Shown here in pieces: positions 1 through 64,000 of a stretch of DNA of 64,000 bases. The notes beneath the pieces are model-generated. The model saw only the letters and a list, made by a program, of their open reading frames with translations. It was not told where the DNA came from and searched no databases. The DNA lies in contig CAWCXF010000007.1 in the NCBI GenBank assembly GCA_963799455.1, forward strand, positions 99,221 to 163,220, read 5' to 3'. Every line of letters begins with the position of its first letter. Within the stretch, counting starts at the first letter, position 1. Source of the stretch: an uncultured Alphaproteobacteria bacterium. GTDB taxonomy: Bacteria; Pseudomonadota; Alphaproteobacteria; Rhodobacterales; Rhodobacteraceae. The translations under genes were made by a program, and so were the position numbers.

Positions 1-567
1 GATGCCCTGGGTGCGACACTGAAGGCCGCGCTGGTGCCGCGCATCCCCGTGGTGATCGGCACGACCGGGCTGGATTCGCGCCATCACGAGGCGATCGACA
101 AGGCTGCGACCGCCTTGCCCATCCTGCAAACGGGCAATACGTCTCTGGGCGTCCAGCTGATCGCTCACCTCGTGCACACCGCCGCCGCCAAGCTGGGCAG
201 CGACTGGGACATCGAGATTCTCGAAATGCATCACCGCGACAAGGTGGATGCGCCGTCAGGCACAGCGAAAATCCTCGGGCTGGCGGCTGCCGAGGGTCGC
301 GGCATCGACCTGTCAGCCAATACCGAAAGCGGGCGCGACGGCATCACTGGCGCCCGTCAGGAAGGAGCCATCGGCTTTGCGTCACTGCGAGGAGGGTCGG
401 TCGCAGGCGATCACAGTGTGATTTTTGCCGGCGAGCACGAGCGCATTACCATTTCGCATAGCGCCGAGGACCGCGGCATCTTCGCCAATGGCGCCGTGCG
501 GGCTGCGGCGTGGCTTATCGCCAAAGAGCCGGGGCGGTACACCATGAACGATGTGCTTGGCATTTAA
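1..567 (+). CDS. dapB: 4-hydroxy-tetrahydrodipicolinate reductase DapB, 5'-truncated by window edge
   Basis: Frame 1 open from nt 1; translation ...[19 protein letters not shown]...[18 protein letters not shown]...[28 protein letters not shown] is the canonical DapB C-terminal domain. Confidence 0.85.
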
Positions 568-581
568 TCCGCTTCGCCAGG

Positions 582-1232
582 ATGACCAAGGACCAGATCT
601 TCGAATTCTTCCGCCGTCTGGCCGAGGACAATCCGGAGCCGGAAACCGAGCTGGAATACGGCAATTGCTATCAGCTTGTCGTGGCCGTGGCCCTATCGGC
701 GCAGGCGACCGATGTGGGAGTCAACAAGGCCACCCGCGCGCTGTTCGCCAAGGTCGATACACCGCAAGCCATGCTTGATCTGGGCGAAGACGGGCTGAAG
801 GAGCATATCAAAACCATCGGCCTCTTCAATTCCAAGGCCAAGAACGTGATCGCGCTCAGCCAGTTGCTGGTCGACGAATACGGCGGCGAAGTGCCGGACA
901 CGCGCGATGACCTCGTGCGGTTGCCCGGAGTGGGCCGCAAGACGGCGAACGTGGTGCTCAATTGCTGGTTTCGCCAGGAGACCTTTGCGGTCGATACGCA
1001 TATTCTGCGCGTCGGCAATCGCACCGGGCTGGCCAAGGGCAAGACGCCCGAAGCGGTCGAATCCAAGCTGGACAAGCGCGTGCCCCAGCCCTTCCGCCTG
1101 CACGCCCATCACTGGCTGATCCTGCACGGACGCTACGTGTGCAAAGCGCGGACGCCAGAGTGCTGGCGCTGTGGGCAAGTGGATTTGTGCAGCTACCGCA
1201 AGAAAGTGCTGGAGAAGCCGAAGGGGCGGTAG
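582..1232 (+). CDS. nth: endonuclease III
   Basis: ATG at 582; HhH-GPD motif LPGVGRKTANVVL and a C-terminal C-x6-C-x2-C-x5-C iron-sulfur cluster. Confidence 0.85.
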   Translation: MTKDQIFEFFRRLAEDNPEPETELEYGNCYQLVVAVALSAQATDVGVNKATRALFAKVDTPQAMLDLGEDGLKEHIKTIGLFNSKAKNVIALSQLLVDEYGGEVPDTRDDLVRLPGVGRKTANVVLNCWFRQETFAVDTHILRVGNRTGLAKGKTPEAVESKLDKRVPQPFRLHAHHWLILHGRYVCKARTPECWRCGQVDLCSYRKKVLEKPKGR

Positions 1233-1255
1233 CCAGCACAGGAGACGAACGCGAC

Positions 1256-1666
1256 CTAGGAAACCTGCTCAACCCCGTGACGCTTGGTCAGGAACACGTA
1301 TGCGAAGAACAGCATGAATACGAAGTCGTTCGCGCCATAGATGGTGTAGAAAACCCCAGCGAAAGCGTCCTGCTCGTAAACCGTTGTCAGTGATTGCGAA
1401 GCTATGAATGAAGTCCACGCAATCACGTAAGCCAGCTTTTCGATCACGAATACCGCGATGAGCCAGCGCACCTGTGCGTAGTTTCGGCTCACGGCGATGT
1501 AGGCCATGCCCCATAGCACGATGCAGACCAGGCCAAACAGACCCATCACACCGGGCTGCGTCTCCATCAGCACGTCATTGGTGAATATGCGCGAACACAC
1601 CAGGACGCCCAAAATGTTGCTGAGGCCGGCGAGAACAAAGCCTCTACCGATATTGGCATCGCTCAC
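1256..1666 (-). CDS. hypothetical integral membrane protein
   Basis: 136-aa ORF with 3-4 hydrophobic helices; no recognisable family. Confidence 0.45.
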   Translation of the reverse strand: MSDANIGRGFVLAGLSNILGVLVCSRIFTNDVLMETQPGVMGLFGLVCIVLWGMAYIAVSRNYAQVRWLIAVFVIEKLAYVIAWTSFIASQSLTTVYEQDAFAGVFYTIYGANDFVFMLFFAYVFLTKRHGVEQVS

Positions 1667-1685
1667 CGCGCAAGCGCCTTACACA

Positions 1686-2918
1686 TCATCCGCGCGAAAC
1701 CATCTCGGCCTTGTCGATCTCACCGGTAAGGCTGGCCACGGTCACTGCCACCGCGGCATCGCCGCTGACATTCGTGGTGGTGCGCATCATGTCCATGATC
1801 CGGTCGACGCCTGCGACAAAAGCAATCGTTTCCAGCGGTACGCCGACCGCGCCAAACACAAGCGCCATCATGATCAGGCCCGCGCCCGGAATGCCCGCTG
1901 CGCCTACCGCGCCCAGGGTGCCAAGCACCGAGATCAACAGATAGTCTCCCCAGCTCAAGTCCACCCCGAACACCTGCGCCCCGAACAGTGTTGCCAGGCC
2001 CAGGTACATCGCCGTGCCGTTCATGTTGATCGTCGCGCCAAGCGAGACAACGAAACTGGATACCGAGTTGGACACACCCAGATTGCGCTGGGTACAGCGC
2101 AGGGTGACCGGCAGGGTCGCGTTGGAACTGGCAGTGGAATAACTCACCGCGATCGCGTCGATGATACCGCGAAAGAAATCGATCACCGGTAATCGGGCAA
2201 TGAATTTGATCATCCCGGCGTAAACAACGCCAATGACCAGCAGGCAGCCGACATAGTTCAGCACCACCAGCTTGCCGAGCGCGGCCAGCGCATCAAAGCC
2301 GAGTGTTCCGGCCACCCAGGCCATCAGGGCAAAGACGCCGAACGGGGTCAGCTCCATCACCACCATCGTAACCTTTTGCATGACCACGCTGCCGCTTTCG
2401 AAGATTTTGAGCACGGGCTCGCCCTCTTCTTTGGCCATCAGAATGCCGATGCCGATGAGCAACGAAAACACGATAAGCGGGAGGACATTGACATCCGCCA
2501 TGACCTGAACGGGGCTTTGCGGGATCATCCCCATAATCATGCCTTGCCATGTCGTATCGCTCGGCTCGGGCACAACGCCCATCTGTATCGCGCTCGTATC
2601 GACGCCTGAGCCCGGCGCGAGGGCCGTGCCCAAGAACAGGCCGAGCCAGACAGCGATCTGGCCCGTTACGACGAACAACAGCATCGCCCGCCAGCCCACG
2701 CTGCCCAGCTTGCGAAGATCGCCAATACTGGCAACCCCCGCAACCAGGCTGAAAAAGATCAGCGGGACCACCAGCATCTTGATAAAGGCCACGAATACGT
2801 CACCGATAATCTTTATGCTGGCCGCGTCCGGTCCCCACAACCGGCCGACAATAATGCCCAGTACCAGCGCGGCGATGACCCTTTGCCACAGGGGAATTGC
2901 GAACCACTTTCCTAGCAT
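1686..2918 (-). CDS. dicarboxylate/amino acid:cation symporter (DAACS/GltP-DctA family)
   Basis: 410-aa polytopic ORF with characteristic SxS and NMxGTA-like motifs (ATINMNGTAMY). Confidence 0.8.
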   Translation of the reverse strand: MLGKWFAIPLWQRVIAALVLGIIVGRLWGPDAASIKIIGDVFVAFIKMLVVPLIFFSLVAGVASIGDLRKLGSVGWRAMLLFVVTGQIAVWLGLFLGTALAPGSGVDTSAIQMGVVPEPSDTTWQGMIMGMIPQSPVQVMADVNVLPLIVFSLLIGIGILMAKEEGEPVLKIFESGSVVMQKVTMVVMELTPFGVFALMAWVAGTLGFDALAALGKLVVLNYVGCLLVIGVVYAGMIKFIARLPVIDFFRGIIDAIAVSYSTASSNATLPVTLRCTQRNLGVSNSVSSFVVSLGATINMNGTAMYLGLATLFGAQVFGVDLSWGDYLLISVLGTLGAVGAAGIPGAGLIMMALVFGAVGVPLETIAFVAGVDRIMDMMRTTTNVSGDAAVAVTVASLTGEIDKAEMVSRG

Positions 2919-2941
2919 CGATTAACCCCCGAAGCGCACAA

Positions 2942-4090
2942 TCACAGTTTCATCGCATCGATCGCGATGCGGCCATAGACACGACTTAGCGCATCGAGAT
3001 CGGCGATGGCTACAGCCTCGTCACGCTTGTGCATAGTGGCGTTGACCAGCCCGAATTCCACCACCGGGCAAAGCTCGCGAAGGAACCGCGCGTCAGACGT
3101 GCCGCCGCTGGTGGATTGTTCAGGTGTAACCCCGGTTACGGCGGCCACTGCGTCACTGACGACTTGCGTGAATTCGCCCGGCGGGGTCAGGAACGGTTCG
3201 CCCGAGATCACAGGTTCAGCGCGGCAGCCGTGCTTTTGCGCCAATGCGCCGATGGTGTCCGATAACGAGGCACCGGAATGCAGATCATTGAAGCGGACGG
3301 AGATGCGCGCAGTGGCCTTGGCAGGGATCACATTGTGCGCCGGATTGCCCACTTCCAATTCGGTTATTTCCAGATTCGAAGGCTGGAACCAGTCAGTCCC
3401 CTCGTCCAGTTCGAGCGCGTCCAGTTCGGCCAGCAGGCGCACCAGTCGCGGGATTGGGTTATCGGCCAGATGCGGGTAGGCGACATGGCCTTGCGTGCCC
3501 TCGGCATGAAGCCAGATATTGACCGAGCCGCGCCGCCCGATCTTCATCATGTCGCCCATCCGGTTGACGCTGGTCGGCTCTCCTACCAGGCACAGGTCCG
3601 GTATCTCGCCTATCTCGCGCATATGATCGATCAGCGCGCGGGTGCCGTAGAGTGCCGGGCCTTCCTCGTCTCCGGTGATGATAAAGGACAAGGTGCCCGC
3701 CTCGCGCGGGATACCCGCAGCGGCGGCGACCATCGACGCAATGGCGCCCTTCATGTCGACCGCGCCGCGTCCGTAGAGCAGGTCGCCCCTGATCTCAGGT
3801 TCGAATGGCGCGCTGACCCATCCCTCCCCCGGCGGGACGACATCGACGTGCCCGGCAAAGGCGAAATGCCTGGTCCCGTCGGGACCGGGGCGAATGGCAA
3901 AGAGGTTTTCAACCGGGCCATCGGGCGGATCGCCTGCCGTAAAGCGGTACACTGCAAAGCCAAGCGGGGCGAGCAGCGCCTCCATAACATCGAACACCTC
4001 GCCGGTGGCGGGCGTGACGCTTTCGGCTGCGATCAGACGCGTGGCGATCTCAAGGGTCGTTGACGGTTCGGACCGAGACATTGCGTTCAA
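2942..4090 (-). CDS. dapE: succinyl-diaminopimelate desuccinylase
   Basis: M20 peptidase motifs: GHVDVVPPG, ITGDEEGP, GRGAVDMKG. Confidence 0.85.
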   Translation of the reverse strand: MNAMSRSEPSTTLEIATRLIAAESVTPATGEVFDVMEALLAPLGFAVYRFTAGDPPDGPVENLFAIRPGPDGTRHFAFAGHVDVVPPGEGWVSAPFEPEIRGDLLYGRGAVDMKGAIASMVAAAAGIPREAGTLSFIITGDEEGPALYGTRALIDHMREIGEIPDLCLVGEPTSVNRMGDMMKIGRRGSVNIWLHAEGTQGHVAYPHLADNPIPRLVRLLAELDALELDEGTDWFQPSNLEITELEVGNPAHNVIPAKATARISVRFNDLHSGASLSDTIGALAQKHGCRAEPVISGEPFLTPPGEFTQVVSDAVAAVTGVTPEQSTSGGTSDARFLRELCPVVEFGLVNATMHKRDEAVAIADLDALSRVYGRIAIDAMKL

Positions 4091-4755
4091 TCTACGGGCT
4101 CGGCTTCATATTGCTCAAGCACCCATTCCTCGTCCTCGGCGGCTTTGATCCATGCCTGCATCCACTCATGCTCCCAAAGCGCCTCCATATAGGATTGGGC
4201 AAAGCCGGGGACGACGAAACCGTATGTCCGGAAACGACTGACGATGGGAGCGTAGAAGATGTCGGCTGCGCCAAAGGTGCCAAACAGATAAGGTCCAGAG
4301 GATCCGAACCGGGCGCGAGCCTCGGCCCACAATTGCAGGATCCGCACGATGTCTGCCTTGGTTGCGTCGGCAATCGTGGGTTTCTCGATCCGGGCGCGGA
4401 TGTTCATCGGGCATTCGCCGCGAAGCGAGGCATAGGCGCTGTGCATTTCGGCCACCATCGCCCGTGCCATGCCGCGCGCTGCCTCATCCTTGGGCCAGAA
4501 CCGGTCGCGCCCTACTTTGTCAGCCAGATATTCAAGGATTGCGAGGCTGTCCCAAATGACCGCATCATCGTCCCACAGGATCGGCACCTTGCCTTGCGAG
4601 GGTTGCAGTCCGTCGTCGGCGTGCTTGGTCGCTTCCCACTGCTCACCGAACATCGGCACGGTGATTTCCTCGAAGGCGAGGCCCGATTGCTTGGTAGCCA
4701 ACCAGCCGCGCAGCGACCAGCTTGAGTAATTCTTGTTGCCGATTATCAGTTTCAT
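4087..4755 (-). CDS. glutathione S-transferase family protein
   Basis: 222 aa with the GST N-terminal thioredoxin-like fold motif (SSWSLRGWL...VPIL); 4-nt overlap with the dapE start. Confidence 0.7.
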   Translation of the reverse strand: MKLIIGNKNYSSWSLRGWLATKQSGLAFEEITVPMFGEQWEATKHADDGLQPSQGKVPILWDDDAVIWDSLAILEYLADKVGRDRFWPKDEAARGMARAMVAEMHSAYASLRGECPMNIRARIEKPTIADATKADIVRILQLWAEARARFGSSGPYLFGTFGAADIFYAPIVSRFRTYGFVVPGFAQSYMEALWEHEWMQAWIKAAEDEEWVLEQYEAEPVD

Positions 4756-4865
4756 GCGCGGGCCTCCACCAGAGCCGGTGTGAGCCCTAGTGGTTCACCC
4801 AGGGAGTGTCGAGACTGAACGGATGGCCTGATGACTTCGCCGCGCCTTGCAATTAGTGTGCGCTC

Positions 4866-5285
4866 ATGAGCCTGCGCCCTTTCCATCTCGCCTTTCCCGT
4901 CGACGATCTGGCCGAGGCCCGCCGCTTCTACGGCGAGACCATGGGCTGCGCACAAGGGCGCTCATCGGAAGAATGGATCGATTTCGACTTCTACGGCCAT
5001 CAGATCGTGGCGCACCTGGCCAAGGGTCGAGCAGGCGACCGCGCGAGCAACCATGTCGACGGTCACGGTGTGCCGGTGCCGCATTTCGGCATCGTGCTGG
5101 CGATGGCCGAGTGGCAGGCACTGGCCGAGCGGCTGACGGCCGCAGGCGTGGACTTCGCGATTGCCCCGACCATCCGCTTCAAGGGCCGGCCCGGCGAACA
5201 GGCGACGATGTTTTTCCGCGACCCCAGCGGAAACGCTCTGGAAATGAAGGCTTTCGCCGACGACTCGATGCTGTTTGCGACTTAG
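4866..5285 (+). CDS. VOC/glyoxalase-family protein
   Basis: 139 aa; [10 protein letters not shown]...HFGIVL pattern of the vicinal oxygen chelate fold. Confidence 0.65.
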
Positions 5286-5317
5286 GCTGTTTGCGACTTA
5301 GGCTGTTTGCGACTTAG
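5270..5317. repeat. perfect 16-bp x3 tandem repeat (gctgtttgcgacttag) spanning the convergent stop codons of the VOC gene and engB
   Basis: Read directly: copies at 5270-5285, 5286-5301 and 5302-5317. Confidence 0.9.
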
Positions 5318-5970
5318 ATAGTGCGCGCATCTGCCAAGACGGCGGCGCGCAGTTCCGGTATGCCCAATCCGGTCTCGGCACTGGTAACGTGAAGCGCTGG
5401 AAAGGCAGCGGGATGGCTCGCCGCTTCCTTGGCGACCTTGTCGATAGTAGCGTCAAGCTCGCTGGCCTTCAGCTTGTCAGCCTTGGTCAGAACCAGACGG
5501 TATCCAACCGCCGACTGGTCAAGCATGGTCATCATCTCGCGGTCCACATCTTTCAGCCCGTGACGCGCATCCACCAGCACCAGGGTACGGGCCAGCACCG
5601 GACGACCGCGAAGATAGGTCCGCACCAGTTTCTTCCATTTATCGACGACACTGACCGGTGCCTTGGCAAAGCCATAGCCTGGCATATCGACGAGGCGGAA
5701 CCGGGTTGGATCGCCCACCTCGAAATAGTTCAATTCTTGCGTCCGCCCCGGCGTCACCGAGGCGCGCGCGATGGCTTTGCGCCCGGTGATGGCATTCAGA
5801 AGCGAGCTTTTGCCGACGTTCGAGCGACCGGCAAAGGCGATCTCGGCAACGTCGGGTTCGGGCAGAAACTTGAGCTGGGGCGCCGATAGCAGGAACTCGA
5901 CCCGCCCGGAAAACAGCTTTGCCGCCTCGCGCGAGAGCGCCTCGATTTCATTATCGTCCACTGCAGTCAC
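5314..5970 (-). CDS. engB: ribosome biogenesis GTP-binding protein YihA/EngB
   Basis: G1 motif GRSNVGKSS, DMPGYG, and TKADK G4 motif. Confidence 0.85.
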   Translation of the reverse strand: MTAVDDNEIEALSREAAKLFSGRVEFLLSAPQLKFLPEPDVAEIAFAGRSNVGKSSLLNAITGRKAIARASVTPGRTQELNYFEVGDPTRFRLVDMPGYGFAKAPVSVVDKWKKLVRTYLRGRPVLARTLVLVDARHGLKDVDREMMTMLDQSAVGYRLVLTKADKLKASELDATIDKVAKEAASHPAAFPALHVTSAETGLGIPELRAAVLADARTI

Positions 5971-7750
5971 TCACTTGCCGGCCTTTTCGGCCGCTTCGCG
6001 TTCCGCCAGCCGGGCTTTTTCCGCTTTCTCCGCCTCTGCCGCAGCGCGCAATTGCGGGTTCTTGGAATAAAGATAGCTTTGCTGGGCCAGTGTCAGGATG
6101 TTGTTGGTTACCCAGTAGAGCAGCAGTCCGGCAGCAAAGGGCGCCATCACGAACATCAGCACCCACGGCAGGATGCTGAAGATCTGTTGCTGCATCGGGT
6201 CCATCTGGGCTCGGATTGAGCTTGAAGGTCAGCCACATGGTGATGCCCAGCAACACCGCAAGGATGCCGATACCCAGGAATGACGGCGGCGTGAAGGGCA
6301 ACAGGCCGAACAGGTTGAGGATCATCGCCGGATCGGGCGCGGACAAATCTGACACCCACAAGAACTTTTCGTGGCGCATCTCGACCGACAGGATCAGCAC
6401 CTTGTACAGCGCGAAGAAGATCGGAATCTGGATGAAGATCGGCAGGCACCCGCCAAGCGGATTGACCCCCTCCTTCTTGTAAAGCGCCATCATTTCCTGC
6501 TGGAGCTTGGTCTTGTCTTCCTTGTGCCGCTCCTGCAGCGCCTTCATCTTGGGCTGCACCGCTTTCATCTGCGCCATCGAAGAAAACTGCTTTTGTGCAA
6601 TCGGAAACATCACGAGGCGGATCAGCAAGGTCAGCATGATGATCGCTACGCCAAAATTGCCGACCAGATTGTTGAACTGGTGAAGCAGCCACAGCATCGG
6701 CTTCTCGAACCATTCGAACCAGCCCCAGTCGATGGCTTTGCCAAACAGACCAATGCCGCCGGCTTGATACTGGTCGAGGATTTCGCTTTCCTTCACGCCA
6801 GCAAACAGGCGCGTGGTGCGCGTCAACTGGTCGCCGGGAGCGATTGTCTGGGCATCGTAGATAAGGTCGGCGCGGAACTCTTCCTCGCTCATCGCGCGAA
6901 ATTTCACGTCGGCCCCGACGCCCTTTTCCGCAACGAGCGCGGCCAACCAGTATGTGTCGGTAAAGCCGGCCCATTCCGGATTGCCGACATCGACTTCGCG
7001 TTCATCGGCCAGATCATCGTAATCGACATCATAGCTGACCGCTTCTGCCGAGCCGCTGATCGGGCCGGAATGCGCGTTCCAGATATCGGGCGATGCGGTC
7101 GCGCTGGTGCGTGCGACGAGACCGTACGGCTGTGCGACAATTGCGCCTTGGCCGCGATTGGCAACGGTCTGGGTGACGGTGAACATGTAGTTGTCGTCGA
7201 CGGCGATCCGGATCGCGTAAGCGCGACCCGCCCCATCCGTGTGCCGCAAGGTCACAGGAGTATCGACGCTCAACGAACCTCCATCGCTTTGCCACACAGT
7301 GTCGCCATTGGTGGCAAGCTTGCCATCGACCAGCCAGCCGAAGCGCGAAAACTGCTCGATCGGCGTGCCCTCGGGTGCAAACAGCTGGATCGGGCCACTG
7401 TCCTGGCTCGTGTCCTGCCGATATTTGGTCAGCGTAACATCGTCGATCCGAGCCCCGCGCGGGTTGATCGAGCCGGTTACACTGGGCGCATCGATAGCAA
7501 CACGATCGGAACCGCCCAGCGCCGTCGCCAGATCGACTTCACGCGCAATCTGCGCCCCGTCGATGGCCGCGCCGCTGCCTGAACCCTCGCCCATAGTGGC
7601 AACGGCGCGTTCCGTCGGCGAATCGACCTCGGTGGTCGCAGCTATCGGTGCAGTGGCTTCGGGATAGAAGTACCGCATCCCTGCGTCCCAACCGACAAGC
7701 ATCAGTCCGCATAGCAAGACCGCGATGAGTAAATTGCGCTGATTTTCCAA
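5971..7750 (-). CDS. yidC: membrane protein insertase YidC with an apparent 1-nt frame break near 6205
   Basis: 599-aa ORF has a YidC N-terminal periplasmic domain plus the 60-kDa insertase core. The conserved C-terminus (DPMQQQIFSILPW...) continues in another frame as ORF 5971..6204. Confidence 0.8.
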
Positions 7751-7865
7751 GGTCGATCCTGCGATTACGATAGCTATTCAGATGGGTTGGGTGTGTTAGA
7801 CTATCAAGACACCGGTCGCCTGCCGCATAGGGCCACGGCCTTCACCGGTCTCTTGAATGATCATT

Positions 7866-8078
7866 TCACGGAACCGGGTCGTGTCCATGTCCCCCAAACG
7901 GATGGCAGCGCCCTAGCCGTTTAGCCGCCAGCCATCCACCCTTGATTGCGCCGTATTTGTGGAGCGCCTCGATCGCGTATTGCGAACATGACGGGCTGAA
8001 ACGGCACGTCGATGGCAGAATCCGACTTGGGCCCCATTGCCAGGCGCGCGCCACCGCGATGAGAGCGCGGCTTATCAT
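7866..8078 (-). CDS. yidD: membrane protein insertion efficiency factor YidD
   Basis: 70 aa; the ...[24 protein letters not shown]... signature. Confidence 0.85.
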
Positions 8079-8159
8079 TGCGGAACGGCGCCGCCGCCGG
8101 AACGCGACCTTGTGCCCGGTGAGCGGTCGCGGCGGCGATTGCCACGGCGCGGGCGCCAG

Positions 8160-8507
8160 GGCGGATCAGCCTGTCCCTGAGCCAGGCGTACCAACGCCTC
8201 GTTGAGATCGGCGCGTAACCGGGCGTAATCCTGCTCGATCCCGCCTGCGCGCCCGATCAGAACGTAGTCGTGATGGTCCTGCGCCAGTTCGGCGCAAACA
8301 CTCGTTCGCCAATTCCCTGAACCTGCGCTTCATCCGGTTGCGTACGACCGCATTGCCAATCTTCTTGGTCACCGTGATGCCCAGGCGAACGTGGCGGCCA
8401 TCATTGGGGTGGGCAAGCAGGACAAATCCCGCCCGTGCCACGCGCTTTCCAGCATTTGCCGCAAGAAAGTCGGCACGTTTTCGCATGGTGGGAACGCGGT
8501 CTGGCAT
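8160..8507 (-). CDS. rnpA: RNase P protein component RnpA with an apparent frame break near 8300
   Basis: N-terminus RKRADFLAA...[25 protein letters not shown] is RnpA. The downstream part ([26 protein letters not shown]) reads in another minus-strand frame. Confidence 0.75.
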
Positions 8508-8611
8508 TTGCGCCCTATATACGAACGGGCCCCCCGATGGGGAGCCCGCTTGTGCCAGCTTGTGGCGATTCGATTAGCGTGCGCCCGCTTGAACAGCGGA
8601 CGATCACCGTG

Positions 8612-8746
8612 TCAGGCGCTGAGTTTCTTGCGACCGCGGCGACGACGCATCCGCAGAACATTGCGACCACCGACGGTCTTTTTGCGCGCGAAGAAACCAT
8701 GCCGACGGGCACGCACGAGATTGCTTGGCTGGAAAGTCCGTTTCAT
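8612..8746 (-). CDS. rpmH: 50S ribosomal protein L34
   Basis: Manual translation [44 protein letters not shown]; below the ORF-track length cutoff; classic rpmH-rnpA-yidD-yidC-engB order. Confidence 0.85.
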
Positions 8747-8848
8747 CGGATTTGTCCTTCAAAATTTGATGTGTCAGCGAGCCCAAGGCGGGTTTCGCGG
8801 CAAAGAAAAAGCCGCCCGAGGACGGCTGTTTTCCGACAGAGGGCGCGA

Positions 8849-9763
8849 CTATAAGAAGCGCACTGCCAAGTCAAGGTCCCAAAGCATTGTGTGGACCAGC
8901 CCTAGCTGACGGTGATCGAGCAGCGCAAGGGTTTGGCGGTCATCGGTGTCATCATTACGCTTGGCTATACGGGTGGTCACTTGCGGTGCTTCGGCCAGCC
9001 GGACCTCGGCATCGGTCCAGATTCGCATGGCTCGCGCGTCCAGCCACAGCGCATCGGAATGCGGTACCGAATTGGTCATGTCGTAAAAGGCGCGGGCTTT
9101 GCCCTCACCCATGCCGACCGCGCGATAATACTCGATATAGGCGCGGTTCTGCGCCGAATCATGGGCGTAGTCGGAAGCTTCGCGGCCTTCATCGTCGCGC
9201 CAGGAATGAACCGCGAACTCGGCCCCTTCCTCGATGATGCGGCGGGTGCCGGCCATGAACAGGTCAACCGCACCCGAACGGACCGATCCCCGGGCGGGCA
9301 CGATGGTGGCGATATCCGCCTCGTGGATCATCCGGCCCAGTGACAGGTTGGCGCGGTCGTCATAAGTGCCGGGAGCCTCGACCATGACCAGCGCGTCGAT
9401 CTCGGGAAAGGCGCGCATCATGGCGGAAAAATGCTGGGGTGATGCCGCGTCGGTCGCACCGACAAGGCTCGCTGTATCGGGTGATGTGACTTCGAAAGGA
9501 CCGAATCGATAGGCGATTGGGTTCGCCGTTTTCGGGCTCGCGACAAAGGCAATGTCCACCGCTAGCGGAAAGGCTATCGGCGCAACCGCCAGGCGTGTGG
9601 CCTTGGTCGCAATCGCGTTCTCGTCAACCTCGCCTGTCGTCACCGATGCCAGTGCAAGCTTTGCCAGTTGGGCATCGATCACTGTCGTTGCAGCAGGCGC
9701 GGCAAAAGCTGGCTGGGCTGCAGCCATCGATAAAGTCAGTGCCGGGAGTGTCCAACGCAACAT
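8849..9763 (-). CDS. hypothetical secreted protein
   Basis: 304 aa with an N-terminal signal peptide (LSMAAAQPAFA). Confidence 0.45.
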   Translation of the reverse strand: MLRWTLPALTLSMAAAQPAFAAPAATTVIDAQLAKLALASVTTGEVDENAIATKATRLAVAPIAFPLAVDIAFVASPKTANPIAYRFGPFEVTSPDTASLVGATDAASPQHFSAMMRAFPEIDALVMVEAPGTYDDRANLSLGRMIHEADIATIVPARGSVRSGAVDLFMAGTRRIIEEGAEFAVHSWRDDEGREASDYAHDSAQNRAYIEYYRAVGMGEGKARAFYDMTNSVPHSDALWLDARAMRIWTDAEVRLAEAPQVTTRIAKRNDDTDDRQTLALLDHRQLGLVHTMLWDLDLAVRFL

Positions 9764-9871
9764 GACCCGAAGAATGCGGCAAAAGCGTAAACCAAACGCT
9801 AAGGCTCACCCTAGTCAGCGAATTAAGCATAAAAACGCTAGAAATATCCAAGCTTTGTCCACTAAGCCTGT

Positions 9872-11428
9872 TTGCGCGGGCAGTCCGGTTCGCAACCAGA
9901 CACAAAGGGCTTTGTTCACGTGGTCGCACTCGTCAAAACGGTCGCTTATCTCGGGCTGGAGGCGCGCAGCGTCGAAGTGCAATGCCAGGTTGCCGCCGGG
10001 ATGCCGCGTTTCACGGTGGTCGGCCTGCCCGACAAGGCCGTGGGTGAAAGCCGTGAGAGGGTGCAGGCGGCATTGGCGGCGATGGGTCTGGCCCTGCCGC
10101 CCAAACGCATTACCATCAACCTCTCGCCCGCCGATCTGCCCAAGGAAGGGTCGCATTACGACTTGCCGATTGCGCTCGCGCTGTTGGCGGCGATGGGAGT
10201 GACCGATGCCGAGCAGTTGGGCGACTGGATGGCCGTGGGCGAGTTGTCGCTGGACGGGCGCGTGGTGGCGTGCCCCGGCGTATTGCTGGCGGCGATGCAT
10301 GCCAGCGGCGCGGAATGCGGATTGATCTGCCCGGCCGCGCAAGGGGGCGAGGCCCGTTGGGCAAGCGGAGTGCCGGTGCTGGGCGCGCCCGATCTGGCGA
10401 GCCTGCTCAATCACCTGAAGGGCACGCAGCAATTGCCGCAACCGGCAATGGGCGAGGTAGAGGCCGCCGCGCACGGTCCCGATCTCAAGCAGGTAAAGGG
10501 GCAGGAAACCGCCAAGCGTGCGCTGGAGATTGCCGCTGCCGGTGGTCACAATCTGTTGATGGTCGGCCCTCCGGGCGCTGGCAAGAGCCTGCTCGCCTCG
10601 TGCCTGCCCGGCATCCTGCCGCCGCTTTCGTCTGCCGAAGCGCTCGAGGTGAGTATGGTGCAATCGGTTGCCGGTATGCTGGAAGAAGGGCGCATCAGCC
10701 GCGCTCGGCCCTATCGCGCGCCGCATCATTCCGCCTCGATGGCCGCGCTGACCGGGGGCGGTTTGAAGGTCAAGCCGGGCGAAGTCAGTCTGGCCCACCT
10801 GGGCGTGCTGTTTCTTGACGAGTTGCCGGAATTCCAGCGACCGGTGCTCGATTCGCTGCGGCAACCGCTGGAAACCGGCCATGTCGATGTCGCTCGCGCC
10901 AACGCTCACGTTACGTTCCCGGCCCAGGTGCAATTGGTGGCAGCGATGAACCCGTGCCGTTGCGGCCATCTAGGCGATCCTTCGCTGGCGTGTTCGCGCG
11001 CTCCGCGATGCGCCGCAGACTATCAGGGTCGCGTTTCTGGACCGCTGCTGGACCGGATCGATCTGCACGTCGAAGTCGATCCGGTCAGCGCCGCCGATCT
11101 TGCCTTGCCCCCGTCGGCCGAAGGCAGCGCGCAGGTCGCATCGAGAGTTGCGGCTGCCCGGGCGGTGCAGACCGAACGCTTCGCCGATACCGGCGCGCGG
11201 TCCAATGCCGAACTCGACAATGATGCGCTCGACAAGGTGGCACAACCGGATCAGGCCGGACAGGCCTTGTTGATGCAAGCGGCAGAAGCGATGCGGATGT
11301 CGGCGCGTGGCTATGTGCGGATGCGGCGGGTCGCAAGAACCATCGCCGATCTGGCCGGATCGCAGAATGTGGGACGCCTTCATGTTGCCGAGGCGCTGAG
11401 CTACAGGCGGCAGGCGCCGCGCGCCTGA
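9872..11428 (+). CDS. comM: YifB/ComM-family Mg-chelatase-like AAA ATPase
   Basis: Lon-protease-like N-terminal domain, Walker A GPPGAGKS, MCM/chelatase-type core, C-terminal ComM domain. Confidence 0.8.
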   Translation: MRGQSGSQPDTKGFVHVVALVKTVAYLGLEARSVEVQCQVAAGMPRFTVVGLPDKAVGESRERVQAALAAMGLALPPKRITINLSPADLPKEGSHYDLPIALALLAAMGVTDAEQLGDWMAVGELSLDGRVVACPGVLLAAMHASGAECGLICPAAQGGEARWASGVPVLGAPDLASLLNHLKGTQQLPQPAMGEVEAAAHGPDLKQVKGQETAKRALEIAAAGGHNLLMVGPPGAGKSLLASCLPGILPPLSSAEALEVSMVQSVAGMLEEGRISRARPYRAPHHSASMAALTGGGLKVKPGEVSLAHLGVLFLDELPEFQRPVLDSLRQPLETGHVDVARANAHVTFPAQVQLVAAMNPCRCGHLGDPSLACSRAPRCAADYQGRVSGPLLDRIDLHVEVDPVSAADLALPPSAEGSAQVASRVAAARAVQTERFADTGARSNAELDNDALDKVAQPDQAGQALLMQAAEAMRMSARGYVRMRRVARTIADLAGSQNVGRLHVAEALSYRRQAPRA

Positions 11429-11513
11429 TCGGGCTATTCACTTGCGGGCAATACGGTAGAAGCCAAGGCTGCGACTGGACCGCGCCGCTGCGGCAGTCAC
11501 CCTGACAGGCCAG

Positions 11514-12296
11514 ATGCGACACGAAATCTCTGACACTGCAGACCAGCCGTCAGGCTATGGCGGAGTGGATGCTCCGGGACGATGGCGGACGCGAGCACTT
11601 GCCATTGCAGTGGCCGTCGTCATCGAAGGTTTGTTGCTGCTGGCCTTACTCACGCTTGGCAGCAGAGGCGGATCTGAAGGGGCCGATGCCCGAGATATCG
11701 TGGCTTTCACGCTAGAGGACGAGGCAACCGACCCCGCCGAGCCTGAAGCCGCGCCAGAGCCAGCGGTCCTGCCCGCCCAAACGGTCCCGGTGGTCCGGCC
11801 CGTTCCTGTGCCGGAGGCCGCAGCCGATTTGGCTTTGCCAGAGCGGCGCGAGATTCCGGCGCTTGTTACCGTGCCGGCAGACACTCTGGCCAAATCAGAC
11901 ATCACACCGGGCGCAACCGCCGCACCGCCTGCGCGCATTTATGGTCCCGTAGACAGCGGAGCATCGTCGGGCGACAGCGAACGGGTCGGCACGGCGCCCA
12001 ATGGAGAACCGATGTATGCCGCCCGCTGGTACCGCGAACCGACGCGGGCCGAGTTGGCAGGCTATCTTTCCACCGCGTCCCCGCCCAGCCGGGCATTGAT
12101 CACGTGCCGCACCGTTTCGGAATTCCGGGTGGAGGATTGCGTGCTGCTGGAGGAATGGCCGCGTGGCTCTGACATCGGGCGGGCGGTGCTGGCGGCAACC
12201 TGGCAGTTCAAGGTGCGACCACCACGCATTGGCGGACGCTCCCAGGTCGGGTCCTGGGTGCGGATCAGGATCGATTACACGGTAAACCGTCGCTAG
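11514..12296 (+). CDS. energy transducer TonB-family protein
   Basis: N-terminal transmembrane helix, Pro/Ala-rich spacer, C-terminal TonB-like domain. Confidence 0.55.
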   Translation: MRHEISDTADQPSGYGGVDAPGRWRTRALAIAVAVVIEGLLLLALLTLGSRGGSEGADARDIVAFTLEDEATDPAEPEAAPEPAVLPAQTVPVVRPVPVPEAAADLALPERREIPALVTVPADTLAKSDITPGATAAPPARIYGPVDSGASSGDSERVGTAPNGEPMYAARWYREPTRAELAGYLSTASPPSRALITCRTVSEFRVEDCVLLEEWPRGSDIGRAVLAATWQFKVRPPRIGGRSQVGSWVRIRIDYTVNRR

Positions 12297-12311
12297 GTCT
12301 GATTACATTTG

Positions 12312-12650
12312 TCACTCTTCCCGGCGGAAAAGGGGGACGGCGTCCCACCACATCGCGTAGCTGGAATTCCTGGCCAGCTTGCGGTTCTCGTCGGGTGCAC
12401 CATCGTCCCACCAGACCGGGCCACGTTCACCCAAAGCGACCTTGGCCAGATGAACTTGCGAGCGCGCGATCTCTTCCGCTGCCGGATCTGCGGCCCTTTT
12501 GGCGGCGCCCACACCTCGCCGCGCATCCATCAATTGCTTGACCAGCGCCGACCGCTCGGTTTCGGACAATGCGGGATTGCTCGTTCGCCATAATCGCCCG
12601 CGCACCACGATGTAACGATCGTCGGGAGTACGCAGAACCCCGGTTTCGGT
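12312..12650 (-). CDS. small conserved hypothetical protein (start uncertain)
   Basis: C-terminal ~110 aa of ORF 12312..12983 looks protein-like (GERGPVWWDDGAPDENRKLARNSSYAMWW); upstream part overlaps hxlR in another frame. Confidence 0.3.
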   Translation of the reverse strand, partial: TETGVLRTPDDRYIVVRGRLWRTSNPALSETERSALVKQLMDARRGVGAAKRAADPAAEEIARSQVHLAKVALGERGPVWWDDGAPDENRKLARNSSYAMWWDAVPLFRREE

Positions 12651-12681
12651 GTCTTTCGGCTCCGCGATGGCGTGACGCCCG

Positions 12682-13182
12682 TCAGGCGGAGGCAATCTGC
12701 GCTGCCGAACCGCTATCGGTGATCCCCACCTGATCCGGTGTCGTGAAGTGCAAATCGGAATGGTCCAGCACCCGCCCGTCATGGGCAAGGATCGAGACCT
12801 GGCCGATGGGCATACGATCACGGTTATCGACCAGGACAGGATTTTCGGCAATTTCGTTGCCGTATCTTTGACCCCACTGCCGCAGCGCCAGCATTGCAGG
12901 CAAGAGATCCCTTCCCTTGCCTGTGAGGCGGTATTCGATCTTGCGACGATCATCGGCGCATGATTGCCGCTCAAGAATGCCATGCTCGACCAGACGGCTG
13001 AGCCGGTTCGACAGGATATTGCGGGCGATACCCAGTTCGCTGAGAAATTCCTCGAAATGGCGCAGCCCGTTAAAGCTGGCGCGCAGGATCATGAACGACC
13101 AGCGTTCGCCCATCGCTTCCAATGCCTGAGGCAAGCCGCACTCGCATAATTCACGCAGTGGTTCGCGCAATTTGCCCATCAA
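12682..13182 (-). CDS. HxlR-family (MarR-like) transcriptional regulator
   Basis: CxxC...WSFMILR...HFEEF...GI..NILSNRLSRLVEHGIL winged-helix signature. Confidence 0.8.
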   Translation of the reverse strand: MMGKLREPLRELCECGLPQALEAMGERWSFMILRASFNGLRHFEEFLSELGIARNILSNRLSRLVEHGILERQSCADDRRKIEYRLTGKGRDLLPAMLALRQWGQRYGNEIAENPVLVDNRDRMPIGQVSILAHDGRVLDHSDLHFTTPDQVGITDSGSAAQIASA

Positions 13183-13329
13183 GAATCCCCTTCGGCACCC
13201 TCATAACCGCAAAGAGCGACGAGTCCAAATATATCAGTTTCGGGTTGCAACCTATCTCGAACCAATATAGGTAGTGATTCGCAACTGGTATTAATCAGCA
13301 ACCCAAATTGATCGCAAAGGATCTCCACC

Positions 13330-13662
13330 ATGCTGCAGACATTCAAGATCGTGAAACCCCTGGCTCTGGCAGTCGTCGCGGCTGGTTCACTCCTGACGGC
13401 GACATTTGCGGTGCCTGCCCCTGCGCGCGCTGCTGATGAGCCATTCTATGTGGCCGAGCTGGCCGGTACTACCGCCAAGGACCGTGTCATATCCGACGGA
13501 ACAGCCTGGGTGTGCGGTCCAACCAAGTGCATCGCGGCCAAAACCCGGGCGCGGCCATTGCGCGTGTGTCGGGGACTTCACGGCAATGTCGGCACCATCT
13601 CGTCATTCATCGTGGATGGCGAGGCGATGTCAGCCGAACAGTTGGCAAAGTGCAACGCCTGA
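13330..13662 (+). CDS. small secreted hypothetical protein
   Basis: 110 aa with a signal peptide and conserved cysteines. Confidence 0.45.
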   Translation: MLQTFKIVKPLALAVVAAGSLLTATFAVPAPARAADEPFYVAELAGTTAKDRVISDGTAWVCGPTKCIAAKTRARPLRVCRGLHGNVGTISSFIVDGEAMSAEQLAKCNA

Positions 13663-13708
13663 TCAAACCACTCCCTGCGCTCCGACCGTTCATGGATCGC
13701 AGCCCTTG

Positions 13709-13741
13709 GCCCCCGACCTATCCGCGTCGGGGGCTTTTTCT
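13709..13741. terminator. bidirectional rho-independent terminator between convergent genes
   Basis: GCCCCCGAC-ctatccgc-GTCGGGGGC stem-loop followed by TTTTTCTT. Confidence 0.55.
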
Positions 13742-13747
13742 TGAGGA

Positions 13748-14398
13748 TCAGGCAATCGCGCTCTCGAGGAGCCCTCGATGGCAAAAGTCCTGTTCAAGCT
13801 CGGCGGCACCGCCAACGAAATGATGCACCTGCCAGCCGCACCGCGATGCAGCAGTAATGTTGCCACCATTGTCGTCAATAAACAGCATCGTACTGGCAGG
13901 ATGGCCAAACCTTTTCTCGGCAATCGCGAATATGGCGGGGTCGGGTTTGATCAGTCTTTCCTCACCCGACACCACCACGTCGCGAAAATGCGAGAACAGC
14001 GCATGGCGCGGGCGAAATCTGGCCCAGAACTCCGCTCCGAAATTGGTGATGGCATACAGGGGCACGTTGCGCGCAGCCAGTCGCTCGATCAGTTCAGGCA
14101 CACCGGCCACATAGCCGGGAATGCTTTCTTCGAACCTGTCAGCGTAAGCGGCAATCACCGCCGCATACTCGGGATATTCACGCGCGCGCTCGGCCACCAT
14201 ATCGCCAGGAGGCCGTCCGGCGTCGGTCTGGGCGTGCCATTGTTCGGTAACCACCGTTGAGCAGAACCAGTCCAGCTCTTCACGGTTCTCGATCAGCTTG
14301 CCAAATATCAGGCGAAGATCCCATTCGACGATGACGCGCCCAATGTCGAAAACGACGGCCTCGATGGTGGTTGCCCGCAATTCGCATCCCCCGGACAT
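13748..14398 (-). CDS. HAD-family hydrolase
   Basis: Motif I VVFDIGRV, ITNFG, and FIDDN motif IV. Confidence 0.7.
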   Translation of the reverse strand: MSGGCELRATTIEAVVFDIGRVIVEWDLRLIFGKLIENREELDWFCSTVVTEQWHAQTDAGRPPGDMVAERAREYPEYAAVIAAYADRFEESIPGYVAGVPELIERLAARNVPLYAITNFGAEFWARFRPRHALFSHFRDVVVSGEERLIKPDPAIFAIAEKRFGHPASTMLFIDDNGGNITAASRCGWQVHHFVGGAAELEQDFCHRGLLESAIA

Positions 14399-14478
14399 GC
14401 AAAAGCCCCCGCTATTGCGGAGGCTTTGCTGGCGTCAGTAAGACAAATGACCGCGACGAATCGCGGCATTCAGCGTCG

Positions 14479-14604
14479 TCAGCCCTGGCGGGCCTTGAAG
14501 CGCCGGTTCGTCTTGTTGATCACGTAGGTGCGACCACGACGGCGAATCACGCGGCAGTCGCGATGGCGGTTCTTCAGCGACTTGAGGCTGTTGCGGACTT
14601 TCAT
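14479..14604 (-). CDS. rpmJ: 50S ribosomal protein L36
   Basis: Manual translation [41 protein letters not shown]; below the ORF-track cutoff. Confidence 0.8.
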
Positions 14605-14697
14605 CGATCAATCTTTCGGTAATGTGTTGCGCGGCCCAGATGGATATCCGGGGCGCTGAAATCAAGGCGCGGCCACTAGGCGGCACGCCTCTTCAAG

Positions 14698-15738
14698 TCA
14701 AGCGCTGTCGCCCTTTTCGCCCGCTCTGATGGCGTCCAGCTTGCGCTCCCATTGCAGAGCATGGCCAATGATGGTGTCGAGATCGGCAAAGCGCGGCTGC
14801 CACGGCAAGGTTTCGCGAATACGTGAAGGATCGGAGACCAGTTCGCCCGCATCACCCGGTCGACGCGGCTGCATGTCACGTTTGACTTCACGATTGGTGA
14901 CCCGGTCGACCGAATCGAGCACTTCGAGCACAGAGAAACCCCGTCCGTAACCGCAATTCATGGTCAGCGAGCGATCGGGCTGCTCAATCAGTGCCTCCAG
15001 CGCGAGAACGTGCGCCGCCGCAAGGTCGCTGACATGGATGTAATCGCGCACGCCGGTGCCATCCTCGGTATCGTAGTCGGTGCCGTAGACTGCCACCTTG
15101 TCGCGCTTGCCCAGCGCCGCCTCGCACGCCACCTTGATGAGGTGCGTGGCCCCGGCGGTGGATTGCCCGGTGCGCCCACTCGGGTCGGCCCCGGCAACGT
15201 TGAAATATCGCAGCGCGCAGTAATTGAGATCGTGAGCAAAAGCAGTGTCGCTCAGCATCTGCTCCGTCATCAGTTTGGACCAGCCGTAAGGATTGATCGG
15301 TACGGTCGGCGTGTCTTCTGTAACCCGTTCCACCGCCGGCATTCCATAGGTCGCCGCGGTCGAGCTGAAGATCATGTGCGGGACGCCTGCGGCAACCACC
15401 GATGCCATTAAAGCCCGGCTCTTTACGGTGTTGTTTTCGTAATACTTGAGCGGATCGTCGACCGATTCGGGCACAACGATCGACCCTGCAAAATGCATGA
15501 CGGCTCCATTGCCTTGTCCCATGCCTTGTTCGGCAAAGATGCGCGCCAGCAGGTCTGCATCGGCAATATCGCCTTCATACACGGGCACGGCTTCGGGTAT
15601 GGCAAAGCGAAATCCGGTCGAAAAATCGTCGATGACGGCGACCGGCCAGCCCGCATCCTTCAATGCAAGAACGGCATGGCTGCCGATGTATCCGGCACCC
15701 CCGGTTACGAGGACGGGGCATTTGGTTGTCAGGTTCAT
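14698..15738 (-). CDS. galE: UDP-glucose 4-epimerase
   Basis: VLVTGGAGYIGSH Rossmann motif, YxxxK (PYGWSK) catalytic motif, GalE C-terminal region. Confidence 0.85.
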   Translation of the reverse strand: MNLTTKCPVLVTGGAGYIGSHAVLALKDAGWPVAVIDDFSTGFRFAIPEAVPVYEGDIADADLLARIFAEQGMGQGNGAVMHFAGSIVVPESVDDPLKYYENNTVKSRALMASVVAAGVPHMIFSSTAATYGMPAVERVTEDTPTVPINPYGWSKLMTEQMLSDTAFAHDLNYCALRYFNVAGADPSGRTGQSTAGATHLIKVACEAALGKRDKVAVYGTDYDTEDGTGVRDYIHVSDLAAAHVLALEALIEQPDRSLTMNCGYGRGFSVLEVLDSVDRVTNREVKRDMQPRRPGDAGELVSDPSRIRETLPWQPRFADLDTIIGHALQWERKLDAIRAGEKGDSA

Positions 15739-15849
15739 GGAACAGGCCGCTAGCAGAAACGTCGTATGGGTGGGAGAACCTTTTCGCCGCAAAACCTTAG
15801 GATTTCGTGAGGTTTTAACGCCAGAAGCGTCCCCAACAGGAGAGAACCG

Positions 15850-16449
15850 ATGCGTAGTCCAATCCGCCTATCCCTCATTGCCATCACGGCTGGCCTGCTG
15901 GCCGGTTGCACCGCACCTTCGGGCCCGGTCGAAGTGACACGCTTTCATGATGCCGGTGCTCTGAACACCATCGGCGAAGGCAACTTCTTCGTCGATAGCG
16001 CGCCGGGCCTTGGCGATTCGCTCGAAATGGCACCATACAAGGCAGCCGTCGCCTCGCGGCTCGCCGCCTTGGGATACACTGAGAGCGGGCGCGGCGATGC
16101 CCGCTATATCGCTCAGGTCGATGTGGAGCGCTATCGTCTTGCCAGCAACGGCCGCCGCTCACCTGTCAGCGTTGGCGTGGGCGGATCGACCGGCGGATAC
16201 GGCTCGGGTGTCGGCCTTGGTATTGGCATCAATCTGGGGGGTAGCGGCGAGCGGGTAGGCACTGACCTGTCTGTGGTCATGCGCGAGGCGTCTTCTCAAC
16301 AAAGCGTTTGGGAAGGCCGCGCGTCGTTTCAGGTATCGCCCAAATCCGATCTTGCCGATGCCGCCGCAAACGCTGCTGTCATGACTGACGCACTATTTGC
16401 ACAATTCCCTGGCAACAGCGGCGAGACGGTGGAAGTTTCGGTGGACTAG
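15850..16449 (+). CDS. Gly-rich lipoprotein
   Basis: Lipobox LLAGC followed by a Gly-rich central segment. Confidence 0.45.
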   Translation: MRSPIRLSLIAITAGLLAGCTAPSGPVEVTRFHDAGALNTIGEGNFFVDSAPGLGDSLEMAPYKAAVASRLAALGYTESGRGDARYIAQVDVERYRLASNGRRSPVSVGVGGSTGGYGSGVGLGIGINLGGSGERVGTDLSVVMREASSQQSVWEGRASFQVSPKSDLADAAANAAVMTDALFAQFPGNSGETVEVSVD

Positions 16450-16488
16450 GCCTAGGCGCGCGGGCGACACATTAACCAAGGAGCAAGC

Positions 16489-17628
16489 GTGGGTCATATC
16501 CATATCGATACCAGGTTCGACAGTGGCAACATCGACGTTATTGCGATCGACGGTGCCAAGGCGCGGCTTCGTCTGCGAAAAGATCACTTGTCCGAATTCG
16601 CCCAGTGGTTCCATTTCCGCGTCAGTGGCAGCGCTGGCTGCGAACTGGAACTGAAAATCGAAGGTCTGAACCAAAGCGCCTACCCGCAAGGGTGGCCGGG
16701 CTATAACGCCTGTGTGTCCGAAGATCGCGAGTATTGGGGCCGGGCTGCGTCCAGCTTCGACAAGAACGAAGCCGACGGCACACTCACCATCCGCTATACG
16801 CCCGCCAGCGGCATCGCCTGGTTCGCCTATTTCGCGCCTTATTCGATGGACCGACATCACGATCTGGTCGCCGAAGCTGCGGCCAGCGAAGGCGTCGCGT
16901 ACAAGCGCCTTGGCCAAACGCTCGACGGGCGACCGCTTGACTGCCTTGAGATGGGCGACGGGGACAAACAGGTCTGGCTTTATGCCCGCCAGCATCCCGG
17001 TGAAAGCATGGCCGAATGGTGGATGGAAGGTGCGCTGGAGGTGCTGACCGATCCGAGCGATGCCACAGCGCGTTCGCTGCGCCAGCAATGCCGGTTCCAT
17101 ATCGTGCCGAATTGCAATCCTGACGGATCGGCGCGAGGGCACCTGCGAACCAATGCGGTGGGCACCAATCTCAACCGGGAATGGGCCGAACCCAGCGCGG
17201 AAAAATCGCCCGAAGTGCTGGCTATTCGCAATGCGATGGATGCAAGCGGCGTGGATTTCGCGATGGATATCCACGGCGACGAGGCCATTCCGGCCGTTTT
17301 CCTCGCAGGGTTTGAAGGCATTCCCTCGTGGACAGACGATCAGGGCGAGGCGTTCTATCGCTATCAACGTATTCTTGACCGGCGCACACCCGATTTCCAG
17401 ACCTCCAGAGGCTATCCGAAATCGGCTCCGGGTACCGCCAATCTGACGATCTCGACCAATCAGGTGGCCGAACGGTACGGATGTCCGGCAATGACCCTGG
17501 AAATGCCGTTCAAGGACAATGACGACCTGCCTGATCCAGAGCAGAACTGGTCGCCCGAACGCTGCAAGCATCTGGCCCGCGAATGTCTTGCCGCTCTTGC
17601 GGAATGGCTGCAAACAAAAGCGAGTTGA
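16489..17628 (+). CDS. M14-family zinc carboxypeptidase
   Basis: HPGE zinc-binding motif and a downstream His/Glu pattern typical of M14 peptidases. Confidence 0.7.
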
Positions 17629-17797
17629 ATGACGGAGCCGCTCGCCGGCCACGACATCCCACGACAAACTTTCAGCGACGCCTGCAGGGCCGCTTCCTAT
17701 TGCGGCTGGCCGATCCAGTGGCAGACCGCCGCTCAATGCGTGCCAAGCCATGCTTGAGTGTCGGGGCTTGAGTGTCGGGGCCGCCGAACAGGATCGC

Positions 17798-18238
17798 TCA
17801 GGTCAGGCTTGCCGGGCCGAAGGCGTGAGGCAGCAGGTCGGACAACTTCACTTTCTGAACCCGGTCGGGCGCCACGCACAGGATCACGGGATCGGTCCCG
17901 CCCAGTTGCGCCAGCTCGTTCAGGACCTGCCGGCAGCGGCCGCAAGGTGTGATCGGCTCGCCCCCGCCCTTGTCGTCCGGTCCCGTGACAGCGACCGCGA
18001 CCAAACCACCGCGCCGCCCATCGGTCATCGCTTTGCCCACTGCGACCGTTTCGGCGCACAGGGCAAGGCCATAGCTGGCATTTTCGATATTGGTGCCGGT
18101 TACGATTGTGCCGTCAGCAAACAGCAAAGCTGCGCCTACGGCATACCCGGAATAGGGCGAATAGGATTGCGCGCCCGCCGCTCGTGCGGCCTCGATCAAT
18201 GCGGTTTCGCGCGCATCCATTGCCTCGTCTCCTGCCAT
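17798..18238 (-). CDS. cdd: cytidine deaminase
   Basis: CAE zinc motif (LCAETVAVGKA) and PCGRCRQ. Confidence 0.75.
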   Translation of the reverse strand: MAGDEAMDARETALIEAARAAGAQSYSPYSGYAVGAALLFADGTIVTGTNIENASYGLALCAETVAVGKAMTDGRRGGLVAVAVTGPDDKGGGEPITPCGRCRQVLNELAQLGGTDPVILCVAPDRVQKVKLSDLLPHAFGPASLT

Positions 18239-18948
18239 CACGGTTGCACGACAACCCAGCCGATCGGGTCGTCGCTTGCCACGGTTCGCAACCGGCTGTT
18301 GGCCGTCCATAACAGCCACGGCCTGCCACCATAAGCAGGTTCCGCCCAGTCCTGCGAAAGCCACAAATTGCGCTCGATCCGGGCAGCGATGCCATAAGTC
18401 CGCTCGAATGTCCGGTCGGTCTTCAACAAGACGGGGCGCCCGCTGTGGATTTCGATCTGGTTGATCAACGTCATCAACTCGCTTTCTACCGCAGCCTCGC
18501 TGACCCTTACCGCACAATCGTCGGCCAGCCGGTCGAGTGCGATGGCAGGCGGCAACAGGCGCGCATCGCGCGGCACCATCGTCACAAAATTGGCTGATTG
18601 CTCATCTGCAGAAACACAGGGGTCAAAGCGGTGCACCACCCCGACTTGAAGTGCGATTTCGCGTGCGGCTTCAAAATTGGCGGCAAAGCTGGGATCGCGG
18701 GCATCGCCGCCGTCGCTTGCGTCGAGATAGACGAACCCGGCACCCAGCGCGCGCAGCGTGCGAAAGTTCACCTCACCCGACGCCTCGCCCACCAGCGCGC
18801 CCTGATCGGGATACACCTGCGAATCCGGGGTCCAGTGGAGACCGCGCCACCACAGATAGCCCGCCCCTGTCACCGCGAGCAGCACGATAATGGCGAATAC
18901 ACGCCGCAGCCACCCGCGCCGCTTGCCCGATTTTCGTCCGCGCGCCAT
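18238..18948 (-). CDS. GH25-family lysozyme / muramidase
   Basis: N-terminal transmembrane anchor then a GH25 catalytic region (FVYLDASDG...DPSF). Confidence 0.65.
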   Translation of the reverse strand: MARGRKSGKRRGWLRRVFAIIVLLAVTGAGYLWWRGLHWTPDSQVYPDQGALVGEASGEVNFRTLRALGAGFVYLDASDGGDARDPSFAANFEAAREIALQVGVVHRFDPCVSADEQSANFVTMVPRDARLLPPAIALDRLADDCAVRVSEAAVESELMTLINQIEIHSGRPVLLKTDRTFERTYGIAARIERNLWLSQDWAEPAYGGRPWLLWTANSRLRTVASDDPIGWVVVQP

Positions 18949-18954
18949 CAGGAT

Positions 18955-19476
18955 CTATCCCTTGACGTGCAGCACGCAGATAAGCGTGAACAGACGCCGG
19001 GCCGTAGCGAAGTCGGTTTCAATCTTGCCTTCAAGCCGCTCTATCAAAAGCTCTGCTGCGCGGTTGTGGATGCCGCGCCGCGCCATGTCGATGGTTTCGA
19101 TCTCGGCTGCCGTTGCCTGCCGGATGGCCTGGTAATAACTGTCGCAGATAGCGAAATATTCGCGGATCGGACGACGGAACCGGGCAAGTCCGAGAATAAG
19201 GGTTTCCAGCGCGGCGCCCGCCTCGGTTTCGATGGTCAGGACCAGCCGGCCGTCACGGACTGACAAAGCCACCTGATAGGGGCCGTTATGACCGGCCGAT
19301 GCGGCGCGCAACGGCTTGAATACGTTTTCTTCGATCAGATCGAAGATGGCAACGCGCCGTTCCTGTTCGATATCGGCGTTTCGCCAGATAATCGTTTCCT
19401 CATCCAGCGTGACCGCAACGATGCGATGGCTTTGCAGCAGAGCGGATTCGCCATTCAAGGGAGTGGGATCAGACAT
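18955..19476 (-). CDS. UPF0262-family protein
   Basis: Conserved alphaproteobacterial UPF0262 pattern (IVAVTLDE...VAIFDLIEEN). Confidence 0.55.
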   Translation of the reverse strand: MSDPTPLNGESALLQSHRIVAVTLDEETIIWRNADIEQERRVAIFDLIEENVFKPLRAASAGHNGPYQVALSVRDGRLVLTIETEAGAALETLILGLARFRRPIREYFAICDSYYQAIRQATAAEIETIDMARRGIHNRAAELLIERLEGKIETDFATARRLFTLICVLHVKG

Positions 19477-19642
19477 TGGCTGGGTATGCCTTCGCAGAAA
19501 TACAGGGCACAGCACAAGGGCTGTGAGCCATGCGGTCGGGCGGGCACCGAGGTTCGTCCCCACTATCCACAAGGTCGCGTTCAATCATTCGCACCAGCAC
19601 GGCTTGCCAGTCGACCAGCATGACGCCACTAACCCGATACCG

Positions 19643-21196
19643 ATGGCCGAATCCGATCTCCTCCTGCGCCCTGCCGGCGCCGATGCCAATACTGACGCCA
19701 GTGGATTGGCCGGCAAACGCCTGCCTTCCAATATCGAGGCCGAGGCCGCGTTCCTGGGAGCGCTTCTGATCGACAACCGCGTGGTCGAGGAATTGCCTGT
19801 CGCCATCCGGCCGGAACATTTCTTTGAGCCTCTGCACGAGCGTATTTACGAGCGTATCCTCAGGCTGATGGACCGCAATGCCGTGGCTTCACCGGTCACG
19901 CTCAAGCCGTATTTCGAAGCCGACGAGGCGCTCGCGGAGCTGGGCGGAATTACCTATCTCGCCCGCCTGACCGCCGATGGACAAGGGCTGCTCGCGCCGC
20001 GCGAACTCGCCCAGCAGATTTACGATCTGGCTTTGTTGCGCGAATTGGTCAGTGTCGGGCGCAATCTGGTCGAAGGCGCGCTGGACACATCGGAAGAGGT
20101 CGCGCCGCTCGAAAAGATCGAGGAGGCAGAGGCCGATTTGTTCCGGGTGGCCGAAGGGGCCGCGGGGCAAAGCGATGCTGAAAGCTTTGGCAAAGCCACC
20201 CACAAGGCGCTGGGAATGATCGAGCGGGCGATCAATTCGGGCGGCCATGTATCAGGCAAAACCACCGGCCTTGCCTCCCTTAACGATCGCATCGGCGGAT
20301 TGCATGAAAGCGATCTGATCATCCTGGCCGGACGACCGGGCATGGGCAAGACATCGCTGGTGACGAACATCGCCTTTAACTGCGCCGACCGCTTTTTGCG
20401 CGATGAGCGCGACGGGATCGAAAACTCGGTGGGCGCGGGCGTTGCTTTTTTCAGTCTTGAGATGAGCGCCGACCAGCTGGCGACACGTATTCTGGCAGAG
20501 CAGGCGCGTATCAGTTCTGAATTGCTCCGGATGGGCAAGATCAGTCGCGAGGATTTTCAGCAGCTGTCGTTTGCCAGCCAGCGTCTGGCCGATCTTCCGC
20601 TTTACATCGACGACACGCCGGCCCTTTCGATTGCTGGCCTTCGCACGCGTGCGCGCCGGTTGAAGCGTCGGCACGGTATCGGGCTTGTCATCGTTGACTA
20701 CCTTCAGCTGATGCAGGGTTCGCGGCGCAGTCAGGACAACCGGGTCAACGAAATCTCCGAGATCAGTCGGGGGCTGAAGACGCTGGCAAAGGAACTGGAC
20801 GTGCCGGTCATCGCGCTATCGCAGCTCAGCCGTGCGGTGGAACAACGCGAAGACAAAAGACCGATGCTATCCGATTTGCGCGAATTGGGTTCGATCGAGC
20901 AGGACGCCGACATGGTCTGGTTCGTGTTCCGCGAAGACTATTACGTTGCCTCACGCGAGCCCAAGCAACCGCAAGCCGACGATGATGCAGCAACGCACGA
21001 TGCCCATTCGGCTTGGGCTGCAGAGATGGAACGGGTGCACGGGCTGGCTGAACTCATCATCGCCAAGCAGCGGCACGGTGCGACCGGAAAGGTGCGGCTG
21101 CGCTTCGAGCCGCAGATAACCCGATTCTCGGATCTGGCCGACGATGATCAGTCCGGCGGCGGCTACGAAAGGCGGGTGCCTAAAGACCCAGATTAA
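19643..21196 (+). CDS. dnaB: replicative DNA helicase
   Basis: NIEAEAAFLGALL N-terminal domain, Walker A GRPGMGKTS, RecA-like core with the SQLSR motif. Confidence 0.85.
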   Translation: MAESDLLLRPAGADANTDASGLAGKRLPSNIEAEAAFLGALLIDNRVVEELPVAIRPEHFFEPLHERIYERILRLMDRNAVASPVTLKPYFEADEALAELGGITYLARLTADGQGLLAPRELAQQIYDLALLRELVSVGRNLVEGALDTSEEVAPLEKIEEAEADLFRVAEGAAGQSDAESFGKATHKALGMIERAINSGGHVSGKTTGLASLNDRIGGLHESDLIILAGRPGMGKTSLVTNIAFNCADRFLRDERDGIENSVGAGVAFFSLEMSADQLATRILAEQARISSELLRMGKISREDFQQLSFASQRLADLPLYIDDTPALSIAGLRTRARRLKRRHGIGLVIVDYLQLMQGSRRSQDNRVNEISEISRGLKTLAKELDVPVIALSQLSRAVEQREDKRPMLSDLRELGSIEQDADMVWFVFREDYYVASREPKQPQADDDAATHDAHSAWAAEMERVHGLAELIIAKQRHGATGKVRLRFEPQITRFSDLADDDQSGGGYERRVPKDPD

Positions 21197-22412
21197 GCCG
21201 CCTGCTCACGTTGTAATCGAGCACGGACACAAGCAGCCAGCCAAGGTTCCAGCGCACCCTGTTCAGCAAGGTGGCGTGCTTTTTATGCGCTTGCGGCGTG
21301 ATCGCTTGCGACGCGGCGATATGGTCGGACACGAAATCCCGCATCCTGTCGGCCAGCGCCTTGTCCTCGATCCTCAGCATGAGTTCCAGATTGAGATAAA
21401 GGCTACGCATGTCGAAATTGGCGCTGCCGAGATACACCGCGTCATCAAGGACGACGAGCTTCGTATGCAACTTGCAAGGGCTGAATTCCCAGACCCTCGC
21501 TCCTTTGTAGAGCAGATATCCATAGAGCGAGCGCGTCGCGCCCAGGGTCGCATTATTGTCGGATCGCGCCGCCATGAGCAGCCGCGTCTCACCCTTTTCG
21601 GCGATCGCGCCAATGGCCTTGAGCAGCGCCTTGGGCGGGCTGAAATACGCCATGAACATATCCAGCCGGCTGCCATTCTCAAGGTCGCGTTTGACCCGCG
21701 AGGCCCAACTCGACAGACCCCTGGTCGGCCCGCCGATCAGCCATTGTGCGTTGCCATCCGACCATTCCCAGTCGCGTACGGAATATCTGATCTGGCGAAA
21801 TTTCGCACTGTCATCGTCGACCCAGTCCTTGAGCTTGGCAAACCACTTCTGAAGTCCCGCCACCGCCGAGCCGGTCAGATCGATCGCGAGATCATTCCAG
21901 CCATTGGATTCGGGCGGATCGAAATAATCGTCCTGGATATTGAACCCGCCAAACAGGGCGCGCTTGCCGTCGGCTATGATCATCTTCTGATGGTTGCGGA
22001 TCAGATACCGATGCGACCATCGTGAGCTGAACGTGTGGAACGCCCCGCCCGCCTCTAACAGGTCGGCGAAAAATGCGGCGTCCGCGTCGGCACCAAAAGT
22101 ATCGACGACAAGCGTGACCGATACTCCTCGTCGTGCGGCCTCGACCATCGCGTCGCGAAGCGCGCTGCCGGTTTCGTCCTTGGCAAAAATGTAGAAGCAA
22201 ACTTGCAGGGTTTCACGCGCATCGGCGACCAGATCCAGCATAGCCCGCTTGCGGTCTTCCCCGCGCGGATAAAAGGTCATCGACTGCCCGGCGGCTTCCA
22301 CTGCAAATGGTTCGGGATCGGCGAAAGGTGCGCCATCCGGCCCACACCCGAACGTCTGTGTTGCCCCCTGTTTCATCGCCTTCCTCGTTAAACCCTGGTA
22401 CGGCCATCGCAA
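21180..22412 (-). CDS. phospholipase D-family protein (cardiolipin synthase-like)
   Basis: Two HxKxxxxD (HKD) motifs: HQKMIIADG and HTKLVVLDD. Confidence 0.75.
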   Translation of the reverse strand: MRWPYQGLTRKAMKQGATQTFGCGPDGAPFADPEPFAVEAAGQSMTFYPRGEDRKRAMLDLVADARETLQVCFYIFAKDETGSALRDAMVEAARRGVSVTLVVDTFGADADAAFFADLLEAGGAFHTFSSRWSHRYLIRNHQKMIIADGKRALFGGFNIQDDYFDPPESNGWNDLAIDLTGSAVAGLQKWFAKLKDWVDDDSAKFRQIRYSVRDWEWSDGNAQWLIGGPTRGLSSWASRVKRDLENGSRLDMFMAYFSPPKALLKAIGAIAEKGETRLLMAARSDNNATLGATRSLYGYLLYKGARVWEFSPCKLHTKLVVLDDAVYLGSANFDMRSLYLNLELMLRIEDKALADRMRDFVSDHIAASQAITPQAHKKHATLLNRVRWNLGWLLVSVLDYNVSRRLNLGL

Positions 22413-22518
22413 CCCTCGCGTTGGGCGGCATGCGAGGGTGATCGATATGTCGTCGTTCCGCTTGACGAATTCCCTCGGCTACGCCTATTGCCCCAACTCT
22501 TCTTAAATATCCGATTTT

Positions 22519-22875
22519 TTGAGGTGCTTCATGGCGCGCGTCACTGTCGAAGATTGTGTCGACAAGATCCCTAACCGTTTCGATCTGGTCCTGCTGGCAG
22601 CCCAGCGTGCTCGCGAAATTTCCGGCGGAGCAGAGCTGACGCTTGATCGGGATCGCGACAAGAATCCGGTCGTCGCCTTGCGCGAAATTGCCGAGCCGAC
22701 GATCAAGCCCAAGGATCTGAAAGAGGCGGCAATCCTCAACCTGCAGAAAATCCTGCCGGACGATGATGACGAGGCTGATGAGATCGGTTCGCTCAGCCAG
22801 TCGGCGGAGGCTTTGCGGATCACCGCTTCGGCGCCAACCCGTTCGACCTCGATCGGCAGCGACTACGAAGGTTGA
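22519..22875 (+). CDS. rpoZ: DNA-directed RNA polymerase subunit omega
   Basis: [30 protein letters not shown] is the canonical RpoZ N-terminus. Confidence 0.85.
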
Positions 22876-22929
22876 CCGAAACGCGGGACGGTCCGGTTGA
22901 AGCCTGATGTCATCGCTTTGTTTCAAAAC

Positions 22930-22960
22930 GGGTCGCCCCTGTCGGGCGGCCTTTTTTGTG
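22930..22960 (+). terminator. rho-independent terminator after rpoZ
   Basis: GGTCGCCC-ctgtc-GGGCGGCC hairpin followed by TTTTTTGTG. Confidence 0.55.
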
Positions 22961-23039
22961 CCGGTTGTGGGCTAGACGAACCGCGAAAGACCGTCTGATA
23001 CCGCGCTAACCCCAAGGTCGCGGACTGCGATCGACCTGG

Positions 23040-23813
23040 ATGAAGGAGCACGCAAAAGCAATGCCGGTCGTCGCGATCTATTCGACCAAAGGCGGGGTCG
23101 GCAAAACCACCTTCGCGGCCAGCCTGGCCTGGTGTTCTGCCACAATCTCCTGTCGCCATACCTTGCTATGGGATCTCGATCCGGCGGGCGGCGCAGCCTA
23201 TTTGTACGGGGTCGAACCGCGCGCGGCCCAAAAGCCCAAGTGGACGGCTTCAAGGCTCTTTTCCGGCGCCAGCGATCCAGCCAAACTGATCCGCGCATCA
23301 CAATACGATCGGCTGGACCTGTTGCCCGCCGATGAGAGCCTGCGAGCCCTCGATTTGCAATTGATGAAAATCAACAAGCGCAAGCAGCTGGCAAAAATGA
23401 CCTCCGGGCTCTCCAAGCAATACGAACGGATCATCCTGGACTGTCCTCCGGTCATGAACGAAATCAGCGCGCAGGTTATCCGCGCCGCCGATCTTGTGAT
23501 CGTACCGCTGCCCCCGTCGCCCTTGTCGGCCCGCGCATTCGAGCAGGTTGCAGAAGAGGTCAGAGGGTCCGGCAAACACCATCCCCCCATACTTCCCGTG
23601 CTGTCGATGATGGATATGCGCCGCAAGCTGCACCGCGAGGCGCGCGAAGCCAACCCGGATTGGCCAGCCATCCCGCTTGCGAGCGCCATCGAGCAAGGCG
23701 CGGTTCGCCAGGCTCCGGTCGGCTCTTTCGCGCCCCGCAGCCCGGCCGCCAAAGCGCTCTCGCAGCTATGGACCGCGATTGAACGCAAACTGGCTGGAAG
23801 TCCCAGAAAATAG
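23040..23813 (+). CDS. ParA/MinD-family P-loop ATPase (no adjacent parB)
   Basis: Deviant Walker A KGGVGKTT. Confidence 0.7.
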   Translation: MKEHAKAMPVVAIYSTKGGVGKTTFAASLAWCSATISCRHTLLWDLDPAGGAAYLYGVEPRAAQKPKWTASRLFSGASDPAKLIRASQYDRLDLLPADESLRALDLQLMKINKRKQLAKMTSGLSKQYERIILDCPPVMNEISAQVIRAADLVIVPLPPSPLSARAFEQVAEEVRGSGKHHPPILPVLSMMDMRRKLHREAREANPDWPAIPLASAIEQGAVRQAPVGSFAPRSPAAKALSQLWTAIERKLAGSPRK

Positions 23814-23881
23814 CTCGTGAAGTACCCTGCGACTTGGCCGCGCAATGATCCCTTGCTTATAAGGAGAGTTGTCAAAAGGGG

Positions 23882-24634
23882 GTGTTCATGTCCGATTTAG
23901 CCGATGCAGTGGGGACTGCCATCGAAGGAGGACTCGTTTCGAGCGCGGTCGAGCGGGAAACAGGCCAAGGCTCTGGCGGCTCCGGCAAGGAACTGAACCG
24001 GGGGCATTTCGATGAGGGAGAGTGCCTGAATTGCGGCGCGTCCCTGGTCGGCAGCCATTGCCATCAGTGCGGCCAAAAGGCGCACCTTCACCGCACAATC
24101 GGCGCTTTCGCCCATGACCTGTTGCACGGCGCGCTGCATCTGGACGGCAAAATGTGGTCCACACTGCCGTTGCTCGCATTCAAACCGGGAAAGCTGACCC
24201 GTCGCTATATCGACGGCGAGCGAGCCAAATTCGTCTCGCCCATGGCGATGTTCTTGTTCTCGATCTTTCTCATGTTTGCCGTCTTTCAGGTCGCCGGCAT
24301 CAGCACACCGACAAATTTGGAGAGAACGACAAAGACCGCGGTAGCGAAGCAAATCCAGTCAGAAATTGCCGAAGTTGAGGAGCGGCGCGAGGCGCTACGC
24401 GCAGAACTGGCCGGCGAAGACCTCGATGATGAGCGTCGGCGCGCGGCTCAGCAGGAACTTGTCGAGATCGAAGAGGAATTGGCCGCTATCGAGACTGCCA
24501 CGCGCAACGTTTCATTCTTCGAGGAATTTCGGACGTCGGAGACCGCTGGATCAGAACCGACCGCGATGTCTACGGATGCGGAATCGACCCTGGCTGGCGC
24601 TGACCAGGTTCCCAGCAGCGAGAATGAGTTCTGA
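23882..24634 (+). CDS. DUF3667-type protein, N-terminal part (zinc ribbon, TM helix, coiled coil)
   Basis: CLNCG...CHQCGQK zinc ribbon plus a single transmembrane helix. Confidence 0.5.
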   Translation: MFMSDLADAVGTAIEGGLVSSAVERETGQGSGGSGKELNRGHFDEGECLNCGASLVGSHCHQCGQKAHLHRTIGAFAHDLLHGALHLDGKMWSTLPLLAFKPGKLTRRYIDGERAKFVSPMAMFLFSIFLMFAVFQVAGISTPTNLERTTKTAVAKQIQSEIAEVEERREALRAELAGEDLDDERRRAAQQELVEIEEELAAIETATRNVSFFEEFRTSETAGSEPTAMSTDAESTLAGADQVPSSENEF

Positions 24635-25136
24635 CGAGGGTGAAACCGGCTCAACCATTCCCATCAGGACGAGCGATGGCGGCAAATATGACGTCACCTT
24701 TGGCGGCTCGCAGTGGGTCGAAGGCGGGATCGATAAATGGCGCGAAAATCCCAGCCTCATGCTCTACAAATTGCAGGCAAATTTTTACAAGTTCAGTTGG
24801 CTATTGATCCCGATATCCATCCCGTTCGTATGGTCGCTGTTCTTGTGGAAGCGGCAGTTTAAAGCCTACGATCACGCGATTTTCGTGACCTATTCGTTGG
24901 GTTTTATCACCCTGCTGACACTCGCGATTGTGGTGGCGACCTTGCTCGGAATGCCAACGGTGATCGTGGTTCTTGCTTCGCTATTCATCCCGCCCCTGCA
25001 CCTGTACAAGCAGTTGCGCGGAACTTACGGTCTGTCGCGATGGAAGGCCTCGTGGCGTCTGCTCGTGCTGACGATCTTCATCATCGTCATACTTGCCATT
25101 TTCAGCTGGCTACTGCTGATGGTTGGAATGTTCTGA
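24613..25136 (+). CDS. DUF3667-type protein, C-terminal polytopic part (possibly the same gene after a frameshift)
   Basis: Overlapping ORF starting at ATG 24613; 3-4 transmembrane helices. Confidence 0.45.
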
Positions 25137-25209
25137 CCGATTGGACGCTTCAACCGCGACGTTCGAAAATGACGACGGGAATGTCGCCGAAGCGGTTGCG
25201 AGGCTCGCG

Positions 25210-25488
25210 CTAGTCGGTGCCGTTTAAAGCGCCGTCACCCTGATCGGGATCGTCGCGCTCGTCAGCATTCAGTTCGGCTTGCAGCTTGTCCGCCCCCGCG
25301 CTCACGCCCTCGGCTGCATCTATAGTACCTTCACGAGCAGCGTTCTCGACGACTTCGAGATTAGCCTCGGCATCGGCAGCGGCACGTTCGGCAACTTCCT
25401 GAGCATTGTCCGCCGTTTCGGCTGAACAGGCAGTCAGGATTGTCAGCGCGGCTAGCGATGCCAATGCGGAAGTTGTCTTGCGGGTCAT
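25210..25488 (-). CDS. small acidic lipoprotein
   Basis: Signal peptide with lipobox LTAC. Confidence 0.4.
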   Translation of the reverse strand: MTRKTTSALASLAALTILTACSAETADNAQEVAERAAADAEANLEVVENAAREGTIDAAEGVSAGADKLQAELNADERDDPDQGDGALNGTD

Positions 25489-25516
25489 CAATATCTCCGT
25501 TCTTGCGAATGCCAGC

Positions 25517-26930
<1,414 letters not shown>

Positions 26931-26934
26931 CGTT

Positions 26935-28035
26935 CGGCGCTTCGGCGGGGTCGAGGGAGTGCACGGAGTGCCCGAGGGCGGGACCGTTGACCTTCATGAA
27001 CGACGAGCCCCAAGCGGTTGGCGACGTACTCCATGAGCGTCGTCTTTCCGTAGCCGGGAGGCGAGATGAGCAACAGCAAACCCATCAAGTCCGTGCGCTT
27101 CTCATTGCCGGCGGCGCCGATCTGCTTGGCCAAGTTGTCCCCCACCAGCGGCAGGTAGACTTCGTTTACGAGGCGGTTGCGCACAAACGCGCTCATCACC
27201 TTCGGGCGAACTCTTCGAGACGGAGCGTTTCACGCGTGCGTGTGAGCAGCTCATGTCGAACGCTTCGGTACGCTTTGTACGCGGGAACTCGTCCACTCTT
27301 GAACCGGCTCAGCCGCGCCGAAATTCATCGAGTCGAATCACGAGTGATTGGTCGGTGATTCGTCCGTGCTGGCCAAGCAGCCCTTCGACCTTGAGGGTGG
27401 TCAGTGCATCGCTCGGTGTGTCTGTCCAGCTTGTCGGTCAAGGAGCAGCGCGGTCGCTTCCGTCGCCGAATGCGCGCGTCGGGCTGCCTCCTCGCCGCCC
27501 TTGCGCACGAACCCGTCGATCCATGCCCGGCACAGTGCCGCCTGCGCGGAGAGTGAGTCCGCCAGAGCTTCCACATCCTCTTCAAACGCGCGACGGCTGC
27601 CCGCGCTCTTAGGGCCGCCAAGAACTCATCCCGGAGCCACACCGCGTCACGGCTGGTGCAGAAGCGCGTGCTTCCTTCCGCCAGCTCTTGCGCGAGATAG
27701 TGCCCCGCAACCTCGGCGTCTTGCGCGCTGAAGTCCAGCGCGTGCTCCGTACGAAACCTGTCGATGCTCTTCCCCACTCTTCGCCGAGCCGAAGCTGCTC
27801 CTTTGCTGCGCCAAACGCCTTTTCAAGACGGCCGAAACTCGCTCCACGCCGCTGCAGCGACTCTCGGTCTTCGAGCCGTGACCAGTAGATCCACGCCAGC
27901 GAACGTGCGCTCGACGCGTACCGGAGAAGCCCGCCCGACTCCCGCGCCAGCAAGAGCCGGTCGAGGATGCGCGCCGCGTCCGCGTCGTGGACGCCGCCCT
28001 CGTAGCCCTCGTCGTAGCGCGCGGCGGCGACCTTG
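26935..28035 (-). pseudogene. 3' region of the giant coiled-coil ATPase gene: protein-like in all three minus frames in turn, includes the P-loop module, cut off at the junction
   Basis: Frame switches among ORFs 27609..27953, 27325..27777, an unlisted frame, and 27199 downward. The last carries [52 protein letters not shown], then [13 protein letters not shown] in yet another frame. Confidence 0.6.
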
Positions 28036-30934
28036 CTACAAGCTTGACGAGCCCACCCTCGCTGCGCTGCGCTCCGCGGAGCGCCGCCATCGAAAGCTCC
28101 GCGTCTGAATCTCCGTCGCCGGACTCCGCATCGTATAGAATCGTCGCCGCCAAGTACTCGGCGCGATAGACGTCTTCGCTCTCCGACACGAGCTGCTGCG
28201 ACCAGAGAGGCTTTGTCGCGGCGAACGCTGCGTCGTCGACCGTCTCGTAGAAGTCCGTTCCCGTCAGGTGAAACGCAAGGTCATCGCCCCGCGGCACCAA
28301 CGCCAAGTCGAGCGCCTGCTCGTTCACGCTGAAGCGATGTGTGCCTAGCTTGATGAGGTTGCCCTCTTCGAAGAGCTCGAGGCGGTCGCGCAAACCACGA
28401 ATGGAGTCGTGGCGGATCGCTTTGAGACGCGCCTCGACATCGTCGGCTTTCACCGAGTCGCCAAGCTCGCGCAAGCTCTCCACGAGCTGCCGCAGCTTCA
28501 TCACCATAGGGTCGGCGGCCAGATACGAGTTCAGTTCATCGGCGCTGGTCATCGTGCGAGAGCGCCGCTCGACGCCGTCGACGATCCGGCCTGCCGCCTT
28601 CATCAGGTTTTCGGCGCGGCGTTGCTGTGCTTCCACCAGGGTTTGACGCTTCGCACTAAACGCGTCGTAGATCTCTTCGCGCTTGGCGGCGATCTCCTCG
28701 AGGAAGTCGTCGAACTCCGAGAAGCGCGCCTCGAGCTCCTCGAGTTGCACCATCAGACGCGCGCGCTCTTCGTCTACGCGGTCCGGCGCCTGGGCCATGG
28801 AGAGAGCGCTCGTGACGCTCTGCGCCAGTAGGCTCAGCTGCGCAGCAAACTCCGCGCCGCCCTCTGTCTTCATCAGCGCGCGACGCTTTTGCGTCAGCGC
28901 CGCGCGGAGCTGGTTCAGCTGCGCGAAGACTTGGCTGATGGTCTCCAGAATCGACGTCCTCGAGGTGGCGTCATCGACCTCAAGCCCTGACACCACTTCG
29001 CTGATGAGCGCTAAGCCTTCGCTGACCTCCTCGGCGCGTTTGATGAGCGGATTGATTTCCGCGACGCGAGTGACTTCCTCCGAAGCACGCAGGCACTCGC
29101 TGAGCTCCTTCGTGATAGGCGCAAACGCGTCATCCCCGAGCAAGAATCGAACGCAGTCCCGGCTGACGCGGTCGAACTGCTCGATGACCTGCTCTTCGCG
29201 AGCCTCCAGCGCCTCGCCGTCGATGTAGCGCGTGTCTTTGAGCGTGATGAGCTGCCCGCGCTGTCGACGGAGCGCGCTCAAGAGCGCCATGTATTCGCTG
29301 GCGGAACGACCACTACTGGCTTCGACCTGCTGCGTCAGCTCGTCGTGGGCAGCGGCGGCTTCCGCGAGGACGGAGGCCGCATGAGAGCGAAGCGCGAGAA
29401 CCTTCTCGTACTCATCGACGACCTGCTCCGCCGTCTGGCGAACGTCGCCGAGAACCTTGAGGAGATCGATCTCGTCGTTACCAAGCCAGTAGTACGCGTC
29501 CATAAAGGACGACACGTTCTCGCTGAGCTCGTCGAAGGTGCGCCGCTCTGGATTCGGCTGCTCGATGAGACGCTTGAGGCTGTACGCCTCCGAGATGCCG
29601 CGAACGAGTTCGGCGTTTCCAACCTTGGCGAGGAACGATCCGTCCGTCGGTGCCGCGGCTGCGTGCTCCGCGCTGAAGAAGGGCGTCCGCCACACCTGCA
29701 TCGGGTGAACCCGCGAGGGTTCATCACTCAGCGCTTTGAAGACGAGCATCTCGCCGTTGTCAAAGATCGAGTAACCGTGGCACTGAATCGGAGCCTGAGA
29801 TTCTTTACGAATCATATTGTAGGGAAGCAGCTCGTAGCGACCTTCGTCTGCTCGGTGAAAGACATAGAGAACGTCTTCGCCGTTGGGCGACTTGATCACT
29901 TGCGTCAACTCCAGGCCTTCACGGGCCGCGTCGAAGATCTTCGATTCGCCGGTCTGAAGGTAGTAGCCCCCGGGGAAGATGATCCCGTGGTCTTCGGGCA
30001 GCTGCCGACACGCTTGCCCGATGGCGTCGATGCGCTGCACCTTGTGTGAGCGCGTGTTGAACACCAGGTAGCGCCACGTTTCCTCGCGGAAAGGACGGAT
30101 CTTGAGGAGGATCAAACCGCCGAGCTGCGCGTAGAAGAACTCCCCGTCGTCGAGGGTTTGGTTTACATCGTCGACGGTCTCGGCATAGACGCCGCGACCC
30201 GTCTCGGTGTTGTTCTCGACCTTGATCGTGAGGTCGCCACCGGTGGTCTCGACAAAGCAGCGGTCAAGAATCGATAGATGCGGGTAGCGGCCAGGAACCT
30301 GGTCGTCTCGCGTCGTCGAGGTCCACTGGAAGTCATAGCGATTCGGCAAGACATCGTCGATGTCGCCACGGCTGTCCATGTACGTAAGCTTGCCATCCGG
30401 GTGTTCCTTCCAGCGAAATACACGGACTTCCTCCGTCGTCGCGCCGGTCTGAAAGACCGCGAGCAAACGCCCATTGACCTTGCGAATCCGAAGCAGTCGC
30501 GTCTGGTCGTAGTAGCGGTAGAGCTCTTGGAAATCCTTTTCGAAAGCTTGGTCGGCCAAAAAGGCGTCGCCGAAGTCGCGAGACAGAGCGCTGAGGTCGT
30601 AGCCGCTCTCCGTTTTGTCGAACTGATGAAGGCTGAACACGTCGGAGACGACGGTTTCCTTCTTCAGTCCAACAAAGACGTTGTAGCCGAAGAGCACGTT
30701 GCCTTGAATGGCGTGGATATCGCGCGGGACACAGTTGTGCTCCGTACGAATCCGCTCGTTTGCTACGACCTCCAGCTCGGTGCCGCCAAAGACCTCATGC
30801 CGCCTCGCGTTGAGGGCTTCGATCTTGGTGGCGAGCTGCTGGCCTTGGGCGCGGAGCCGCGCGTGGATGACTTCATAGTTGCCACCCTCGAGAGGCTCCG
30901 CCGGCGTGATGCTCTTGTCTGCGCTGTCGGCCAT
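28036..30934 (-). CDS. giant uncharacterized protein: N-terminal globular region (~500 aa) plus long coiled coil; upstream part of a coiled-coil/AAA ATPase
   Basis: 1095-aa ORF (27647..30934) is intact to about 28035. Heptad-rich segments such as EELEARFSEFDDFLEEIAAKREE; start ATG lies 3 nt after the flotillin stop. Confidence 0.7.
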
Positions 30935-30937
30935 CGT

Positions 30938-33064
30938 CTACTTCAGGCCTAGCTTTGAGGCTTGCATGGCAAGCTGTTGGAGCTTCGACTTCGTGCCGTC
31001 ATCGGCCCCGCTCATCATCTGCGCCAAGAGCGCGCTGATGCTCAGGTTCTTGATGGCTTCGGAGTCGATGGCGGGGTTGCTGAGAACTTCCACCACGTCG
31101 CTCGGCAGTGACTTCTCGCCGCTGAGATATTCCCCAAGGACAGCTCGAGCCGTCTCGCTGTTGTTGACGAGTTCGTCCGCAGACTGACCAAGAGTGACCG
31201 CCTTCATGAAGCGGTCGAAGAACTCTCCGTCGCCACCGACGATGTTGATCTTGGCGGCGCCCATCGCCTGGGCCATCACGCTGGCCTGGCTCGCGGCGAT
31301 GTGTTGGCGTACCCCGATCTCCTTGAGCTTCACTTCCTTCTCCATCTCGAGTCGGATGCGGAACTCCTCATGCTCGCGGCCTACGCCGTCCAGAGCCTTC
31401 ATCGCGTTGGCCTTCTCGGCGAGGCCGGCGGCCTCCGCGACAAGCTTCTTTTCGATGGTGTTGGCCTCGGCCATGCCGCGCTTCTCGACGGCTTGGGCGT
31501 GGGCTTCTTCCACGCGCGCTTCCGACAGGCCCTGGGCTTCGCGACCCACAGCTTCGGCGTTCATCTTCTCACGGACGACGACGGCGTTCGCCATTCCTTC
31601 CTTCTCCGCCACCGAAGCGGCGGCGTCACGAACGCGGACGGCGGCGAGGCCTTCCTTCTCGATGGCGACGGCGTTGGCTTCTTTGACGCGCACCTGGGCA
31701 AGCCCAGCGGCGGCCTGTTCAGCCTGGGTTCCTTCGGCCTGGCGAATCTTCGCCCGGGCCGACTTGTCGGCGGCTTCCAGCTCAGCGTCGGCCACGGTGA
31801 GCATTTCCTTCGCCTTGAGGCGAGAGACTTGCTCGTTGGCTTCGGCGGCTTTCACAGTCTTCAGGAGAGCTTCGTCGGCGACGCCTTCGGCGTTGATGAC
31901 GGTGGCTTCCTTGTTTCGCTTCGCTTCGGCGAGGAGACGCAGGTCCTTGATGCGCTCTTCTTCCTCGGCGACGGTCTTGTCGACGACGATTCGGCCGCGG
32001 ACCACATCGGCGATCTCTCGCTTCTGCACCTCGACTTCCTTGTTCTTGCTGATGAGCTGAAGCTCCGTCTCGCGCTGGCGGCTGATCTCTTCGATCATGC
32101 GTGCCTTCTCCACGCGCTCCGTCTCCACGGCGATCTCTCGCTCGCGGTTCTTCTGGGCGATGGCGACGCCACGTTGCTTCGCCTCGTCGGCGACGAGCAC
32201 CTCTTCTTCGTGCTTGGCGCGCAGCAGCATGGTTTGCTTATTCTCTTGGTCTCGAACACGCATTGCTTCGTTCTCTTCGCGGGACTGAGCCACGGAGATC
32301 TCGCGTTGCTTCTTCGCCTCGGCGGCGGCGCGTCGTTGGTCGAACTGGAAGATCGCTTCGTCCGCGGCCAGGTCTTGGCTGCCCATCTCCATGCGCTCTT
32401 TCTGGCGGAGCTCGTTGGTCTCCACCTTGGAGGCTGCGGTGATCTCGGTAATCTTGCGAATGCCGTGGGCATCAAGGATGTTCTCGGGGTCCAGGTGCTC
32501 AAGAGGCGTCTGCTCGAGGTAGTCGATGGCCGCATCGTTCAAGGTGTAGCCGTCCAGGTCATCGCCGATAACCTCGACGATGTTCTTTCGGAAGTCCGCG
32601 CGCTTCGTGTAGAGGTCGGCGAAGTCGAACTGCTTTCCAACGGTCTTCAACGCTTCGCTGAACTTGGCGTTGAAGAGGTGGTCGATGGCGGTGATGTCCG
32701 ACGCGCGAACGCAGCCCAAGAGACGCGCGACTTTGAGCACGTCTTCCGGTTCTTTGTTCACCTGGACGAAGAAGGTCACGCGAATGTCCGCGCGAATGTT
32801 GTCGCGACAGATGAGGCCGTCCTTGCCGCGACGATCGATATCGATGGTCTTGACGGAGATGTCCATGACCTCCGCGCGATGAAGAACGGGGTACACCACC
32901 ATGCCGGTGAAGGTGACCTTCGGTTCGCCGCTCATGGTGTTGACGATGAGCGCTTTGCCTTGGTCCACCTTTCGGTAGAAGCGGGCGATCATCGTCAGGA
33001 CGCCCACGATGAGCACGAATGCGATTCCTACGCCGATAAGCCACGGTACTGCTTGTTCAAACAT
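30938..33064 (-). CDS. flotillin-family SPFH protein (YqiK-like)
   Basis: N-terminal transmembrane helix, SPFH/band 7 domain (KALIVN...VKTIDIDRRG) and a very long E/A/K/R-rich coiled coil. Start ATG at 33064 preceded by AAGGA. Confidence 0.85.
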   Translation of the reverse strand: MFEQAVPWLIGVGIAFVLIVGVLTMIARFYRKVDQGKALIVNTMSGEPKVTFTGMVVYPVLHRAEVMDISVKTIDIDRRGKDGLICRDNIRADIRVTFFVQVNKEPEDVLKVARLLGCVRASDITAIDHLFNAKFSEALKTVGKQFDFADLYTKRADFRKNIVEVIGDDLDGYTLNDAAIDYLEQTPLEHLDPENILDAHGIRKITEITAASKVETNELRQKERMEMGSQDLAADEAIFQFDQRRAAAEAKKQREISVAQSREENEAMRVRDQENKQTMLLRAKHEEEVLVADEAKQRGVAIAQKNREREIAVETERVEKARMIEEISRQRETELQLISKNKEVEVQKREIADVVRGRIVVDKTVAEEEERIKDLRLLAEAKRNKEATVINAEGVADEALLKTVKAAEANEQVSRLKAKEMLTVADAELEAADKSARAKIRQAEGTQAEQAAAGLAQVRVKEANAVAIEKEGLAAVRVRDAAASVAEKEGMANAVVVREKMNAEAVGREAQGLSEARVEEAHAQAVEKRGMAEANTIEKKLVAEAAGLAEKANAMKALDGVGREHEEFRIRLEMEKEVKLKEIGVRQHIAASQASVMAQAMGAAKINIVGGDGEFFDRFMKAVTLGQSADELVNNSETARAVLGEYLSGEKSLPSDVVEVLSNPAIDSEAIKNLSISALLAQMMSGADDGTKSKLQQLAMQASKLGLK

Positions 33065-33267
33065 TGATTTCCTTCTTCTCTCTACTGCGCAAGAGCGCGA
33101 ACCGGACCTGCGGACATCGCCGGCCTCCTTCCCAAACCCTGGTCGCCGAACAAAATCCGACGCGCCGAAGTGGACCATGGATGGTGCACCTTGTGGGGTT
33201 TGAGTTGGCCCAAGGTGTGTTCCCCCCGATAAACATCTACGGGGATTGAATGGTCTCAAATCCCGCT

Positions 33268-33969
33268 TCAGCGTTCGGCTTCGAGGAGCGCGTCCATAAG
33301 CTCCACTTCGTAGAGATCGGCCTCGGCGTCGTAGTCCAAAAGCAGCACTTTGGCGTTCTTGATCAGCGCCGCGTCACTGCAGCGAACGCGCAGGAGGCTT
33401 CCGGAACCGTCGTCGAGAGTCGCCTGTCCTCGGCCGCCGGCGTCCGCATGTATCTTGACGCGCGCGACCTTGCCGACGAGCACCCGCTTGCTGGGGGCGT
33501 CATTGGATGCGAACACGCGCCCAAGGGGCGTGCTGGCAACTGCCGCCATGGGCCACGCGATGGCGGTGGACAGCCCGAGGACAGCGACGTTGCCAACGAG
33601 CTCAGGCCCTGGGATGAGGCCCGAGTAGCCAGAGAGTCCGTAGCAGACCGCCCAGCCAAAGAAGAAAAGCAGGCTCAATCCTACGGTGAGTGGCGCCTTT
33701 CGGAGACTCAAGATGCTGGAGAGCGAGGACGCGCCTCCAATCCCGATGTCGTCCCCGACCTCGCCCGCGTCGCCCGCGTCCATCTCGCCGACGTCGCCGC
33801 CGACGTCTCCGGCAATGTCCATGTCGATATCACCCACGTCGCCATCGACGCCAAAGTCCAAGTCGAGCGCGCCGAACATGACAAGCATCCAGTAGCAGAG
33901 CGAAAACAGGACACCGACGGTGAAAACAAGTGTCGGAAAGGCGAAGGCGGTGGCGACGAACTGCTCCAT
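33268..33969 (-). CDS. NfeD/YqiJ-like membrane protein, partner of flotillin (start may be 34080)
   Basis: Transmembrane helices, an acidic DxD-rich segment, and a C-terminal beta-rich OB-fold-like tail (VGKVARVKIHADAGGRGQATLDDGSGSLLRVRC). Confidence 0.6.
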   Translation of the reverse strand: MEQFVATAFAFPTLVFTVGVLFSLCYWMLVMFGALDLDFGVDGDVGDIDMDIAGDVGGDVGEMDAGDAGEVGDDIGIGGASSLSSILSLRKAPLTVGLSLLFFFGWAVCYGLSGYSGLIPGPELVGNVAVLGLSTAIAWPMAAVASTPLGRVFASNDAPSKRVLVGKVARVKIHADAGGRGQATLDDGSGSLLRVRCSDAALIKNAKVLLLDYDAEADLYEVELMDALLEAER

Positions 33970-34160
33970 GTCGGAGCAAAGTGGCACGACCGGTCCAAAG
34001 TAGATAGTGGGATAGGCAGAGGACGAATCCCGTGGGGAGGACTCCGCACCGCCGAGCGCTTTTGCGACTGGCACATTCAAGTCAGGAGGGGGGCGAGCTC
34101 GCGGGCGAGGGCCGCGAGCACAGGGTCAAAACTTGTCTGTCGGGGCACTCGTGCGGCGCA

Positions 34161-36542
34161 CTAGAAGCTCTCGCCGAGGGCGATGTGGATCGCGCCGGGG
34201 AATCCGAAGAAGGTATCTTGGACCCCTTCGTTGTCGCCGGTCATGCGTGGATCATCACCGAAGACTTGCAGGCTGGGTGGCGCCCAGCCGACGTCGAGGC
34301 GGATGGCCCCGACGATGGTGTAATAGCGGAGGCCCATGCCGAAGCTGAACTGCGGGACGTTGAACCGCCACTCTTCGGCGGACACGTCGCCGGCGTCGCC
34401 AAACGCCACGATGCCGAAGCTCTCGGTGACGCGGAGTCGAAGCTCCGCGCTCGCGAGCCACTTGCGGTTGCCGCCGCTCCGTCCGTCTCCGAGGCGTCCG
34501 GGCAAGTAGCCGCGTACGTCCGTCGAGCCGCCGCCGTAGAAGCGCTGGTCGCGTGGGCCGAGCAGTGTGCTCTCTTCGTCGAGGCCTTCGTCTGGGTCGG
34601 AGATGAGCATTGCGCCGAGGACGAAACGCCCGGCGAGGGTCAGTCGTCTCCCGAAAGGCACGTACGCGCGGATGTCCGGGACGACGCGTATGTAGTCGAA
34701 CGTAGACGGCAGAAAGTAGCCGCCCTCCTGGAGGTCCACCTGAAAAAAGAACCCCTTCGTCGGACGCACGTTGTCGTCGCGGAAATCGAAGCGGAGAATC
34801 TGCTGAAGGTACGTGATGTGGTAGTTGCTTGGAGGTGCGGAGTCGTCTTCGCGGAGTTCACCGTCCGGGACGTGGTAGTAAGAGAAGCGCGGCAGCCCGA
34901 TGGCAGCGAAGATCTTTCTCTCTAGAAAGAAGCGCTCAAGTCCCAGGCCCACGTCGACGCGATGGCGAAAGAAGATGTCGTACGGGTCGCGGCCGAAGTC
35001 GTGCTGTGCATCGATGGTGAACGTAAGATTGGGCTCCAAGAATCCGGGCTGTCGAAACTCGGCGCTGATGAGATTGCCAAGGCGCGGCTCGTCCACCGTC
35101 GGGAAGCGGTCACCGAAGATCAGACGTGGCGTCTCGCGTAGAATCAGCCGGCGAAGACCGCCGAGCATGTTGCGGTTCTCGTAGGTCACCGAAGCGTGCA
35201 CGTCCCACTGGTCGACGCTGTTGACCTCGCCGAATCGCCCGCGATTCTCGACACCGCTGAGGATGCCCAGGCCCAGGGAGTAGCGGTGATGGCGCGCTGG
35301 GGTGACGCGGATGCGAACGTCCACGACCTCTCCTTCGCCGGTGAGGATGGGTTCGGCGACGACGCCGGAGAATCCGCCGAGGCCATAGACGAGGCGCTGC
35401 CCTTCGCGGATTTGCGAGCGGTCGTAGCGCATGCCCGGCTCCAGCTGACTGGCCGCGATGACGACATCTTTGGGGATGTTGTCTGGGCCCTCCACTTGGA
35501 TCTCTCCGTACACGCACACTGGACCTGGATTGAGCTCAAGCACGATGTGAGCTTCCCGCCCGGGTCGGTCGATTCGTACGCGTCCGTCGACGCGCGCCCG
35601 CGCATGGCCGGCTCGGAACATGATGCCTTCGAGGACGTCCTTCGATTTGTCGTAGCGCTGCTCGTCCCAACGGTCTCCGACGTTGAGTTTGAGCCCTTCG
35701 CGCATCTGCCTGGCCATGCGCTCGGACATCTCCTCGATGCCGACGATCTCCAGGGTCCTCACAAGGGTGGGCTCTCCTTCCTCGATCACGAATCGGACGT
35801 CGACGGCGCAGCCTTCGTCGTCGTCGATGCGCTCACAGGGGGCTTCGTCGACTTGGGGTGTTCCGTTTCCGTTTCCGTTTCCGTTTCGGTTTCCGTTTCC
35901 GGTTTCGGTTTCGGTTTCGGTTTCGGTTTCGGTTTCGGTTTGGGTTTCGGTTTCGGTTTCGGTTTCGGTTTGGGTTTGGGTTTGGGTTTGGGTTTGGGTT
36001 TGGGTTTCGGTTTCGGTTTCGGCGTGATCGTGGCCGTGATCGTCGTCCGAACTCTCACCCGCTTCGTCATCGCCGGCGTTCTCCTCCGCCTCCTCGCTGT
36101 CGTCGTCCTCGCTGACGTCCGGGAGCAAGTCCTCGTCCATCGCGCTCGGTGGCGTTGTCTGCACTTCCACGACGCGCGCGCCATGATACCCGCGCGCCGC
36201 GTACCAGCGTTCGATGCGCTCGACGTCTTGTTCCACCGTGATGCGGTCGAAGTAAGGCCAGTCGGACCAAGGCCAGGTCCAGAGGTTGAGCCGTCGAACG
36301 TCTCCTTCAAACGGCGGCTCTCCGCACGATGTGCTTTCGTCGAGGTCCAAGTTAATTTGGACGCGGTCACGTGCCTGCGTGGCGAGGCAGACTCGGATCG
36401 CGTCCCGGTCGAAGGACTCCACTCCGTCGAACTCCAGAGTTCGGACACCGTAGCGGGTCGGCGGAATGCTCGCGCAACCCGCGAGGACGACTAGCAGCCA
36501 TCCCCATCTCAACGTTCGACCGCAACTGCTTAGGGCTCCCAT
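34161..36542 (-). CDS. tamA: TamA-like Omp85-family outer-membrane assembly protein with a low-complexity insert
   Basis: Signal/lipobox, POTRA-like repeats, C-terminal surface-antigen beta-barrel ending in F. Adjacent to tamB with a 13-nt overlap. Confidence 0.75.
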   Translation of the reverse strand: MGALSSCGRTLRWGWLLVVLAGCASIPPTRYGVRTLEFDGVESFDRDAIRVCLATQARDRVQINLDLDESTSCGEPPFEGDVRRLNLWTWPWSDWPYFDRITVEQDVERIERWYAARGYHGARVVEVQTTPPSAMDEDLLPDVSEDDDSEEAEENAGDDEAGESSDDDHGHDHAETETETQTQTQTQTQTQTETETETETQTETETETETETETGNGNRNGNGNGNGTPQVDEAPCERIDDDEGCAVDVRFVIEEGEPTLVRTLEIVGIEEMSERMARQMREGLKLNVGDRWDEQRYDKSKDVLEGIMFRAGHARARVDGRVRIDRPGREAHIVLELNPGPVCVYGEIQVEGPDNIPKDVVIAASQLEPGMRYDRSQIREGQRLVYGLGGFSGVVAEPILTGEGEVVDVRIRVTPARHHRYSLGLGILSGVENRGRFGEVNSVDQWDVHASVTYENRNMLGGLRRLILRETPRLIFGDRFPTVDEPRLGNLISAEFRQPGFLEPNLTFTIDAQHDFGRDPYDIFFRHRVDVGLGLERFFLERKIFAAIGLPRFSYYHVPDGELREDDSAPPSNYHITYLQQILRFDFRDDNVRPTKGFFFQVDLQEGGYFLPSTFDYIRVVPDIRAYVPFGRRLTLAGRFVLGAMLISDPDEGLDEESTLLGPRDQRFYGGGSTDVRGYLPGRLGDGRSGGNRKWLASAELRLRVTESFGIVAFGDAGDVSAEEWRFNVPQFSFGMGLRYYTIVGAIRLDVGWAPPSLQVFGDDPRMTGDNEGVQDTFFGFPGAIHIALGESF
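35860..36022. repeat. hexanucleotide microsatellite (GTTTCG/GTTTGG/GTTTCC)n inside tamA, encoding (ET)n(QT)n and (GN)n on the minus strand
   Basis: Seen directly: about 27 near-perfect hexamer units. Confidence 0.9.
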
Positions 36543-39500
36543 CGAAGCTCCAGTCCCCAGGTGTTTCCTTGCTGGTAGCGGGTGTTCAGAAGCAGGCTGT
36601 AGGGGAAGAGGAGCTCAAGCTCCACGCCGCCGGCGAATGAGCCGCCGGCGCCCTCGTTGCTTTGACCGCCGACGTAGCCTTCGATGTGCGCGCCGATGAC
36701 GACGTCGCTGAGAAAATCGGGGATCAACCGGTCGGCCTGAATCGCTGCGCGAAGTCGGGCTCCCGTCGCATTGGACTCGATCCCGAATACCGGAATGTAC
36801 TCGCCGAGTTCGCGTCGGGTGAGACTGCTGAGGAGACCGGCGGTGAGGCCTGAGACGAACCCAAGCACCTGGTCGCGCGCTCCCGCGCTGTCATTGCCGC
36901 CGCCGCCGCCGCCGATCAGCAAGGCCAAGATCTCCGCCTCCGTTTCAGCGCTTGGGTCAGACGAAGAGAAGTTGAGCTCCAGCGAGAAGAGGTCCCCGCT
37001 AAGTTGCACGGTGACGGTCTGCTGGTTCGCCAGCTCGTGCACGGCGGTGATGTCGAGGCGTGGGTTGATGCTTCGTCCACCCGAAAAACGGATCTCACTT
37101 CGCTCAAATTCGAACTGCTTGCCAACAATCGAAAGAAAGCCGCGGCGGATGTCGACGGTGCCCTCAAGCCGTACGCCAGAGCTGTCGATAATAGCGATGA
37201 GGTCGGGCTCCACCTGGACGGAAAAGTCATCACGACGCACATAAAACGGATTGGAGGTTAGGTTAATGCGGGTCTCGCTGTCGTCCGCCTCGTCGGCTTC
37301 GTTGGAGACCGTCAACGTTCCTGCGAGGCCAGAGAAACCATCATCGTCTTCGTAGACGACGTCAGGGTGCTGGGAGAGCGATTGGACCTGACGGCCCACG
37401 TCTGGAGAAATCTGGATCGCTGCGTCTCGCAGCCCGACGTCGAACTCACTGACGGGGTCGCCAAACTCACCGGTGATGTCGATCTTCGTATCGAGCGTTG
37501 CGTACACGATACCCTCTAGGCGGAAGGGGAAGTCGTCGAGGACCGCCGTGGCGTCGACGCGACCGAGTTCCCATCCGTCCATTCCCACGTGCCCATTGAC
37601 CAGGATAGTTCCGTCGCGGTCCCGGAAGCGGACGTCGTGCAGGTGAAGTCGGTCATCGTCGAGGGCGACGCGTCCGTTGAGACTCTCGACACGCAGCAGG
37701 GGTTCGCGCAGCGTAAAGCCCACCTCTTCCAGTTCCACGCCACCGCGCACATGGACTTGGCCGGCGTCGTCGCCTCTGGCGCTCACTTCGCCGCTGAGGT
37801 GTCCGCGTGGGGAACCGATGAGGGCGACGGGCGCGGCGAGAATGGCCAGCGGCGCGTGGTTGAAGTTCGCGCGGCCTTGCCAGCCGGCGGTGTCGGGAAG
37901 CGGTAGATGAAGTTCGTCGTCCATGGCCATGGGGACTGAGCCTTCGGCGACGAAGAGCTCGGTCTCGCCGGCCAGGCGCAAAGACACCGTCGCGCGGCTG
38001 GCTGTAGCGTGCGCTTCGATGTTGAAGTCCGCTGGCGGAGTGTGGTCCCGGGCGCTCGTCGATTGAAGTCCAGCGATGGTCCCGCGTAGATCCACCATCG
38101 GCTGGTCGCCAAGGATATCTTGGAGCTGCGCCTCGAGGTTTACTTCCCCAGCGACTTCTGCGCAGACGATGGGGATTCCGTTCATCGGGAGCTCTTGGAT
38201 CGAAAGGTCGGCGTTGATCGCGGGCAGTCGTTCCGGCATCTGAACGACCCAGCTGTCGAGGGGAAGGGGCATGGTGGCGCTGAGCGTGGCGCGCTCTGCG
38301 CCGCCAGTTCGGACGCGACTGTCGAGGTTGAAGGTGCCGTCGTTGAGGCGGCCCTCAAGGGTCATGCGCGTCGCACTGATCGAACAAGAGTCGCCGTCGT
38401 GCTCGCCCGCCACAGGTGGATAGGACACCACCGCCGACACCGTCCCTTCGGCTCCCCCGAGGCTTGAGTTCTGCCCTTGTCCTTGGAAGTGCGCGTTCAG
38501 CCCGACTCGGCCTTCCTGCTCTTCGAGCATCGCGATAGGAAAGTCGCGAAGGCTGCGTTCGGGGATGAGAAGGTCCACCGACCAAGGGTGCTGCAGGATC
38601 TGGCGCGCGTTTTGTTCCCACGCCATTCGGTCGAAGGTGAGCGCGACTCGAACATCGAGCATCGGGGCGGATGCTTCTTTGAGGACAAGACTGCCGAGGA
38701 GATTTCCGTCATCGAGCTCCGATTGAAACTCGACGCGTGGAACCATGAGTTCGAGATCTGGATAGCCGAAGTCATTGACAGCGAGGAAAAGCTCGAAGGC
38801 ACGCGGGTCGATGTATGACCCGGACGAATGCAGCTCCACCCCGAGCGTGCCCGACAGCGCGGGCAGTGATTCGGGGCCGAGGATGACGTTCAGGCTCTCC
38901 CTGAGTGGCTCGAGCTTCGTGCCGCTGAGCTGCACGTGCAAGTCGAGGGGGGCGCGCTGCCAGTCGCCGCTTAGGTCGGCTGAGGGCGCGGTACCCATGA
39001 GCTTGATTTCGACTCTTCCCACGACTTCGCCGAGTGCCTCGACGAGGAGCTCAAGTTCCGCCTTTCCTTCGTTTTGGTTGACGTTTGCGTGCCATTGAAG
39101 CGTCGCGAGTTCCAAGCCTTGGTACTTCACAGAGGTCAGGGACCCCTCCGAGTGAAGGGCGGGCCGGGCGATGGATCCATGGAACTCGCCCGTGGCTGCA
39201 ACGGTCCCTTCGATGGGAACTTCTAAGAGGTCCCCGAGCGGTTCGAGGTTCGCGTGATCGACGTCGAAGGAAAAGTCCGAGCGTCCGCGAAATGAGACGC
39301 GGCCGCGCATCGTTGCGCCGAGCACGTTCGGCGCACGGACGGCGAGGGCGCCGACGGAGAAGCTGTTTTCGCCAAGGGCGAAGCGCTGGATGTCGATGGT
39401 GACGGGCTGCGGAAAAAGCCCCCGCGCGCGAACGTTGCCCGTGGCCTGGACGCCGTCTTCGATGCCAAGCTGGGTGTCCACGTCGACGACAAGAGCCCGA

Positions 39501-41224
39501 TCGACGAACTGCGCGGGGCCCTCGACGCGGCCTCGAATCCGGTAAGGCCCGTCGCCCGCGGCGCTGAGATCGACGCGCGTCAGATCGATGCCGTAGAGCG
39601 TCGCTTGCCCCGTACGAACGTGCGCATCCAGGCGTGGGGCGCTGACGGGTCCGCTGGCGCTCGCGCGGACCGTCGCTTCGGCGACGCGGACGTCTTGCAT
39701 TCGAAAGCCGCGGACGTTGACGTCGGCGCGTGCGTCGAGGACGTCGTCCCGCAGAGAGACCTCCGCTTCGATTCGCGCACGTCCCCCGACGCCCGGGAGG
39801 AGCATCGCGAGCGAGGGTTGCGCAGAGAGCCTCGGTAGGTCGGCATCGACGTTCAGCGAGAGGTCACCGTCGAAGCCGTATCGTCCGCGGATGTCCATGT
39901 GTCCACCTTCGGAGAGCGCAGGCAAATCCAGCCGGCTCAGAACGACCGCGTCTTCGGTGATCGTCGCGTCGGCGATGAGTCGCTCGACTTCCCACGTGTC
40001 GTAGGCGATGTCCTCGCCGCGGACCTGAATGTCCCAGCCCGACGCGGATTCAGCGGCGCTGACGTTCAGGTCAAACTGCACGGCGCCAGCGACGCCGAGG
40101 TCGGCGGCCAAAGCCTCGGCCAGGTTAAGGCCAGGGGTTCGAAGCGCGAGGTTCGCCTGCAGCGGTCCCGAAAGATCGACGGACCCATCAAGCGCGAGTT
40201 CGCCCCCAGGCGGCCGGAGCGACCCTTCGAAGTTGAGGGCATCGAAGGGGCTATATTCCTCCGTGGGCGCGTCGCTCTCCGCCGAACGGACGTCTAGCCC
40301 GATCTCCGTGGGACCGCCGAGGAGGTCTTGGCCGGTAAACGGCGTGAGCATCGCGTTGGTCAGAACGCCCTCGACCCGAGCATCGAGAGCCCCGAGGGTG
40401 TCGTTCACCCACGGCAGCGACGCGCTCACATCGAGGTGGCCGTCTTCCGTGGCGAGGCGCAAAGACGCGTCCATCGAGCCGCCATCACGCAGCGCCGCAT
40501 CATAGGTGAGCCCGCTGAGAGCCACGTAGGGCTGTCCGTTTAGAACGATGCTGGCGCTCTCGCGTTCCTGAACCGCGGCCTCGGCGTCGCGCGGGTTTCC
40601 GTTCTGTGTGCCGTGGATTTCGACGGACTCTCCTTCGACCTCGATGCGAAGGTCGAGGTCAAGGTCGCTCACCTGCACGTCGATCCCAGGAACGTCGTGG
40701 ACCGATGCGTCGCTCACCGCGCCGGTCACCCTCATGACGAACGTCGACGGCGCCGGGTCCGGCGGTGATGGTTCCGCGGGCAAGAACGCTTGGGAGATCC
40801 TAAGTCCGCCCTCGGCGTCGGTGGAAAGCGAAATTCGGGGCGATTGAACGACCACATCGCTCAGCAAGAGCTCTCCGCCGATCAGCGGGAAAATCGCCGC
40901 GGAGGCGCTCGCTCTTTCGACGTCGACCACGTGCACGCCCTCCGCGTCCGTGAGCTCGATGGACGCAAGTTCCGCCGTCACGGACATGAGGCGGACGTCG
41001 ATGTCGACGCACTGAAAGTCCATGGAGCCGGCGATGGCGTCGTTGCCGAGATCACGGCCCAAGGAGCAGATGACCTCGCGAGCGGGGTTGCTGTTCAGGT
41101 GGATCAGCACGCTCGTGACGAGGCAAAAGATCGCCAACAGAAGCCCCAGGAGCGTGCGCAGAACACCCTTCAGCACACGTACGCCGATAACGGACGCCTT
41201 CGACTTGTCTTGTTGGGTGCTCAC
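36530..41224 (-). CDS. tamB: translocation and assembly module protein TamB (AsmA-like, DUF490 C-terminus)
   Basis: 1564 aa, N-terminal transmembrane anchor, long beta-rich repetitive body, and the characteristic C-terminal DUF490 region. Confidence 0.8.
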   Translation of the reverse strand: MSTQQDKSKASVIGVRVLKGVLRTLLGLLLAIFCLVTSVLIHLNSNPAREVICSLGRDLGNDAIAGSMDFQCVDIDVRLMSVTAELASIELTDAEGVHVVDVERASASAAIFPLIGGELLLSDVVVQSPRISLSTDAEGGLRISQAFLPAEPSPPDPAPSTFVMRVTGAVSDASVHDVPGIDVQVSDLDLDLRIEVEGESVEIHGTQNGNPRDAEAAVQERESASIVLNGQPYVALSGLTYDAALRDGGSMDASLRLATEDGHLDVSASLPWVNDTLGALDARVEGVLTNAMLTPFTGQDLLGGPTEIGLDVRSAESDAPTEEYSPFDALNFEGSLRPPGGELALDGSVDLSGPLQANLALRTPGLNLAEALAADLGVAGAVQFDLNVSAAESASGWDIQVRGEDIAYDTWEVERLIADATITEDAVVLSRLDLPALSEGGHMDIRGRYGFDGDLSLNVDADLPRLSAQPSLAMLLPGVGGRARIEAEVSLRDDVLDARADVNVRGFRMQDVRVAEATVRASASGPVSAPRLDAHVRTGQATLYGIDLTRVDLSAAGDGPYRIRGRVEGPAQFVDRALVVDVDTQLGIEDGVQATGNVRARGLFPQPVTIDIQRFALGENSFSVGALAVRAPNVLGATMRGRVSFRGRSDFSFDVDHANLEPLGDLLEVPIEGTVAATGEFHGSIARPALHSEGSLTSVKYQGLELATLQWHANVNQNEGKAELELLVEALGEVVGRVEIKLMGTAPSADLSGDWQRAPLDLHVQLSGTKLEPLRESLNVILGPESLPALSGTLGVELHSSGSYIDPRAFELFLAVNDFGYPDLELMVPRVEFQSELDDGNLLGSLVLKEASAPMLDVRVALTFDRMAWEQNARQILQHPWSVDLLIPERSLRDFPIAMLEEQEGRVGLNAHFQGQGQNSSLGGAEGTVSAVVSYPPVAGEHDGDSCSISATRMTLEGRLNDGTFNLDSRVRTGGAERATLSATMPLPLDSWVVQMPERLPAINADLSIQELPMNGIPIVCAEVAGEVNLEAQLQDILGDQPMVDLRGTIAGLQSTSARDHTPPADFNIEAHATASRATVSLRLAGETELFVAEGSVPMAMDDELHLPLPDTAGWQGRANFNHAPLAILAAPVALIGSPRGHLSGEVSARGDDAGQVHVRGGVELEEVGFTLREPLLRVESLNGRVALDDDRLHLHDVRFRDRDGTILVNGHVGMDGWELGRVDATAVLDDFPFRLEGIVYATLDTKIDITGEFGDPVSEFDVGLRDAAIQISPDVGRQVQSLSQHPDVVYEDDDGFSGLAGTLTVSNEADEADDSETRINLTSNPFYVRRDDFSVQVEPDLIAIIDSSGVRLEGTVDIRRGFLSIVGKQFEFERSEIRFSGGRSINPRLDITAVHELANQQTVTVQLSGDLFSLELNFSSSDPSAETEAEILALLIGGGGGGNDSAGARDQVLGFVSGLTAGLLSSLTRRELGEYIPVFGIESNATGARLRAAIQADRLIPDFLSDVVIGAHIEGYVGGQSNEGAGGSFAGGVELELLFPYSLLLNTRYQQGNTWGLELRWEP

Positions 41225-41225
41225 T

Positions 41226-41864
41226 TTACTCGCGGATCAAACTTCTGTGCGCGGCCAACCAGGTGCTTGTTCTTGGCGCCGCGTTCGGCTCAAGGTGAAG
41301 CTGGAGTCGAAGCGTTTCAAGGTCCCCCCACTCATCGACATCGAACCAAGGCTCGAGGAGATACCCGCGGGTATTCTGGGCGAGGGTGTCGGCGAGGGTG
41401 CGCGGAGTCGACCAGGCGATATTTTCGAAGTTCGGACGCGCTTGGGCGCCGACCAGGTAAAAGCCGCCGTCGCTACTGGGACCAAAGGAGAGCGGCTTTG
41501 TGCAGGCCGCTTGGAGCGCGCGAGGCGGCAAGCTCGGTGCGTCACCGCCGATAAGGATCGCGGTCTTGTGGTCCTCGAGGAGCACGTCGATGGCGTTCAT
41601 CATGCGCAGTCCAAGGCCGTCGCCTTGTTGCGGCACTTGGCGGATGCCGAAGTGTCTCGCCAGGTCTCGGAGCACGGGGTGTTTGTGGTCGCCGGCGCTG
41701 AAGAGCACGCAGTCGGTGACGCTCGTGGCGAGGGCCAGCGTGTCCCAGAGAAACGCCACATGAAGCGCCGCCGCCGCTTCGTCGCCGATGACCTGGGCGA
41801 GACGTGTTTTGGTTCTCCCCGGGACCGGTGCTTTGGTGAAGACGCCGACGACGGAGGGTTTCAT
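41226..41864 (-). CDS. DUF2064 / TIGR04282-family glycosyltransferase-associated protein
   Basis: Start MKPSVVGVFTKAPVPGRTKTRL; ATGA overlap with the upstream GT2 gene. Confidence 0.7.
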   Translation of the reverse strand: MKPSVVGVFTKAPVPGRTKTRLAQVIGDEAAAALHVAFLWDTLALATSVTDCVLFSAGDHKHPVLRDLARHFGIRQVPQQGDGLGLRMMNAIDVLLEDHKTAILIGGDAPSLPPRALQAACTKPLSFGPSSDGGFYLVGAQARPNFENIAWSTPRTLADTLAQNTRGYLLEPWFDVDEWGDLETLRLQLHLEPNAAPRTSTWLAAHRSLIRE

Positions 41865-42547
41865 CGCGCGAGCCTGTGACGCGCGAGGAGCCAGAGGATC
41901 TTTCGGCCTGCGTGGAAGCTGCCGACGATGCTTCCGCTGACCTTGGAGACACCCTCGCGTCGAACGCGATAGCTGACGGGGACCTCGACATGGCGAAGTC
42001 TTTCTTGGGCGGCACGGATCTGCATCTCCACGGTCCAGCCCCAGTTTCGGTCCTTCATCTGGAGCGACTGAAGCGCGGACCAACGAATGGCGCGGAAGGG
42101 TCCAAGGTCTGTGTAGCGCGCGCCGTAGAGCAAACGTAGACCGCCACACGCGATGGCGTTACCGACGCGTTGCGGCAGCGTCAGCGCGCCGGGTTCAAGG
42201 TCGCCTCGAACGCGCGACCCAATGACGAGGTCGGCGCCATCTTCGATGGGCGCGAGAAGCGATGCCAGTTCGCTGGGGTCATCGCTGTTGTCGCCGTCGA
42301 GGAACACCACCACGTCCGGCGGGTCGCTTTGAAGGAGCGACAGCGCGCGCAGGCACGCTGCGCCGTATCCGCGTTCGCTCTCATGAACCACGCGCGCGCC
42401 TTCGGCCTCGGCGACCTCGGCTGTCCTGTCGCGGCTTCCGTTGTCGGCGACGATCACTTGGCGAACCAAGTCCATGGGGATGGCGCGCAAGACGAGGGGC
42501 AGCGCGTCTTCTTCGTCGAGGGCGGGGATGATGACGTCGACGATCAA
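41861..42547 (-). CDS. family 2 glycosyltransferase (DPM1-like)
   Basis: IIPALDEE, NGS.D.T and DGD motifs; overlaps both neighbouring genes by 4 nt. Confidence 0.8.
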   Translation of the reverse strand: MIVDVIIPALDEEDALPLVLRAIPMDLVRQVIVADNGSRDRTAEVAEAEGARVVHESERGYGAACLRALSLLQSDPPDVVVFLDGDNSDDPSELASLLAPIEDGADLVIGSRVRGDLEPGALTLPQRVGNAIACGGLRLLYGARYTDLGPFRAIRWSALQSLQMKDRNWGWTVEMQIRAAQERLRHVEVPVSYRVRREGVSKVSGSIVGSFHAGRKILWLLARHRLAR

Positions 42548-43803
42548 CCGCTTGCACCCGCGCTTCGACCGCGTCGCTCGAGCTCGGTGCGAGGCGGAAA
42601 AGGTTTTGCCGAGGGGATGCCTTCACGCAGGACCTGGAGCGCATACGCGCCGACGAGGCCCGGGAGACGACGCGCGAGCCTTCCGTAGGATTCCGTGCCG
42701 CGCATCGCCAGCTCACGCATGTACGTGTGGCTGAAGAGCACCCGCGCCCAGCGCGTCGGCTTTGGCCCGTAGATCATGTTGGCGAGGTAGTGCTGAAAGA
42801 GCAGGTTGCGACCGGGAATGGTGCGGCGGAAGTCGCGTTCGTAGCCGGGGATGCGCCGTGACGACGAACCGACGAGGCGCTTGGCCGCGTACTCCGCCAT
42901 CTCCAAAGAGGGCGCGATGCCTTCGCCGAGGAGCGGATCGATTCCCCACGCTTCGCCCACGAGGACGAGCCCTTCGATGTGGGCTTGGTTCGAGGGCGCA
43001 TAGAAATGCTCGGGCCACCCGGCGATCTTTTCGTCGACGCGGCGGTATCCATGCCGCTGGGCGAAGTCGTCGGTCCACGCGCGGAGCCTGCTGCCGCTGA
43101 TGACCCCGCGACCATCCATGATGCCGATCTTGTACAGACCGCTGTTGGGGTAGGGGAAGATCCACGCGTACCCCGGGATGCCGTCGAACACGGGGTCGAA
43201 GTCGAAGAGCAACGTGTCGGGCGTGGTCACTGCGGAAGGCGTTGCTTCGTAGTAAGCCTCGACCAATCGTCCAAGGCGTCCACGCGGGATCCCTGCGCAG
43301 CGCGAAACCGCGCCGTGCGCTCCGTCTGCGCCGATGACCCAGCGGGCTCTGAGCTCGGTGGCGTGTTCGCCACGGACATAAAGGGTCCACTCTTGGGCGG
43401 CGCGCTCAAGCTTGGTCAGCGCGGTTCCTTGGAGGACTTTGACGCCTTTGCCCTCTACGGCGCGGAGGAGCGCGTGGTCGAGGTCGGCGCGATCGTAGAG
43501 CCATTGGGGGCCGGCTTCGCGCACGGGGATGCGGCCTGCGCGTGAAACGAAGTCGAGCCCTAAGGTGCGGATCCCGCCAGGAGGCGCATCGGTCTCCGAC
43601 GCGAAGTGCTCCGGCAAGAGGGTGCGCAGAATAGCGGTGCCACGAAAGGTGATCCCTCCACCGCAGAGCTTCGGCCGAGGGAACGTCGCCTTGTCGAGGA
43701 CCACGATGTCATCCGGCGAGACGCCGAGTCGAAGGAGGTTGAGTGCGGTCGCGGAACCTGCGGGCCCGGCGCCAACGATCGCGTATTGCCAGAGCTTCGC
43801 CAC
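42544..43803 (-). CDS. geranylgeranyl-reductase-family FAD-dependent oxidoreductase
   Basis: GAGPAGS dinucleotide-binding motif plus the GGR-family core. Confidence 0.7.
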   Translation of the reverse strand: MAKLWQYAIVGAGPAGSATALNLLRLGVSPDDIVVLDKATFPRPKLCGGGITFRGTAILRTLLPEHFASETDAPPGGIRTLGLDFVSRAGRIPVREAGPQWLYDRADLDHALLRAVEGKGVKVLQGTALTKLERAAQEWTLYVRGEHATELRARWVIGADGAHGAVSRCAGIPRGRLGRLVEAYYEATPSAVTTPDTLLFDFDPVFDGIPGYAWIFPYPNSGLYKIGIMDGRGVISGSRLRAWTDDFAQRHGYRRVDEKIAGWPEHFYAPSNQAHIEGLVLVGEAWGIDPLLGEGIAPSLEMAEYAAKRLVGSSSRRIPGYERDFRRTIPGRNLLFQHYLANMIYGPKPTRWARVLFSHTYMRELAMRGTESYGRLARRLPGLVGAYALQVLREGIPSAKPFPPRTELERRGRSAGASG

Positions 43804-43882
43804 GTGCGCGTTCTAGGACCGCTTTTGTGGGTGCGCGAGGACTTTCTGCATGCGCGAACGCGCCGAGGGCCTACGATGGGTC

Positions 43883-44689
43883 ATGCTCAATCCCCAATCC
43901 GTAGTGACCGGCGCCGCCAGCGGTCTTGGCCGCGCTCTTTGTTTGGAGGTCGCAAAGCGTGGCGGCAACGTCGTGGTCGCCGACGTCGACCTCAAGGGCG
44001 CGGAGGAAACCGCGCACTTGGTCGAGAGCGCAGGTGCAAAGGCCTTCGTCGAGCGTTGTGATGTGTCCAACAAGGACGAAGTCGACGCCCTCGCCGAAGC
44101 GTCCGCCAAGCACCTCGGGCACATCGACCTCTTGTGCAACAACGCGGGCGTCGCCGTGTCCGGTCCCTTCGAGGAGATCTCCTTGGAAGACTGGAAGTGG
44201 ATCGTGGACATCAACCTGTGGGGCGTGATCTACGGCTGCCAGGCGTTCTTGCCGGCGATGCGTCAGCGAAGGAGCGGCCATGTACTCAATGTGGCCAGCG
44301 CCGCTGGGCTCCTGCGCACCGCCAACATGTCTCCGTACAACGTGACCAAGGTGGGCGTCGTGGGGCTGAGTGAGACGCTGAACGTCGAGTACAAGGCACA
44401 CGGGGTCAAGGTCACCGCCCTTTGCCCCACGTTCTTCAAGACCAAGATCATGGAGAGCGGTCGCGGGCCCGAGATGAAAGAGACGCGCCTCGCCAAAAAG
44501 TGGATGGAGCGCTCCAAGGTGCAAGCGCCCGACGTCGCGCGGATCGCTCTTGACGATCTTAGCGAGGGAAAGATCTACTCGGTGCCGATGGCGGATGGGA
44601 GAGCGCTCTGGCGTTTGAAGCGCGCCGCGCCGGAGGCGTTCTACGCGGTGCTCGAAAAGGGCGCCGCGTGGGTTCAGAAGCGTCGCTAA
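43883..44689 (+). CDS. SDR-family oxidoreductase (alternative start 43850)
   Basis: TGAASGLG Rossmann motif, NNAG, and YxxxK (YNVTK). Confidence 0.75.
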   Translation: MLNPQSVVTGAASGLGRALCLEVAKRGGNVVVADVDLKGAEETAHLVESAGAKAFVERCDVSNKDEVDALAEASAKHLGHIDLLCNNAGVAVSGPFEEISLEDWKWIVDINLWGVIYGCQAFLPAMRQRRSGHVLNVASAAGLLRTANMSPYNVTKVGVVGLSETLNVEYKAHGVKVTALCPTFFKTKIMESGRGPEMKETRLAKKWMERSKVQAPDVARIALDDLSEGKIYSVPMADGRALWRLKRAAPEAFYAVLEKGAAWVQKRR

Positions 44690-44716
44690 CCCCAGTGCTC
44701 GAACACTGGGTTAGAT
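44690..44716. terminator. GC hairpin between convergent genes (no T-tract)
   Basis: AACCCCAGTG-ctcgaa-CACTGGGTT. Confidence 0.35.
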
Positions 44717-45145
44717 CCCGTCGCAGAAATCGATGAAGCCCACGTCGTCCACAACGCACTGGCCAGAACCGGTGACACTGATGGCGGTGTTGCCGGTCTG
44801 GGATGAGCTCACCCAAGCAAAAGAGTCCGTCGGCGCGCTCTGGGCATTTCCGTTGAGCTGAAGCGAAGCGCCAGCATCGCAGCGCACCAAGATCCGCGGG
44901 GATCGAAGGCCAAACGCTTCGCCACTCGTGAGCGTCGTGCCCGCGGGGATCGCGACGCCATAGACGTTGTCGTGGAAAGTCGGGACCTGAGAAACCGGGC
45001 CCGTCGCGGTCCATCCACAGGGGACGCCGTCGCAGAAGCGTTCGAACTCTTCGGTGATGACGAGATCGTCGTCGCAGTAGCAACCGAGAAGGGAAGCGCT
45101 GAGGGGGACGACAATGACGAGCAAGAGTGCACCAAGGCGATTCAT
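44711..45145 (-). CDS. small secreted cysteine-containing lipoprotein
   Basis: Signal peptide with lipobox LLGC. Confidence 0.4.
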   Translation of the reverse strand: MNRLGALLLVIVVPLSASLLGCYCDDDLVITEEFERFCDGVPCGWTATGPVSQVPTFHDNVYGVAIPAGTTLTSGEAFGLRSPRILVRCDAGASLQLNGNAQSAPTDSFAWVSSSQTGNTAISVTGSGQCVVDDVGFIDFCDGI

Positions 45146-45843
45146 GAGCCGGCTCCAAACATAAAGGCGAAGTTGAAAAAGACTGCGGAGTGGTCGAAGA
45201 CGAGGTCGATGGGACCTGTTGGGAGAGTGCGGCGGAGCTGATACCCGAAGCGAAGGTTGAGACCCTTGGCGCTGCGTCGCGACAGGGGGAGGAAAATGTC
45301 GAAGGCGGCGCTGGCGCGATACGCTCCGCCGGAAGAGCCGCGTGAATCATGGACCCAGCGGGAGAAGCCAAAGCCGCCCGCCAACCGAAGCCCGAGCTGC
45401 GCGCGGCCCACCTGGAAGTAGGGCGTGAGCGTCAGATCGAGGCTTCCCATATGAAAACGAGTCGCCTGCGTTTCTGTTTCGCCGCGTACTCGTCGCTCGG
45501 TGGAGTCGCCGGCGAACTCGTAGGAGAGCTCTCCACCGACGCGAAGCCAGCTCGCGGCCAGGTACTGGGCGCCTGCGTTGAGATGCCACGACGTGTCCGG
45601 CGTCTCGTAGCCGATGCTCTCCAGCTGCTGATAGCCCGACGAGGAGCTCTCTTGCGTGAGCAGGCCAAAGCCACCACCCACGTGGAAAAGTGCGCGGGGA
45701 GGCGTTTGCTCTTCCAGGGGCTGGATGTTTTCGCGTGGTGCCTGGGCCGGCGGTGGTGCCGGCGGCAAGGGTTGGGCCTGGGCGGAGACGGTGAGCGCCA
45801 GAGGCGCCAAGAAGGTCACTACCAAGACGGGAAGAGTTCGCAT
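45142..45843 (-). CDS. outer-membrane beta-barrel protein (porin/OmpA-like fold)
   Basis: Signal peptide, alternating hydrophobic beta-strand pattern, C-terminal F. Confidence 0.45.
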   Translation of the reverse strand: MRTLPVLVVTFLAPLALTVSAQAQPLPPAPPPAQAPRENIQPLEEQTPPRALFHVGGGFGLLTQESSSSGYQQLESIGYETPDTSWHLNAGAQYLAASWLRVGGELSYEFAGDSTERRVRGETETQATRFHMGSLDLTLTPYFQVGRAQLGLRLAGGFGFSRWVHDSRGSSGGAYRASAAFDIFLPLSRRSAKGLNLRFGYQLRRTLPTGPIDLVFDHSAVFFNFAFMFGAGS

Positions 45844-46212
45844 GAGTGGCACATAATGCACAGTGTGTGCCACGGCTCTTGTGTGCCAATGAGTGCCGTA
45901 TCCGCTGGGGACTCTTCAAATACTAGGGGTTTCTCCGGTCGCTGATTTTGAAGGCGTGGTCCTCACTTCACAGATCCGCGAAGTGCCAAAATGACTATGA
46001 AGATAATCGACGATACAGCGAGATAGGATCTCGTTTGGTGAATGTAGAAAAAGCCTACGTTTTAAGGTGGCACATCTCCTGCTCCATGGATGGGTGTGTT
46101 CAACGAGCCAGAAACGACATGCCGGTGCTCCCCTGACCGGGTCAGCTTCCGGGTTCGACATGTTGTGAACAACGCGCGGCCTGAAACCAAGCCTGTTCTT
46201 TGGTCCTGAATA

Positions 46213-46254
46213 TGTCGCCTAGCGGTAGCGGGTTCGACTCCCGCCCAGTCCCTC
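46213..46254 (+). pseudogene. tRNA 3'-half fragment: D-arm-like segment fused to an intact T-arm
   Basis: GCCTAGCGGTAG followed by GCGGG-TTCGACT-CCCGC; no anticodon arm. Confidence 0.35.
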
Positions 46255-46300
46255 GGGGCCGGTAACTCATTGGTAGAGTACTAGACTTTTAATCTAATCA
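46255..46300 (+). pseudogene. tRNA-Lys(UUU) 5'-half fragment; 3' T-arm replaced by unrelated sequence
   Basis: GGGGCCGGTAACTCATTGGTAGAGTACTAGACTTTTAATCTAATCAC resembles bacterial tRNA-Lys (acceptor, D-arm, CUUUUAA loop) but lacks a TTCGA T-loop. Confidence 0.4.
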
Positions 46301-46428
46301 CGACGGTCTGGCCCTCCGCAAAGGGGCCTCCTTGAGACTCCGTTCCTTCGTGGGGTCGCTCCGGCGGCACAGGCGAACAGAACAAGCGCGGCTGCATTCG
46401 CCTCCGCATCTCCCTGGCCAAGGTAGTC

Positions 46429-46476
46429 CAGCTTCTTCGGAAAGCAGCTTCTTCGGAAGGCAGCTTCTTCGGAAGG
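46429..46476. repeat. 16-bp x3 tandem repeat (cagcttcttcggaa[a/g]g) in the leader of the SPFH gene
   Basis: Read directly: copies at 46429-46444, 46445-46460 and 46461-46476. Confidence 0.9.
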
Positions 46477-46659
46477 ATGGGCCCTCGCCTCGGCGACCCG
46501 GTGGTGGACCCAGCGCACTTCTTCTTTCGTTTTGCGTCTGCCCTTGCGCAGGTGCGGACGAGGGGCGGGGCCTCCCAAACTTTGCGTCTCGTTGCGACGA
46601 GACCGCCCGGCGCAGCTCCGTTTTCGGAGCGGGTGCGCCTTAGGAAAGCGAGAGAGAAA

Positions 46660-47748
46660 ATGTTCAGCACGTATCAAATCCAGTTCAACCAGCGAGGCAT
46701 CCTCTTGCGCGACGGCGTCGCCAAGGAGGCTCTGATGCCTGGGCGTCATCGCTTCTTCGGCAAGACCGACGTGGTCTACTTGCACATCGACGAGCTTGTC
46801 TTGGGCGTGTCCGCGGAGCTGCGGGCTGTGATCCCGAGCGACTGGTACGAAGAGTTCGAGGTCGCCGAAGATGAGCGCGCGGTGCTCTTCGTCGACGGCG
46901 TGCCGAGCAAGTACCTGCGCCCTGGCGTGCACCGTCACTGGAAGCTGCAGAACGTTTCGGTGAAGCTCGTGCGCTACGACGCGGACAAGGCGCTAGCGAA
47001 GCCCACCAAGGAGCTCATGCAGATCATCCCCGCGAGCGACGTGTCGTTTCAGGTCATCGCGGAGTATGAGCGCGGCGTGCTCTTCGTCGGGGGTCGCGCG
47101 GAACGTCTCCTCGAGGCGGGCATCCACGTCTTCTGGACGCAGGCCCACGCGCCGGTGGCGATCACGAAGGTCGACCTGCGCACGCAGCTCGTCAACGTGA
47201 TGGGTCAGGACTTGATGACCCGCGACAAGGTCACGCTTCGTCTGACGCTGACGGCGGAGTACGAGGTCCAAGACGTCATGCGCAGCGTGCTCTTGCGAGA
47301 GTCGGTGCGCGACGCGGTCTACCTGCGTCTGCAGCTTGCTGCGCGTGAGTACGTCGCGGGGGTGAAGCTCGACGATCTCTTGGACGGTCGCAGCGATTTC
47401 GCAGCGCATCTCCAGGACGCGCTGACGAGCGACGTCGAGGCCATGGGCCTGAAGCTGGTCCGTCTCGGCGTCAAAGACATCGTTCTTCCCGGCGACATGA
47501 AGGTGCTCATGAACCGCGTCATCGAGGCGGAGAAGGAAGCGGCGGCGAAGGTGATTCTGCGGCGTGAAGATGTCGCAGCAATGCGGTCGTTGGCTCAAAG
47601 CGCGAAGGTCCTCGAAGAGTCCCCAGGCGCGATGCGTCTCAAGGAGATGGAAGCGCTCAAGGACATCCTGTCGGGGGTCGCTGACCTCCACGTGGTGGTC
47701 GGCGATGGTCCAGGCAGCCTCGCGGGCCTGCGTTTGCCGAAAAGCTAG
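46660..47748 (+). CDS. SPFH/band 7 (stomatin/prohibitin-like) family protein
   Basis: Starts MFSTYQIQFNQRGILLRDG; SPFH core (VTLRLTLTAEYEV...) plus a C-terminal coiled coil. The 5' part of ORF 46477.. is probably leader, not coding. Confidence 0.7.
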   Translation: MFSTYQIQFNQRGILLRDGVAKEALMPGRHRFFGKTDVVYLHIDELVLGVSAELRAVIPSDWYEEFEVAEDERAVLFVDGVPSKYLRPGVHRHWKLQNVSVKLVRYDADKALAKPTKELMQIIPASDVSFQVIAEYERGVLFVGGRAERLLEAGIHVFWTQAHAPVAITKVDLRTQLVNVMGQDLMTRDKVTLRLTLTAEYEVQDVMRSVLLRESVRDAVYLRLQLAAREYVAGVKLDDLLDGRSDFAAHLQDALTSDVEAMGLKLVRLGVKDIVLPGDMKVLMNRVIEAEKEAAAKVILRREDVAAMRSLAQSAKVLEESPGAMRLKEMEALKDILSGVADLHVVVGDGPGSLAGLRLPKS

Positions 47749-47796
47749 GTCGTGAAGAGCCGAGGCTGCACGAAGGTGTGGCCTCGGCGCCCTTCA

Positions 47797-47843
47797 TCAA
47801 TGTTCATTTAGGGACGGACGTAAAATGAACCTCCGTCGTCACC
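47797..47843. repeat. repeat element copy A (single-arm form)
   Basis: ttcatttaGGGACGGACGTAAAATGAACCTCcgtcgtca; shared core with copy B. Confidence 0.8.
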
Positions 47844-47882
47844 AAGACCGGGCAAGACGGCGTGAGGTGTGGGCGGATGGAC

Positions 47883-48692
47883 TCAGCGCACCGCGCATTC
47901 CTCCATTCCTAAGGTCGGCACATCTTCCACGATCGAGATTAGGCCGCGCCGGACCGCGGTGCCCCGTAGCTGGATGTAGGAGTGTATGTAGGAGTCGGTT
48001 CCGTCGGCCACGAAACGAGCGCCCAGCTCGAACTCGTCAAGGATCTCGTCATCGGGAAGCGACTCCGAGTAGGAGCGAGAGACTCGGGCGCGCGTGACCC
48101 AATGCCACTCTTCGTCTTCCCAGTCGTCGACCGGGTCGGTGTCGAGGACTAGCCAGGTTCCTTCCCACTCCAGCGACAGCGCGATCGAAACGGATCCGAT
48201 GGGCCACGTGGTGACGGCTTCGTTCGTCGAACGAACGCCGACGCTCGTCGCGCACACCTCGAGCGAGAGTCCGCCGCCAGTGCAGTTGGTGTTTGCGCGC
48301 GCTTCCATATCGATGGCGTGCGCCTCGCCGTCCACCCACGCTACGCCCTCCAGTCGGTACGCTTGCCCTTCGTAGCGCAACTCCATGTCGAAGTCGCGCA
48401 GCTCCACGTCTCTCCACGGATGCATCGCGGACAGACCGTCGGCAATGTACGCCCGTGTCACGGGTTCGGTCCCCCCTTGATAATAGCCGACCTCCGCGAT
48501 CAACCATCGCGAACCGAAGGGCGTGCCAACTCGAACGATGCCGCTGCCGGTGGCGCTTACCAAGCCATCGGAGCAGGCCACCCCGCGCTCCGGTGGATAC
48601 TCGGAGGTCGCACACCCTGCGCCCCCGAAGGCGAGCAGGCAGATACCCAACAACCGCGCGTGGGGAGTCCAGTATGTCGAGAAGGGAAGCAT
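47883..48692 (-). CDS. hypothetical lipoprotein
   Basis: Lipobox LAFGGAGC; acidic W-rich C-terminus. Confidence 0.45.
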   Translation of the reverse strand: MLPFSTYWTPHARLLGICLLAFGGAGCATSEYPPERGVACSDGLVSATGSGIVRVGTPFGSRWLIAEVGYYQGGTEPVTRAYIADGLSAMHPWRDVELRDFDMELRYEGQAYRLEGVAWVDGEAHAIDMEARANTNCTGGGLSLEVCATSVGVRSTNEAVTTWPIGSVSIALSLEWEGTWLVLDTDPVDDWEDEEWHWVTRARVSRSYSESLPDDEILDEFELGARFVADGTDSYIHSYIQLRGTAVRRGLISIVEDVPTLGMEECAVR

Positions 48693-48780
48693 GAGTCAGG
48701 CGGGCCCGAATCAATCCTGATCCGAGCCGGTAAACCTATCAACCCGCGCGTACGACGTCGAGCGCGGCGCTCTTCGTTTG

Positions 48781-48872
48781 AGGAGGTTCATTCGGGGACG
48801 GACGTAAAATGAACCTCGCGAGGTTCATTTTACGTCCGTCCCCGAATGAACCTCCGTCGTGCTTAGGGCATT
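48781..48872. repeat. repeat element copy B: ~64-nt perfect palindrome (30-bp stem, CGCG centre)
   Basis: TTCATTCGGGGACGGACGTAAAATGAACCTC-GCG-AGGTTCATTTTACGTCCGTCCCCGAATGAA followed by CCTCCGTCGT as in copy A. Confidence 0.85.
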
Positions 48873-50453
48873 GGGATTGAGTCGGAGGAGGGGCCGGCGT
48901 ACAGACGTGGCCAGCCGCCGGACCACTGGATGCGGTCGACCAGGACCTGCCGGCCTGGGCTTTCCCCTGCGCGACCGCCCACCCAGGAGTGGTAGACGTA
49001 GCCCCAGCCGCCGCTTGGCAGAACCACCGCGGACCCGTGGCCTGGGCCCGCCCAGCGCGCGTTGGTGGTGAGGATCGGGTCACCCAGTTTTGTGTAGGGG
49101 CCCATGGGGTTGCTCGCGCGCGCGACGCCAACGGCGTAGGCCGCTCGGTCGTAGGCGTTGCCGCTGTAGAACATGTAGAACATTTCCGTCGCGCTCGATG
49201 ATCCACTGACCCTCGACGACGTGGTTCTCCCAGGAGCGGTCGTTGGTGAGGATCGTCGCGATGTTGCCCATTCGCGTCGTTCCGTCGTCGGCGAGGCGTT
49301 GGATGCGGATCGGTGTTCGCGCGCCCACGGCGTTCCCATCGACCTTCCACGTCAAGTATCGCTGTCCGTCCGACGCGCGAAAGTAGTGCACGTCGATGAC
49401 GCCGGGGCTGGGGTCGTGGACCAGCGGCGCGCCGATGTCTTCGAAGGGACCCGTCGCGCTTGAGGAGACGGCAGCCCCGACAGCCAGCCGCCCGTCCGTT
49501 CGGCCTGCGCTAAAGTAAGCGACCCAGCGGCCGGGTCGGACCTGATGGATCTCCGGCGCCCAAAAACGATCCCGCGCCCAAGTCGGTCTCGCCCCTTCCG
49601 CGAACACATGCCCCGCGTGTGTCCAGTTCACGAGGTCCGTCGACGTGTAGATGCGAAACCGCCCGCCGGTGCACGACATGATGTAGCGATCGCCGTCTCT
49701 CGACACACCCGGATCCGGGCAGTCAAAGTCGATGACGGGGTTGTTGTAGAGTCCGCCACACTGGCGGTAGCGGAAGCTCGCGCCGCAGGCGTTCGATCCG
49801 GAGAAGTGCGGTGCCCAGCCATTCGAGAGCGTCGCCCTCGACTGTCCGCCGCCTGCATTGGCGCATTCCCGCGACCAGCTCACCACGCCGCTCACGTCGT
49901 CGTGCTGGGCGGGGTGTGAATCGGGGTGTAGCCACGCCGATCCGTAAGTCACCCGCGTGTCGCATGAGTCGCCAGCGCCCGCGCAGGATTCGCTCATGTC
50001 GATGGCGATGATGCACGCGTCGTTGCCTTCGAAGTAGGGCTGCCAGCCGTTTGAAAGCGTCGCGTAGGAGTTGGCGCCTTCGTTCGTGCAGGCGCCATCC
50101 CACGTCACTTCGCCCGCCACATCGTCGTAGTCGGTGCTTCGATCGCCGCCACGGATCCAGCGCGAACCATAGGTCACCCGCGTCATGCAGGGCGGCGGAA
50201 CCGACGCATCCATCGGCGCGTCTAGGGCACTCGAATCAAGCGCCTCGCCCGTATCGCCCAGCGCCACATCACTCAGCGAAACATCGCCGATTGGAACATC
50301 GGTCGAACTCACATCCGCGGCGCTGGAGTCTTGCAGGACCGAGGCGTCCTCCGCGGCGCTGTCGTCACCACATCCGAACAGCAGGCACAGGCACGCAGCT
50401 TGAAGAGTTCCGGTTCGAACGGTGATTCGTCGGCCGAGGGTTTGGGGTTTCAC
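48863..50453 (-). pseudogene. GH43-family glycoside hydrolase with a frame break near 49195
   Basis: ORF 49080..50453 carries the signal peptide and five-bladed propeller motifs up to EGQWIIERDG. The conserved YMFYSGN... continuation is in ORF 48863..49339; a 9-bp tandem duplication (gtagaacat x2) sits at the break. Confidence 0.65.
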
Positions 50454-50529
50454 CTTCCCACCTTACCACCTTACCAGAATTCTTCCGGCCGCCGTTTTCT
50501 AGTCATGCAGGCCTGTCACGCAGGCTACT

Positions 50530-50931
50530 TCATACAGGCATCGCTGCCGGCTCCACCGAACGCCGCAATTCAGCGGCTCTCCGTGCCGTGGCCATCAGGT
50601 CGGCGAGCCAACCATCGAACGCGGCCTGAGGCATCGGTTGTCGGCGGTCCGCGATATGGAGCAGGCTCGCGTCCTCGGTGAGGGCCACGCCATGCATCGC
50701 GTCGGCGATCCGCCGGACCAGGATCTCATGTGCATGCCAGACCTCTCGAGGCACGCCGCCATTCTGGAGCACGACCTCTGCCCAGAATTCGGGCTTGAAG
50801 TCGAGCTGGGAGGTGAGGTCCTCCCAATCCCGGGGGTCTTCCGCGCCTGGCCAAGTGTTGACCCGAAGGCTCGGAGAGAAGTTCCTAAAGGAGGGCATTT
50901 CACGCCCAAAGATAAACCAGCTGTAACTCAT
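50530..50931 (-). CDS. hypothetical protein
   Basis: 133-aa ORF in the myxo-type codon frame; no recognisable family. Confidence 0.3.
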   Translation of the reverse strand: MSYSWFIFGREMPSFRNFSPSLRVNTWPGAEDPRDWEDLTSQLDFKPEFWAEVVLQNGGVPREVWHAHEILVRRIADAMHGVALTEDASLLHIADRRQPMPQAAFDGWLADLMATARRAAELRRSVEPAAMPV

Positions 50932-51079
50932 AACGACGGTTGCTGTGCATCACCTGTGCCAAACATGAGCCCGTCATTCCATAGGCGTTCGATGTGGAAC
51001 TTGGAGAACATGCGTGGCGCTGGCTTCCCGGTCTGTAGCGATCTGTTCACAACCCCCACGACGAAACGATCAGCTGGCT

Positions 51080-51628
51080 TTAGAGTCTGGCCCGGCGCTC
51101 CGCTCGCAAGTAGCGTCCCCACTCCGCGTCGTACGGATGCACGCGGCTGGCTCGGCCGTCGCCGTCGCACAAGAGGCGGTCTTCGTTGGCCCATTGGAAG
51201 ATGCCGCCGAGGAGGTTGTGGACGGAGCGCGCGCCGGCGGCGCGAACGGCGGGCATGAGCTCTGCGCTGCGGTAGCCGACGGAGCAATAGACCACGACAT
51301 CCCGTCCACGAAGATTCAGTGAGCTCAAGTCCGTCGTCCCTGGCTCGACGCGAATCGCGCCATGGAGGTGGCTCTGGGCAAACTCCGAGGCCGCACGCAC
51401 GTCGAGGAGGATCGGGCGTTGTGATTCAGGGCGGCCGAGCTGCGCTGCAAGGTCTACGGTGCGGATCCACTCGGTGCCTGCATGGTCTCGGTCGATGGCG
51501 CCGCGCAACGAAACCGGCGACGAAGTCTGAGCGTCCGCCGTCGCGACAAAGCCAGCGCTAAAAAAGCCGACGATGAAAAAGACTGCGAGGCTCCTCGCAA
51601 GGCGACTACGATTGTGGGGGTGGCTCAT
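51080..51628 (-). CDS. rhodanese-domain sulfurtransferase
   Basis: Signal peptide plus the rhodanese active-site loop CSVGYRS. Confidence 0.7.
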   Translation of the reverse strand: MSHPHNRSRLARSLAVFFIVGFFSAGFVATADAQTSSPVSLRGAIDRDHAGTEWIRTVDLAAQLGRPESQRPILLDVRAASEFAQSHLHGAIRVEPGTTDLSSLNLRGRDVVVYCSVGYRSAELMPAVRAAGARSVHNLLGGIFQWANEDRLLCDGDGRASRVHPYDAEWGRYLRAERRARL

Positions 51629-51664
51629 ACGATCACGTTTCTGGAGCGACTCGAAGAGTAGCGC

Positions 51665-53335
51665 ATGGGCCTCCTCGACCCCAAACCGACGCCCTACGAT
51701 GGGATCGAATGGTGCAAGCTCCCCTTCGCGGAACGCGGCAGGATGGCCTGCGAAGCATGGGCGCTGGATGGCTACGGCACACCCATCGCTGCATATGCCT
51801 TCTATGCCCTAAAAATGGCCCTCTACATCGGCGGATGGGCGGGGCTATGCTCCCTGTCGCCGAGCCTTGGGAGCCTGACGGAGATCGGCTCCTGGTGGCT
51901 CGAGCCTTTGGCGTTTCAGAAGGCCGTGCTCTGGAGCCTGGTGTTCGAAGGCACCGGTTTTGGCTGTGGGAGTGGGCCCCTGACGGGTCGTTACCTGCCG
52001 CCGGTGGGCGGCATGTTCTACTGGCTTCGACCCGGCACCACCAAGCTCCCGCTCTTCCCTCGAGCGCCGGTGATCGGCGGCGCTCGTCGCTCATGGCTCG
52101 ACGTCGGCGTCTACGCGGCGCTTCACGGCGCGGCGATCTACGCGCTCACTTTGCCCGTTTTCGATGGGACGCTCGCCGCCCTCGTGGTGGTCCTCGCGTG
52201 CGTTCTCGGCGTCCTCGACCGCACCGCTTTTCTAGCGCTCCGCCCCGAGCACTACGTCGTCGTGCTCGCTTGCTTTGTCCTGCCGGGCAACGCTTTCGCA
52301 GGGGCTCAAGTGGTCACGCTGGCGCTCTGGTTCTGGGCGGGCTTCTCCAAGCTCAACTCGCATTTCCCGTACGTCGCGTGCGTGATGACGAGCAACAGCC
52401 CCATCACGCGTTTCGCTTGGATGCGGCGGCTCGTGTACCGGGGCTGCCCCGGCGACCTGCGACCTTCGCGACTAGCTCGGATGATGGCGCACGCGGGGAC
52501 CATGATGGAGCTCGGCGTGCCCACGCTCTTCGTCATCAGCTCAATGCAGCACGGCGAGGCGGCGCACGCGACGCTCATCGCCGCGATGGTCGCCATGCTC
52601 CTCTTGCATGGCTACATCATCAGCAACGTGCCGATGGGCGTGCCGCTGGAGTGGAACGTGATGGTCGTCTATTCGGCCTTCGCGCTCTTTTGGGCCCGAC
52701 CAGGCGTTGCGCCCATCGAAGCATTCTCGTCGAGCGCGGGTGCCCTTCTCTTTGCCACGTGCTTCGCGCTACCGCTGGCGGGGAACCTCTGGCCCTCGCG
52801 GATCTCGTTTCTTTTGTCGATGCGTTACTACGCGGGCAACTGGCCGTACAGCGTCTGGCTCTTCCGTGGCGAGAGCCATCGCAAGCTCGAGCGCCTGACG
52901 ACCTCCGCGCCTTGGGTCTACGACCAGCTCGCGCACTTCTACGATGAGCAGACCGCCCGCGCTCTCGTCGGCAAGGTGCTCGCGTTCCGTCTTATGCATC
53001 TACACGGCCGCCTGCTTCGGCTCTTGCTCTCGCGCGCCGTGAACCGCCTGGAGGACTACGAATATCTCGATGGAGAGATCGTCGCCGGGCTTGTGCTCGG
53101 GTGGAACTTTGGCGACGGCCACCTGCATCGCGAAGCGCTCCTTGAGAAAGTCCAGGCGCAGTGCGGTTTCGAAGAGGGCGAGCTGCGATGCATCTTTGTG
53201 GGCGCTCAAGGGCTCGGTGCGAAGGCGCTGCCGTACCGGATCGTCGACGCCAAGAGCGGCGAGATTGAGCGCGGGGAAGTGCCCGTCGCGGACCTCCACG
53301 TCGGTCAGGCTTGGGAATACGCGGACGGCGTGTGA
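51665..53335 (+). CDS. DUF3556-like polytopic membrane protein
   Basis: 556 aa with about 10 transmembrane helices and a soluble C-terminal domain. Confidence 0.55.
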   Translation: MGLLDPKPTPYDGIEWCKLPFAERGRMACEAWALDGYGTPIAAYAFYALKMALYIGGWAGLCSLSPSLGSLTEIGSWWLEPLAFQKAVLWSLVFEGTGFGCGSGPLTGRYLPPVGGMFYWLRPGTTKLPLFPRAPVIGGARRSWLDVGVYAALHGAAIYALTLPVFDGTLAALVVVLACVLGVLDRTAFLALRPEHYVVVLACFVLPGNAFAGAQVVTLALWFWAGFSKLNSHFPYVACVMTSNSPITRFAWMRRLVYRGCPGDLRPSRLARMMAHAGTMMELGVPTLFVISSMQHGEAAHATLIAAMVAMLLLHGYIISNVPMGVPLEWNVMVVYSAFALFWARPGVAPIEAFSSSAGALLFATCFALPLAGNLWPSRISFLLSMRYYAGNWPYSVWLFRGESHRKLERLTTSAPWVYDQLAHFYDEQTARALVGKVLAFRLMHLHGRLLRLLLSRAVNRLEDYEYLDGEIVAGLVLGWNFGDGHLHREALLEKVQAQCGFEEGELRCIFVGAQGLGAKALPYRIVDAKSGEIERGEVPVADLHVGQAWEYADGV

Positions 53336-53429
53336 TGGGCGCTCTCCAGACGAAAGCGCGATCCGCCCATGTTGCTTTCGCCTCCGGACCCACCATAGTC
53401 AACCCTTGGAGAGCAATGAGCGTTCGAAA

Positions 53430-54296
53430 ATGAGATGGGAGTGGCTGAGCCTGGTCGTCGGCTTCGTCCTCCTCGGTGTCGGTCTTTCGTTCGCCGCCTT
53501 TGGCACGGGCGAAGAGCAGGCCCCTGTGCCCGCTGAGTCCACTCCAGAAGTCGACATCCCCATCCCCAACTTCGTGCCGGAACCGATCGTTGTTGCGCCG
53601 GAACGCGGCATGTTCGATCCGAACCTCGAGCCCAGTGAGATGCCCAGTGAGACACTGCTTGGGGCCGCCAGTCCACTCGATGACTCTGCGGTACGGTCCG
53701 TCGTGAGCGCGAGCGAGCACAGGCGGATGCTTCAGCGATGCTACAATATCGCGATCCGAGGTGTCTCCGATCCGCCAGATCGACGGCTGGACGTTTCGAT
53801 TCGCGTCGCCGCGAGTGGGCGCGTGACGAGCGCGACGGTGACCGGGGACGAGCTCGGCCCACTGAATCGCTGCGTGGAGGACGGAGTTCGGCGCTGGGAC
53901 TTTCCTGAATCGTCCGCCGGTGGTGAAGCGATCTTTCCCATCGTCTTTTCCTCCCCTTCCTCTGCGCCCTCGGACGAACACGAAGCGACCGAGCCAGATC
54001 CCTCGGCTGGAGGGCCGCTTGATGACGCAGCGGTACTCGGCGTGGTGAGGGATCCCGAAAACAGGCAGATGCTTCAGCGGTGCTACAACACAGCGCTGCA
54101 GGACGAAGATCCACTCAGCCCACGTGTTGATGTTCGTATTCAGGTCGCTCCAAGCGGTCGCGTCACGAGCGTTGTTGTCACCGGTCAAAGTTTGGGACAG
54201 CTGCATGCCTGTCTTGAGACAAGCATTCAACGTTGGGTCTTTCCAGAGTCAGCCGGGGGCGTGGTGGCGTTCCCAGTGGTGTTCTCGGCGCGGTAG
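53430..54296 (+). CDS. protein with tandem AgmX/PglI-type (TonB-C-like) domains
   Basis: Transmembrane anchor, then two ~100-aa repeats each containing RQMLQRCYN...RVTS..VTG..LG.L..C.E..I..W.FPES. Confidence 0.6.
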   Translation: MRWEWLSLVVGFVLLGVGLSFAAFGTGEEQAPVPAESTPEVDIPIPNFVPEPIVVAPERGMFDPNLEPSEMPSETLLGAASPLDDSAVRSVVSASEHRRMLQRCYNIAIRGVSDPPDRRLDVSIRVAASGRVTSATVTGDELGPLNRCVEDGVRRWDFPESSAGGEAIFPIVFSSPSSAPSDEHEATEPDPSAGGPLDDAAVLGVVRDPENRQMLQRCYNTALQDEDPLSPRVDVRIQVAPSGRVTSVVVTGQSLGQLHACLETSIQRWVFPESAGGVVAFPVVFSAR

Positions 54297-54321
54297 CGCG
54301 TCCGATCAAAGTGGGAAAGAC

Positions 54322-56058
54322 TCAGGAAGGCTCACTCGGCTCAGGCTTCTCGTTGTGCTCGGGCTCTTCCGGGAGCTGAAGCGAGACCGTGAATGTCGAG
54401 CCTTGGCCCGGCGCGCTTTTTACGCCAACGGTGGCGCCCATCTGCGTGCAGAGATGTTTGACGATGGCCAGGCCGAGCCCGGTGCCGCCGACGTCCCGTG
54501 AGCGTCCTTCGTCGACGCGGTAGAAGCGCTCGAAGAGGCGCCCGTGGTGAACGGCGGCGATGCCGGGTCCGGGATTGTGCACGCTCACGTGGACACGCTC
54601 GTCGACCTCGATGGTGACGTTCACGGCGGACTCGGCGGGCGCGTATTTGATGGCGTTGTCGACGAGGTTCACTAGCACCTGGTCTAGGCCGCGGTGACTC
54701 GCCCACGCTGTGACGGGCTCACCGCCGGGCAAGTAGACCAGCTGGATCTTTCGTTCCCCGGCCTTCGACGTGAGGCCTCGCATGACTTCGGACACGGTCT
54801 TTTCGACGTCGACGCGCTCCATCGCGAGGTTGTGCTCGGGTGACTCCGCCTTCGAGAGCGCCGAGAGATCTCCGACAAGGGCATCGAGGCGGCGCGTGTG
54901 GCGCAGGATCACGTCGAGGAAACGAATGGCGGCTTCCGGGTCGTCGATGGCGCCGTCTCGGAGCGTCTCGGCGAAGCCACGAATCGCCGTCAGGGGCGTG
55001 CGAAGTTCGTGGCTGGCGTTGGCGACGAAGTCCCGGCGAACGCGGTCGGCGTGGCGAAGACCGGAGACGTCATGGAGCACGACGACGACGCCGGTCTCGT
55101 CGGGCAGACGCGCTACTTCGGCCGTGAGGTAGTAGCGGGTGCCGCGGTCATCGAACTCGAACTCGACCTGGCTGGAATCCTGGTGTCGGGCGGCGCGGAC
55201 CGCTTCATGAAGGTGCGTGTGTCCAAACACTTCGCTCGAGGTCTTCCCGATGGCCTCCTTGCCGGCGAGGCCCTCGAAGGCCGCGTTGGTTTCGGTGATT
55301 CGGCCAAGGAGGTCGGTGACGAAGACCGCCTCGACCATCGCGTCGAGGACGGTTCGAAGGCGATCCTGTTCGCCGCGCAGGTTGTTGATGCGGTCGTCGA
55401 GGAGATCGGCCATTCGATCGAGGGCACGCCCGATCTGTCCGAGCTCGTCATCGCGCGTGCTTTTGGTTCGCGCGCTGAGGTCTCCCGAAGCGAGGGCGTC
55501 TGCCACGCGCTTGAGCTCGTGGACGGGTTCGACGAGGGTTCGGCCGAGCACGAACATGAGAAACACAGCGACGAGGGCCGCCATGACTCCGCCGATGATC
55601 ACAAGCTCACGAACCGACGCGCGTACGCCCGCGCTGAAGGTCGTTGGTAAGGAAGTTTGCACGATGGTGTCGCCGTCTTGGGCGAAGTACACGTGTTGAG
55701 CGAGGAGTTCGGCTTGGGCTGTTCCTCGCGCTTCGAACTCTGCGAGGGCTTCATCGAAGATCATTTCTTCGCCGGCAAATGCAGGGAACGCGCTGTGCGC
55801 GACGACGCTTCCGTTTTGGATCACCGCGATGCTGCAACCCATCTCGGAGCCGACGCGGGACGCCGCTTCCTGGTAGCTCCGTGCGTCTCGGTCCGCATCG
55901 AGGACTTGGGCGGCGGCGTCCGAGAGCAGCTCTCGGGCGAGCTGCCGGAGGCGATACTCGACGAGGGGGTCCTCAAGGAGAAGAAGCACGAGGACGAGGG
56001 CGCCGATCGCTGTGACGATGGCACTTACCAAGCTCCGCCGCAGACCGCCCGCGTTCAT
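54322..56058 (-). CDS. sensor histidine kinase (PhoR-like: two TM helices, HAMP, PAS, HisKA, HATPase_c)
   Basis: H-box ASHELRTPL; N, G1 and G2 boxes (DNAIKY, GTGLGL). Confidence 0.85.
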   Translation of the reverse strand: MNAGGLRRSLVSAIVTAIGALVLVLLLLEDPLVEYRLRQLARELLSDAAAQVLDADRDARSYQEAASRVGSEMGCSIAVIQNGSVVAHSAFPAFAGEEMIFDEALAEFEARGTAQAELLAQHVYFAQDGDTIVQTSLPTTFSAGVRASVRELVIIGGVMAALVAVFLMFVLGRTLVEPVHELKRVADALASGDLSARTKSTRDDELGQIGRALDRMADLLDDRINNLRGEQDRLRTVLDAMVEAVFVTDLLGRITETNAAFEGLAGKEAIGKTSSEVFGHTHLHEAVRAARHQDSSQVEFEFDDRGTRYYLTAEVARLPDETGVVVVLHDVSGLRHADRVRRDFVANASHELRTPLTAIRGFAETLRDGAIDDPEAAIRFLDVILRHTRRLDALVGDLSALSKAESPEHNLAMERVDVEKTVSEVMRGLTSKAGERKIQLVYLPGGEPVTAWASHRGLDQVLVNLVDNAIKYAPAESAVNVTIEVDERVHVSVHNPGPGIAAVHHGRLFERFYRVDEGRSRDVGGTGLGLAIVKHLCTQMGATVGVKSAPGQGSTFTVSLQLPEEPEHNEKPEPSEPS

Positions 56059-56263
56059 GCAGGGGGTGTAGCACAGCGGCTTCGAGTTCGGCGGTGATCA
56101 CGCAGGCGTTGCCTTCCTGTGACAGTTTGCTCACTGCCCGCGCTGGAAGTCGACGTGGATCTGAGCACATTGGACGCCATCGATGGCAGCGAGCTGATCT
56201 ACGACATGCTGCGCGTCAGCGCTGAGTAGCCCAGTGCTGAGGAGGATGGGTTCGTGGAGTCCG

Positions 56264-56710
56264 TCAGTCGACGATTCGGACCAGCTCCACGTCAAAGACC
56301 AGCATGCCCGCGGGGCGATCGGGTCGGCCGGCATAGGCCAGCGCCTGGGGAATCCAAAGCCGGCGCTTCTCTCCGTGCACCATCAGCTGCAGTCCCTCGG
56401 ACCAGCCTGGGATCACCTCGTTCAGCGGGAACGCGATGCTTTCGCCGCCGGGGATGGACGAGTCGAACATCTCCCCGTCGGTCGTCCAGCCTGTGTAGTG
56501 AACCTCCACCGTGCTCGTGGCGCTCGGGTGGGTCGTTCCCGTTCCGGGTGTCAGAACGCGGCTCGCGACGCCCGACGCGGTTCGTTCGGCGTCGGCGGGA
56601 GGCGCAGCTACATCCTCTGGAGCGGGGATGGGCGGAGGGGGTTCGTTGCAGCCCGCGGCGAGTATGACGAGGAGGAACGCGGGAAAGACGAAGGAGCGCA
56701 TGCTCGACAT
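56264..56710 (-). CDS. FKBP-type peptidyl-prolyl cis-trans isomerase, secreted/lipoprotein
   Basis: VEVHYTGWTTDGEMFDSS...LVFDVELV FKBP signature. Confidence 0.75.
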   Translation of the reverse strand: MSSMRSFVFPAFLLVILAAGCNEPPPPIPAPEDVAAPPADAERTASGVASRVLTPGTGTTHPSATSTVEVHYTGWTTDGEMFDSSIPGGESIAFPLNEVIPGWSEGLQLMVHGEKRRLWIPQALAYAGRPDRPAGMLVFDVELVRIVD

Positions 56711-56732
56711 TTCCACGGCTGCGCAGACCCGG

Positions 56733-57320
56733 TCAACCGGTCCGTCGAAGAGTGGGAAGACGACGCTCTCGAACCTGCCGGCGTCGTGCCCAGAGGCCAA
56801 GCAGTGCAAGCGCCCCAAGCTCCGGGAACGCCGATGTCCGTGCCCCGATGGAGCAGCGCGAGCACCCAGGGTCTGGGTAGTTGTTCGCAGAGGAGGTCAC
56901 GGTGCCGCAGCGAACCGAAGTACGGGCTCTTCCTTCGCGCAGATGGGCACGAACGCGATAACGTCCCACCGGTAGCGCCTCCAAGGAATAGCCATCCGCG
57001 ATCACACCGACGACAACCACATCCGGGGGGTCGCCTTGAAGGACATCGACGACGCGAAACGTCACCGCCAGGTACGTCGGCAAGTAGCGATCCCTGTCCG
57101 GATTCCATTCTGGGCTATCCAGGTCCACGAGTCGTTGGTCCGCGATGTCGCCGACGAAGACCCAGTCCGCCGCGGCGTCCATGGCTTCGAACTCTTCCTG
57201 CGTTCGAATCGTGGCGCATTCAGCATGCGCGTTGCCTGTCCACGATAGGGCGAACAAGAAGAGCGCGAGTCGCACATTGTTTTCCCACGGGCTGCGGACA
57301 AACTTGGTTGCTCGTTGCAA
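56733..57320 (-). CDS. hypothetical secreted protein
   Basis: Signal peptide LALFLFALSWTGNAHA. Confidence 0.35.
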   Translation of the reverse strand: MQRATKFVRSPWENNVRLALFLFALSWTGNAHAECATIRTQEEFEAMDAAADWVFVGDIADQRLVDLDSPEWNPDRDRYLPTYLAVTFRVVDVLQGDPPDVVVVGVIADGYSLEALPVGRYRVRAHLREGRARTSVRCGTVTSSANNYPDPGCSRCSIGARTSAFPELGALALLGLWARRRQVRERRLPTLRRTG

Positions 57321-57335
57321 AGAGGCCCCGGAAGC

Positions 57336-57863
57336 TCAGATCGTCAGCAAGATGAGCAGCGCCATCGCTTGGCGCTTGGCCGGCGTGTCCGCAGGCGAGA
57401 GCGTCATGGTGGGGCCGTCTGGGTTGCCGCCGATGAGGCCGCCGTCTGGGCCGAAGCTTAACGAGTGCTCTCCGATGGTGACACTTCCGTCCTCGGCGAT
57501 GACACCGATGACGGAGCCATTCTGAGCGCGGAAGGTTCCGTCGGGCAGGACGGTGGCGATGACCTCACCGTCGGCCTGAATATCGCCGTTGGTAAAGAAA
57601 CGTGGTCCTCGCGCCTCGGGTTGGCCTGGGATCGTGACGACGCCATCGGCGCTCATCGAAATGCTCGTTCCACCGCTGTCGGTCATCGTGAACGGGGCCA
57701 TGACGAAGACATCCGCGCGCTCGGGCTCGGGCGTGGGCTCGGATTCGGACGAGTTAGGGGTTTCGGAGCCGGAGGTGGTGACCGGTTCGGCGCTGGTTGT
57801 TTGACCGCCGCATGCGAGGGCAAGAAGGGCGCAAGTGACAAGGCGATTCATGCCAAGCGGCAT
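57336..57863 (-). CDS. hypothetical lipoprotein
   Basis: Lipobox LALACGG. Confidence 0.4.
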   Translation of the reverse strand: MPLGMNRLVTCALLALACGGQTTSAEPVTTSGSETPNSSESEPTPEPERADVFVMAPFTMTDSGGTSISMSADGVVTIPGQPEARGPRFFTNGDIQADGEVIATVLPDGTFRAQNGSVIGVIAEDGSVTIGEHSLSFGPDGGLIGGNPDGPTMTLSPADTPAKRQAMALLILLTI

Positions 57864-57922
57864 AACACAGCCTCCGGCCGTTGCCGCTCAAGGTTCGAAA
57901 AGTGATGGTTCTCGCCATCGTC

Positions 57923-58543
57923 TCAGCTGCTGATGCAACCGATCCAGTCACCCTGGGTAAGAGTGAGAAGACCAAACGTGGCGGCGGACATCAATACCGT
58001 CCCAAAGATCGCTCCGGCGAGGCGGGGGCGACGACGCGGTCCCGGAAGTCGGGCAAGGCGGATCGCGCCGGCAAGGGTCAGCGAGACCCCGAGCCCCACG
58101 GAGATGAGCGCAGGCACATCGGCGCCGGTGTAGCGCTCTCCCGTATCGTAACAGGTGGACGGAGCGAGCACCGCGGCGAGTGTTGTCCCGGCGGAGAGCA
58201 GTGAGAGGCCGATCATCAGGGGCCATCGGCCGCTCTTGTACCCAGCGCTTGTCCTCACTGGCGGCCGAGGCGGTCGTGGGGGGCGTTCGTCGTCGAGGTA
58301 TTCGAACGCGTCGATGTCTGGAACTGCGGCGTTCTCTGAAGGACCCTGGACGCCGTAGCCGTCCATCTGCGTCAGCGTGAGTTCCGCGTCCAGAAGCCGG
58401 GGCGCTTGAGCGTGAGAGCTATCGACAGGGACGCTAGCCGACGCCCACGCGATGAAGGCAGCGAGCAGAATTCGCGGTGATGGAGAAAGTGAAGAGCCCA
58501 TAGCTGTGTGGTGCCTGCGTCGGTCGTGTGGCATCGAACTCAC
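57923..58543 (-). CDS. hypothetical membrane protein
   Basis: Signal peptide plus two C-terminal transmembrane helices. Confidence 0.35.
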   Translation of the reverse strand: MSSMPHDRRRHHTAMGSSLSPSPRILLAAFIAWASASVPVDSSHAQAPRLLDAELTLTQMDGYGVQGPSENAAVPDIDAFEYLDDERPPRPPRPPVRTSAGYKSGRWPLMIGLSLLSAGTTLAAVLAPSTCYDTGERYTGADVPALISVGLGVSLTLAGAIRLARLPGPRRRPRLAGAIFGTVLMSAATFGLLTLTQGDWIGCISS

Positions 58544-58659
58544 ACGTTGGAGCTGTGCGCGCTGAATGCGCGCGTTCGCTGCGTTCAGCTCACATCAACG
58601 CAAAACACAGGCCAACCGACCGTCGGCAGGCGCTTAGGCAGGAAGGCGCTTGGGCCGGA

Positions 58660-59346
58660 TCAGTCTTTGACCATGCGATAGCCGACGCCGCGCACGGTCT
58701 CGACGTAAGCGGCCGCCTCGCCGAGTTTCTCGCGGAGCCGCTTTACGTGGGTGTCGACGGTTCGGGTCTCGATGCCCGGCGCGTAGCCCCAGACGCGCTC
58801 CAGAAGCGAGTCGCGTGACTGGACGCGGCCGCGGCGTTTGGCCAGGTCGAGGAGCAGTCGGAACTCAAGGGCCGTGAGCGGGACTTCTTCGCCAGCGACG
58901 CTGACGGTATGAGCGCCGATGTCGATGGCGAGGCTGCCTACCTCGATGGTGGCGGAGGACGCGCGTTCGGGTCCTCCGAGCCGGCGAAGGATCGCTTCGA
59001 TGCGGAGGACGAGTTCTCGAGGGCTGAAGGGTTTGACGACGTAGTCATCGGCGCCGACTTCGAAGCCGACGACGCGGTCGACCTCTTCGCCTTTGGCTGT
59101 GAGCATCACGACGGGGATCGAGGCGGTGGCCTCCGTGCGCCGGAGCTGTCGGCACACTTCGATGCCGGTGATGTCCGGGAGCATCACGTCAAGGACGACC
59201 AAGTCGGGGACTGAGCGCCGGATTTCTGCGAGGGCCGTCGCGCCGTCGCCGGCGGTGGTCACGCGGTGACCGGCCTGCTGCAGATTGAAAGCCACGAGCT
59301 CAGCAAGGTCTGCTTCGTCTTCGACTACGAGGATGCGTTTGCCCAT
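58660..59346 (-). CDS. OmpR/PhoB-family response regulator
   Basis: Receiver domain with D/K residues (ILVVEDE...LVVLDVMLP) and a winged-helix C-terminus (RTVDTHV..LR.KLG). Confidence 0.85.
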   Translation of the reverse strand: MGKRILVVEDEADLAELVAFNLQQAGHRVTTAGDGATALAEIRRSVPDLVVLDVMLPDITGIEVCRQLRRTEATASIPVVMLTAKGEEVDRVVGFEVGADDYVVKPFSPRELVLRIEAILRRLGGPERASSATIEVGSLAIDIGAHTVSVAGEEVPLTALEFRLLLDLAKRRGRVQSRDSLLERVWGYAPGIETRTVDTHVKRLREKLGEAAAYVETVRGVGYRMVKD

Positions 59347-59524
59347 AAATGAGGTTTGTTTGTCGAAATGCGAGGAGGGAGCGGCGAGGGGGGCCGAGGA
59401 AAGCATAGTGTGGACCCTGGGGCCCTACTTTGTCACTTGGGTGACGGCCGCGTGACGTGAGTGCAAGCGAATGGCGTCTTGCAGCCTTGCGCAGGGGCAA
59501 GCGAGGCGCTAACGCGCGAGCCAA

Positions 59525-60637
59525 ATGGGTCTATCAGTCGGCATTGTCGGGCTTCCAAACGTCGGAAAGTCCACGCTCTTCAACTCGCTCTCGTCGAAAC
59601 AACAGGCGGAGGCGGCAAACTACGCGTTCTGCACCATCGACCCCAATGTGGGCGTTGTTCAGGTGCCGGACCCACGCTTTGACGCCCTCGCCAAGCTCTT
59701 CAAGCCGGGCAAAGAGATCGGCGCCAGCGTCGACTTTGTCGACATCGCGGGGCTTGTCCGTGGCGCCTCCAAGGGAGAAGGCCGCGGAAACGCCTTCCTG
59801 ACCAACATCCGCGACACCGACGCCATCGCGCATGTCGTTCGCTGTTTCGTCGACGACAACATCGTTCACGTCGACAACCGCGTGGACCCACTCTCCGACA
59901 TCGAGACCATCGAGACCGAGTTAATCCTCAAGGACCTCGAGAGCGTTCAGAAGCGCCTCGACCGCGCGCGCCGGGCTTCCAAAGGCACGAATGCCATCGA
60001 GAAGAAGGCCGTCGTCGTCTGTGAAGCGCTGGAGAAGCTCCTCGACGAAGGCAAGCCCGCGAGCCTGTTCGATAAGTCGGACCTCGGCGAAGACGAACTC
60101 GCGATCATGCGCGATCTCTTTCTCATCACTGAGAAGCCCATGTTCTTCGTGGCGAACGTCAAAGAGGACCAGCTCGACGACATCGACAACGACCCCCTCG
60201 TCTCCAAGGTCAAAGCCTTGGGCGAAGAGCGCGGCGTCCCCGTGGTGGTCATCAGCGCCGCCATCGAAGCAGAGATCATGCAGCTCCCCGTCGAAGAGCG
60301 CGCAGAGTTCTTGGAGTCCCTCGGCCTGGAAGAGCCGGGCCTGAACCACGTGATCCGCACGGGTTATGCGATCCTCGATCTCATCACGTTCTTCACCTGT
60401 GGCGAGACCGAGGTGCACGCTTGGACTATTGAGCGCGGCACGAAGGCCCCCGGCGCCGCTGGAAAGATCCACACGGACTTCGAACGCGGGTTCATTCGTG
60501 CCGAAGTGATCGCTTCGGAAGACATGCTCGAGCTCGGAAGCGAGCAAGCGGTGAAGGCCGCGGGTAAGATGGGCGTCGAAGGCAAAGAGTATGTTGTGCG
60601 CGACGGCGACATCATGCACTTCCGCTTCAACGTCTGA
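59525..60637 (+). CDS. ychF: redox-regulated ribosome-binding ATPase YchF
   Basis: G1 motif GLPNVGKST, and a TGS domain at the C-terminus. Confidence 0.9.
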   Translation: MGLSVGIVGLPNVGKSTLFNSLSSKQQAEAANYAFCTIDPNVGVVQVPDPRFDALAKLFKPGKEIGASVDFVDIAGLVRGASKGEGRGNAFLTNIRDTDAIAHVVRCFVDDNIVHVDNRVDPLSDIETIETELILKDLESVQKRLDRARRASKGTNAIEKKAVVVCEALEKLLDEGKPASLFDKSDLGEDELAIMRDLFLITEKPMFFVANVKEDQLDDIDNDPLVSKVKALGEERGVPVVVISAAIEAEIMQLPVEERAEFLESLGLEEPGLNHVIRTGYAILDLITFFTCGETEVHAWTIERGTKAPGAAGKIHTDFERGFIRAEVIASEDMLELGSEQAVKAAGKMGVEGKEYVVRDGDIMHFRFNV

Positions 60638-60654
60638 GGCGCTAGTCCTTCTCC

Positions 60655-61341
60655 ATGGATGCACTCAACGCAGCGTGGGGAGCCTTTGTGGCGAAGGCAG
60701 GTTCGCAACCCGCAGTCGGCGGAAAAGCCGGTACCGAGTTTAGTGGGCTCGGTCCGTTGAAGGCCGGCGAAGCGGGGCCACGCGACGTTCGCGTGGGCAG
60801 CTTTACGTTCTTCCCCGGCGCGCCACGCGACGATATCGAGTTTGCGGACGACGCATTCTTGTTCGCGCAAAGCGAAACGCGTGCCCTCGTCGTGGACGAG
60901 GACGGGAAAATCAACGAGGTTCACATGGGAGGCGCGCACCCAGTGCCGTTTTCGTTGGCCGAAGTCCTTGAGCTCGCGACGCCCTTCGTCGGCGTCTCCC
61001 TCGAAGAGGTCGGCGAGACTGGCTTCCTGTCGCCAAGTACCGAAGCGGCGATGCGCGAGAGCCTCGGCGCCAAGTTCAACACCTCCGCCGATCTCTTCGG
61101 CGTGCCGCTCCTCGAAGGAGCACGTTCGGAACTCGAAGGGCGAATACGCGGAAGCCACATGCTCATCGTCGTCGCAGTCGTCTTGCTCTTGGGGATCGTC
61201 CTCATCGCCACGGCCGTCAGCAGCGTCGTGATGAAGGTGGCCGTGTCCCTGATGCTCGGCTGCGTCCCCGTGACGCTGATCGTGATGGGCCTGCGTAGCC
61301 GGGCCAAAGCGCAAGAAGAGCTGCTCCGATTGCCGAGCTAG
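60655..61341 (+). CDS. hypothetical membrane-anchored protein
   Basis: 228 aa with a C-terminal transmembrane helix. Confidence 0.35.
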   Translation: MDALNAAWGAFVAKAGSQPAVGGKAGTEFSGLGPLKAGEAGPRDVRVGSFTFFPGAPRDDIEFADDAFLFAQSETRALVVDEDGKINEVHMGGAHPVPFSLAEVLELATPFVGVSLEEVGETGFLSPSTEAAMRESLGAKFNTSADLFGVPLLEGARSELEGRIRGSHMLIVVAVVLLLGIVLIATAVSSVVMKVAVSLMLGCVPVTLIVMGLRSRAKAQEELLRLPS

Positions 61342-61401
61342 ATCAAGTCATCTCGGCCGCAAAGGCAACGTCGTTGAGCTCTAACGCGTTTCGCAATCGA
61401 C

Positions 61402-61710
61402 CTAACGCGTTTCACAGTCGACGATGGCTTCGAACACTGAAGAAGGCGAGCCAGTGCGCGTGATGACGCTCTCTTCTTCGCCGGACGCCACGTTGATGCT
61501 CTGGGGCTGCGGCGTCACGTCCGTCGACACGCGGCAGCGGACGCCTTCTTCGCAGGTGTTGCGAACAGTCACGATGTGGTGGTGGCCATAGCCGCGGTAC
61601 GGCGCTGACTTTCGTACCTCGACGCAGCGCGGCCCTTCCACTTCGTCCGCCATCGCACCGAAGGGGGCCACGAGGAGAGCTCCTAGGATTAACATCATCG
61701 TCCGCGCCAT
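61402..61710 (-). CDS. small secreted Cys-rich protein
   Basis: Signal peptide and 6 cysteines. Confidence 0.4.
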   Translation of the reverse strand: MARTMMLILGALLVAPFGAMADEVEGPRCVEVRKSAPYRGYGHHHIVTVRNTCEEGVRCRVSTDVTPQPQSINVASGEEESVITRTGSPSSVFEAIVDCETR

Positions 61711-62044
61711 GCCTTAGAGTGCGCGTCGAAGGAGATGAGCGCAACTCCGTGGCGGTCCTAATGGCTTAGCCGTCCGAAGGGCGATGCGCGGATGGACTTT
61801 GAGTCGCCGCGCGAGCTACGCCACCGTTTGTTGCTCTTGCAACACCGTCAAGGGGACGTTTGCTTTGAGCGCGCTCGGTGTCCTCCGTCCTCGCTTTCGT
61901 CTGAACCGACTCCCCTTCCCCGGTCCTTCGAGAAGGGTAGGGAGGTTCGGCTTGACGTAGAGCTAGGGAACGCGATGCTCGCGTGCCAACCGCTTCGGGC
62001 ACGAGCTTGATGCGACCATCCTACCTTTCAAACAGGCTACCACG

Positions 62045-62587
62045 GTGACCAGCCGACTTCTGCCCCTACTCTACTGCCTTCTCTTTGCTTGCGTCTCCCA
62101 AACGCAGACAAGTCACGAGTCAGCCCTCGACCTGAACCCGTCTTTTCGTACCTACGCGGTGCTCAGTCACGCCGTGGGCCAGCGCGCGTCCATCGATGGC
62201 GAACTTGAAACCGCCATCCACGCCCGTCTCGGCGAGCTCAACTATGAGCGTGTGCCGGCAAGCGAAGCGGATCTCCTCATCAGCTACAAGTTGCTTCTCT
62301 CCAACGAACGACGTGTCGCTGTAGCCCCACTGCACGGTCCGCCCATGGCGCCCGTTGGCGACGTCGGCAACTTTGGCGGCGACGAGATCTTCGTCGAGCC
62401 CGCCTACATAGACGAAGGCTCACAGGAAAAGGTCTTGCTCGTCCTCATCCAGGAGCGGCGAACGATGCGAACGCTGTGGCTCGGATGGGCCAGTGGTCGC
62501 GTTGCCAGTGACGACATCGACGCTCGCACTCTTGCGGCGCTCTCCGACGTCCTCGCGCGATTGCCGCCTGCCGAGAACGTGAACTGA
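62045..62587 (+). CDS. hypothetical lipoprotein
   Basis: Lipobox LFAC. Confidence 0.4.
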   Translation: MTSRLLPLLYCLLFACVSQTQTSHESALDLNPSFRTYAVLSHAVGQRASIDGELETAIHARLGELNYERVPASEADLLISYKLLLSNERRVAVAPLHGPPMAPVGDVGNFGGDEIFVEPAYIDEGSQEKVLLVLIQERRTMRTLWLGWASGRVASDDIDARTLAALSDVLARLPPAENVN

Positions 62588-62599
62588 TCCACCCGCACG

Positions 62600-63249
62600 A
62601 CGCCGTCAAGCAGCCGCTTCACCACCCGATCTCCAGATCCCGGAGGTCTCACCACCCGGACGAACATCCAGTTACTCTCAAGACCCGTATTCACGCGCAT
62701 CCAGAAGCCTCTCACCGTCATCAACTGGAATGCTGTGGGACTGGGTGACGCTTGGTGTGAACTACGGCTTTCCGCGCATCACCAAGAAGGTACCCTCCGT
62801 CCTCGTCGCCCTCGTCGTGGGAACAGGACGGCCATGGTCGCGGGTCTGGGTGTTCCCACCATTGAAACCCGAAGACCCCCTGGGATGACGAGAAGCCACT
62901 TGGCGAACACCCGTCGATCTACATCAAGCATCTCTACGGACCGCTGTTCTTTGGCTTCAGCGCGGGATTTCGAGATTTGGCTGACCGTTTGCCGGAAGGG
63001 ACAAACACCCTCGTCGTCCGAATGGAGCGTGTTCCCTACCTCGACGAGTCTGGACTCTACACCTTGGAGGACTCCATCTTGCGCCTTGCGCAAAAAGGTA
63101 CGACGGTCCTTCTCACGGGAGTGGGCGAATACTCGCTCAACATGCTCCAACGGATTGGGCTCGTACCCAATCTCGTGAGCGAAGACGAGATTTTTAGAGA
63201 TTTCGACGAGTGCATCGCGTGGCTGCGTAAGAAAAGACCCCTATCATGA
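62600..63249 (+). pseudogene. SulP-family anion transporter remnant: frameshifted last TM segments plus an intact C-terminal STAS domain
   Basis: VPSVLVALVVGTG in one frame; IYIKHLYGPLFFGFSAGF...TNTLVVRMERVPYLDESGL...LTGV...LVPNLV STAS signature in the next. Confidence 0.6.
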
Positions 63250-63719
63250 CCAGAGTGCCCCCATGCTATTCAGTTTTCATGCTTGCGAGTGCCTTGGGGT
63301 GCGGCGGCGCTCAGGCGGCGCCTAGGGAGCAAGCCTTCGTCCAAGACCATTATGACATCTCCAGCCATAGCGGGGGGCACGTCACCGTCGGTCTTCGCGT
63401 CGTTCTGGACGAGAATACGGACGGTTCGCGCACGCATCTCGAAGCCGTCATCGTCGACCTCAATGGCGACGAGACCACGACGGACCTGGGTGAATACGAT
63501 GGACGAGTGACCCTTGTCGAGCCGACTGCCACGGAGATTGGCCACCTGCAGCTTGTCGAAGGCGCCATCGTCCACGACCTCGTGCTGATAGAAACCCCAG
63601 ACCACCAGCGGCTCCAGCTACGCCTCGACGGTGTCATCGTGCGCGAGATTCCGCTTCCGGAGCACGAGGTCGTCGATCCGCAGTCTCCGTTTCTTCTGCG
63701 CCCACCTTTCAGCGACTGA
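63246..63719 (+). CDS. hypothetical lipoprotein
   Basis: Lipobox ALGCGG. Confidence 0.4.
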   Translation: MTRVPPCYSVFMLASALGCGGAQAAPREQAFVQDHYDISSHSGGHVTVGLRVVLDENTDGSRTHLEAVIVDLNGDETTTDLGEYDGRVTLVEPTATEIGHLQLVEGAIVHDLVLIETPDHQRLQLRLDGVIVREIPLPEHEVVDPQSPFLLRPPFSD

Positions 63720-63869
63720 CGACGTCCCGGCGAATAGAGTTCCGCATGGGTGCAGGGCGGGCTGCACGGCGGGCCGCCCTGCACGCCAGCGATGCACGCG
63801 GTCTAGCCCACTGCAAGCGCGGACGTACTGCGGTTGACCAATGCAGGTCAACACACCAAGGCAGGAGTA

Positions 63870-64000
63870 ATGACGCGATTCTCAAGCATATTGGTCGCTG
63901 TGGATGGTGGGACTCGAGACCGGGCAGCAATCGAGCAGGCGCTTGCGCTGGCGCAGCTCAACAATGCGCGGGTGACGGTGATCTGTGCGAGCGACAAGTT
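63870..64000 (+). CDS. uspA: universal stress protein, 3'-truncated by window edge
   Basis: AGGAG RBS then MTRFSSILVAVDGG... Confidence 0.6.
   Translation, partial: MTRFSSILVAVDGGTRDRAAIEQALALAQLNNARVTVICASDK

Follow-up and report, generated by a model that had tools for sequence, protein, structure and literature searches.

What kind of system is encoded by three tightly packed genes, for a small membrane protein, a flotillin and a giant ATPase, that lie in the 26,935 to 34,080 region of the window (the whole 64,000-nucleotide stretch of DNA analysed here), and why does the last of these genes lose its reading frame before it is complete?

Organization of the cassette and its products

The three genes are co-directional on the minus strand, as read from the sequence, and the genes and domains of the region that are given coordinates below lie on this strand. 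The first gene (33268 to 33972) encodes a YqiJ/NfeD-like small membrane protein of 234 aa; the mechanically predicted frame reaches upstream to a TTG at 34080, and the start was set at the ATG at 33972, as this is where the consensus sequence of 34 orthologues starts. The second gene (30938 to 33067) encodes a YqiK-type flotillin (SPFH) protein of 709 aa, with its ATG at 33067. Since its stop codon ends at 30938 and the giant gene begins with the ATG at 30934, exactly 3 nt (30935 to 30937) separate them. The packed arrangement of the trio, the length of the flotillin and the 3-nt gap had been given in an earlier note on this DNA, and all of them were found in the sequence. In the window, the cassette is positioned downstream of TamB/TamA-like genes.

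The YqiJ-like protein has three hydrophobic (TM) segments and a beta-rich C-terminal domain; a Pfam search with this protein and its orthologues gave no match, and the profile of the family aligned with E. coli YqiJ with an hhalign probability of 90.7% (E 1.3e-6). The flotillin includes a single N-terminal TM helix (residues 2-32), an SPFH domain and a long Ala/Glu-rich helical region. BLASTP aligned approximately 450 aa of it with E. coli YqiK (26% identity, E 6e-29), and the family profile matched YqiK with an hhalign probability of 99.9%. Both window proteins are below the Pfam thresholds; Band_7 was not detected in the window flotillin, but 7 of 34 orthologues match it (best E 5e-11). These sequence and profile matches show the first two genes to be homologues of YqiJ and YqiK.

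The giant gene matches PF12458 (DUF3686; E 1.9e-197) and PF25472 (DUF7902; E 3.7e-26), and has more than 5,599 homologues, of which the full-length ones have 1700-2000 aa and carry AAA/AAA_5 domains; given the strength of the PF12458 match and these thousands of homologues, the window genes are far beyond chance. Both matches fall in the intact 5' part of the gene (28039 to 30934, codons 1 to ~965), which also encodes a small beta domain and whose product shares 86-87% identity with the full-length Polyangiales proteins P0001-P0004. The intact relatives have 1767-1773 aa and share the same domain order: an N-terminal helix, a beta-propeller (DUF3686), a helical rod (DUF7902), one AAA+ module and a helical tail. 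In the AlphaFold2 model (mean pLDDT 83.6) the propeller of the giant protein comprises residues ~55-416 (29687 to 30772) and includes ~27 strands; Foldseek matched it in the PDB to Sec12 (E 1.4e-7), a prolyl-oligopeptidase propeller, paraoxonase and WD40 proteins. The earlier description of a ~500-aa N-terminal globular region was therefore broadly right, the region being a beta-propeller according to the model and Foldseek. The several-hundred-residue coiled coil of the same note is helical indeed; in the model it is a rod built of back-folded helices (residues ~422-854), with spectrin/plakin-like matches and with the DUF7902 segment at residues 602-685 (28880 to 29131).

The Walker A region, 24 residues read directly from the sequence at 27005 to 27076, is the Walker A of the same polypeptide in the full-length relatives (P0002 residues 1290-1312); the P-loop is thus part of one protein in all of them, C-terminal as the earlier note had placed it, and not a separate unrelated gene. 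The GYGKTT residues of Walker A are invariant in 20 family members; Walker B (LDD) and the downstream motifs of this single AAA+ module are invariant as well. Walker B is an invariant Asp-Asp and not Asp-Glu, therefore hydrolysis could be slow or regulatory. The structures nearest to the module are NorQ (MoxR class) and RuvB, at a weak level (TM 0.39 or lower, model pLDDT 68.7), and the matches of RuvB, NorQ and p97 to the AAA+ core are of equal strength. No TM segment was found in the giant protein, which is a soluble ATPase of ~1770 aa belonging to the DUF3686/DUF7902/AAA family.

Truncation of the giant gene in the window

From 30934 the frame of the giant gene is open for 1095 codons, of which only the first 967 are authentic. 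The coding sequence of at least 1,300 aa that had been proposed is thus not continuous; the damaged 3' part (26903 to 28038) was read in three frames, and an alignment with the close relative L001 revealed single-base deletions at 28038, 27767, 27611, 27322 and 27209, and single-base insertions at 27437, 27417 and 27002. After repair of these eight indels the product has 1342 aa, and homology then ceases at ~26899. As compared with relatives of 1767-1773 aa, ~430 C-terminal residues are missing, including most of the AAA+ domain; the damaged part takes in the pre-AAA linker and, of that domain, the first ~55 residues. The repaired segment is 76-91% identical to the relatives, which are 82-93% identical among themselves over the same segments.

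The end of homology coincides with a chimeric junction (26897 to 26903) located by blastn, tblastn and tetranucleotide signature. Blastn homology to L001, a Polyangiales relative, ends at 26899, and the first codon that matches Erythrobacter FtsH (Q194) is at ~26900-26902; a tblastn match with FtsH P0123 begins at 26911, the true match starting from Q194, and a few bases of microhomology are possible at the junction. Beyond it lies the 3' three-quarters of an Erythrobacteraceae ftsH gene (25517 to 26902), outside the cassette, which lacks the first ~193 codons and encodes the AAA domain, the lid and the M41 peptidase. This fragment covers positions 182-598 of TIGR01241 (E 1.2e-218), has no frameshift and is 92-95% identical to Erythrobacter/Qipengyuania FtsH proteins (652-654 aa). 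Tetranucleotide correlation is 0.95-0.97 within either side and 0.82 between sides, with the switch at the junction. Because signature, homology and taxonomy all switch at ~26899, the window is considered a Polyangiales/Erythrobacteraceae chimera. The frameshifts, the cut at the junction and the unrelated ftsH just below 26,935 had been missed in the earlier note.

The truncation was very probably caused by a misassembly that joined Polyangiales to Erythrobacteraceae DNA at ~26899. It could also have a biological origin, in which at least 27 kb of Erythrobacter-like DNA was acquired by a Polyangiales-like genome (or the reverse), its insertion interrupted the giant gene, and the remnant is a decaying pseudogene. 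The proteins of both sides are each recorded on a contig of 1,741,513 bp, so the join exists in the deposited assembly and was not made by windowing, and the possible microhomology would also fit such an event. We consider this origin very unlikely, given that two genes are cut mid-domain, ftsH among them, that the left 26.9 kb retains an undiluted foreign tetranucleotide signature, and that the FtsH fragment is so close to the Erythrobacter proteins and free of frameshifts. ftsH is normally an essential gene. Moreover, the eight indels all lie in the 1.1 kb next to the junction and the other 2.9 kb of the gene is free of them, a placement with a chance of ~4e-5, (1.14/4.03)^8, if indels were placed uniformly; and the repaired part, like the intact one, has an amino-acid divergence just a few points lower than the level between relatives. 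Such clustering and low divergence is what sequencing errors of the indel type leave at a join with poor support, and is not the pattern of neutral decay. Frameshifts and truncation appear best explained by misassembly of a long contig, and are not evidence of a gene broken in nature.

Conservation of the cassette and its genomic context

The cassette was surveyed in 81 loci from Myxococcota, Actinomycetota, Gammaproteobacteria and Acidobacteriota, 78 of them with upstream DNA. The order YqiJ-like gene, flotillin and giant ATPase on one strand was present in 77 of the 78 informative loci; homologues of the giant gene are therefore not usually apart from flotillin genes, being directly downstream of one in these 77 loci and in the four phyla. 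A YqiJ-like orthologue precedes the flotillin gene in 73 of the 81 loci, and in an all-against-all clustering no neighbours other than the trio were conserved universally. The flotillin stop and the giant-gene start, taken from the longest ORF, overlap or lie almost next to each other in Actinomycetota (median gap -4 nt), where the gap is at most 30 nt in 22 of 24 loci. We regard both the cassette's identity and its conserved linkage as almost certain, and these data support the trio as a real functional unit.

A pair formed by YjfI (CesT/Tir-like; DUF2170) and PspA is just upstream in 15 of the 81 loci, all gammaproteobacterial, and two plasmids, pQBR103 and one from Hymenobacter, carry PspA directly upstream of the cassette; the commonest family in the set of 139 immediate neighbours is PspA_IM30. 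Rhomboid genes (nine loci) and PLD genes (eight loci), where found, are downstream of the giant gene; gammaproteobacterial cassettes often continue into such genes. Linked PspA is absent from the window, from 26/26 Myxococcota loci and from 25/25 Actinomycetota loci, so PspA need not be the client of the system.

This cassette was already described by Ravi et al. in 2024 (mSystems, PMC11237479), including a PspA-less short form, in one paragraph without experiments that proposes PspA/ESCRT-III-like membrane dynamics. The window locus is a Polyangiales copy of this "abbreviated" form and an ordinary member of the described cassette, not the undescribed system that the earlier note had suspected. 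To that report (PMC11237479) the present analysis adds a survey of loci with counts, models of structure and the observation that the LDD of Walker B is invariant.

A role in defence had also been suggested for this locus. A flotillin scaffold would sense the membrane perturbation of phage or plasmid infection, and the giant NTPase, with PLD at some loci, would be the effector or an abortive-infection switch. The distribution is patchy within genera (e.g. only some Pseudomonas), the cassette is carried by megaplasmids such as pQBR103 and occurs in 13 plasmid-collection records, the PLD-family gene that follows it in eight loci matches the PADLOC DrmC model, and a few immediate neighbours match the MkoB/C, mad3/8 and AriA models, with 2-3 members each. 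This role is nonetheless unlikely: the 5,027 PADLOC models gave no match to any protein of the trio, no homologue was found among 50,697 phage records, and no defence-island context was found for the cassette. No defence family has more than three members among the 139 immediate neighbours, and the recurrent matches are generic PLD/ATPase ones; the genes that do recur are PspA, YjfI and rhomboid, with no recurring defence gene. Conservation is also unusually high for such a system: mean column identity across phyla is 54-57% over a length of ~1770 aa, and 1.84 billion representatives yield only 758 clusters at 50% identity.

Finally, the giant protein could be a DNA repair ATPase, SMC/RecN-like or RuvB-like, that acts on DNA and whose linkage to flotillin is incidental. 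The NCBI name is "DNA repair ATPase", the Pfam text for DUF3686 reads "ATPase involved in DNA repair", sequence and structure around the AAA+ core match RuvB weakly, and a LexA-family regulator is divergently upstream of the Hymenobacter plasmid copy. This is extremely unlikely, since no DNA-binding, nuclease or helicase-specific domain was detected, the RuvB matches reflect a generic AAA+ core and are no stronger than those to NorQ or p97, and near-universal linkage to two membrane proteins is unexpected for a DNA repair enzyme. The searched literature has no mention of DUF3686/PF12458 and no pairing of "DNA repair ATPase" with flotillin, so the NCBI name appears to have no experimental basis; it is unsupported at this locus.

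Proposed function and comparison with known systems

We propose that an N-terminal helix anchors the flotillin, which, aided by the YqiJ-like partner, would assemble into an SPFH oligomer at the inner membrane, on the cytoplasmic side. With its propeller and rod, the giant ATPase would dock on this oligomer, through putative direct binding to the flotillin, or on PspA polymers recruited there; its AAA+ oligomer would then spend ATP to assemble, remodel or dismantle membrane scaffolds under envelope stress, acting like Vps4 when it services ESCRT-III. Every step is drawn from domain content and neighbours, because no experimental work on any member of the cassette was found in the literature. 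The PspA, YjfI, rhomboid and PLD neighbours provide an envelope-stress context. This specific mechanism is tentative, at slightly less than even odds; to the composite of cassette identity and linkage, misassembly and mechanism we assign a probability of roughly 0.55.

Alternatively, the ATPase may act directly on the complex of flotillin and YqiJ or on client membrane proteins, in the manner of a MoxR-like chaperone or extractase and without PspA, the gammaproteobacterial PspA link being secondary and lineage-specific. The absence of linked PspA from the window and from the Myxococcota and Actinomycetota loci, with the trio itself invariant, would fit this possibility, as would an AAA+ core nearest to NorQ and a Pfam match to AAA_5. 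We find it rather unlikely, given that structure places the core in the MoxR class only weakly and that no VWA partner is present among the conserved neighbours. Such a partner is typical of MoxR systems. In addition, PspA encoded elsewhere in the same genomes could still be the client, as suggested by Ravi et al. (PMC11237479).

Scaffold remodelling, the mechanism that we favour, has its working analogy in Vps4/ESCRT-III and in PspA-associated AAA+ ATPases, where an AAA+ ATPase remodels membrane-bound PspA/ESCRT-III polymers, and PspA is indeed a neighbour in 15 loci. In contrast to Vps4, no MIT or MIT-like domain was seen in the giant ATPase, its one AAA+ module follows ~1250 residues of propeller and helical rod, and the core is weakly closer to the MoxR/RuvB type (NorQ, RuvB) than to classical-clade ATPases. 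It also differs from the MoxR class (NorQ, RavA), to which its matches are weak, in having no linked VWA protein and in a very dissimilar size and N-terminal architecture. With FtsH-HflK/C, an AAA+ protease in an SPFH cage, the cassette has in common the concept of an SPFH scaffold and an AAA+ machine at the inner membrane, but the giant ATPase has neither a TM segment nor a protease domain. The ftsH fragment of the window was rejected as a flotillin partner, being DNA of another organism present solely through the misjoin. The E. coli yqiJ-yqiK operon is homologous to the first two genes, in identical order; in K-12 there is no third gene, yqiK being followed by sibD/ibsD, and the window flotillin is ~150 aa longer than YqiK. 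The closest counterparts are the operons of Ravi et al. (PMC11237479), formed by CesT/Tir-PspA, a band-7-flotillin, YqiJ-YuaF and a beta-propeller AAA+ ATPase, which show the same co-directional clustering and whose optional PLD gene is matched here in gammaproteobacterial loci; the window carries the short form, without the CesT/Tir-PspA pair and, in all probability by assembly error, truncated and frameshifted.

Gene layout and the products of the trio

The cassette consists of three ORFs placed head-to-tail on the minus strand: a YqiJ-like gene (ORF 33268-34080; read from the conserved ATG at 33972, it encodes 234 aa), a gene encoding a YqiK-like flotillin of 709 aa counted from its ATG (30938-33067), and a giant gene that starts at the ATG at 30934. 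The first two are separated by ~200 nt, and the flotillin stop lies exactly 3 nt from the giant start, as the earlier note had read it. Scanning the region for promoters and terminators revealed no promoters, and a terminator count at the level of shuffled sequence. Directly upstream of the cassette and on the same strand lie a TamA/Omp85-like gene (34161-36542) and a TamB-like gene (36530-41224), a synteny common to L001, a close relative locus; the TamA-like protein has 793 aa, versus 680 aa in L001, owing to a low-complexity insert (TETETQTQTQ... and GNGNRNGNGNG).

Pfam and NCBIfam returned nothing for the flotillin and the YqiJ-like protein of the window even at E = 10, and this included the Band_7 profile searched against the flotillin. 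Sequence and profile searches of the PDB with both families gave no match, hence homology was set against E. coli YqiJ and YqiK instead. The flotillin aligns with YqiK (E 6e-29), and its family profile reaches YqiK with 99.9% in hhalign; Band_7 (PF01145) is reached by 7 of 34 flotillin orthologues (best E 5e-11). By this transitive homology together with the YqiK alignment, the window flotillin is assigned to the SPFH/Band 7 superfamily; it has one N-terminal transmembrane (TM) segment, residues 2-32. The YqiJ-like protein shows three hydrophobic segments, and the profile of its family matches E. coli YqiJ (hhalign 90.7%, E 1.3e-6).

The genes and the linkage noticed earlier are real; the giant ORF, however, is damaged and incomplete. 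It stays open for 1095 codons, the final ~130 of which are out-of-frame noise. Three-frame reading combined with a base-level alignment against L001 located eight single-base indels from 28038 to 27002, namely deletions at 28038, 27767, 27611, 27322 and 27209, and insertions at 27437, 27417 and 27002. With these indels repaired the gene encodes 1342 aa, among them the Walker A peptide quoted in the earlier note (27005-27076, minus strand), which includes GYGKTT. Of the AAA+ domain, the window retains the first ~55 residues and lacks the rest.

The junction at 26.9 kb

DNA homology with L001 runs from position 41047 down to 26899 and ends there, while in L001 the same gene continues for 1275 nt. 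Directly below this point the same strand codes for three-quarters of FtsH, the C-terminal part (TIGR01241 positions 182-598, E 1.2e-218), which is 92-95% identical to the FtsH proteins of 652-654 aa of Erythrobacter and Qipengyuania (Alphaproteobacteria). Its true match begins at Q194 of Erythrobacter FtsH, so that the first ~193 codons, the TM region among them, are missing. The giant gene and its neighbors show 86-87% protein identity to proteins of Polyangiales (Myxococcota) MAGs. Tetranucleotide composition changes in the same way: all 4-kb blocks left of 24 kb correlate at 0.95-0.97 with the left reference and at 0.75-0.80 with the right one, and every block right of 28 kb shows the reverse pattern. 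A chimeric junction was accordingly placed at ~26897-26903, between an Erythrobacteraceae-like part (1-26899) and a Polyangiales-like part (26900-64000); it cuts both ftsH and the giant gene in mid-domain.

Truncation and frameshifts could be taken as the marks of a decaying pseudogene or of horizontal transfer. All eight indels of the giant gene, however, lie no more than 1.1 kb from the junction, and its other 2.9 kb are free of them, a clustering expected with a chance of ~4e-5 if indels were placed uniformly; moreover, the amino-acid divergence of the repaired segment is just a few points above that of the relatives among themselves, as it is in the intact part. This near-normal divergence, without a marked excess of substitutions, together with the indel cluster and the tetranucleotide switch, makes a biological origin of the damage very improbable, and the frameshifts were rejected as signs of decay. 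From the sequence, we estimate a probability of about nine in ten that the DNA was misassembled here, the join being poorly supported and accompanied by indel-type errors, and that the gene is not a natural pseudogene. Exact-sequence searches of a contig index with the window flotillin and the 1095-aa ORF had no match, but for proteins of either side the records give a contig of one and the same length, 1,741,513 bp, from which it follows that the error sits in the deposited assembly; this 1.74-Mb contig holds an inter-phylum misjoin and should be flagged.

Two smaller features were seen on the left side. The overlapping ORFs at 23882-24634 and 24366-25136, both on the plus strand, resemble two halves of one DUF3667-like membrane protein, with an N-terminal zinc ribbon (CxxC...CxxC) and a C-terminal multi-TM region, apparently broken apart by a frameshift at around 24.4-24.6 kb; this split suggests that further indel errors may be present left of the junction. 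The ORF at 25210-25554 (minus strand), on the Erythrobacter-like side, has a short overlap with the end of the ftsH fragment and encodes a predicted lipoprotein-like product of 114 aa, in which a signal-like segment is followed by an Ala/Glu/Asp-rich region.

FtsH and HflK/C are a famous pair of an AAA+ protein with SPFH partners, and for this reason the adjacency of ftsH and the flotillin gene could mislead. That complex needs a full-length, membrane-anchored FtsH from the genome of its SPFH partner; here the ftsH fragment is of Erythrobacteraceae origin and cut at its N-terminus, and the flotillin is Polyangiales-like. A biological SPFH-FtsH pairing was rejected since this FtsH is foreign DNA, and the fragment is unrelated to the flotillin.

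Linkage of the trio and architecture of the giant ATPase

The neighborhood survey that the earlier note had called for was carried out with one genome per GTDB species and gave at least 598 loci, the best 80 of which were fetched with 10-kb flanks; with L001 added, the set comprises 81 loci (26 from Myxococcota, 25 from Actinomycetota, 27 from Gammaproteobacteria and 3 others). In this set a flotillin homolog is present in 78 loci and a YqiJ-like homolog in 73, and each of the three loci without a flotillin homolog has less than 100 bp of upstream DNA. In 77 of the 78 informative loci the giant gene follows the flotillin gene immediately and shares its strand, contrary to the possibility, considered earlier, that giant-gene homologs would usually be found away from flotillin genes. 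Linkage of the trio across phyla is, in this sense, obligatory. The sole exception is L016 (Myxococcales bacterium 68-20), where 6.4 kb separate the flotillin gene (1299-3590) from the giant gene (9953) downstream of it, which suggests an insertion between the two. Among the Actinomycetota of the best-80 set, taking the longest ORF as the giant start, the gap between the two genes has a median of -4 nt and is ≤30 nt in 22 of 24 loci; gaps this small suggest that the genes may be translationally coupled. Unbiased clustering of all flanking ORFs from the 81 loci yielded no further universally conserved neighbor. Tractable carriers of the cassette include Pseudomonas fluorescens SBW25 (plasmid pQBR103), Myxococcus, Corallococcus, Streptomyces, Proteus mirabilis and Xenorhabdus.

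The giant protein matches PF12458/DUF3686 (E 1.9e-197) and PF25472/DUF7902 (E 3.7e-26), and no TM segment is predicted in it. Full-length relatives measure 1767-1773 aa within the closest group, against 1600-2000 aa outside it, and carry a single AAA/AAA_5 domain at ~1290-1415. In every relative the P-loop segment belongs to the same polypeptide, so that a separate P-loop gene was rejected and the segment is indeed a C-terminal domain, as first proposed. The members form a compact, highly conserved family: column identity is 54-57% across phyla, with a mean of 57% in a 20-member alignment, and the propeller region is matched by 758 clusters at 50% identity among 1.84 billion representatives. 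GYGKTT, LYLDD, MAGNPYTE and NRAD are invariant in the 20-member alignment. The first conforms to the Walker A consensus GxxGxGK[ST] and is present in the window; the other three come from the relatives and fall in the part of the domain that the window lacks. In P0002, a full-length relative from the Polyangiales group, LYLDD (residues 1359-1363) corresponds to the Walker B motif, with Asp-Asp in place of the Asp-Glu usual in AAA+ proteins (hhhhDE), which may indicate slow or regulated hydrolysis. MAGNPYTE and NRAD are candidates for sensor 1 and the arginine finger, placed by position alone.

An AlphaFold2 model of residues 1-967 of the window protein (mean pLDDT 83.6) comprises a helix (19-49), a beta domain of ~27 strands (55-416), a stretch of long helices that spans ~430 residues and, at 860-898, a small beta domain. 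In Foldseek the large beta domain resembles beta-propellers, i.e. Sec12 (E 1.4e-7), the prolyl-oligopeptidase propeller, paraoxonase and WD40 proteins. Giants that combine a propeller with helices, among them ROD, IFT-A and a nuclear pore complex chain, were also retrieved with very low TM-scores. The C-terminal 622 residues of P0002 were modeled with a moderate pLDDT of 68.7, and the Foldseek matches listed were all AAA+ proteins: NorQ (MoxR class; best E 3e-4), followed by RuvB and MCM, and also ClpA/B. The model is thus consistent with an AAA+ alpha/beta core plus lid. The NCBI name of the family, DNA repair ATPase, found no support: searches detected no domain linked to DNA, and RuvB is matched only through the generic AAA+ core, which leaves a role in DNA repair highly improbable.

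Genomic context, a possible role, and the described cassette

A defence-type machine had been suggested for the trio. The giant protein, the flotillin and the YqiJ-like protein had no match in PADLOC-DB v2 at E ≤ 0.01, and no phage homolog was found. Among 139 immediate neighbors no defence model was matched by more than three members, the matches being mostly to the PLD gene or to generic ATPases, and the commonest family was PspA_IM30. Conservation is also far above what is typical of defence genes. A defence function is accordingly unlikely, and the defence-island hypothesis was rejected on the PADLOC, phage and neighbor searches.

The recurrent companion is PspA. In 15 gammaproteobacterial loci of the 81-locus set, DUF2170/YjfI and PspA/IM30 genes lie just upstream of the cassette; rhomboid (9 loci) and PLD (8 loci) genes are further gammaproteobacterial additions, located downstream of the giant gene where present. 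On the megaplasmid pQBR103 a yjfI-yjfJ(pspA)-...-yjfC block precedes the cassette, and on a Hymenobacter plasmid the order is a "molecular chaperone Tir" gene, PspA, a DUF1449 (YqiJ) gene and the cassette. In L083, the locus on the Hymenobacter sp. DG25B plasmid, a divergent gene at 2577-3362 encodes a LexA-family regulator upstream of the Tir-like/PspA/YqiJ/flotillin/ATPase block, the only hint of a link with the SOS response. No PspA or YjfI homolog was found anywhere in the window, and PspA is missing from all the Myxococcota and Actinomycetota loci surveyed (26 and 25, respectively, in the best-80 set plus L001).

The role of bacterial flotillins is still debated, and they are mostly treated as passive scaffolds partnered by NfeD. 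We propose that the flotillin and its YqiJ-like partner would build an SPFH assembly on the cytoplasmic side of the inner membrane, to which the soluble giant ATPase would be recruited by binding with its propeller and rod; acting as an AAA+ oligomer, it would then remodel the flotillin scaffold, or else PspA/ESCRT-III-type polymers that collect there as its clients, with envelope stress as the presumed trigger. Given that PspA is absent from all the Myxococcota and Actinomycetota loci, it is conceivable, though we hold it only tentatively, that PspA is not the client and that the ATPase takes the flotillin cage, or membrane-protein clients, as its direct substrate. An equally speculative proposal is that the giant protein is a dedicated ATP-driven remodeler of bacterial flotillin assemblies, in which propeller and spectrin-like rod would hold on to the flotillin/YqiJ cage and the AAA+ ring would open, close or recycle it independently of PspA. 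If so, it would be the first defined enzymatic partner of bacterial flotillins, and a membrane-coat-like machine of the propeller-plus-helical-rod type in bacteria. An ATPase of ~1770 aa that accompanies a YqiK-type flotillin across hundreds of species (in GTDB, at least 598) offers a testable handle on an energy-dependent flotillin/PspA membrane step. The window itself adds little beyond another damaged copy and an exposed assembly chimera.

The trio is a real unit, as the earlier note held; it is, however, neither undescribed, for which that note had made it a candidate, nor defence-like, which the note had offered as one possibility. Searches of the literature with YqiJ, or with flotillin, propeller, AAA+ and operon, gave no description of the cassette beyond that of Ravi et al.; no experimental paper on it was retrieved, none mentioning DUF3686 or PF12458, and nothing that combined "DNA repair ATPase" with flotillin. 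The ATPase is not mentioned in the P. aeruginosa SPFH paper or in Hinderhofer 2009, and it is not noted by Popp et al. (2022), who reported PspA-band 7-NfeD links in Acidobacteriota. Ravi et al. (bioRxiv 2020; mSystems 2024, PMC11237479) had already described the system as a genomic inference, in operons made of CesT/Tir-PspA and three further genes. Their cassette includes a protein with a TM segment, a band-7 (SPFH) domain and a coiled coil, of the flotillin type, which the window flotillin fits; a 3TM protein of the YqiJ/YuaF type, at times with a PLD/HKD hydrolase, which the small protein fits; and an AAA+ ATPase with an N-terminal helix or coiled coil and a beta-propeller, in agreement with the helix at 19-49, the propeller at ~55-416 and the AAA/AAA_5 domain of the full-length relatives. 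As in the window, the three genes are adjacent and co-directional. The full form also has a linked CesT/Tir-PspA pair; the window is without it and agrees with the form that these authors name the "abbreviated operon". The window copy is an ordinary further member of this computationally described cassette, in its abbreviated form.

Follow-up and report, generated by a model that had tools for sequence, protein, structure and literature searches.

Long-read metagenome assemblers are documented to produce chimeric contigs that join DNA of different phyla, indels that break open reading frames (ORFs) and are not supported by reads, and stretches of zero coverage (bioRxiv 10.1101/2025.04.22.649783). 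Stretches of zero or low coverage adjoin such assembly errors (10.1101/2025.04.22.649783). At a smaller scale, single-base insertions and deletions that split otherwise intact ORFs in long-read assemblies are described in two further reports (proovframe preprint, 10.1101/2021.08.23.457338; Sereika et al. 2022, PMC9262707).

The locus described here lies in a stretch of 64,000 nt, which was analyzed as a whole and is called the window. With the chimeric long-read contigs (10.1101/2025.04.22.649783) the window shares an abrupt change of taxonomy and composition, genes cut at the boundary, and ORF-breaking indels. The diagnostic feature in that study was 100% clipping of reads at the junction, whereas the window was judged from sequence alone.

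Two protein families are concerned. The giant DUF3686/DUF7902 ATPases (PF12458, PF25472, PF00004) have ~1770 aa in Polyangiales, where a conserved coiled-coil gene lies upstream, as it does in the window. The window copy agrees with them in the N-terminal domains and the Walker A motif (GYGKT), but as assembled its final 424 residues are absent, and with them most of the AAA domain. FtsH (TIGR01241, ATP-dependent zinc metalloprotease) is present in the window as a fragment that shares the AAA, lid, and M41 domains. In contrast to its relatives, which carry PF06480, the fragment lacks this domain. The ~192 residues absent from its N terminus comprise two transmembrane helices and the periplasmic domain.

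Eight frame switches in a giant ATPase gene

The ATPase gene occupies the following positions:

28039 to 30934, minus strand: 5' portion of the giant DUF3686/DUF7902 AAA+ ATPase gene, intact and in one frame, with the start at 30934
26899 to 28038, minus strand: zone of frame switches in the same gene, codons ~965 to 1349, with eight private 1-nt indels; stop-free coding sequence once repaired

Pfam analysis assigned the window protein to the family annotated as "DNA repair ATPase" (PF12458, 1.9e-197; PF25472, 3.7e-26), and its 5' part showed 88 to 89% aa identity to homologues from Polyangiales-type metagenome-assembled genomes (MAGs) (P0002 to P0005). NCBIfam contained no model matching the giant ATPase, and a literature search found neither a paper mentioning DUF3686 nor an experimental function for the family.

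A sequence-only reading had noticed that protein-like translation hops among the three minus-strand frames. Frameshift-aware alignment to an intact homologue (P0003) recovered all the peptides it had quoted, in their order, and the out-of-frame pieces matched the homologue with an E value of 3e-42. That reading had also recommended alignment to the closest intact homologue. The nucleotide sequences of four intact ~1770-aa relatives (L001, L004, L005, and L006) were aligned to the gene with MAFFT, which placed eight 1-nt indels that are private to the window, five of them deletions and three insertions:

28038, minus strand: indel 1, 1-nt deletion, GTCAGC in the relatives and GT-AGC in the window; the true frame of the 1095-aa ORF ends here
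27777, minus strand: indel 2, 1-nt deletion, GAGCTCGG in the relatives and GAG-TGGG in the window
27611, minus strand: indel 3, 1-nt deletion, CCTCGAG in the relatives and CCT-AAG in the window
27443, minus strand: indel 4, 1-nt insertion, GCT-CTTG in the relatives and GCTCCTTG in the window
27417, minus strand: indel 5, 1-nt insertion 26 nt past indel 4, AAC-CCGAG in the relatives and ACACCGAG in the window
27322, minus strand: indel 6, 1-nt deletion, GAGTTCTTGG in the relatives and GAATT-TCGG in the window
27209, minus strand: indel 7, 1-nt deletion, GAGTTCCGC in the relatives and GAGTT-CGC in the window
27002, minus strand: indel 8, 1-nt insertion, CTCGT-GTTC in the relatives and CTCGTCGTTC in the window

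The first count had been "five or more" switches. That there are several was borne out, but the exact number is eight, two pairs being too close together to be spotted by eye. The switches had further been ascribed to the last ~1.1 kb of the gene. They do lie in a zone of 1.15 kb, but this zone is not the end of a complete gene: homology to the ATPase breaks off at 26899, residue 1349 of 1773 being the last one covered, so that the final 424 codons are missing, and a 5'-truncated ftsH gene of another phylum continues in their place, with the GYGKT-containing ORF extending into it. The Walker A motif lies near 27060, and the C-terminal AAA domain and the tail are incomplete as assembled. The 424 missing residues were not found within the 64-kb window. 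The best matches in a wider search, aimed at their counterpart in the same organism, had 59 to 73% identity, a search that did not return the known full-length positives either.

All eight indels fall within the last 1,152 of the 4,036 aligned bases, i.e., 29% of the remnant (p ~4e-5 under a uniform spread), while the alignment to intact homologues revealed no private frameshifting indel in the first 2.9 kb of the gene. The last indel (27002) is ~100 nt from the end of ATPase homology. The indel contexts are runs of one or two bases and not the homopolymers that are the classic nanopore context. A C on the coding strand is involved in six or seven of the eight indels, and both features count against reading them as errors. 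The lack of long homopolymers at the indels does not exclude other error modes.

Every segment of the zone is protein-like and collinear with the homologue, as would be expected if programmed recoding, by ribosomal frameshifting or transcriptional slippage, yielded the full protein. However, at all eight sites a single uninterrupted ORF is present in each of the four close relatives, as it is in thousands of members of the family, the shifts are both +1 and -1 and have no common slippery motif, and the gene is truncated anyway. Furthermore, we know of no precedent for eight such events in 1 kb. The homologue alignment appears effectively to refute recoding, the probability of which we regard as negligible.

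Frameshifts elsewhere in the window

Some 45 kb of other genes in the window were checked for frameshifts by tblastn of relatives' ORFs and by a Pfam search for split domains; a GC3 frame plot across the window did not resolve frameshifts at this GC content. Insertions of 1 nt were detected in two essential genes, yidC (at ~6208) and rnpA (at ~8279). In addition, 1-nt frameshifts split a DUF3667 gene at ~24.6 kb and, on the myxobacterial side, divide a GH43 domain between two frames at ~49.18 kb. We checked yidC and rnpA with the help of a YidC-based metagenome scan, which found only relatives with at most 62% identity and was not used for taxonomy.

These isolated frameshifts in the yidC, rnpA, DUF3667, and GH43 genes show that the assembly is indel-prone in general. 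They resemble the indel-split ORFs of long-read assemblies (10.1101/2021.08.23.457338; PMC9262707). The ATPase zone differs in its dense local clustering of indels, which are not at long homopolymers. The background of four frameshifts in the ~45 kb of other genes checked corresponds to ~1 per 11 kb, and the local density of 8 per 1.15 kb is ~80 times higher. Given this background, the E value of the out-of-frame pieces, and the confinement of the indels to the end of the remnant, the frame switches are far beyond chance.

A switch between two phyla at 26.9 kb

The window is divided as follows:

1 to 26898, no strand: Erythrobacteraceae-like (Alphaproteobacteria) side, with the housekeeping genes nth, engB, yidC, rnpA, comM, dnaB, rpoZ, and ftsH
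26899 to 64000, no strand: Polyangiales-like (Myxococcota) side, according to synteny with contig L001 and homologue taxonomy
26898 to 26903, no strand: Myxococcota-like/Erythrobacteraceae-like junction, located by blastn and sequence comparison
25517 to 26903, minus strand: 5'-truncated ftsH, codons ~193 to 654, with AAA, lid, and M41 peptidase domains (Pfam)
25517 to 27196, minus strand: chimeric 559-aa ORF (P0241), composed of ATPase residues ~1247 to 1315, 35 out-of-frame residues, and FtsH residues 193 to 654

The left side is collinear with an Erythrobacteraceae contig (L007) over 14.5 to 26.9 kb, and homology to this contig and to L002 ends at 26903. On the right side, homology to L001 spans positions 26899 to 41047 only, with a shared gene order of TamB, Omp85, a small ORF, a ~707-aa coiled-coil protein, and the giant ATPase; farther away, the product of a DUF3556 gene at 51.7 kb has 82% identity to that of a Polyangiales MAG. 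The tetranucleotide profile of the left side correlated at 0.87 with an Erythrobacter reference and at 0.53 with a myxobacterial reference, whereas that of the right side correlated at 0.98 with the myxobacterial and at 0.76 with the Erythrobacter reference. In 4-kb windows, the profile flips at 24 to 28 kb. In summary, gene-level taxonomy, composition, and synteny switch abruptly, and both genes at the switch are cut mid-domain.

Since ATPase homology extends down to 26899 and ftsH homology up to 26903, the two overlap at the junction by no more than 5 nt (TCAAC). Repeat, Rfam, and tRNA scans revealed no repeat, IS element, mobile element, integrase, tRNA, or RNA element there. The ftsH fragment matches TIGR01241 profile positions 182 to 598 of 598 and has 95% aa identity to FtsH of Erythrobacter/Qipengyuania. 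Its missing N-terminal half was not found within the window, and frameshift-aware alignment detected no frameshift in the fragment over the 1.4 kb beside the join. Indel 8 happens to bring the reading that follows it into frame with ftsH, and P0241 differs from FtsH by an accidental in-frame fusion to out-of-frame ATPase sequence. As a route to the join, similarity between the AAA+ P-loops was considered and rejected: the join lies ~160 nt past the Walker A motif of the ATPase and ~35 nt before that of FtsH, with the motifs out of register.

The join itself could be real, the window representing one genome with tens of kilobases of DNA from a foreign phylum, and sequencing errors could nonetheless account for the eight indels. 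The short microhomology (TCAAC) fits illegitimate recombination, and errors are present elsewhere in the contig. However, both flanks are core, syntenic chromosome of native composition from two phyla and not an island, and the boundary is devoid of an integrase, an IS element, a tRNA, and repeats. Moreover, both genes are cut mid-domain, which leaves FtsH without its membrane anchor, and a false join with weak support would be expected to show a burst of errors right at the boundary, as is seen here. We therefore consider a real join with sequencing errors very unlikely. It is highly improbable that the junction is genuine in every respect, i.e., that Erythrobacteraceae and Polyangiales DNA came together in one bacterium by illegitimate recombination at 5 nt of microhomology, creating a fusion of an ATPase remnant and an anchorless FtsH, and that the indels arose by an indel-prone mutational process.

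Coding constraint in the zone of frame switches

In comparisons with the four relatives, dN/dS was 0.079 to 0.092 in the zone and 0.073 to 0.091 in the upstream part of the gene. The repaired zone contains no stop codons, its private substitutions keep the third-position bias, and no excess of substitutions was found in it after allowing for the regional rate. The unchanged dN/dS, the absence of stops, and the preserved third-position bias indicate that only indels, and not substitutions, were added to the zone. An origin of the zone from another, more divergent myxobacterial strain was also considered and rejected; the extra nucleotide divergence of the zone is paralleled by higher divergence among the relatives there, and their ranking is similar.

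Pseudogenes of decaying genomes, e.g., those of Mycobacterium leprae or Rickettsia, show several frame disruptions, substitutions, stops, and relaxed dN/dS along their whole length. With these the ATPase gene of the window shares several frame disruptions only; it lacks the build-up of substitutions, the stops, and the relaxed dN/dS. In a genuine pseudogene, the ATPase would have been truncated by a rearrangement or by acquisition across phyla, and its 3' remnant would be decaying by frameshifts. Many frameshifts and a truncation do coincide in this one gene, and the same sequence stands in the deposited record. However, the zone is as constrained as the intact part and stop-free after repair, with no substitution excess once the regional rate is allowed for. 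Neutral decay should strike the whole dead gene, but the eight indels are clustered in less than a third of the remnant (p ~4e-5). The join also truncates the essential ftsH gene amid conserved Erythrobacteraceae synteny, and similar indels occur in the essential genes yidC and rnpA, where they cannot be real. A genuine pseudogene is therefore very unlikely. The recently decayed pseudogene proposed in the sequence-only reading does not agree with the lack of relaxed constraint and of nonsense mutations, or with the limitation of the indels to 1.15 kb beside the join. Its second proposal, densely clustered indel errors close to where contigs were joined, fared better: there is a cross-phylum junction at 26898/26899, and the zone contains 1-nt indels only, over a constrained coding region, from which we infer that they are errors.

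Proposed origin of the junction and the frame switches

Although the sequence does contain the frame switches, they are almost certainly an assembly artefact and not biology. The deposited contig is, with high probability, a cross-phylum assembly chimera with a poorly supported consensus beside a false join, as suggested by its sequence features. The false join would connect Erythrobacteraceae DNA (1 to 26898) with Polyangiales-like myxobacterial DNA (26899 to 64000), ending the ATPase gene at codon 1349 of ~1773 and leaving ftsH only from codon ~193 onward. The eight switches would represent uncorrected single-base consensus errors, of the kind found in long reads, in the ~1.15 kb leading into the join. 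This zone may have been carried by very few reads, perhaps by a single chimeric read; alternatively, its reads may have been recruited to another contig with the true continuation. Either way, polishing would have left the zone uncorrected. Since the 1.4 kb of ftsH beside the join are clean, low quality is confined to one side of it, and the low-coverage idea must be stretched to accommodate this. A difference in error rate between the two sides, expected as a sign of unequal coverage, was weakened as an argument by the GH43 frameshift on the myxobacterial side.

If the contig is such a chimera, the truncation of the ATPase would be a property of the assembly and not of the organism's gene, which is most likely one intact ORF of ~1770 codons. 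The locus then has no biological importance, the organism most likely having an ordinary DUF3686 ATPase gene, and its value is in quality control. A burst of 1-nt indels together with normal dN/dS and a nearby switch of taxonomy and k-mer profile could serve as a cheap, read-free flag for misassembly.

Occurrence in public records

By exact look-up, P0241 was found in public protein collections on the same 1,741,513-bp contig as P0001, P0256, and P0257. The presence of the broken and chimeric ORFs on this public 1.74-Mb contig shows that the junction is in the deposited record. A 37-nt pattern across the junction had no match in the GTDB genome set. The contig appears to join two phyla, and any bin that includes it would combine genes of Erythrobacteraceae with those of Polyangiales. 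Among the entries already in public collections are an "ATPase" of 1095 aa that ends in a nonsense tail and the ATPase/FtsH hybrid of 559 aa, which falls into a cluster with real FtsH; both of these probable artefacts can mislead analyses of domain architecture, pseudogenes, and gene transfer.

Two truncated genes meet at a junction between phyla

The giant minus-strand gene starting at 30934 belongs to the uncharacterized DUF3686/DUF7902 AAA+ family, for which a literature search found no paper and NCBIfam has no model. Pfam analysis of its 1095-aa ORF (P0001; 27647-30934) revealed DUF3686 (PF12458, E = 1.9e-197) and DUF7902 (PF25472). The closest proteins in a 5.8-billion-sequence collection are 1767 to 1773 aa long, share 88-89% identity, and originate from Polyangiales/Myxococcota metagenome bins; their C-terminal AAA domain is absent from the 1095-aa ORF. 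Using blastn, homology to L001, a locus with an intact relative, was detected from 41047 down to exactly 26899. There the gene is cut at residue 1349 of 1773 ("...QEVEKIN"), and thus 424 residues are absent.

Directly beyond, from 26903 downward on the same strand, lies ftsH, an essential gene. Its homology to two Erythrobacteraceae contigs (L002 and L007; blastn) spans 25517-26903 and begins at codon ~193. The fragment is an ordinary FtsH, 95% identical to that of Erythrobacter/Qipengyuania, with the AAA, lid and M41 domains (Pfam), and covers only positions 182-598 of the 598-position model TIGR01241.

Genes and ORFs at the junction (26898/26899)
30934 to about 26900, minus strand: giant "DNA repair ATPase" family member (Pfam and homologues)
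25517-27196, minus strand: hybrid ATPase/FtsH ORF, 559 aa (ORF call)

The sequence across the junction is ...GAGAAGATCAAC/GGTTCTCGAAGCTT..., and the two sides share five bases at most (TCAAC). Repeats, IS elements and tRNAs were not found at this point, and neither missing half was found elsewhere in the window. By chance, the frame shift at the last of the indels listed below (indel 8) opens the 559-aa ORF, which begins in ATPase sequence, crosses 35 residues that are out of frame and continues as FtsH. The exact 1095-aa and 559-aa ORFs, the TamB-like protein from the right and YidC from the left are carried by one 1,741,513-bp NCBI/ENA contig; therefore, the junction belongs to the deposited assembly.

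Alphaproteobacterial housekeeping genes occupy the left side (nth, engB, yidC, rnpA, comM, dnaB, rpoZ and a UPF0262 gene), and 14.5-26.9 kb is collinear with L007. To the right, the order TamB, Omp85, small ORF, ~707-aa coiled-coil protein and giant ATPase is the same in L001, and the DUF3556 gene (51.7 kb) matches a Polyangiales MAG at 82% identity, its next matches being other Myxococcota. Tetranucleotide correlations to the Erythrobacter and myxobacterial references were 0.87 versus 0.53 on the left and 0.76 versus 0.98 on the right (including 41-64 kb, the part without homology to the references), and the switch coincides with the junction. A real inter-phylum junction is contradicted: both flanks are core, syntenic and of native composition, both genes are cut mid-domain, one of them being ftsH, and there is no mobile-element signature. 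Most likely, the contig is a cross-phylum misassembly.

Eight indels without signs of decay

Frameshift-aware alignment of the intact homologue P0003 to the window required eight changes of frame, and the repaired reading was free of stop codons. Nucleotide-level comparison with four intact genes (L001, L004, L005 and L006; MAFFT) showed each change to be a single-base indel private to the window.

Single-base indels in the minus-strand ATPase gene (MAFFT alignment)
28038, deletion, 1 nt
27777, deletion, 1 nt
27611, deletion, 1 nt
27443, insertion, 1 nt
27417, insertion, 1 nt
27322, deletion, 1 nt
27209, deletion, 1 nt
27002, insertion, 1 nt (indel 8)

On the coding strand, most of the eight involve a C, and long homopolymers contain none of them. 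Over its first 2.9 kb the gene is free of frameshifting indels; all eight fall in the last 1152 bases of the 4.0-kb remnant (p about 4e-5 if uniform). The sequence-only reading had announced five or more frame switches within the gene's last ~1.1 kb. Its quoted peptides were all recovered, correctly ordered and alternating between frames, and the switches are located there; the gene's end is not, since 424 residues are missing past 26899.

Elsewhere in the window, about four isolated single-base frameshifts were detected in the ~45 kb checked.

Background frameshifts
5951-7750, minus strand: yidC, +1 nt at ~6208 (AGCCAG to AGCCCAG)
~8177-8552, minus strand: rnpA (RNase P protein), +1 nt at ~8279 (GCAGAC to GCAGGAC), split between two frames
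23888-25136, plus strand: DUF3667 gene adjoining ftsH, split into ORFs 23882-24634 and 24366-25136, which overlap but differ in frame
48863-50453, minus strand: GH43 glycoside hydrolase on the myxobacterial side, shift at ~49181-49186

Both yidC and rnpA are essential. The last ~70 YidC residues, highly conserved in relatives, are in another frame (5992-6204), and the 599-aa ORF, with its nonsense tail, matches Pfam 60KD_IMP only to position 118 of 163; the extra base is almost certainly a sequencing error. The DUF3667 shift (within 24460-24690, near 24.6 kb) falls in an acidic linker with little conservation, which prevents exact placement; either an error or a genuine split may underlie it. 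Of the GH43 Pfam profile, ORF 49080-50453 covers positions 1-193 and ORF 48863-49339, in another frame, positions 192-288. Against this background, about 0.1 frameshifts are expected per 1.15 kb, and eight have a Poisson probability of the order of 1e-13.

With indels repaired, dN/dS against each of the four relatives was 0.079-0.092 in the indel-bearing zone (26899-28038) and 0.073-0.091 upstream. Window-private substitutions, counted at sites invariant in the relatives, favoured third positions five- to six-fold in the zone and upstream alike; their rate was roughly two-fold higher in the zone, as mirrored in the relatives' own lineages. The zone thus has indels without signs of decay: no substitution excess, nonsense codon or relaxed constraint was detectable. 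A recently decayed pseudogene, one option of the sequence-only reading, is contradicted by the similar dN/dS, the lack of stops and the indel clustering. Programmed frameshifting is excluded, since every relative has one uninterrupted ORF across all eight sites and shifts of both directions occur. As judged from sequence, the pattern is that of uncorrected long-read consensus errors, unlike a decaying pseudogene. The other option, dense indel errors near a contig join, is supported: a cross-phylum junction follows the zone, and constraint is intact after repair.

A probable assembly artefact of a known kind

The error-dense kilobase is probably a weakly supported stretch leading into the false join. 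It might stem from the end of one chimeric read; alternatively, its genuine reads may have been recruited to another contig with the true continuation, so that polishing would have left it uncorrected. The switch between phyla, the indels and the preserved selective signature are seen in the sequence itself; low read support as the cause of the errors is inferred. The clean ftsH side of the join and the lack of homopolymer association fit this account less neatly, and it leaves the C bias unexplained.

The error classes are exactly those documented in a survey of long-read metagenome assemblers: contigs joining different phyla, ORF-breaking indels without any read support, and coverage-free stretches whose reads map to duplicate contigs (bioRxiv 10.1101/2025.04.22.649783). 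The pattern is almost certainly an assembly artefact of a familiar type, with nothing biologically new in it. In practice it serves as a warning to split the contig at 26898/26899 and re-polish the region. P0241, the accidental 559-aa hybrid, has already been placed in a public cluster of FtsH proteins (90% identity), and P0001, whose last 129 residues are out of frame, is publicly listed as a singleton. Both are database contamination by assembly artefacts, and such propagated chimeric proteins should be treated as spurious.

Additional features of the myxobacterial side

Upstream of the ATPase gene, gene order is conserved in Polyangiales relatives (L001, L004 and L006).

Gene order at 30938-41224 and the ATPase gene, minus strand
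TamB-like protein, 1564 aa
Omp85/POTRA protein, 793 aa
small ORF
coiled-coil protein
giant ATPase

The coiled-coil protein (~707-773 aa) is 94% identical to that of L001 and has no Pfam hit. The ATPase gene starts 4 nt past it, and this tight pairing suggests a functional pair. Compared to its L001 orthologue, the Omp85-family gene carries a ~75-residue in-frame insertion (35855-36114, minus strand) between the latter's residues 103 and 115.

ARAGORN detected no tRNA in the window. Rfam gave a weak tRNA match of 60 nt at 46256-46315 on the plus strand (36.7 bits, E = 4.7e-4), with an SPFH/Band 7 gene immediately downstream; it may be a degenerate remnant or a chance hit. Finally, ~47750-50480 is without counterpart in L008, the closest Polyangiales relative, which is otherwise collinear over 40.4-56.1 kb, and it is at 48-52 kb that tetranucleotide usage agrees least with the myxobacterial references (0.74); the segment may be a lineage-specific insertion including the GH43 gene.

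Follow-up and report, generated by a model that had tools for sequence, protein, structure and literature searches.

How does a gene for an Omp85-family protein come to carry a long hexanucleotide microsatellite within its reading frame, and does the peptide that it encodes matter to the protein? The question is raised by a 64,000-nucleotide stretch of DNA, here called the window, for which an initial annotation had described a six-base repeat inside a TamA/Omp85 gene. Coordinates of the features discussed below are collected in Table 1.

Table 1. Features of the Omp85 locus, in window coordinates
Feature	Position	Strand	Details
tamB-like gene, 1564 aa	36530..41224	minus	Directly upstream of the Omp85 gene; stop overlaps the Omp85 ATG by 13 nt
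Omp85-family lipoprotein gene, 793 aa	34161..36542	minus	Predicted signal peptide with lipobox LAGC (Cys23), POTRA1-3, 16-strand barrel aa 419-789
POTRA1, aa 30-254	35781..36455	minus	Family-specific elaboration and long beta2-beta3 loop (aa 131-244) holding the insert
Acidic, His-containing, non-repetitive part of the lineage-specific insert	36021..36122	minus	aa 141-174, PDVSEDDDSEEAEENAGDDEAGESSDDDHGHDHA
Hexanucleotide microsatellite	35861..36022	minus	26.8 copies; coding-strand unit SAAACC or GAAACG; aa 175-227; from Tandem Repeats Finder, codon table and shuffle control
20 in-phase units, GAAACC x13 (Glu-Thr) and CAAACC x7 (Gln-Thr)	35901..36020	minus	aa 175-214
Out-of-phase segment, Gly-Asn / Arg-Asn	35862..35900	minus	GAAACG or GAAACC hexamer shifted by one base; aa 215-227
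Alternative-frame ORF PKPK	35786..36448	minus	
Alternative-frame ORF FRFR	35858..36115	plus	
Alternative-frame ORF PFPF/SVSV/WVWV	35683..36027	plus	
Alternative-frame ORF SVSV/GFGF/GLGL	35196..36494	plus	

The host protein and its gene neighbourhood

The product of the host gene, which has an alternative TTG start at 36512, passes the Pfam gathering scores for both the Omp85 barrel domain (PF01103, 95.3 bits against a cut-off of 24, aa 492-753) and POTRA (PF07244, 57 bits against 21.3). In an AlphaFold2 model, three beta-alpha-alpha-beta-beta POTRA units (aa 30-254, 260-338 and 344-415) precede the 16 barrel strands. The N-terminus, MGALSSCGRTLRWGWLLVVLAG followed by C, fits the lipobox motif [LVI][ASTVI][GAS]C; at least 90% of aligned homologues share Cys23, and 55 of 62 family members match a relaxed form of the lipobox. 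The host protein is predicted to be a lipoprotein of the outer membrane, its 16-strand barrel preceded by three POTRA domains.

The name TamA, under which the gene was initially annotated, holds only in part. The Omp85 family is right and the closest structure is indeed a TamA: the top Foldseek match is Pseudomonas aeruginosa TamA (8us1, E 5e-28, TM 0.67 normalised to the target), TamA 4c00 is also matched, and the best match of a profile search is again 8us1 at 1.2e-49, with BamA near at 2.4e-47. However, the protein falls below the cut-offs of the NCBIfam TamA equivalog (NF047950, 79.8 bits against 625), of TamL (NF052279, 35.3 against 400) and of the BamA equivalog (TIGR03303, 87.7 against 297; the model has three POTRA domains, not five), its lipobox cysteine is TamL-like, and its gene comes after tamB. 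The TamA proteins of Proteobacteria (8us1, 4c00) likewise combine three POTRA domains with a barrel of 16 strands, and the window gene has an apparent genetic linkage to tamB as theirs do. The window protein differs in its predicted lipid anchor, in the position of its gene after tamB, and in a POTRA1 with family-specific, Cys-containing elaborations and a long loop.

The tamB-like product carries the TamB domain at its C-terminus (PF04357, 102.5 bits) and a weak AsmA match at its N-terminus. The order tamB then omp85 on one strand is conserved in the loci L001, L002, L005, L007 and L008, and, judged from its nearest relatives, the pair appears to sit in a Polyangiales-type (Myxococcota) genome. 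Literature on Myxococcus TamB and Omp85 yielded incidental mentions only. The TamL and TamL2 lipoproteins are found in Bacteroidota and Chlorobiota (Heinz et al. 2015, PMC4494059; PMC12045153). The window protein resembles TamL in being a TamA-like Omp85 protein that has three POTRA domains, a predicted lipoprotein signal and an N-terminal Cys that is conserved; the tamB2-tamL2 pair of F. johnsoniae has both the gene order and the overlapping stop and start codons of the window locus (PMC4494059; PMC12045153). It differs from TamL in scoring far below the NCBIfam TamL cut-off, in belonging by its nearest relatives to Myxococcota, and in a low-complexity POTRA insert of a kind unreported in TamL. 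The locus suggests that lipid-anchored, TamB-coupled Omp85 proteins occur in Myxococcota too, beyond Bacteroidota and Chlorobiota.

A hexanucleotide array read in two phases

Tandem Repeats Finder describes the array as 162 bp of period 6 with 94% matches, 1% indels and a score of 231, and it is the sole long microsatellite within the window. The initial description of an in-frame hexanucleotide microsatellite in an Omp85-family gene was accurate. The open reading frame is intact throughout. When the window was scanned for four tandem copies of GGTTTS with at most one mismatch, all 17 matches fell within the array, and none of 100 dinucleotide-preserving shuffles contained a match; such an array is not expected by chance.

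The minus-strand reading also agrees with the ET/QT/GN low-complexity product reported at the outset, placed beside an acidic, His-containing stretch (the residues just before the array read ...SSDDDHGHDHA). In coding order the units are ET x3, QT x6, ET x4, QT x1 and ET x6, followed by GN GN RN GN GN GN G, so that the variant units are blocked and not scattered, with a QT x6 run and then one isolated QT. Codon usage is monotone, with GAA for 13 of 13 Glu, CAA for seven of seven Gln and ACC for 20 of 20 Thr; the genes around it use these codons at background rates of 35-42%, 32-36% and 44-45%, respectively.

Across the GN segment the ET/QT hexamer continues, with its reading displaced by one base. 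A +1 indel, the extra G where ET gives way to GN, opens the segment, and a compensating -1 indel, an A missing from the last unit (GGAACA), closes it. Removing the G and restoring the A in silico gives an uninterrupted in-frame (ET)n-PQVD. The alternative-frame ORF across this segment reads ETETETETETETEHPKS. The array is interrupted, its longest perfect run being 42 nt or seven units, and the present rate of slippage should therefore be lower.

The insert occupies a hairpin loop of POTRA1

The repeat had been placed between the POTRA region and the barrel, and this placement was wrong. Both the AlphaFold2 model and the family alignment put the insert within POTRA1, in the hairpin loop that joins beta2 to beta3 and lies about 190 residues ahead of the barrel, which begins only at aa 419; a POTRA-barrel linker is contradicted by the models of the window protein and of its orthologue P0002 alike. 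In a profile alignment with POTRA3 of Neisseria BamA, the beta2-beta3 loop corresponds to a gap in BamA.

The full-length model (pLDDT 86.8) places beta1 at 30-39, alpha2 at 100-116, beta2 at 123-130 and beta3 at 245-254, with pLDDT of 95-98 in the strands flanking the loop and below 50 at residues 156-227. In P0002, which is 80% identical and has a 23-residue loop, the model gives a matching order of elements, with those after beta2 offset by 82 residues, and zero residues with pLDDT below 50. Predicted with the long insert and in the short-loop orthologue, the fold is the same and the loop of the window protein is disordered; in these models the POTRA fold around the insert is intact. The insert as a whole (aa 141-234) contains 32 Asp or Glu, one Arg and three His, and the 53 ET/QT/GN residues and the 34 acidic residues preceding them are together predicted to make up an intrinsically disordered loop of 94 residues in the periplasm, its net charge being about -31. 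The POTRA1 beta2-beta3 loop appears to be a naturally permissive insertion site, taking at least 87 extra disordered residues, and may be of use in tagging or engineering Omp85 proteins.

The expectation that no Omp85 protein had been described with a low-complexity segment was too broad. Cyanobacterial Omp85 proteins have a proline-rich, low-complexity, negatively charged N-terminal region of variable length (Arnold, Zeth and Linke 2010, PMC2878562), and they share with the window protein a disordered, negatively charged periplasmic segment of variable length in a three-POTRA Omp85. Nevertheless, that region lies N-terminal to POTRA1, is rich in Pro, Ala and Glu and is a conserved feature across cyanobacteria, whereas the insert described here lies inside the POTRA1 hairpin, is composed of ET, QT and GN, is confined to one genome and is a true microsatellite. 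What stands is the narrower statement: a search of the literature for tandem repeats or low-complexity inserts within POTRA domains found nothing relevant.

The same loop varies among relatives

We counted loop length between the conserved D-L-L and C-E-R motifs, leaving out of the pattern-based survey a few mis-anchored loci (values above 100, reaching POTRA2 or POTRA3). Among about 60 homologues and 69 genome loci, most have a loop of eight residues; it is 95 residues long in the window protein and 19, 20, 23, 25 and 39 residues long in its five nearest relatives, where it is acidic and non-alignable. Three proteins that are 90-97% identical overall (P0003, P0093 and P0094) nonetheless differ in both the length and the sequence of the loop. 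At the same site, L001, one of the five nearest relatives, carries an independent, perfect 15-nt tandem repeat of 2.9 copies (EDGVA x3), and L006 and L019 carry further independent acidic inserts. Length variation at the site is thus seen between species, and in all six clade members the loop is strongly acidic while its sequence is not conserved. The beta2-beta3 loop of the clade is already long, acidic and hypervariable.

Origin of the array and its possible role

The array itself is real, a coding microsatellite that keeps the frame, and we consider it probable that it was born by slippage and is carried as a near-neutral passenger in a permissive, hypervariable, acidic disordered loop. Replication slippage of the six-base unit SAAACC would have expanded the array inside a structurally permissive loop of the Omp85 protein, adding the 53 residues and leaving the POTRA fold undisturbed; a +1 indel followed by a compensating -1 indel would have put the hexamer into the GN reading and restored the frame. 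The array would be able to gain or lose whole units, and such changes would be tolerated. As had been pointed out initially, slippage by whole units preserves the frame, the unit being a multiple of three. The data show the array, its frame, its place in the fold, the predicted disorder, the variability of the site among relatives and the uniform codons, whereas we infer slippage as the mechanism, a frameshift that was later compensated, near-neutrality and length polymorphism at the present day; the array may be length-polymorphic now. Because Glu, Gln and even the frame-shifted GN reading are all tolerated, the peptide sequence seems to be under little constraint, and what is kept amounts to the frame and an acidic, hydrophilic composition. 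The ET/QT/GN insert is a curiosity and not a novel type of system.

The near-neutral reading is qualified by two observations. The acidity of all six clade members in the face of unconserved sequence hints at selection on composition, so that the loop may not be functionless. In addition, TamB docks on POTRA1 of E. coli TamA (PMC4525385), and POTRA1 is the lipid-anchored domain of TamL (PMC11252910); given these roles, a 94-residue acidic loop in this domain may affect function.

One alternative is that the array is a tunable spacer, or contingency locus, in which gain and loss of units heritably tunes the docking of TamB on the lipid-anchored POTRA arm or the placement of that arm at the outer membrane. 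We regard this as unlikely. The hexamer preserves the frame, the amplified runs of variant units imply repeated rounds of slippage, and close relatives differ in loop length, another lineage having an independent tandem repeat there; E. coli TamB binding, moreover, requires POTRA1 (PMC4525385). There is also a precedent in E. coli tolA, whose in-frame tandem repeat differs between strains and influences sensitivity to phages as well as stress tolerance (Zhou, Michiels and Aertsen 2012, PMC3477136), repeat number modulating envelope stress tolerance. In both cases a cell-envelope protein contains an in-frame repeat whose product is a low-complexity stretch in the periplasm, and the number of copies can change while the protein itself survives. 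However, strain variation and phenotype are established for tolA, whereas the array in the window is known from the sequence of one genome, and TolA is an inner-membrane-anchored, periplasm-spanning protein with its repeat in the long domain II, whereas the repeat described here forms a loop within a small folded domain. Against a tuning role, most family members work with an eight-residue loop and the array has at most seven consecutive perfect units. Furthermore, hexamer arrays of this sort occur in unrelated genes of related genomes, so that a special tie to the Omp85 protein is unnecessary; the 0.9 Mb of related Polyangia loci contain five such arrays with at least ten copies, a habit of the lineage that also fits slippage as the origin.

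Contingency loci of Neisseria and Haemophilus use repeats of 1-5 or 7 nt to switch genes by frameshift or promoter spacing. They resemble the window array in the presumed slipped-strand mispairing, in short tandem repeats and in location in envelope genes; the hexamer, in contrast, alters length only, and the single frameshift inside the array is cancelled before the array ends. For the same reasons, on/off phase variation was rejected.

A second alternative, which we consider decidedly unlikely, holds that the Asp/Glu/His-rich composition is itself selected, either to bind periplasmic divalent cations or to hold POTRA1 off anionic phospholipid head groups, the ET repeat being one route to a longer loop. 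Acidity in six of six clade members with unalignable loops is consistent with such selection, as is the composition of the insert, including DDDHGHDH. POTRA-membrane contacts of P. aeruginosa TamA rely on the binding of Arg and Lys to PG lipids (PMC11252910), so that POTRA charge plausibly matters, and metal binding has been linked to prokaryotic low-complexity regions (PMC6821194). Within the repeat, however, Gln has replaced Glu by drift in seven units, and the frameshift leaves thirteen residues as GN or RN, which argues against strong selection on charge, and the acidic extension is absent from most of the wider family.

There is also a more ambitious proposal: an evolvable acidic tether on the Polyangia POTRA1 hairpin, its length reset by slippage, would tune TamB docking or POTRA1-membrane spacing and act as a contingency element in the core machinery of outer-membrane biogenesis. 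We hold this to be highly improbable. If loop length varied and mattered, it would be an unusual evolvable element in the TamB-docking domain (docking as in E. coli) of a core assembly factor.

Finally, the length of the array or its two internal single-base indels could be errors of repeat assembly or sequencing. Logan run ERR12040027 contains the organism of the window, as seen from neighbouring genes (L081 99.9% and L082 100% identical to the window), and its k=31 contigs stop short of the Omp85 gene, which falls between the end of one at 34143 and the beginning of the other at 43712. Neither the 793-aa product nor its 783-aa TTG-start variant was on record in exact look-ups, and the same was true of the product of the neighbouring DUF3686 gene and of a contig-edge partial protein predicted by simulating k=31 unitig break-points in the array. 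Scans of metagenome contigs with a protein pattern and a degenerate DNA pattern (CERxDDDEGCAV) gave no match, and a scan of species-representative genomes found only relatives of at most 80% identity. The array does contain repeated k-mers at k=31, but all are unique at k=37 and above; together with the 42-nt longest perfect run, this makes it resolvable by ordinary assemblers from reads of at least 100 nt. An artefact would also have to account for an open reading frame that is intact through the array, for two indels that compensate exactly and for independent inserts at the same loop site in relatives, one of them a tandem repeat, and we judge it extremely unlikely.

Spurious reading frames across the array

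An RNA, CRISPR-like or regulatory role was rejected, the array lying wholly within a conserved reading frame. As anticipated, the repeat yields false ORFs, with PKPK, FRFR and others present in the other frames (Table 1). Among the frames crossing the array, homologues conserve that of the Omp85 protein only; the alternative-frame ORFs are by-products of the repeat, and spurious repeat-derived ORFs are to be expected from gene callers at this locus.

A hexanucleotide array within an Omp85 gene

The array described in the initial annotation, with its in-frame ET/QT/GN reading, is present as 26.8 copies of a 6-nt unit (94% matches, 1% indels), and no second long microsatellite is found in the 64-kb window. 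A four-unit degenerate pattern matched 17 times in the window, every time within the array, and in none of 100 dinucleotide-preserving shuffles. Immediately after ...SSDDDHGHDHA, the minus-strand reading (aa 175-227) gives ET x3, QT x6, ET x4, QT x1, ET x6, GN x2, RN, GN x3 and G. ORFs in other frames (PKPK and FRFR, already named as false in that annotation, and PFPF/SVSV and GFGF) were found and are by-products of the array.

Each array residue is written with one codon (Glu GAA 13/13, Gln CAA 7/7, Thr ACC 20/20, Gly GGA 7/7), whereas outside the array, in this gene and the genes around it, GAA accounts for 35-42% of Glu, CAA for 32-36% of Gln and GGA for 14-22% of Gly codons, a contrast that indicates amplification of a single DNA unit. 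Variant units lie in runs (CAAACC x6; GAAACG in 5 of 6), so point mutations were probably followed by further slippage rounds. The GN/RN part is the array hexamer read one base out of phase: if one G is taken out where ET gives way to GN, and the A missing from the shortened final unit (GGAACA) is put back, an uninterrupted, in-frame (ET)n-PQVD results, and the alternative frame over this part reads ETETETETETETEHPKS. Its simplest history would be a +1/-1 compensating indel pair inside the array. That E, Q and frame-shifted GN readings are all tolerated speaks for weak constraint on the peptide sequence.

Coordinates of features in the window, the Omp85 model (AlphaFold2) and related Polyangia loci
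Feature	Position	Strand	Description
16-nt x3 tandem repeat	5270..5317		perfect; GCTGTTTGCGACTTAG; TAG in every copy
Gene run	25517..33259	minus	same-strand genes
773-aa ORF	within 25517..33259	minus	no Pfam match
1095-aa protein	within 25517..33259	minus	DUF3686 ('ATPase involved in DNA repair') + DUF7902
560-aa protein	within 25517..33259	minus	FtsH-like AAA+/M41 peptidase
Gene just downstream of Omp85	33268..34080	minus	233-270 aa, hydrophobic segments; no Pfam match
9- and 12-nt repeats	33761..33811		short; acidic low-complexity stretch GDVGDIDMDIAGDVGGDVGEMDAGDAGEVGDD
Omp85 ORF	34161..36542	minus	793 aa; holds array; barrel PF01103 95.3 bits, POTRA PF07244 57 bits
Hexanucleotide array	35861..36022	minus	coding
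tamB-like ORF	36530..41224	minus	1564 aa, directly upstream of Omp85; C-terminal TamB PF04357 102.5 bits
16-nt x3 tandem repeat	46429..46476		96% matches; CAGCTTCTTCGGAAGG
SPFH/Band_7 ORF	46477..47748	plus
POTRA1	beta1 30-39, alpha1 46-51, alpha2 100-116, beta2 123-130, beta3 245-254 (aa)
POTRA2	aa 260-338
POTRA3	aa 344-415
Barrel	aa 419-789
L019 array	5403..5475		hexanucleotide x11 (GGCGAA)
L038 array	1792..1888		among long hexanucleotide or 12-nt arrays
L043 arrays	1..139, 9274..9463, 10344..10422		hexanucleotide x32 (CGAGCC), x22 and x13 among arrays there
L064 array	482..615		hexanucleotide x22 (ACGCTG)

A TamB-partnered host protein

The stop codon of the tamB-like ORF, whose N-terminus has a weak AsmA-type Pfam match, overlaps the Omp85 ATG by 13 nt; starting Omp85 at TTG 36512 instead leaves a gap of <20 nt and no overlap, and homologue N-termini suggest that this TTG may be the true start. 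The closest orthologous loci (L001, L002, L005, L007 and L008) share the tamB-omp85 order, and F. johnsoniae tamB2-tamL2 shares both gene order and stop/start overlap with the window locus (PMC12045153). The Omp85 N-terminus (MGALSSCGRTLRWGWLLVVLAG followed by CAS) matches a lipoprotein signal, Cys23 is kept in at least 90% of aligned homologues, and 55 of 62 family members have a relaxed lipobox at this site. The protein does not reach the NCBIfam cut-offs for BamA (87.7 vs 297), TamA (79.8 vs 625) or TamL (35.3 vs 400), and its close homologues, the best with 80% identity over aligned parts, all belong to metagenome-assembled genomes that carry the labels Polyangiales, Sandaracinaceae or Myxococcota. 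Taken together, the domain matches, tamB neighbour, lipobox, missed cut-offs and homologues point to a divergent TamA/TamL-like, TamB-partnered, predicted Omp85 lipoprotein of a Polyangia-type myxobacterium. The earlier name TamA agrees with the best structural match of the model, P. aeruginosa TamA (8us1, E 5e-28), but not with the TamA cut-off. According to published reports, TamL, a lipidated TamA-like Omp85, occurs only in Bacteroidota and Chlorobiota (PMC4104836, PMC4494059); the window family appears to be a TamL-like, putatively lipid-anchored, TamB-coupled Omp85 in Myxococcota.

In a paralogous Omp85 group (L027, L029-L032, L034-L036, L050) the preceding gene is not TamB-type; its place is taken by an ORF of 830-1200 aa whose C-terminus is conserved (e.g. 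...LDDPLRTPLQP) and which may encode a different partner protein. Some genomes hold both paralogues.

The insert lies within POTRA1

The AlphaFold2 model (73 sequences, mean pLDDT 86.8, pTM 0.78) has three POTRA domains and a 16-strand barrel. Residues 156-227 are its sole long low-confidence segment (pLDDT <50), between strands with pLDDT 95-98. In a profile alignment, the beta2-beta3 loop of the family corresponds to a gap in Neisseria BamA POTRA3. The model of P0002, an 80% identical orthologue with a short loop, has no residues with pLDDT <50 and the same element order, with elements after beta2 offset by exactly 82 residues. The two models and the alignment place the insert in the POTRA1 beta2-beta3 hairpin, from which it is predicted to loop out ~190 residues before the barrel begins, and this contradicts the original placement as a linker between the POTRA region and the barrel.

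Two further features of POTRA1 in the family are an insertion of ~48 residues between alpha1 and alpha2 (CGEPPF...LWxWPWxDWP) and, where the beta2-beta3 loop has its base, a CERxDDDEGC motif; together they supply four largely conserved POTRA1 cysteines (aa 52, 73, 236 and 245; window 36542..35781) that could form two periplasmic disulfides. Distant homologues P0063-P0070 have neither insertion nor motif.

A variable loop and the probable origin of the array

Between the conserved D-L-L and C-E-R motifs, the loop measures 8 residues in most family members (e.g. P0006, P0009, P0016), 19 in P0003, 20 in P0093, 23 in P0002, 25 in P0094, 39 in P0001 and 95 in the window, the largest insert seen at this site; inserts are not universally absent from orthologues. 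All clade inserts are acidic, they are mutually unalignable, and P0003, P0093 and P0094 share 90-97% overall identity, yet differ in both loop length and sequence. A perfect 15-nt x2.9 repeat (EDGVA x3), distinct from that of the window, occupies the same site in L001, the locus of P0001, and additional, independent acidic inserts are found there in L006 and L019. In other members of the family, low-complexity sequence is inserted in loops of POTRA2 or POTRA3. By these comparisons the POTRA1 beta2-beta3 site is an insertion/deletion hot spot.

We consider it probable that slippage expanded the hexamer within this permissive, already hypervariable, acidic, disordered loop, where the array would be tolerated, close to neutral and able to change by whole units. 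It is unlikely, although tolA offers an analogy (PMC3477136) and TamB binds to POTRA1 in E. coli (PMC4525385), that the loop is a tunable spacer acting on the docking of TamB or on membrane spacing. Slightly less likely still is selection for an acidic or cation-binding composition: acidity is kept across the clade, but the Glu to Gln drift and the GN segment speak against strong selection inside the repeat. An assembly artefact is highly improbable, given that the ORF is unbroken, its two indels cancel exactly, perfect periodicity extends over at most 42 nt and all array k-mers are unique from k=37 upward, so that normal assembly parameters resolve the array. Logan run ERR12040027 holds the same organism (contigs L081 and L082, 99.9% and 100% identical to the window); these k=31 contigs do not span the Omp85 gene, and neither its full-length product nor one predicted contig-edge fragment is on record.

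What is unusual is the host domain; the phenomenon itself, an in-frame coding microsatellite that gives a disordered low-complexity loop, is known. Such inserts had been thought undescribed in Omp85 proteins; however, cyanobacterial Omp85 has variable-length, negatively charged, low-complexity segments N-terminal to POTRA1 (PMC2878562), whereas that of the window lies inside POTRA1. A literature search found no low-complexity segment described inside a POTRA domain.

Hexamer arrays across the lineage

Related Polyangia loci totalling 0.9 Mb contain five hexanucleotide arrays with at least 10 copies, together with several 12- to 24-nt repeats that encode acidic GE or DGTE linkers. The Polyangia lineage habitually carries long hexamer arrays, which are not specific to Omp85, and coding microsatellites seem to be a lineage trait. 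One array encodes (EDGT)n, and some arrays encode GE/DGTE linkers in apparently homologous cysteine-rich periplasmic proteins.

Other features of the window

L082 encodes a protein identical to the product of the gene just downstream of Omp85, and the adjoining gene run may be an uncharacterised module. At 5270..5317 the 3' end of a plus-strand gene, stop codon included, seems to have been triplicated. The repeat at 46429..46476 runs right up to the ATG of the SPFH/Band_7 ORF and has a GGAAGG Shine-Dalgarno-like motif in every copy; L081, from another data set, spans this region and is 99.9% identical, a single 1-nt gap falling at some point along its 3.46 kb.
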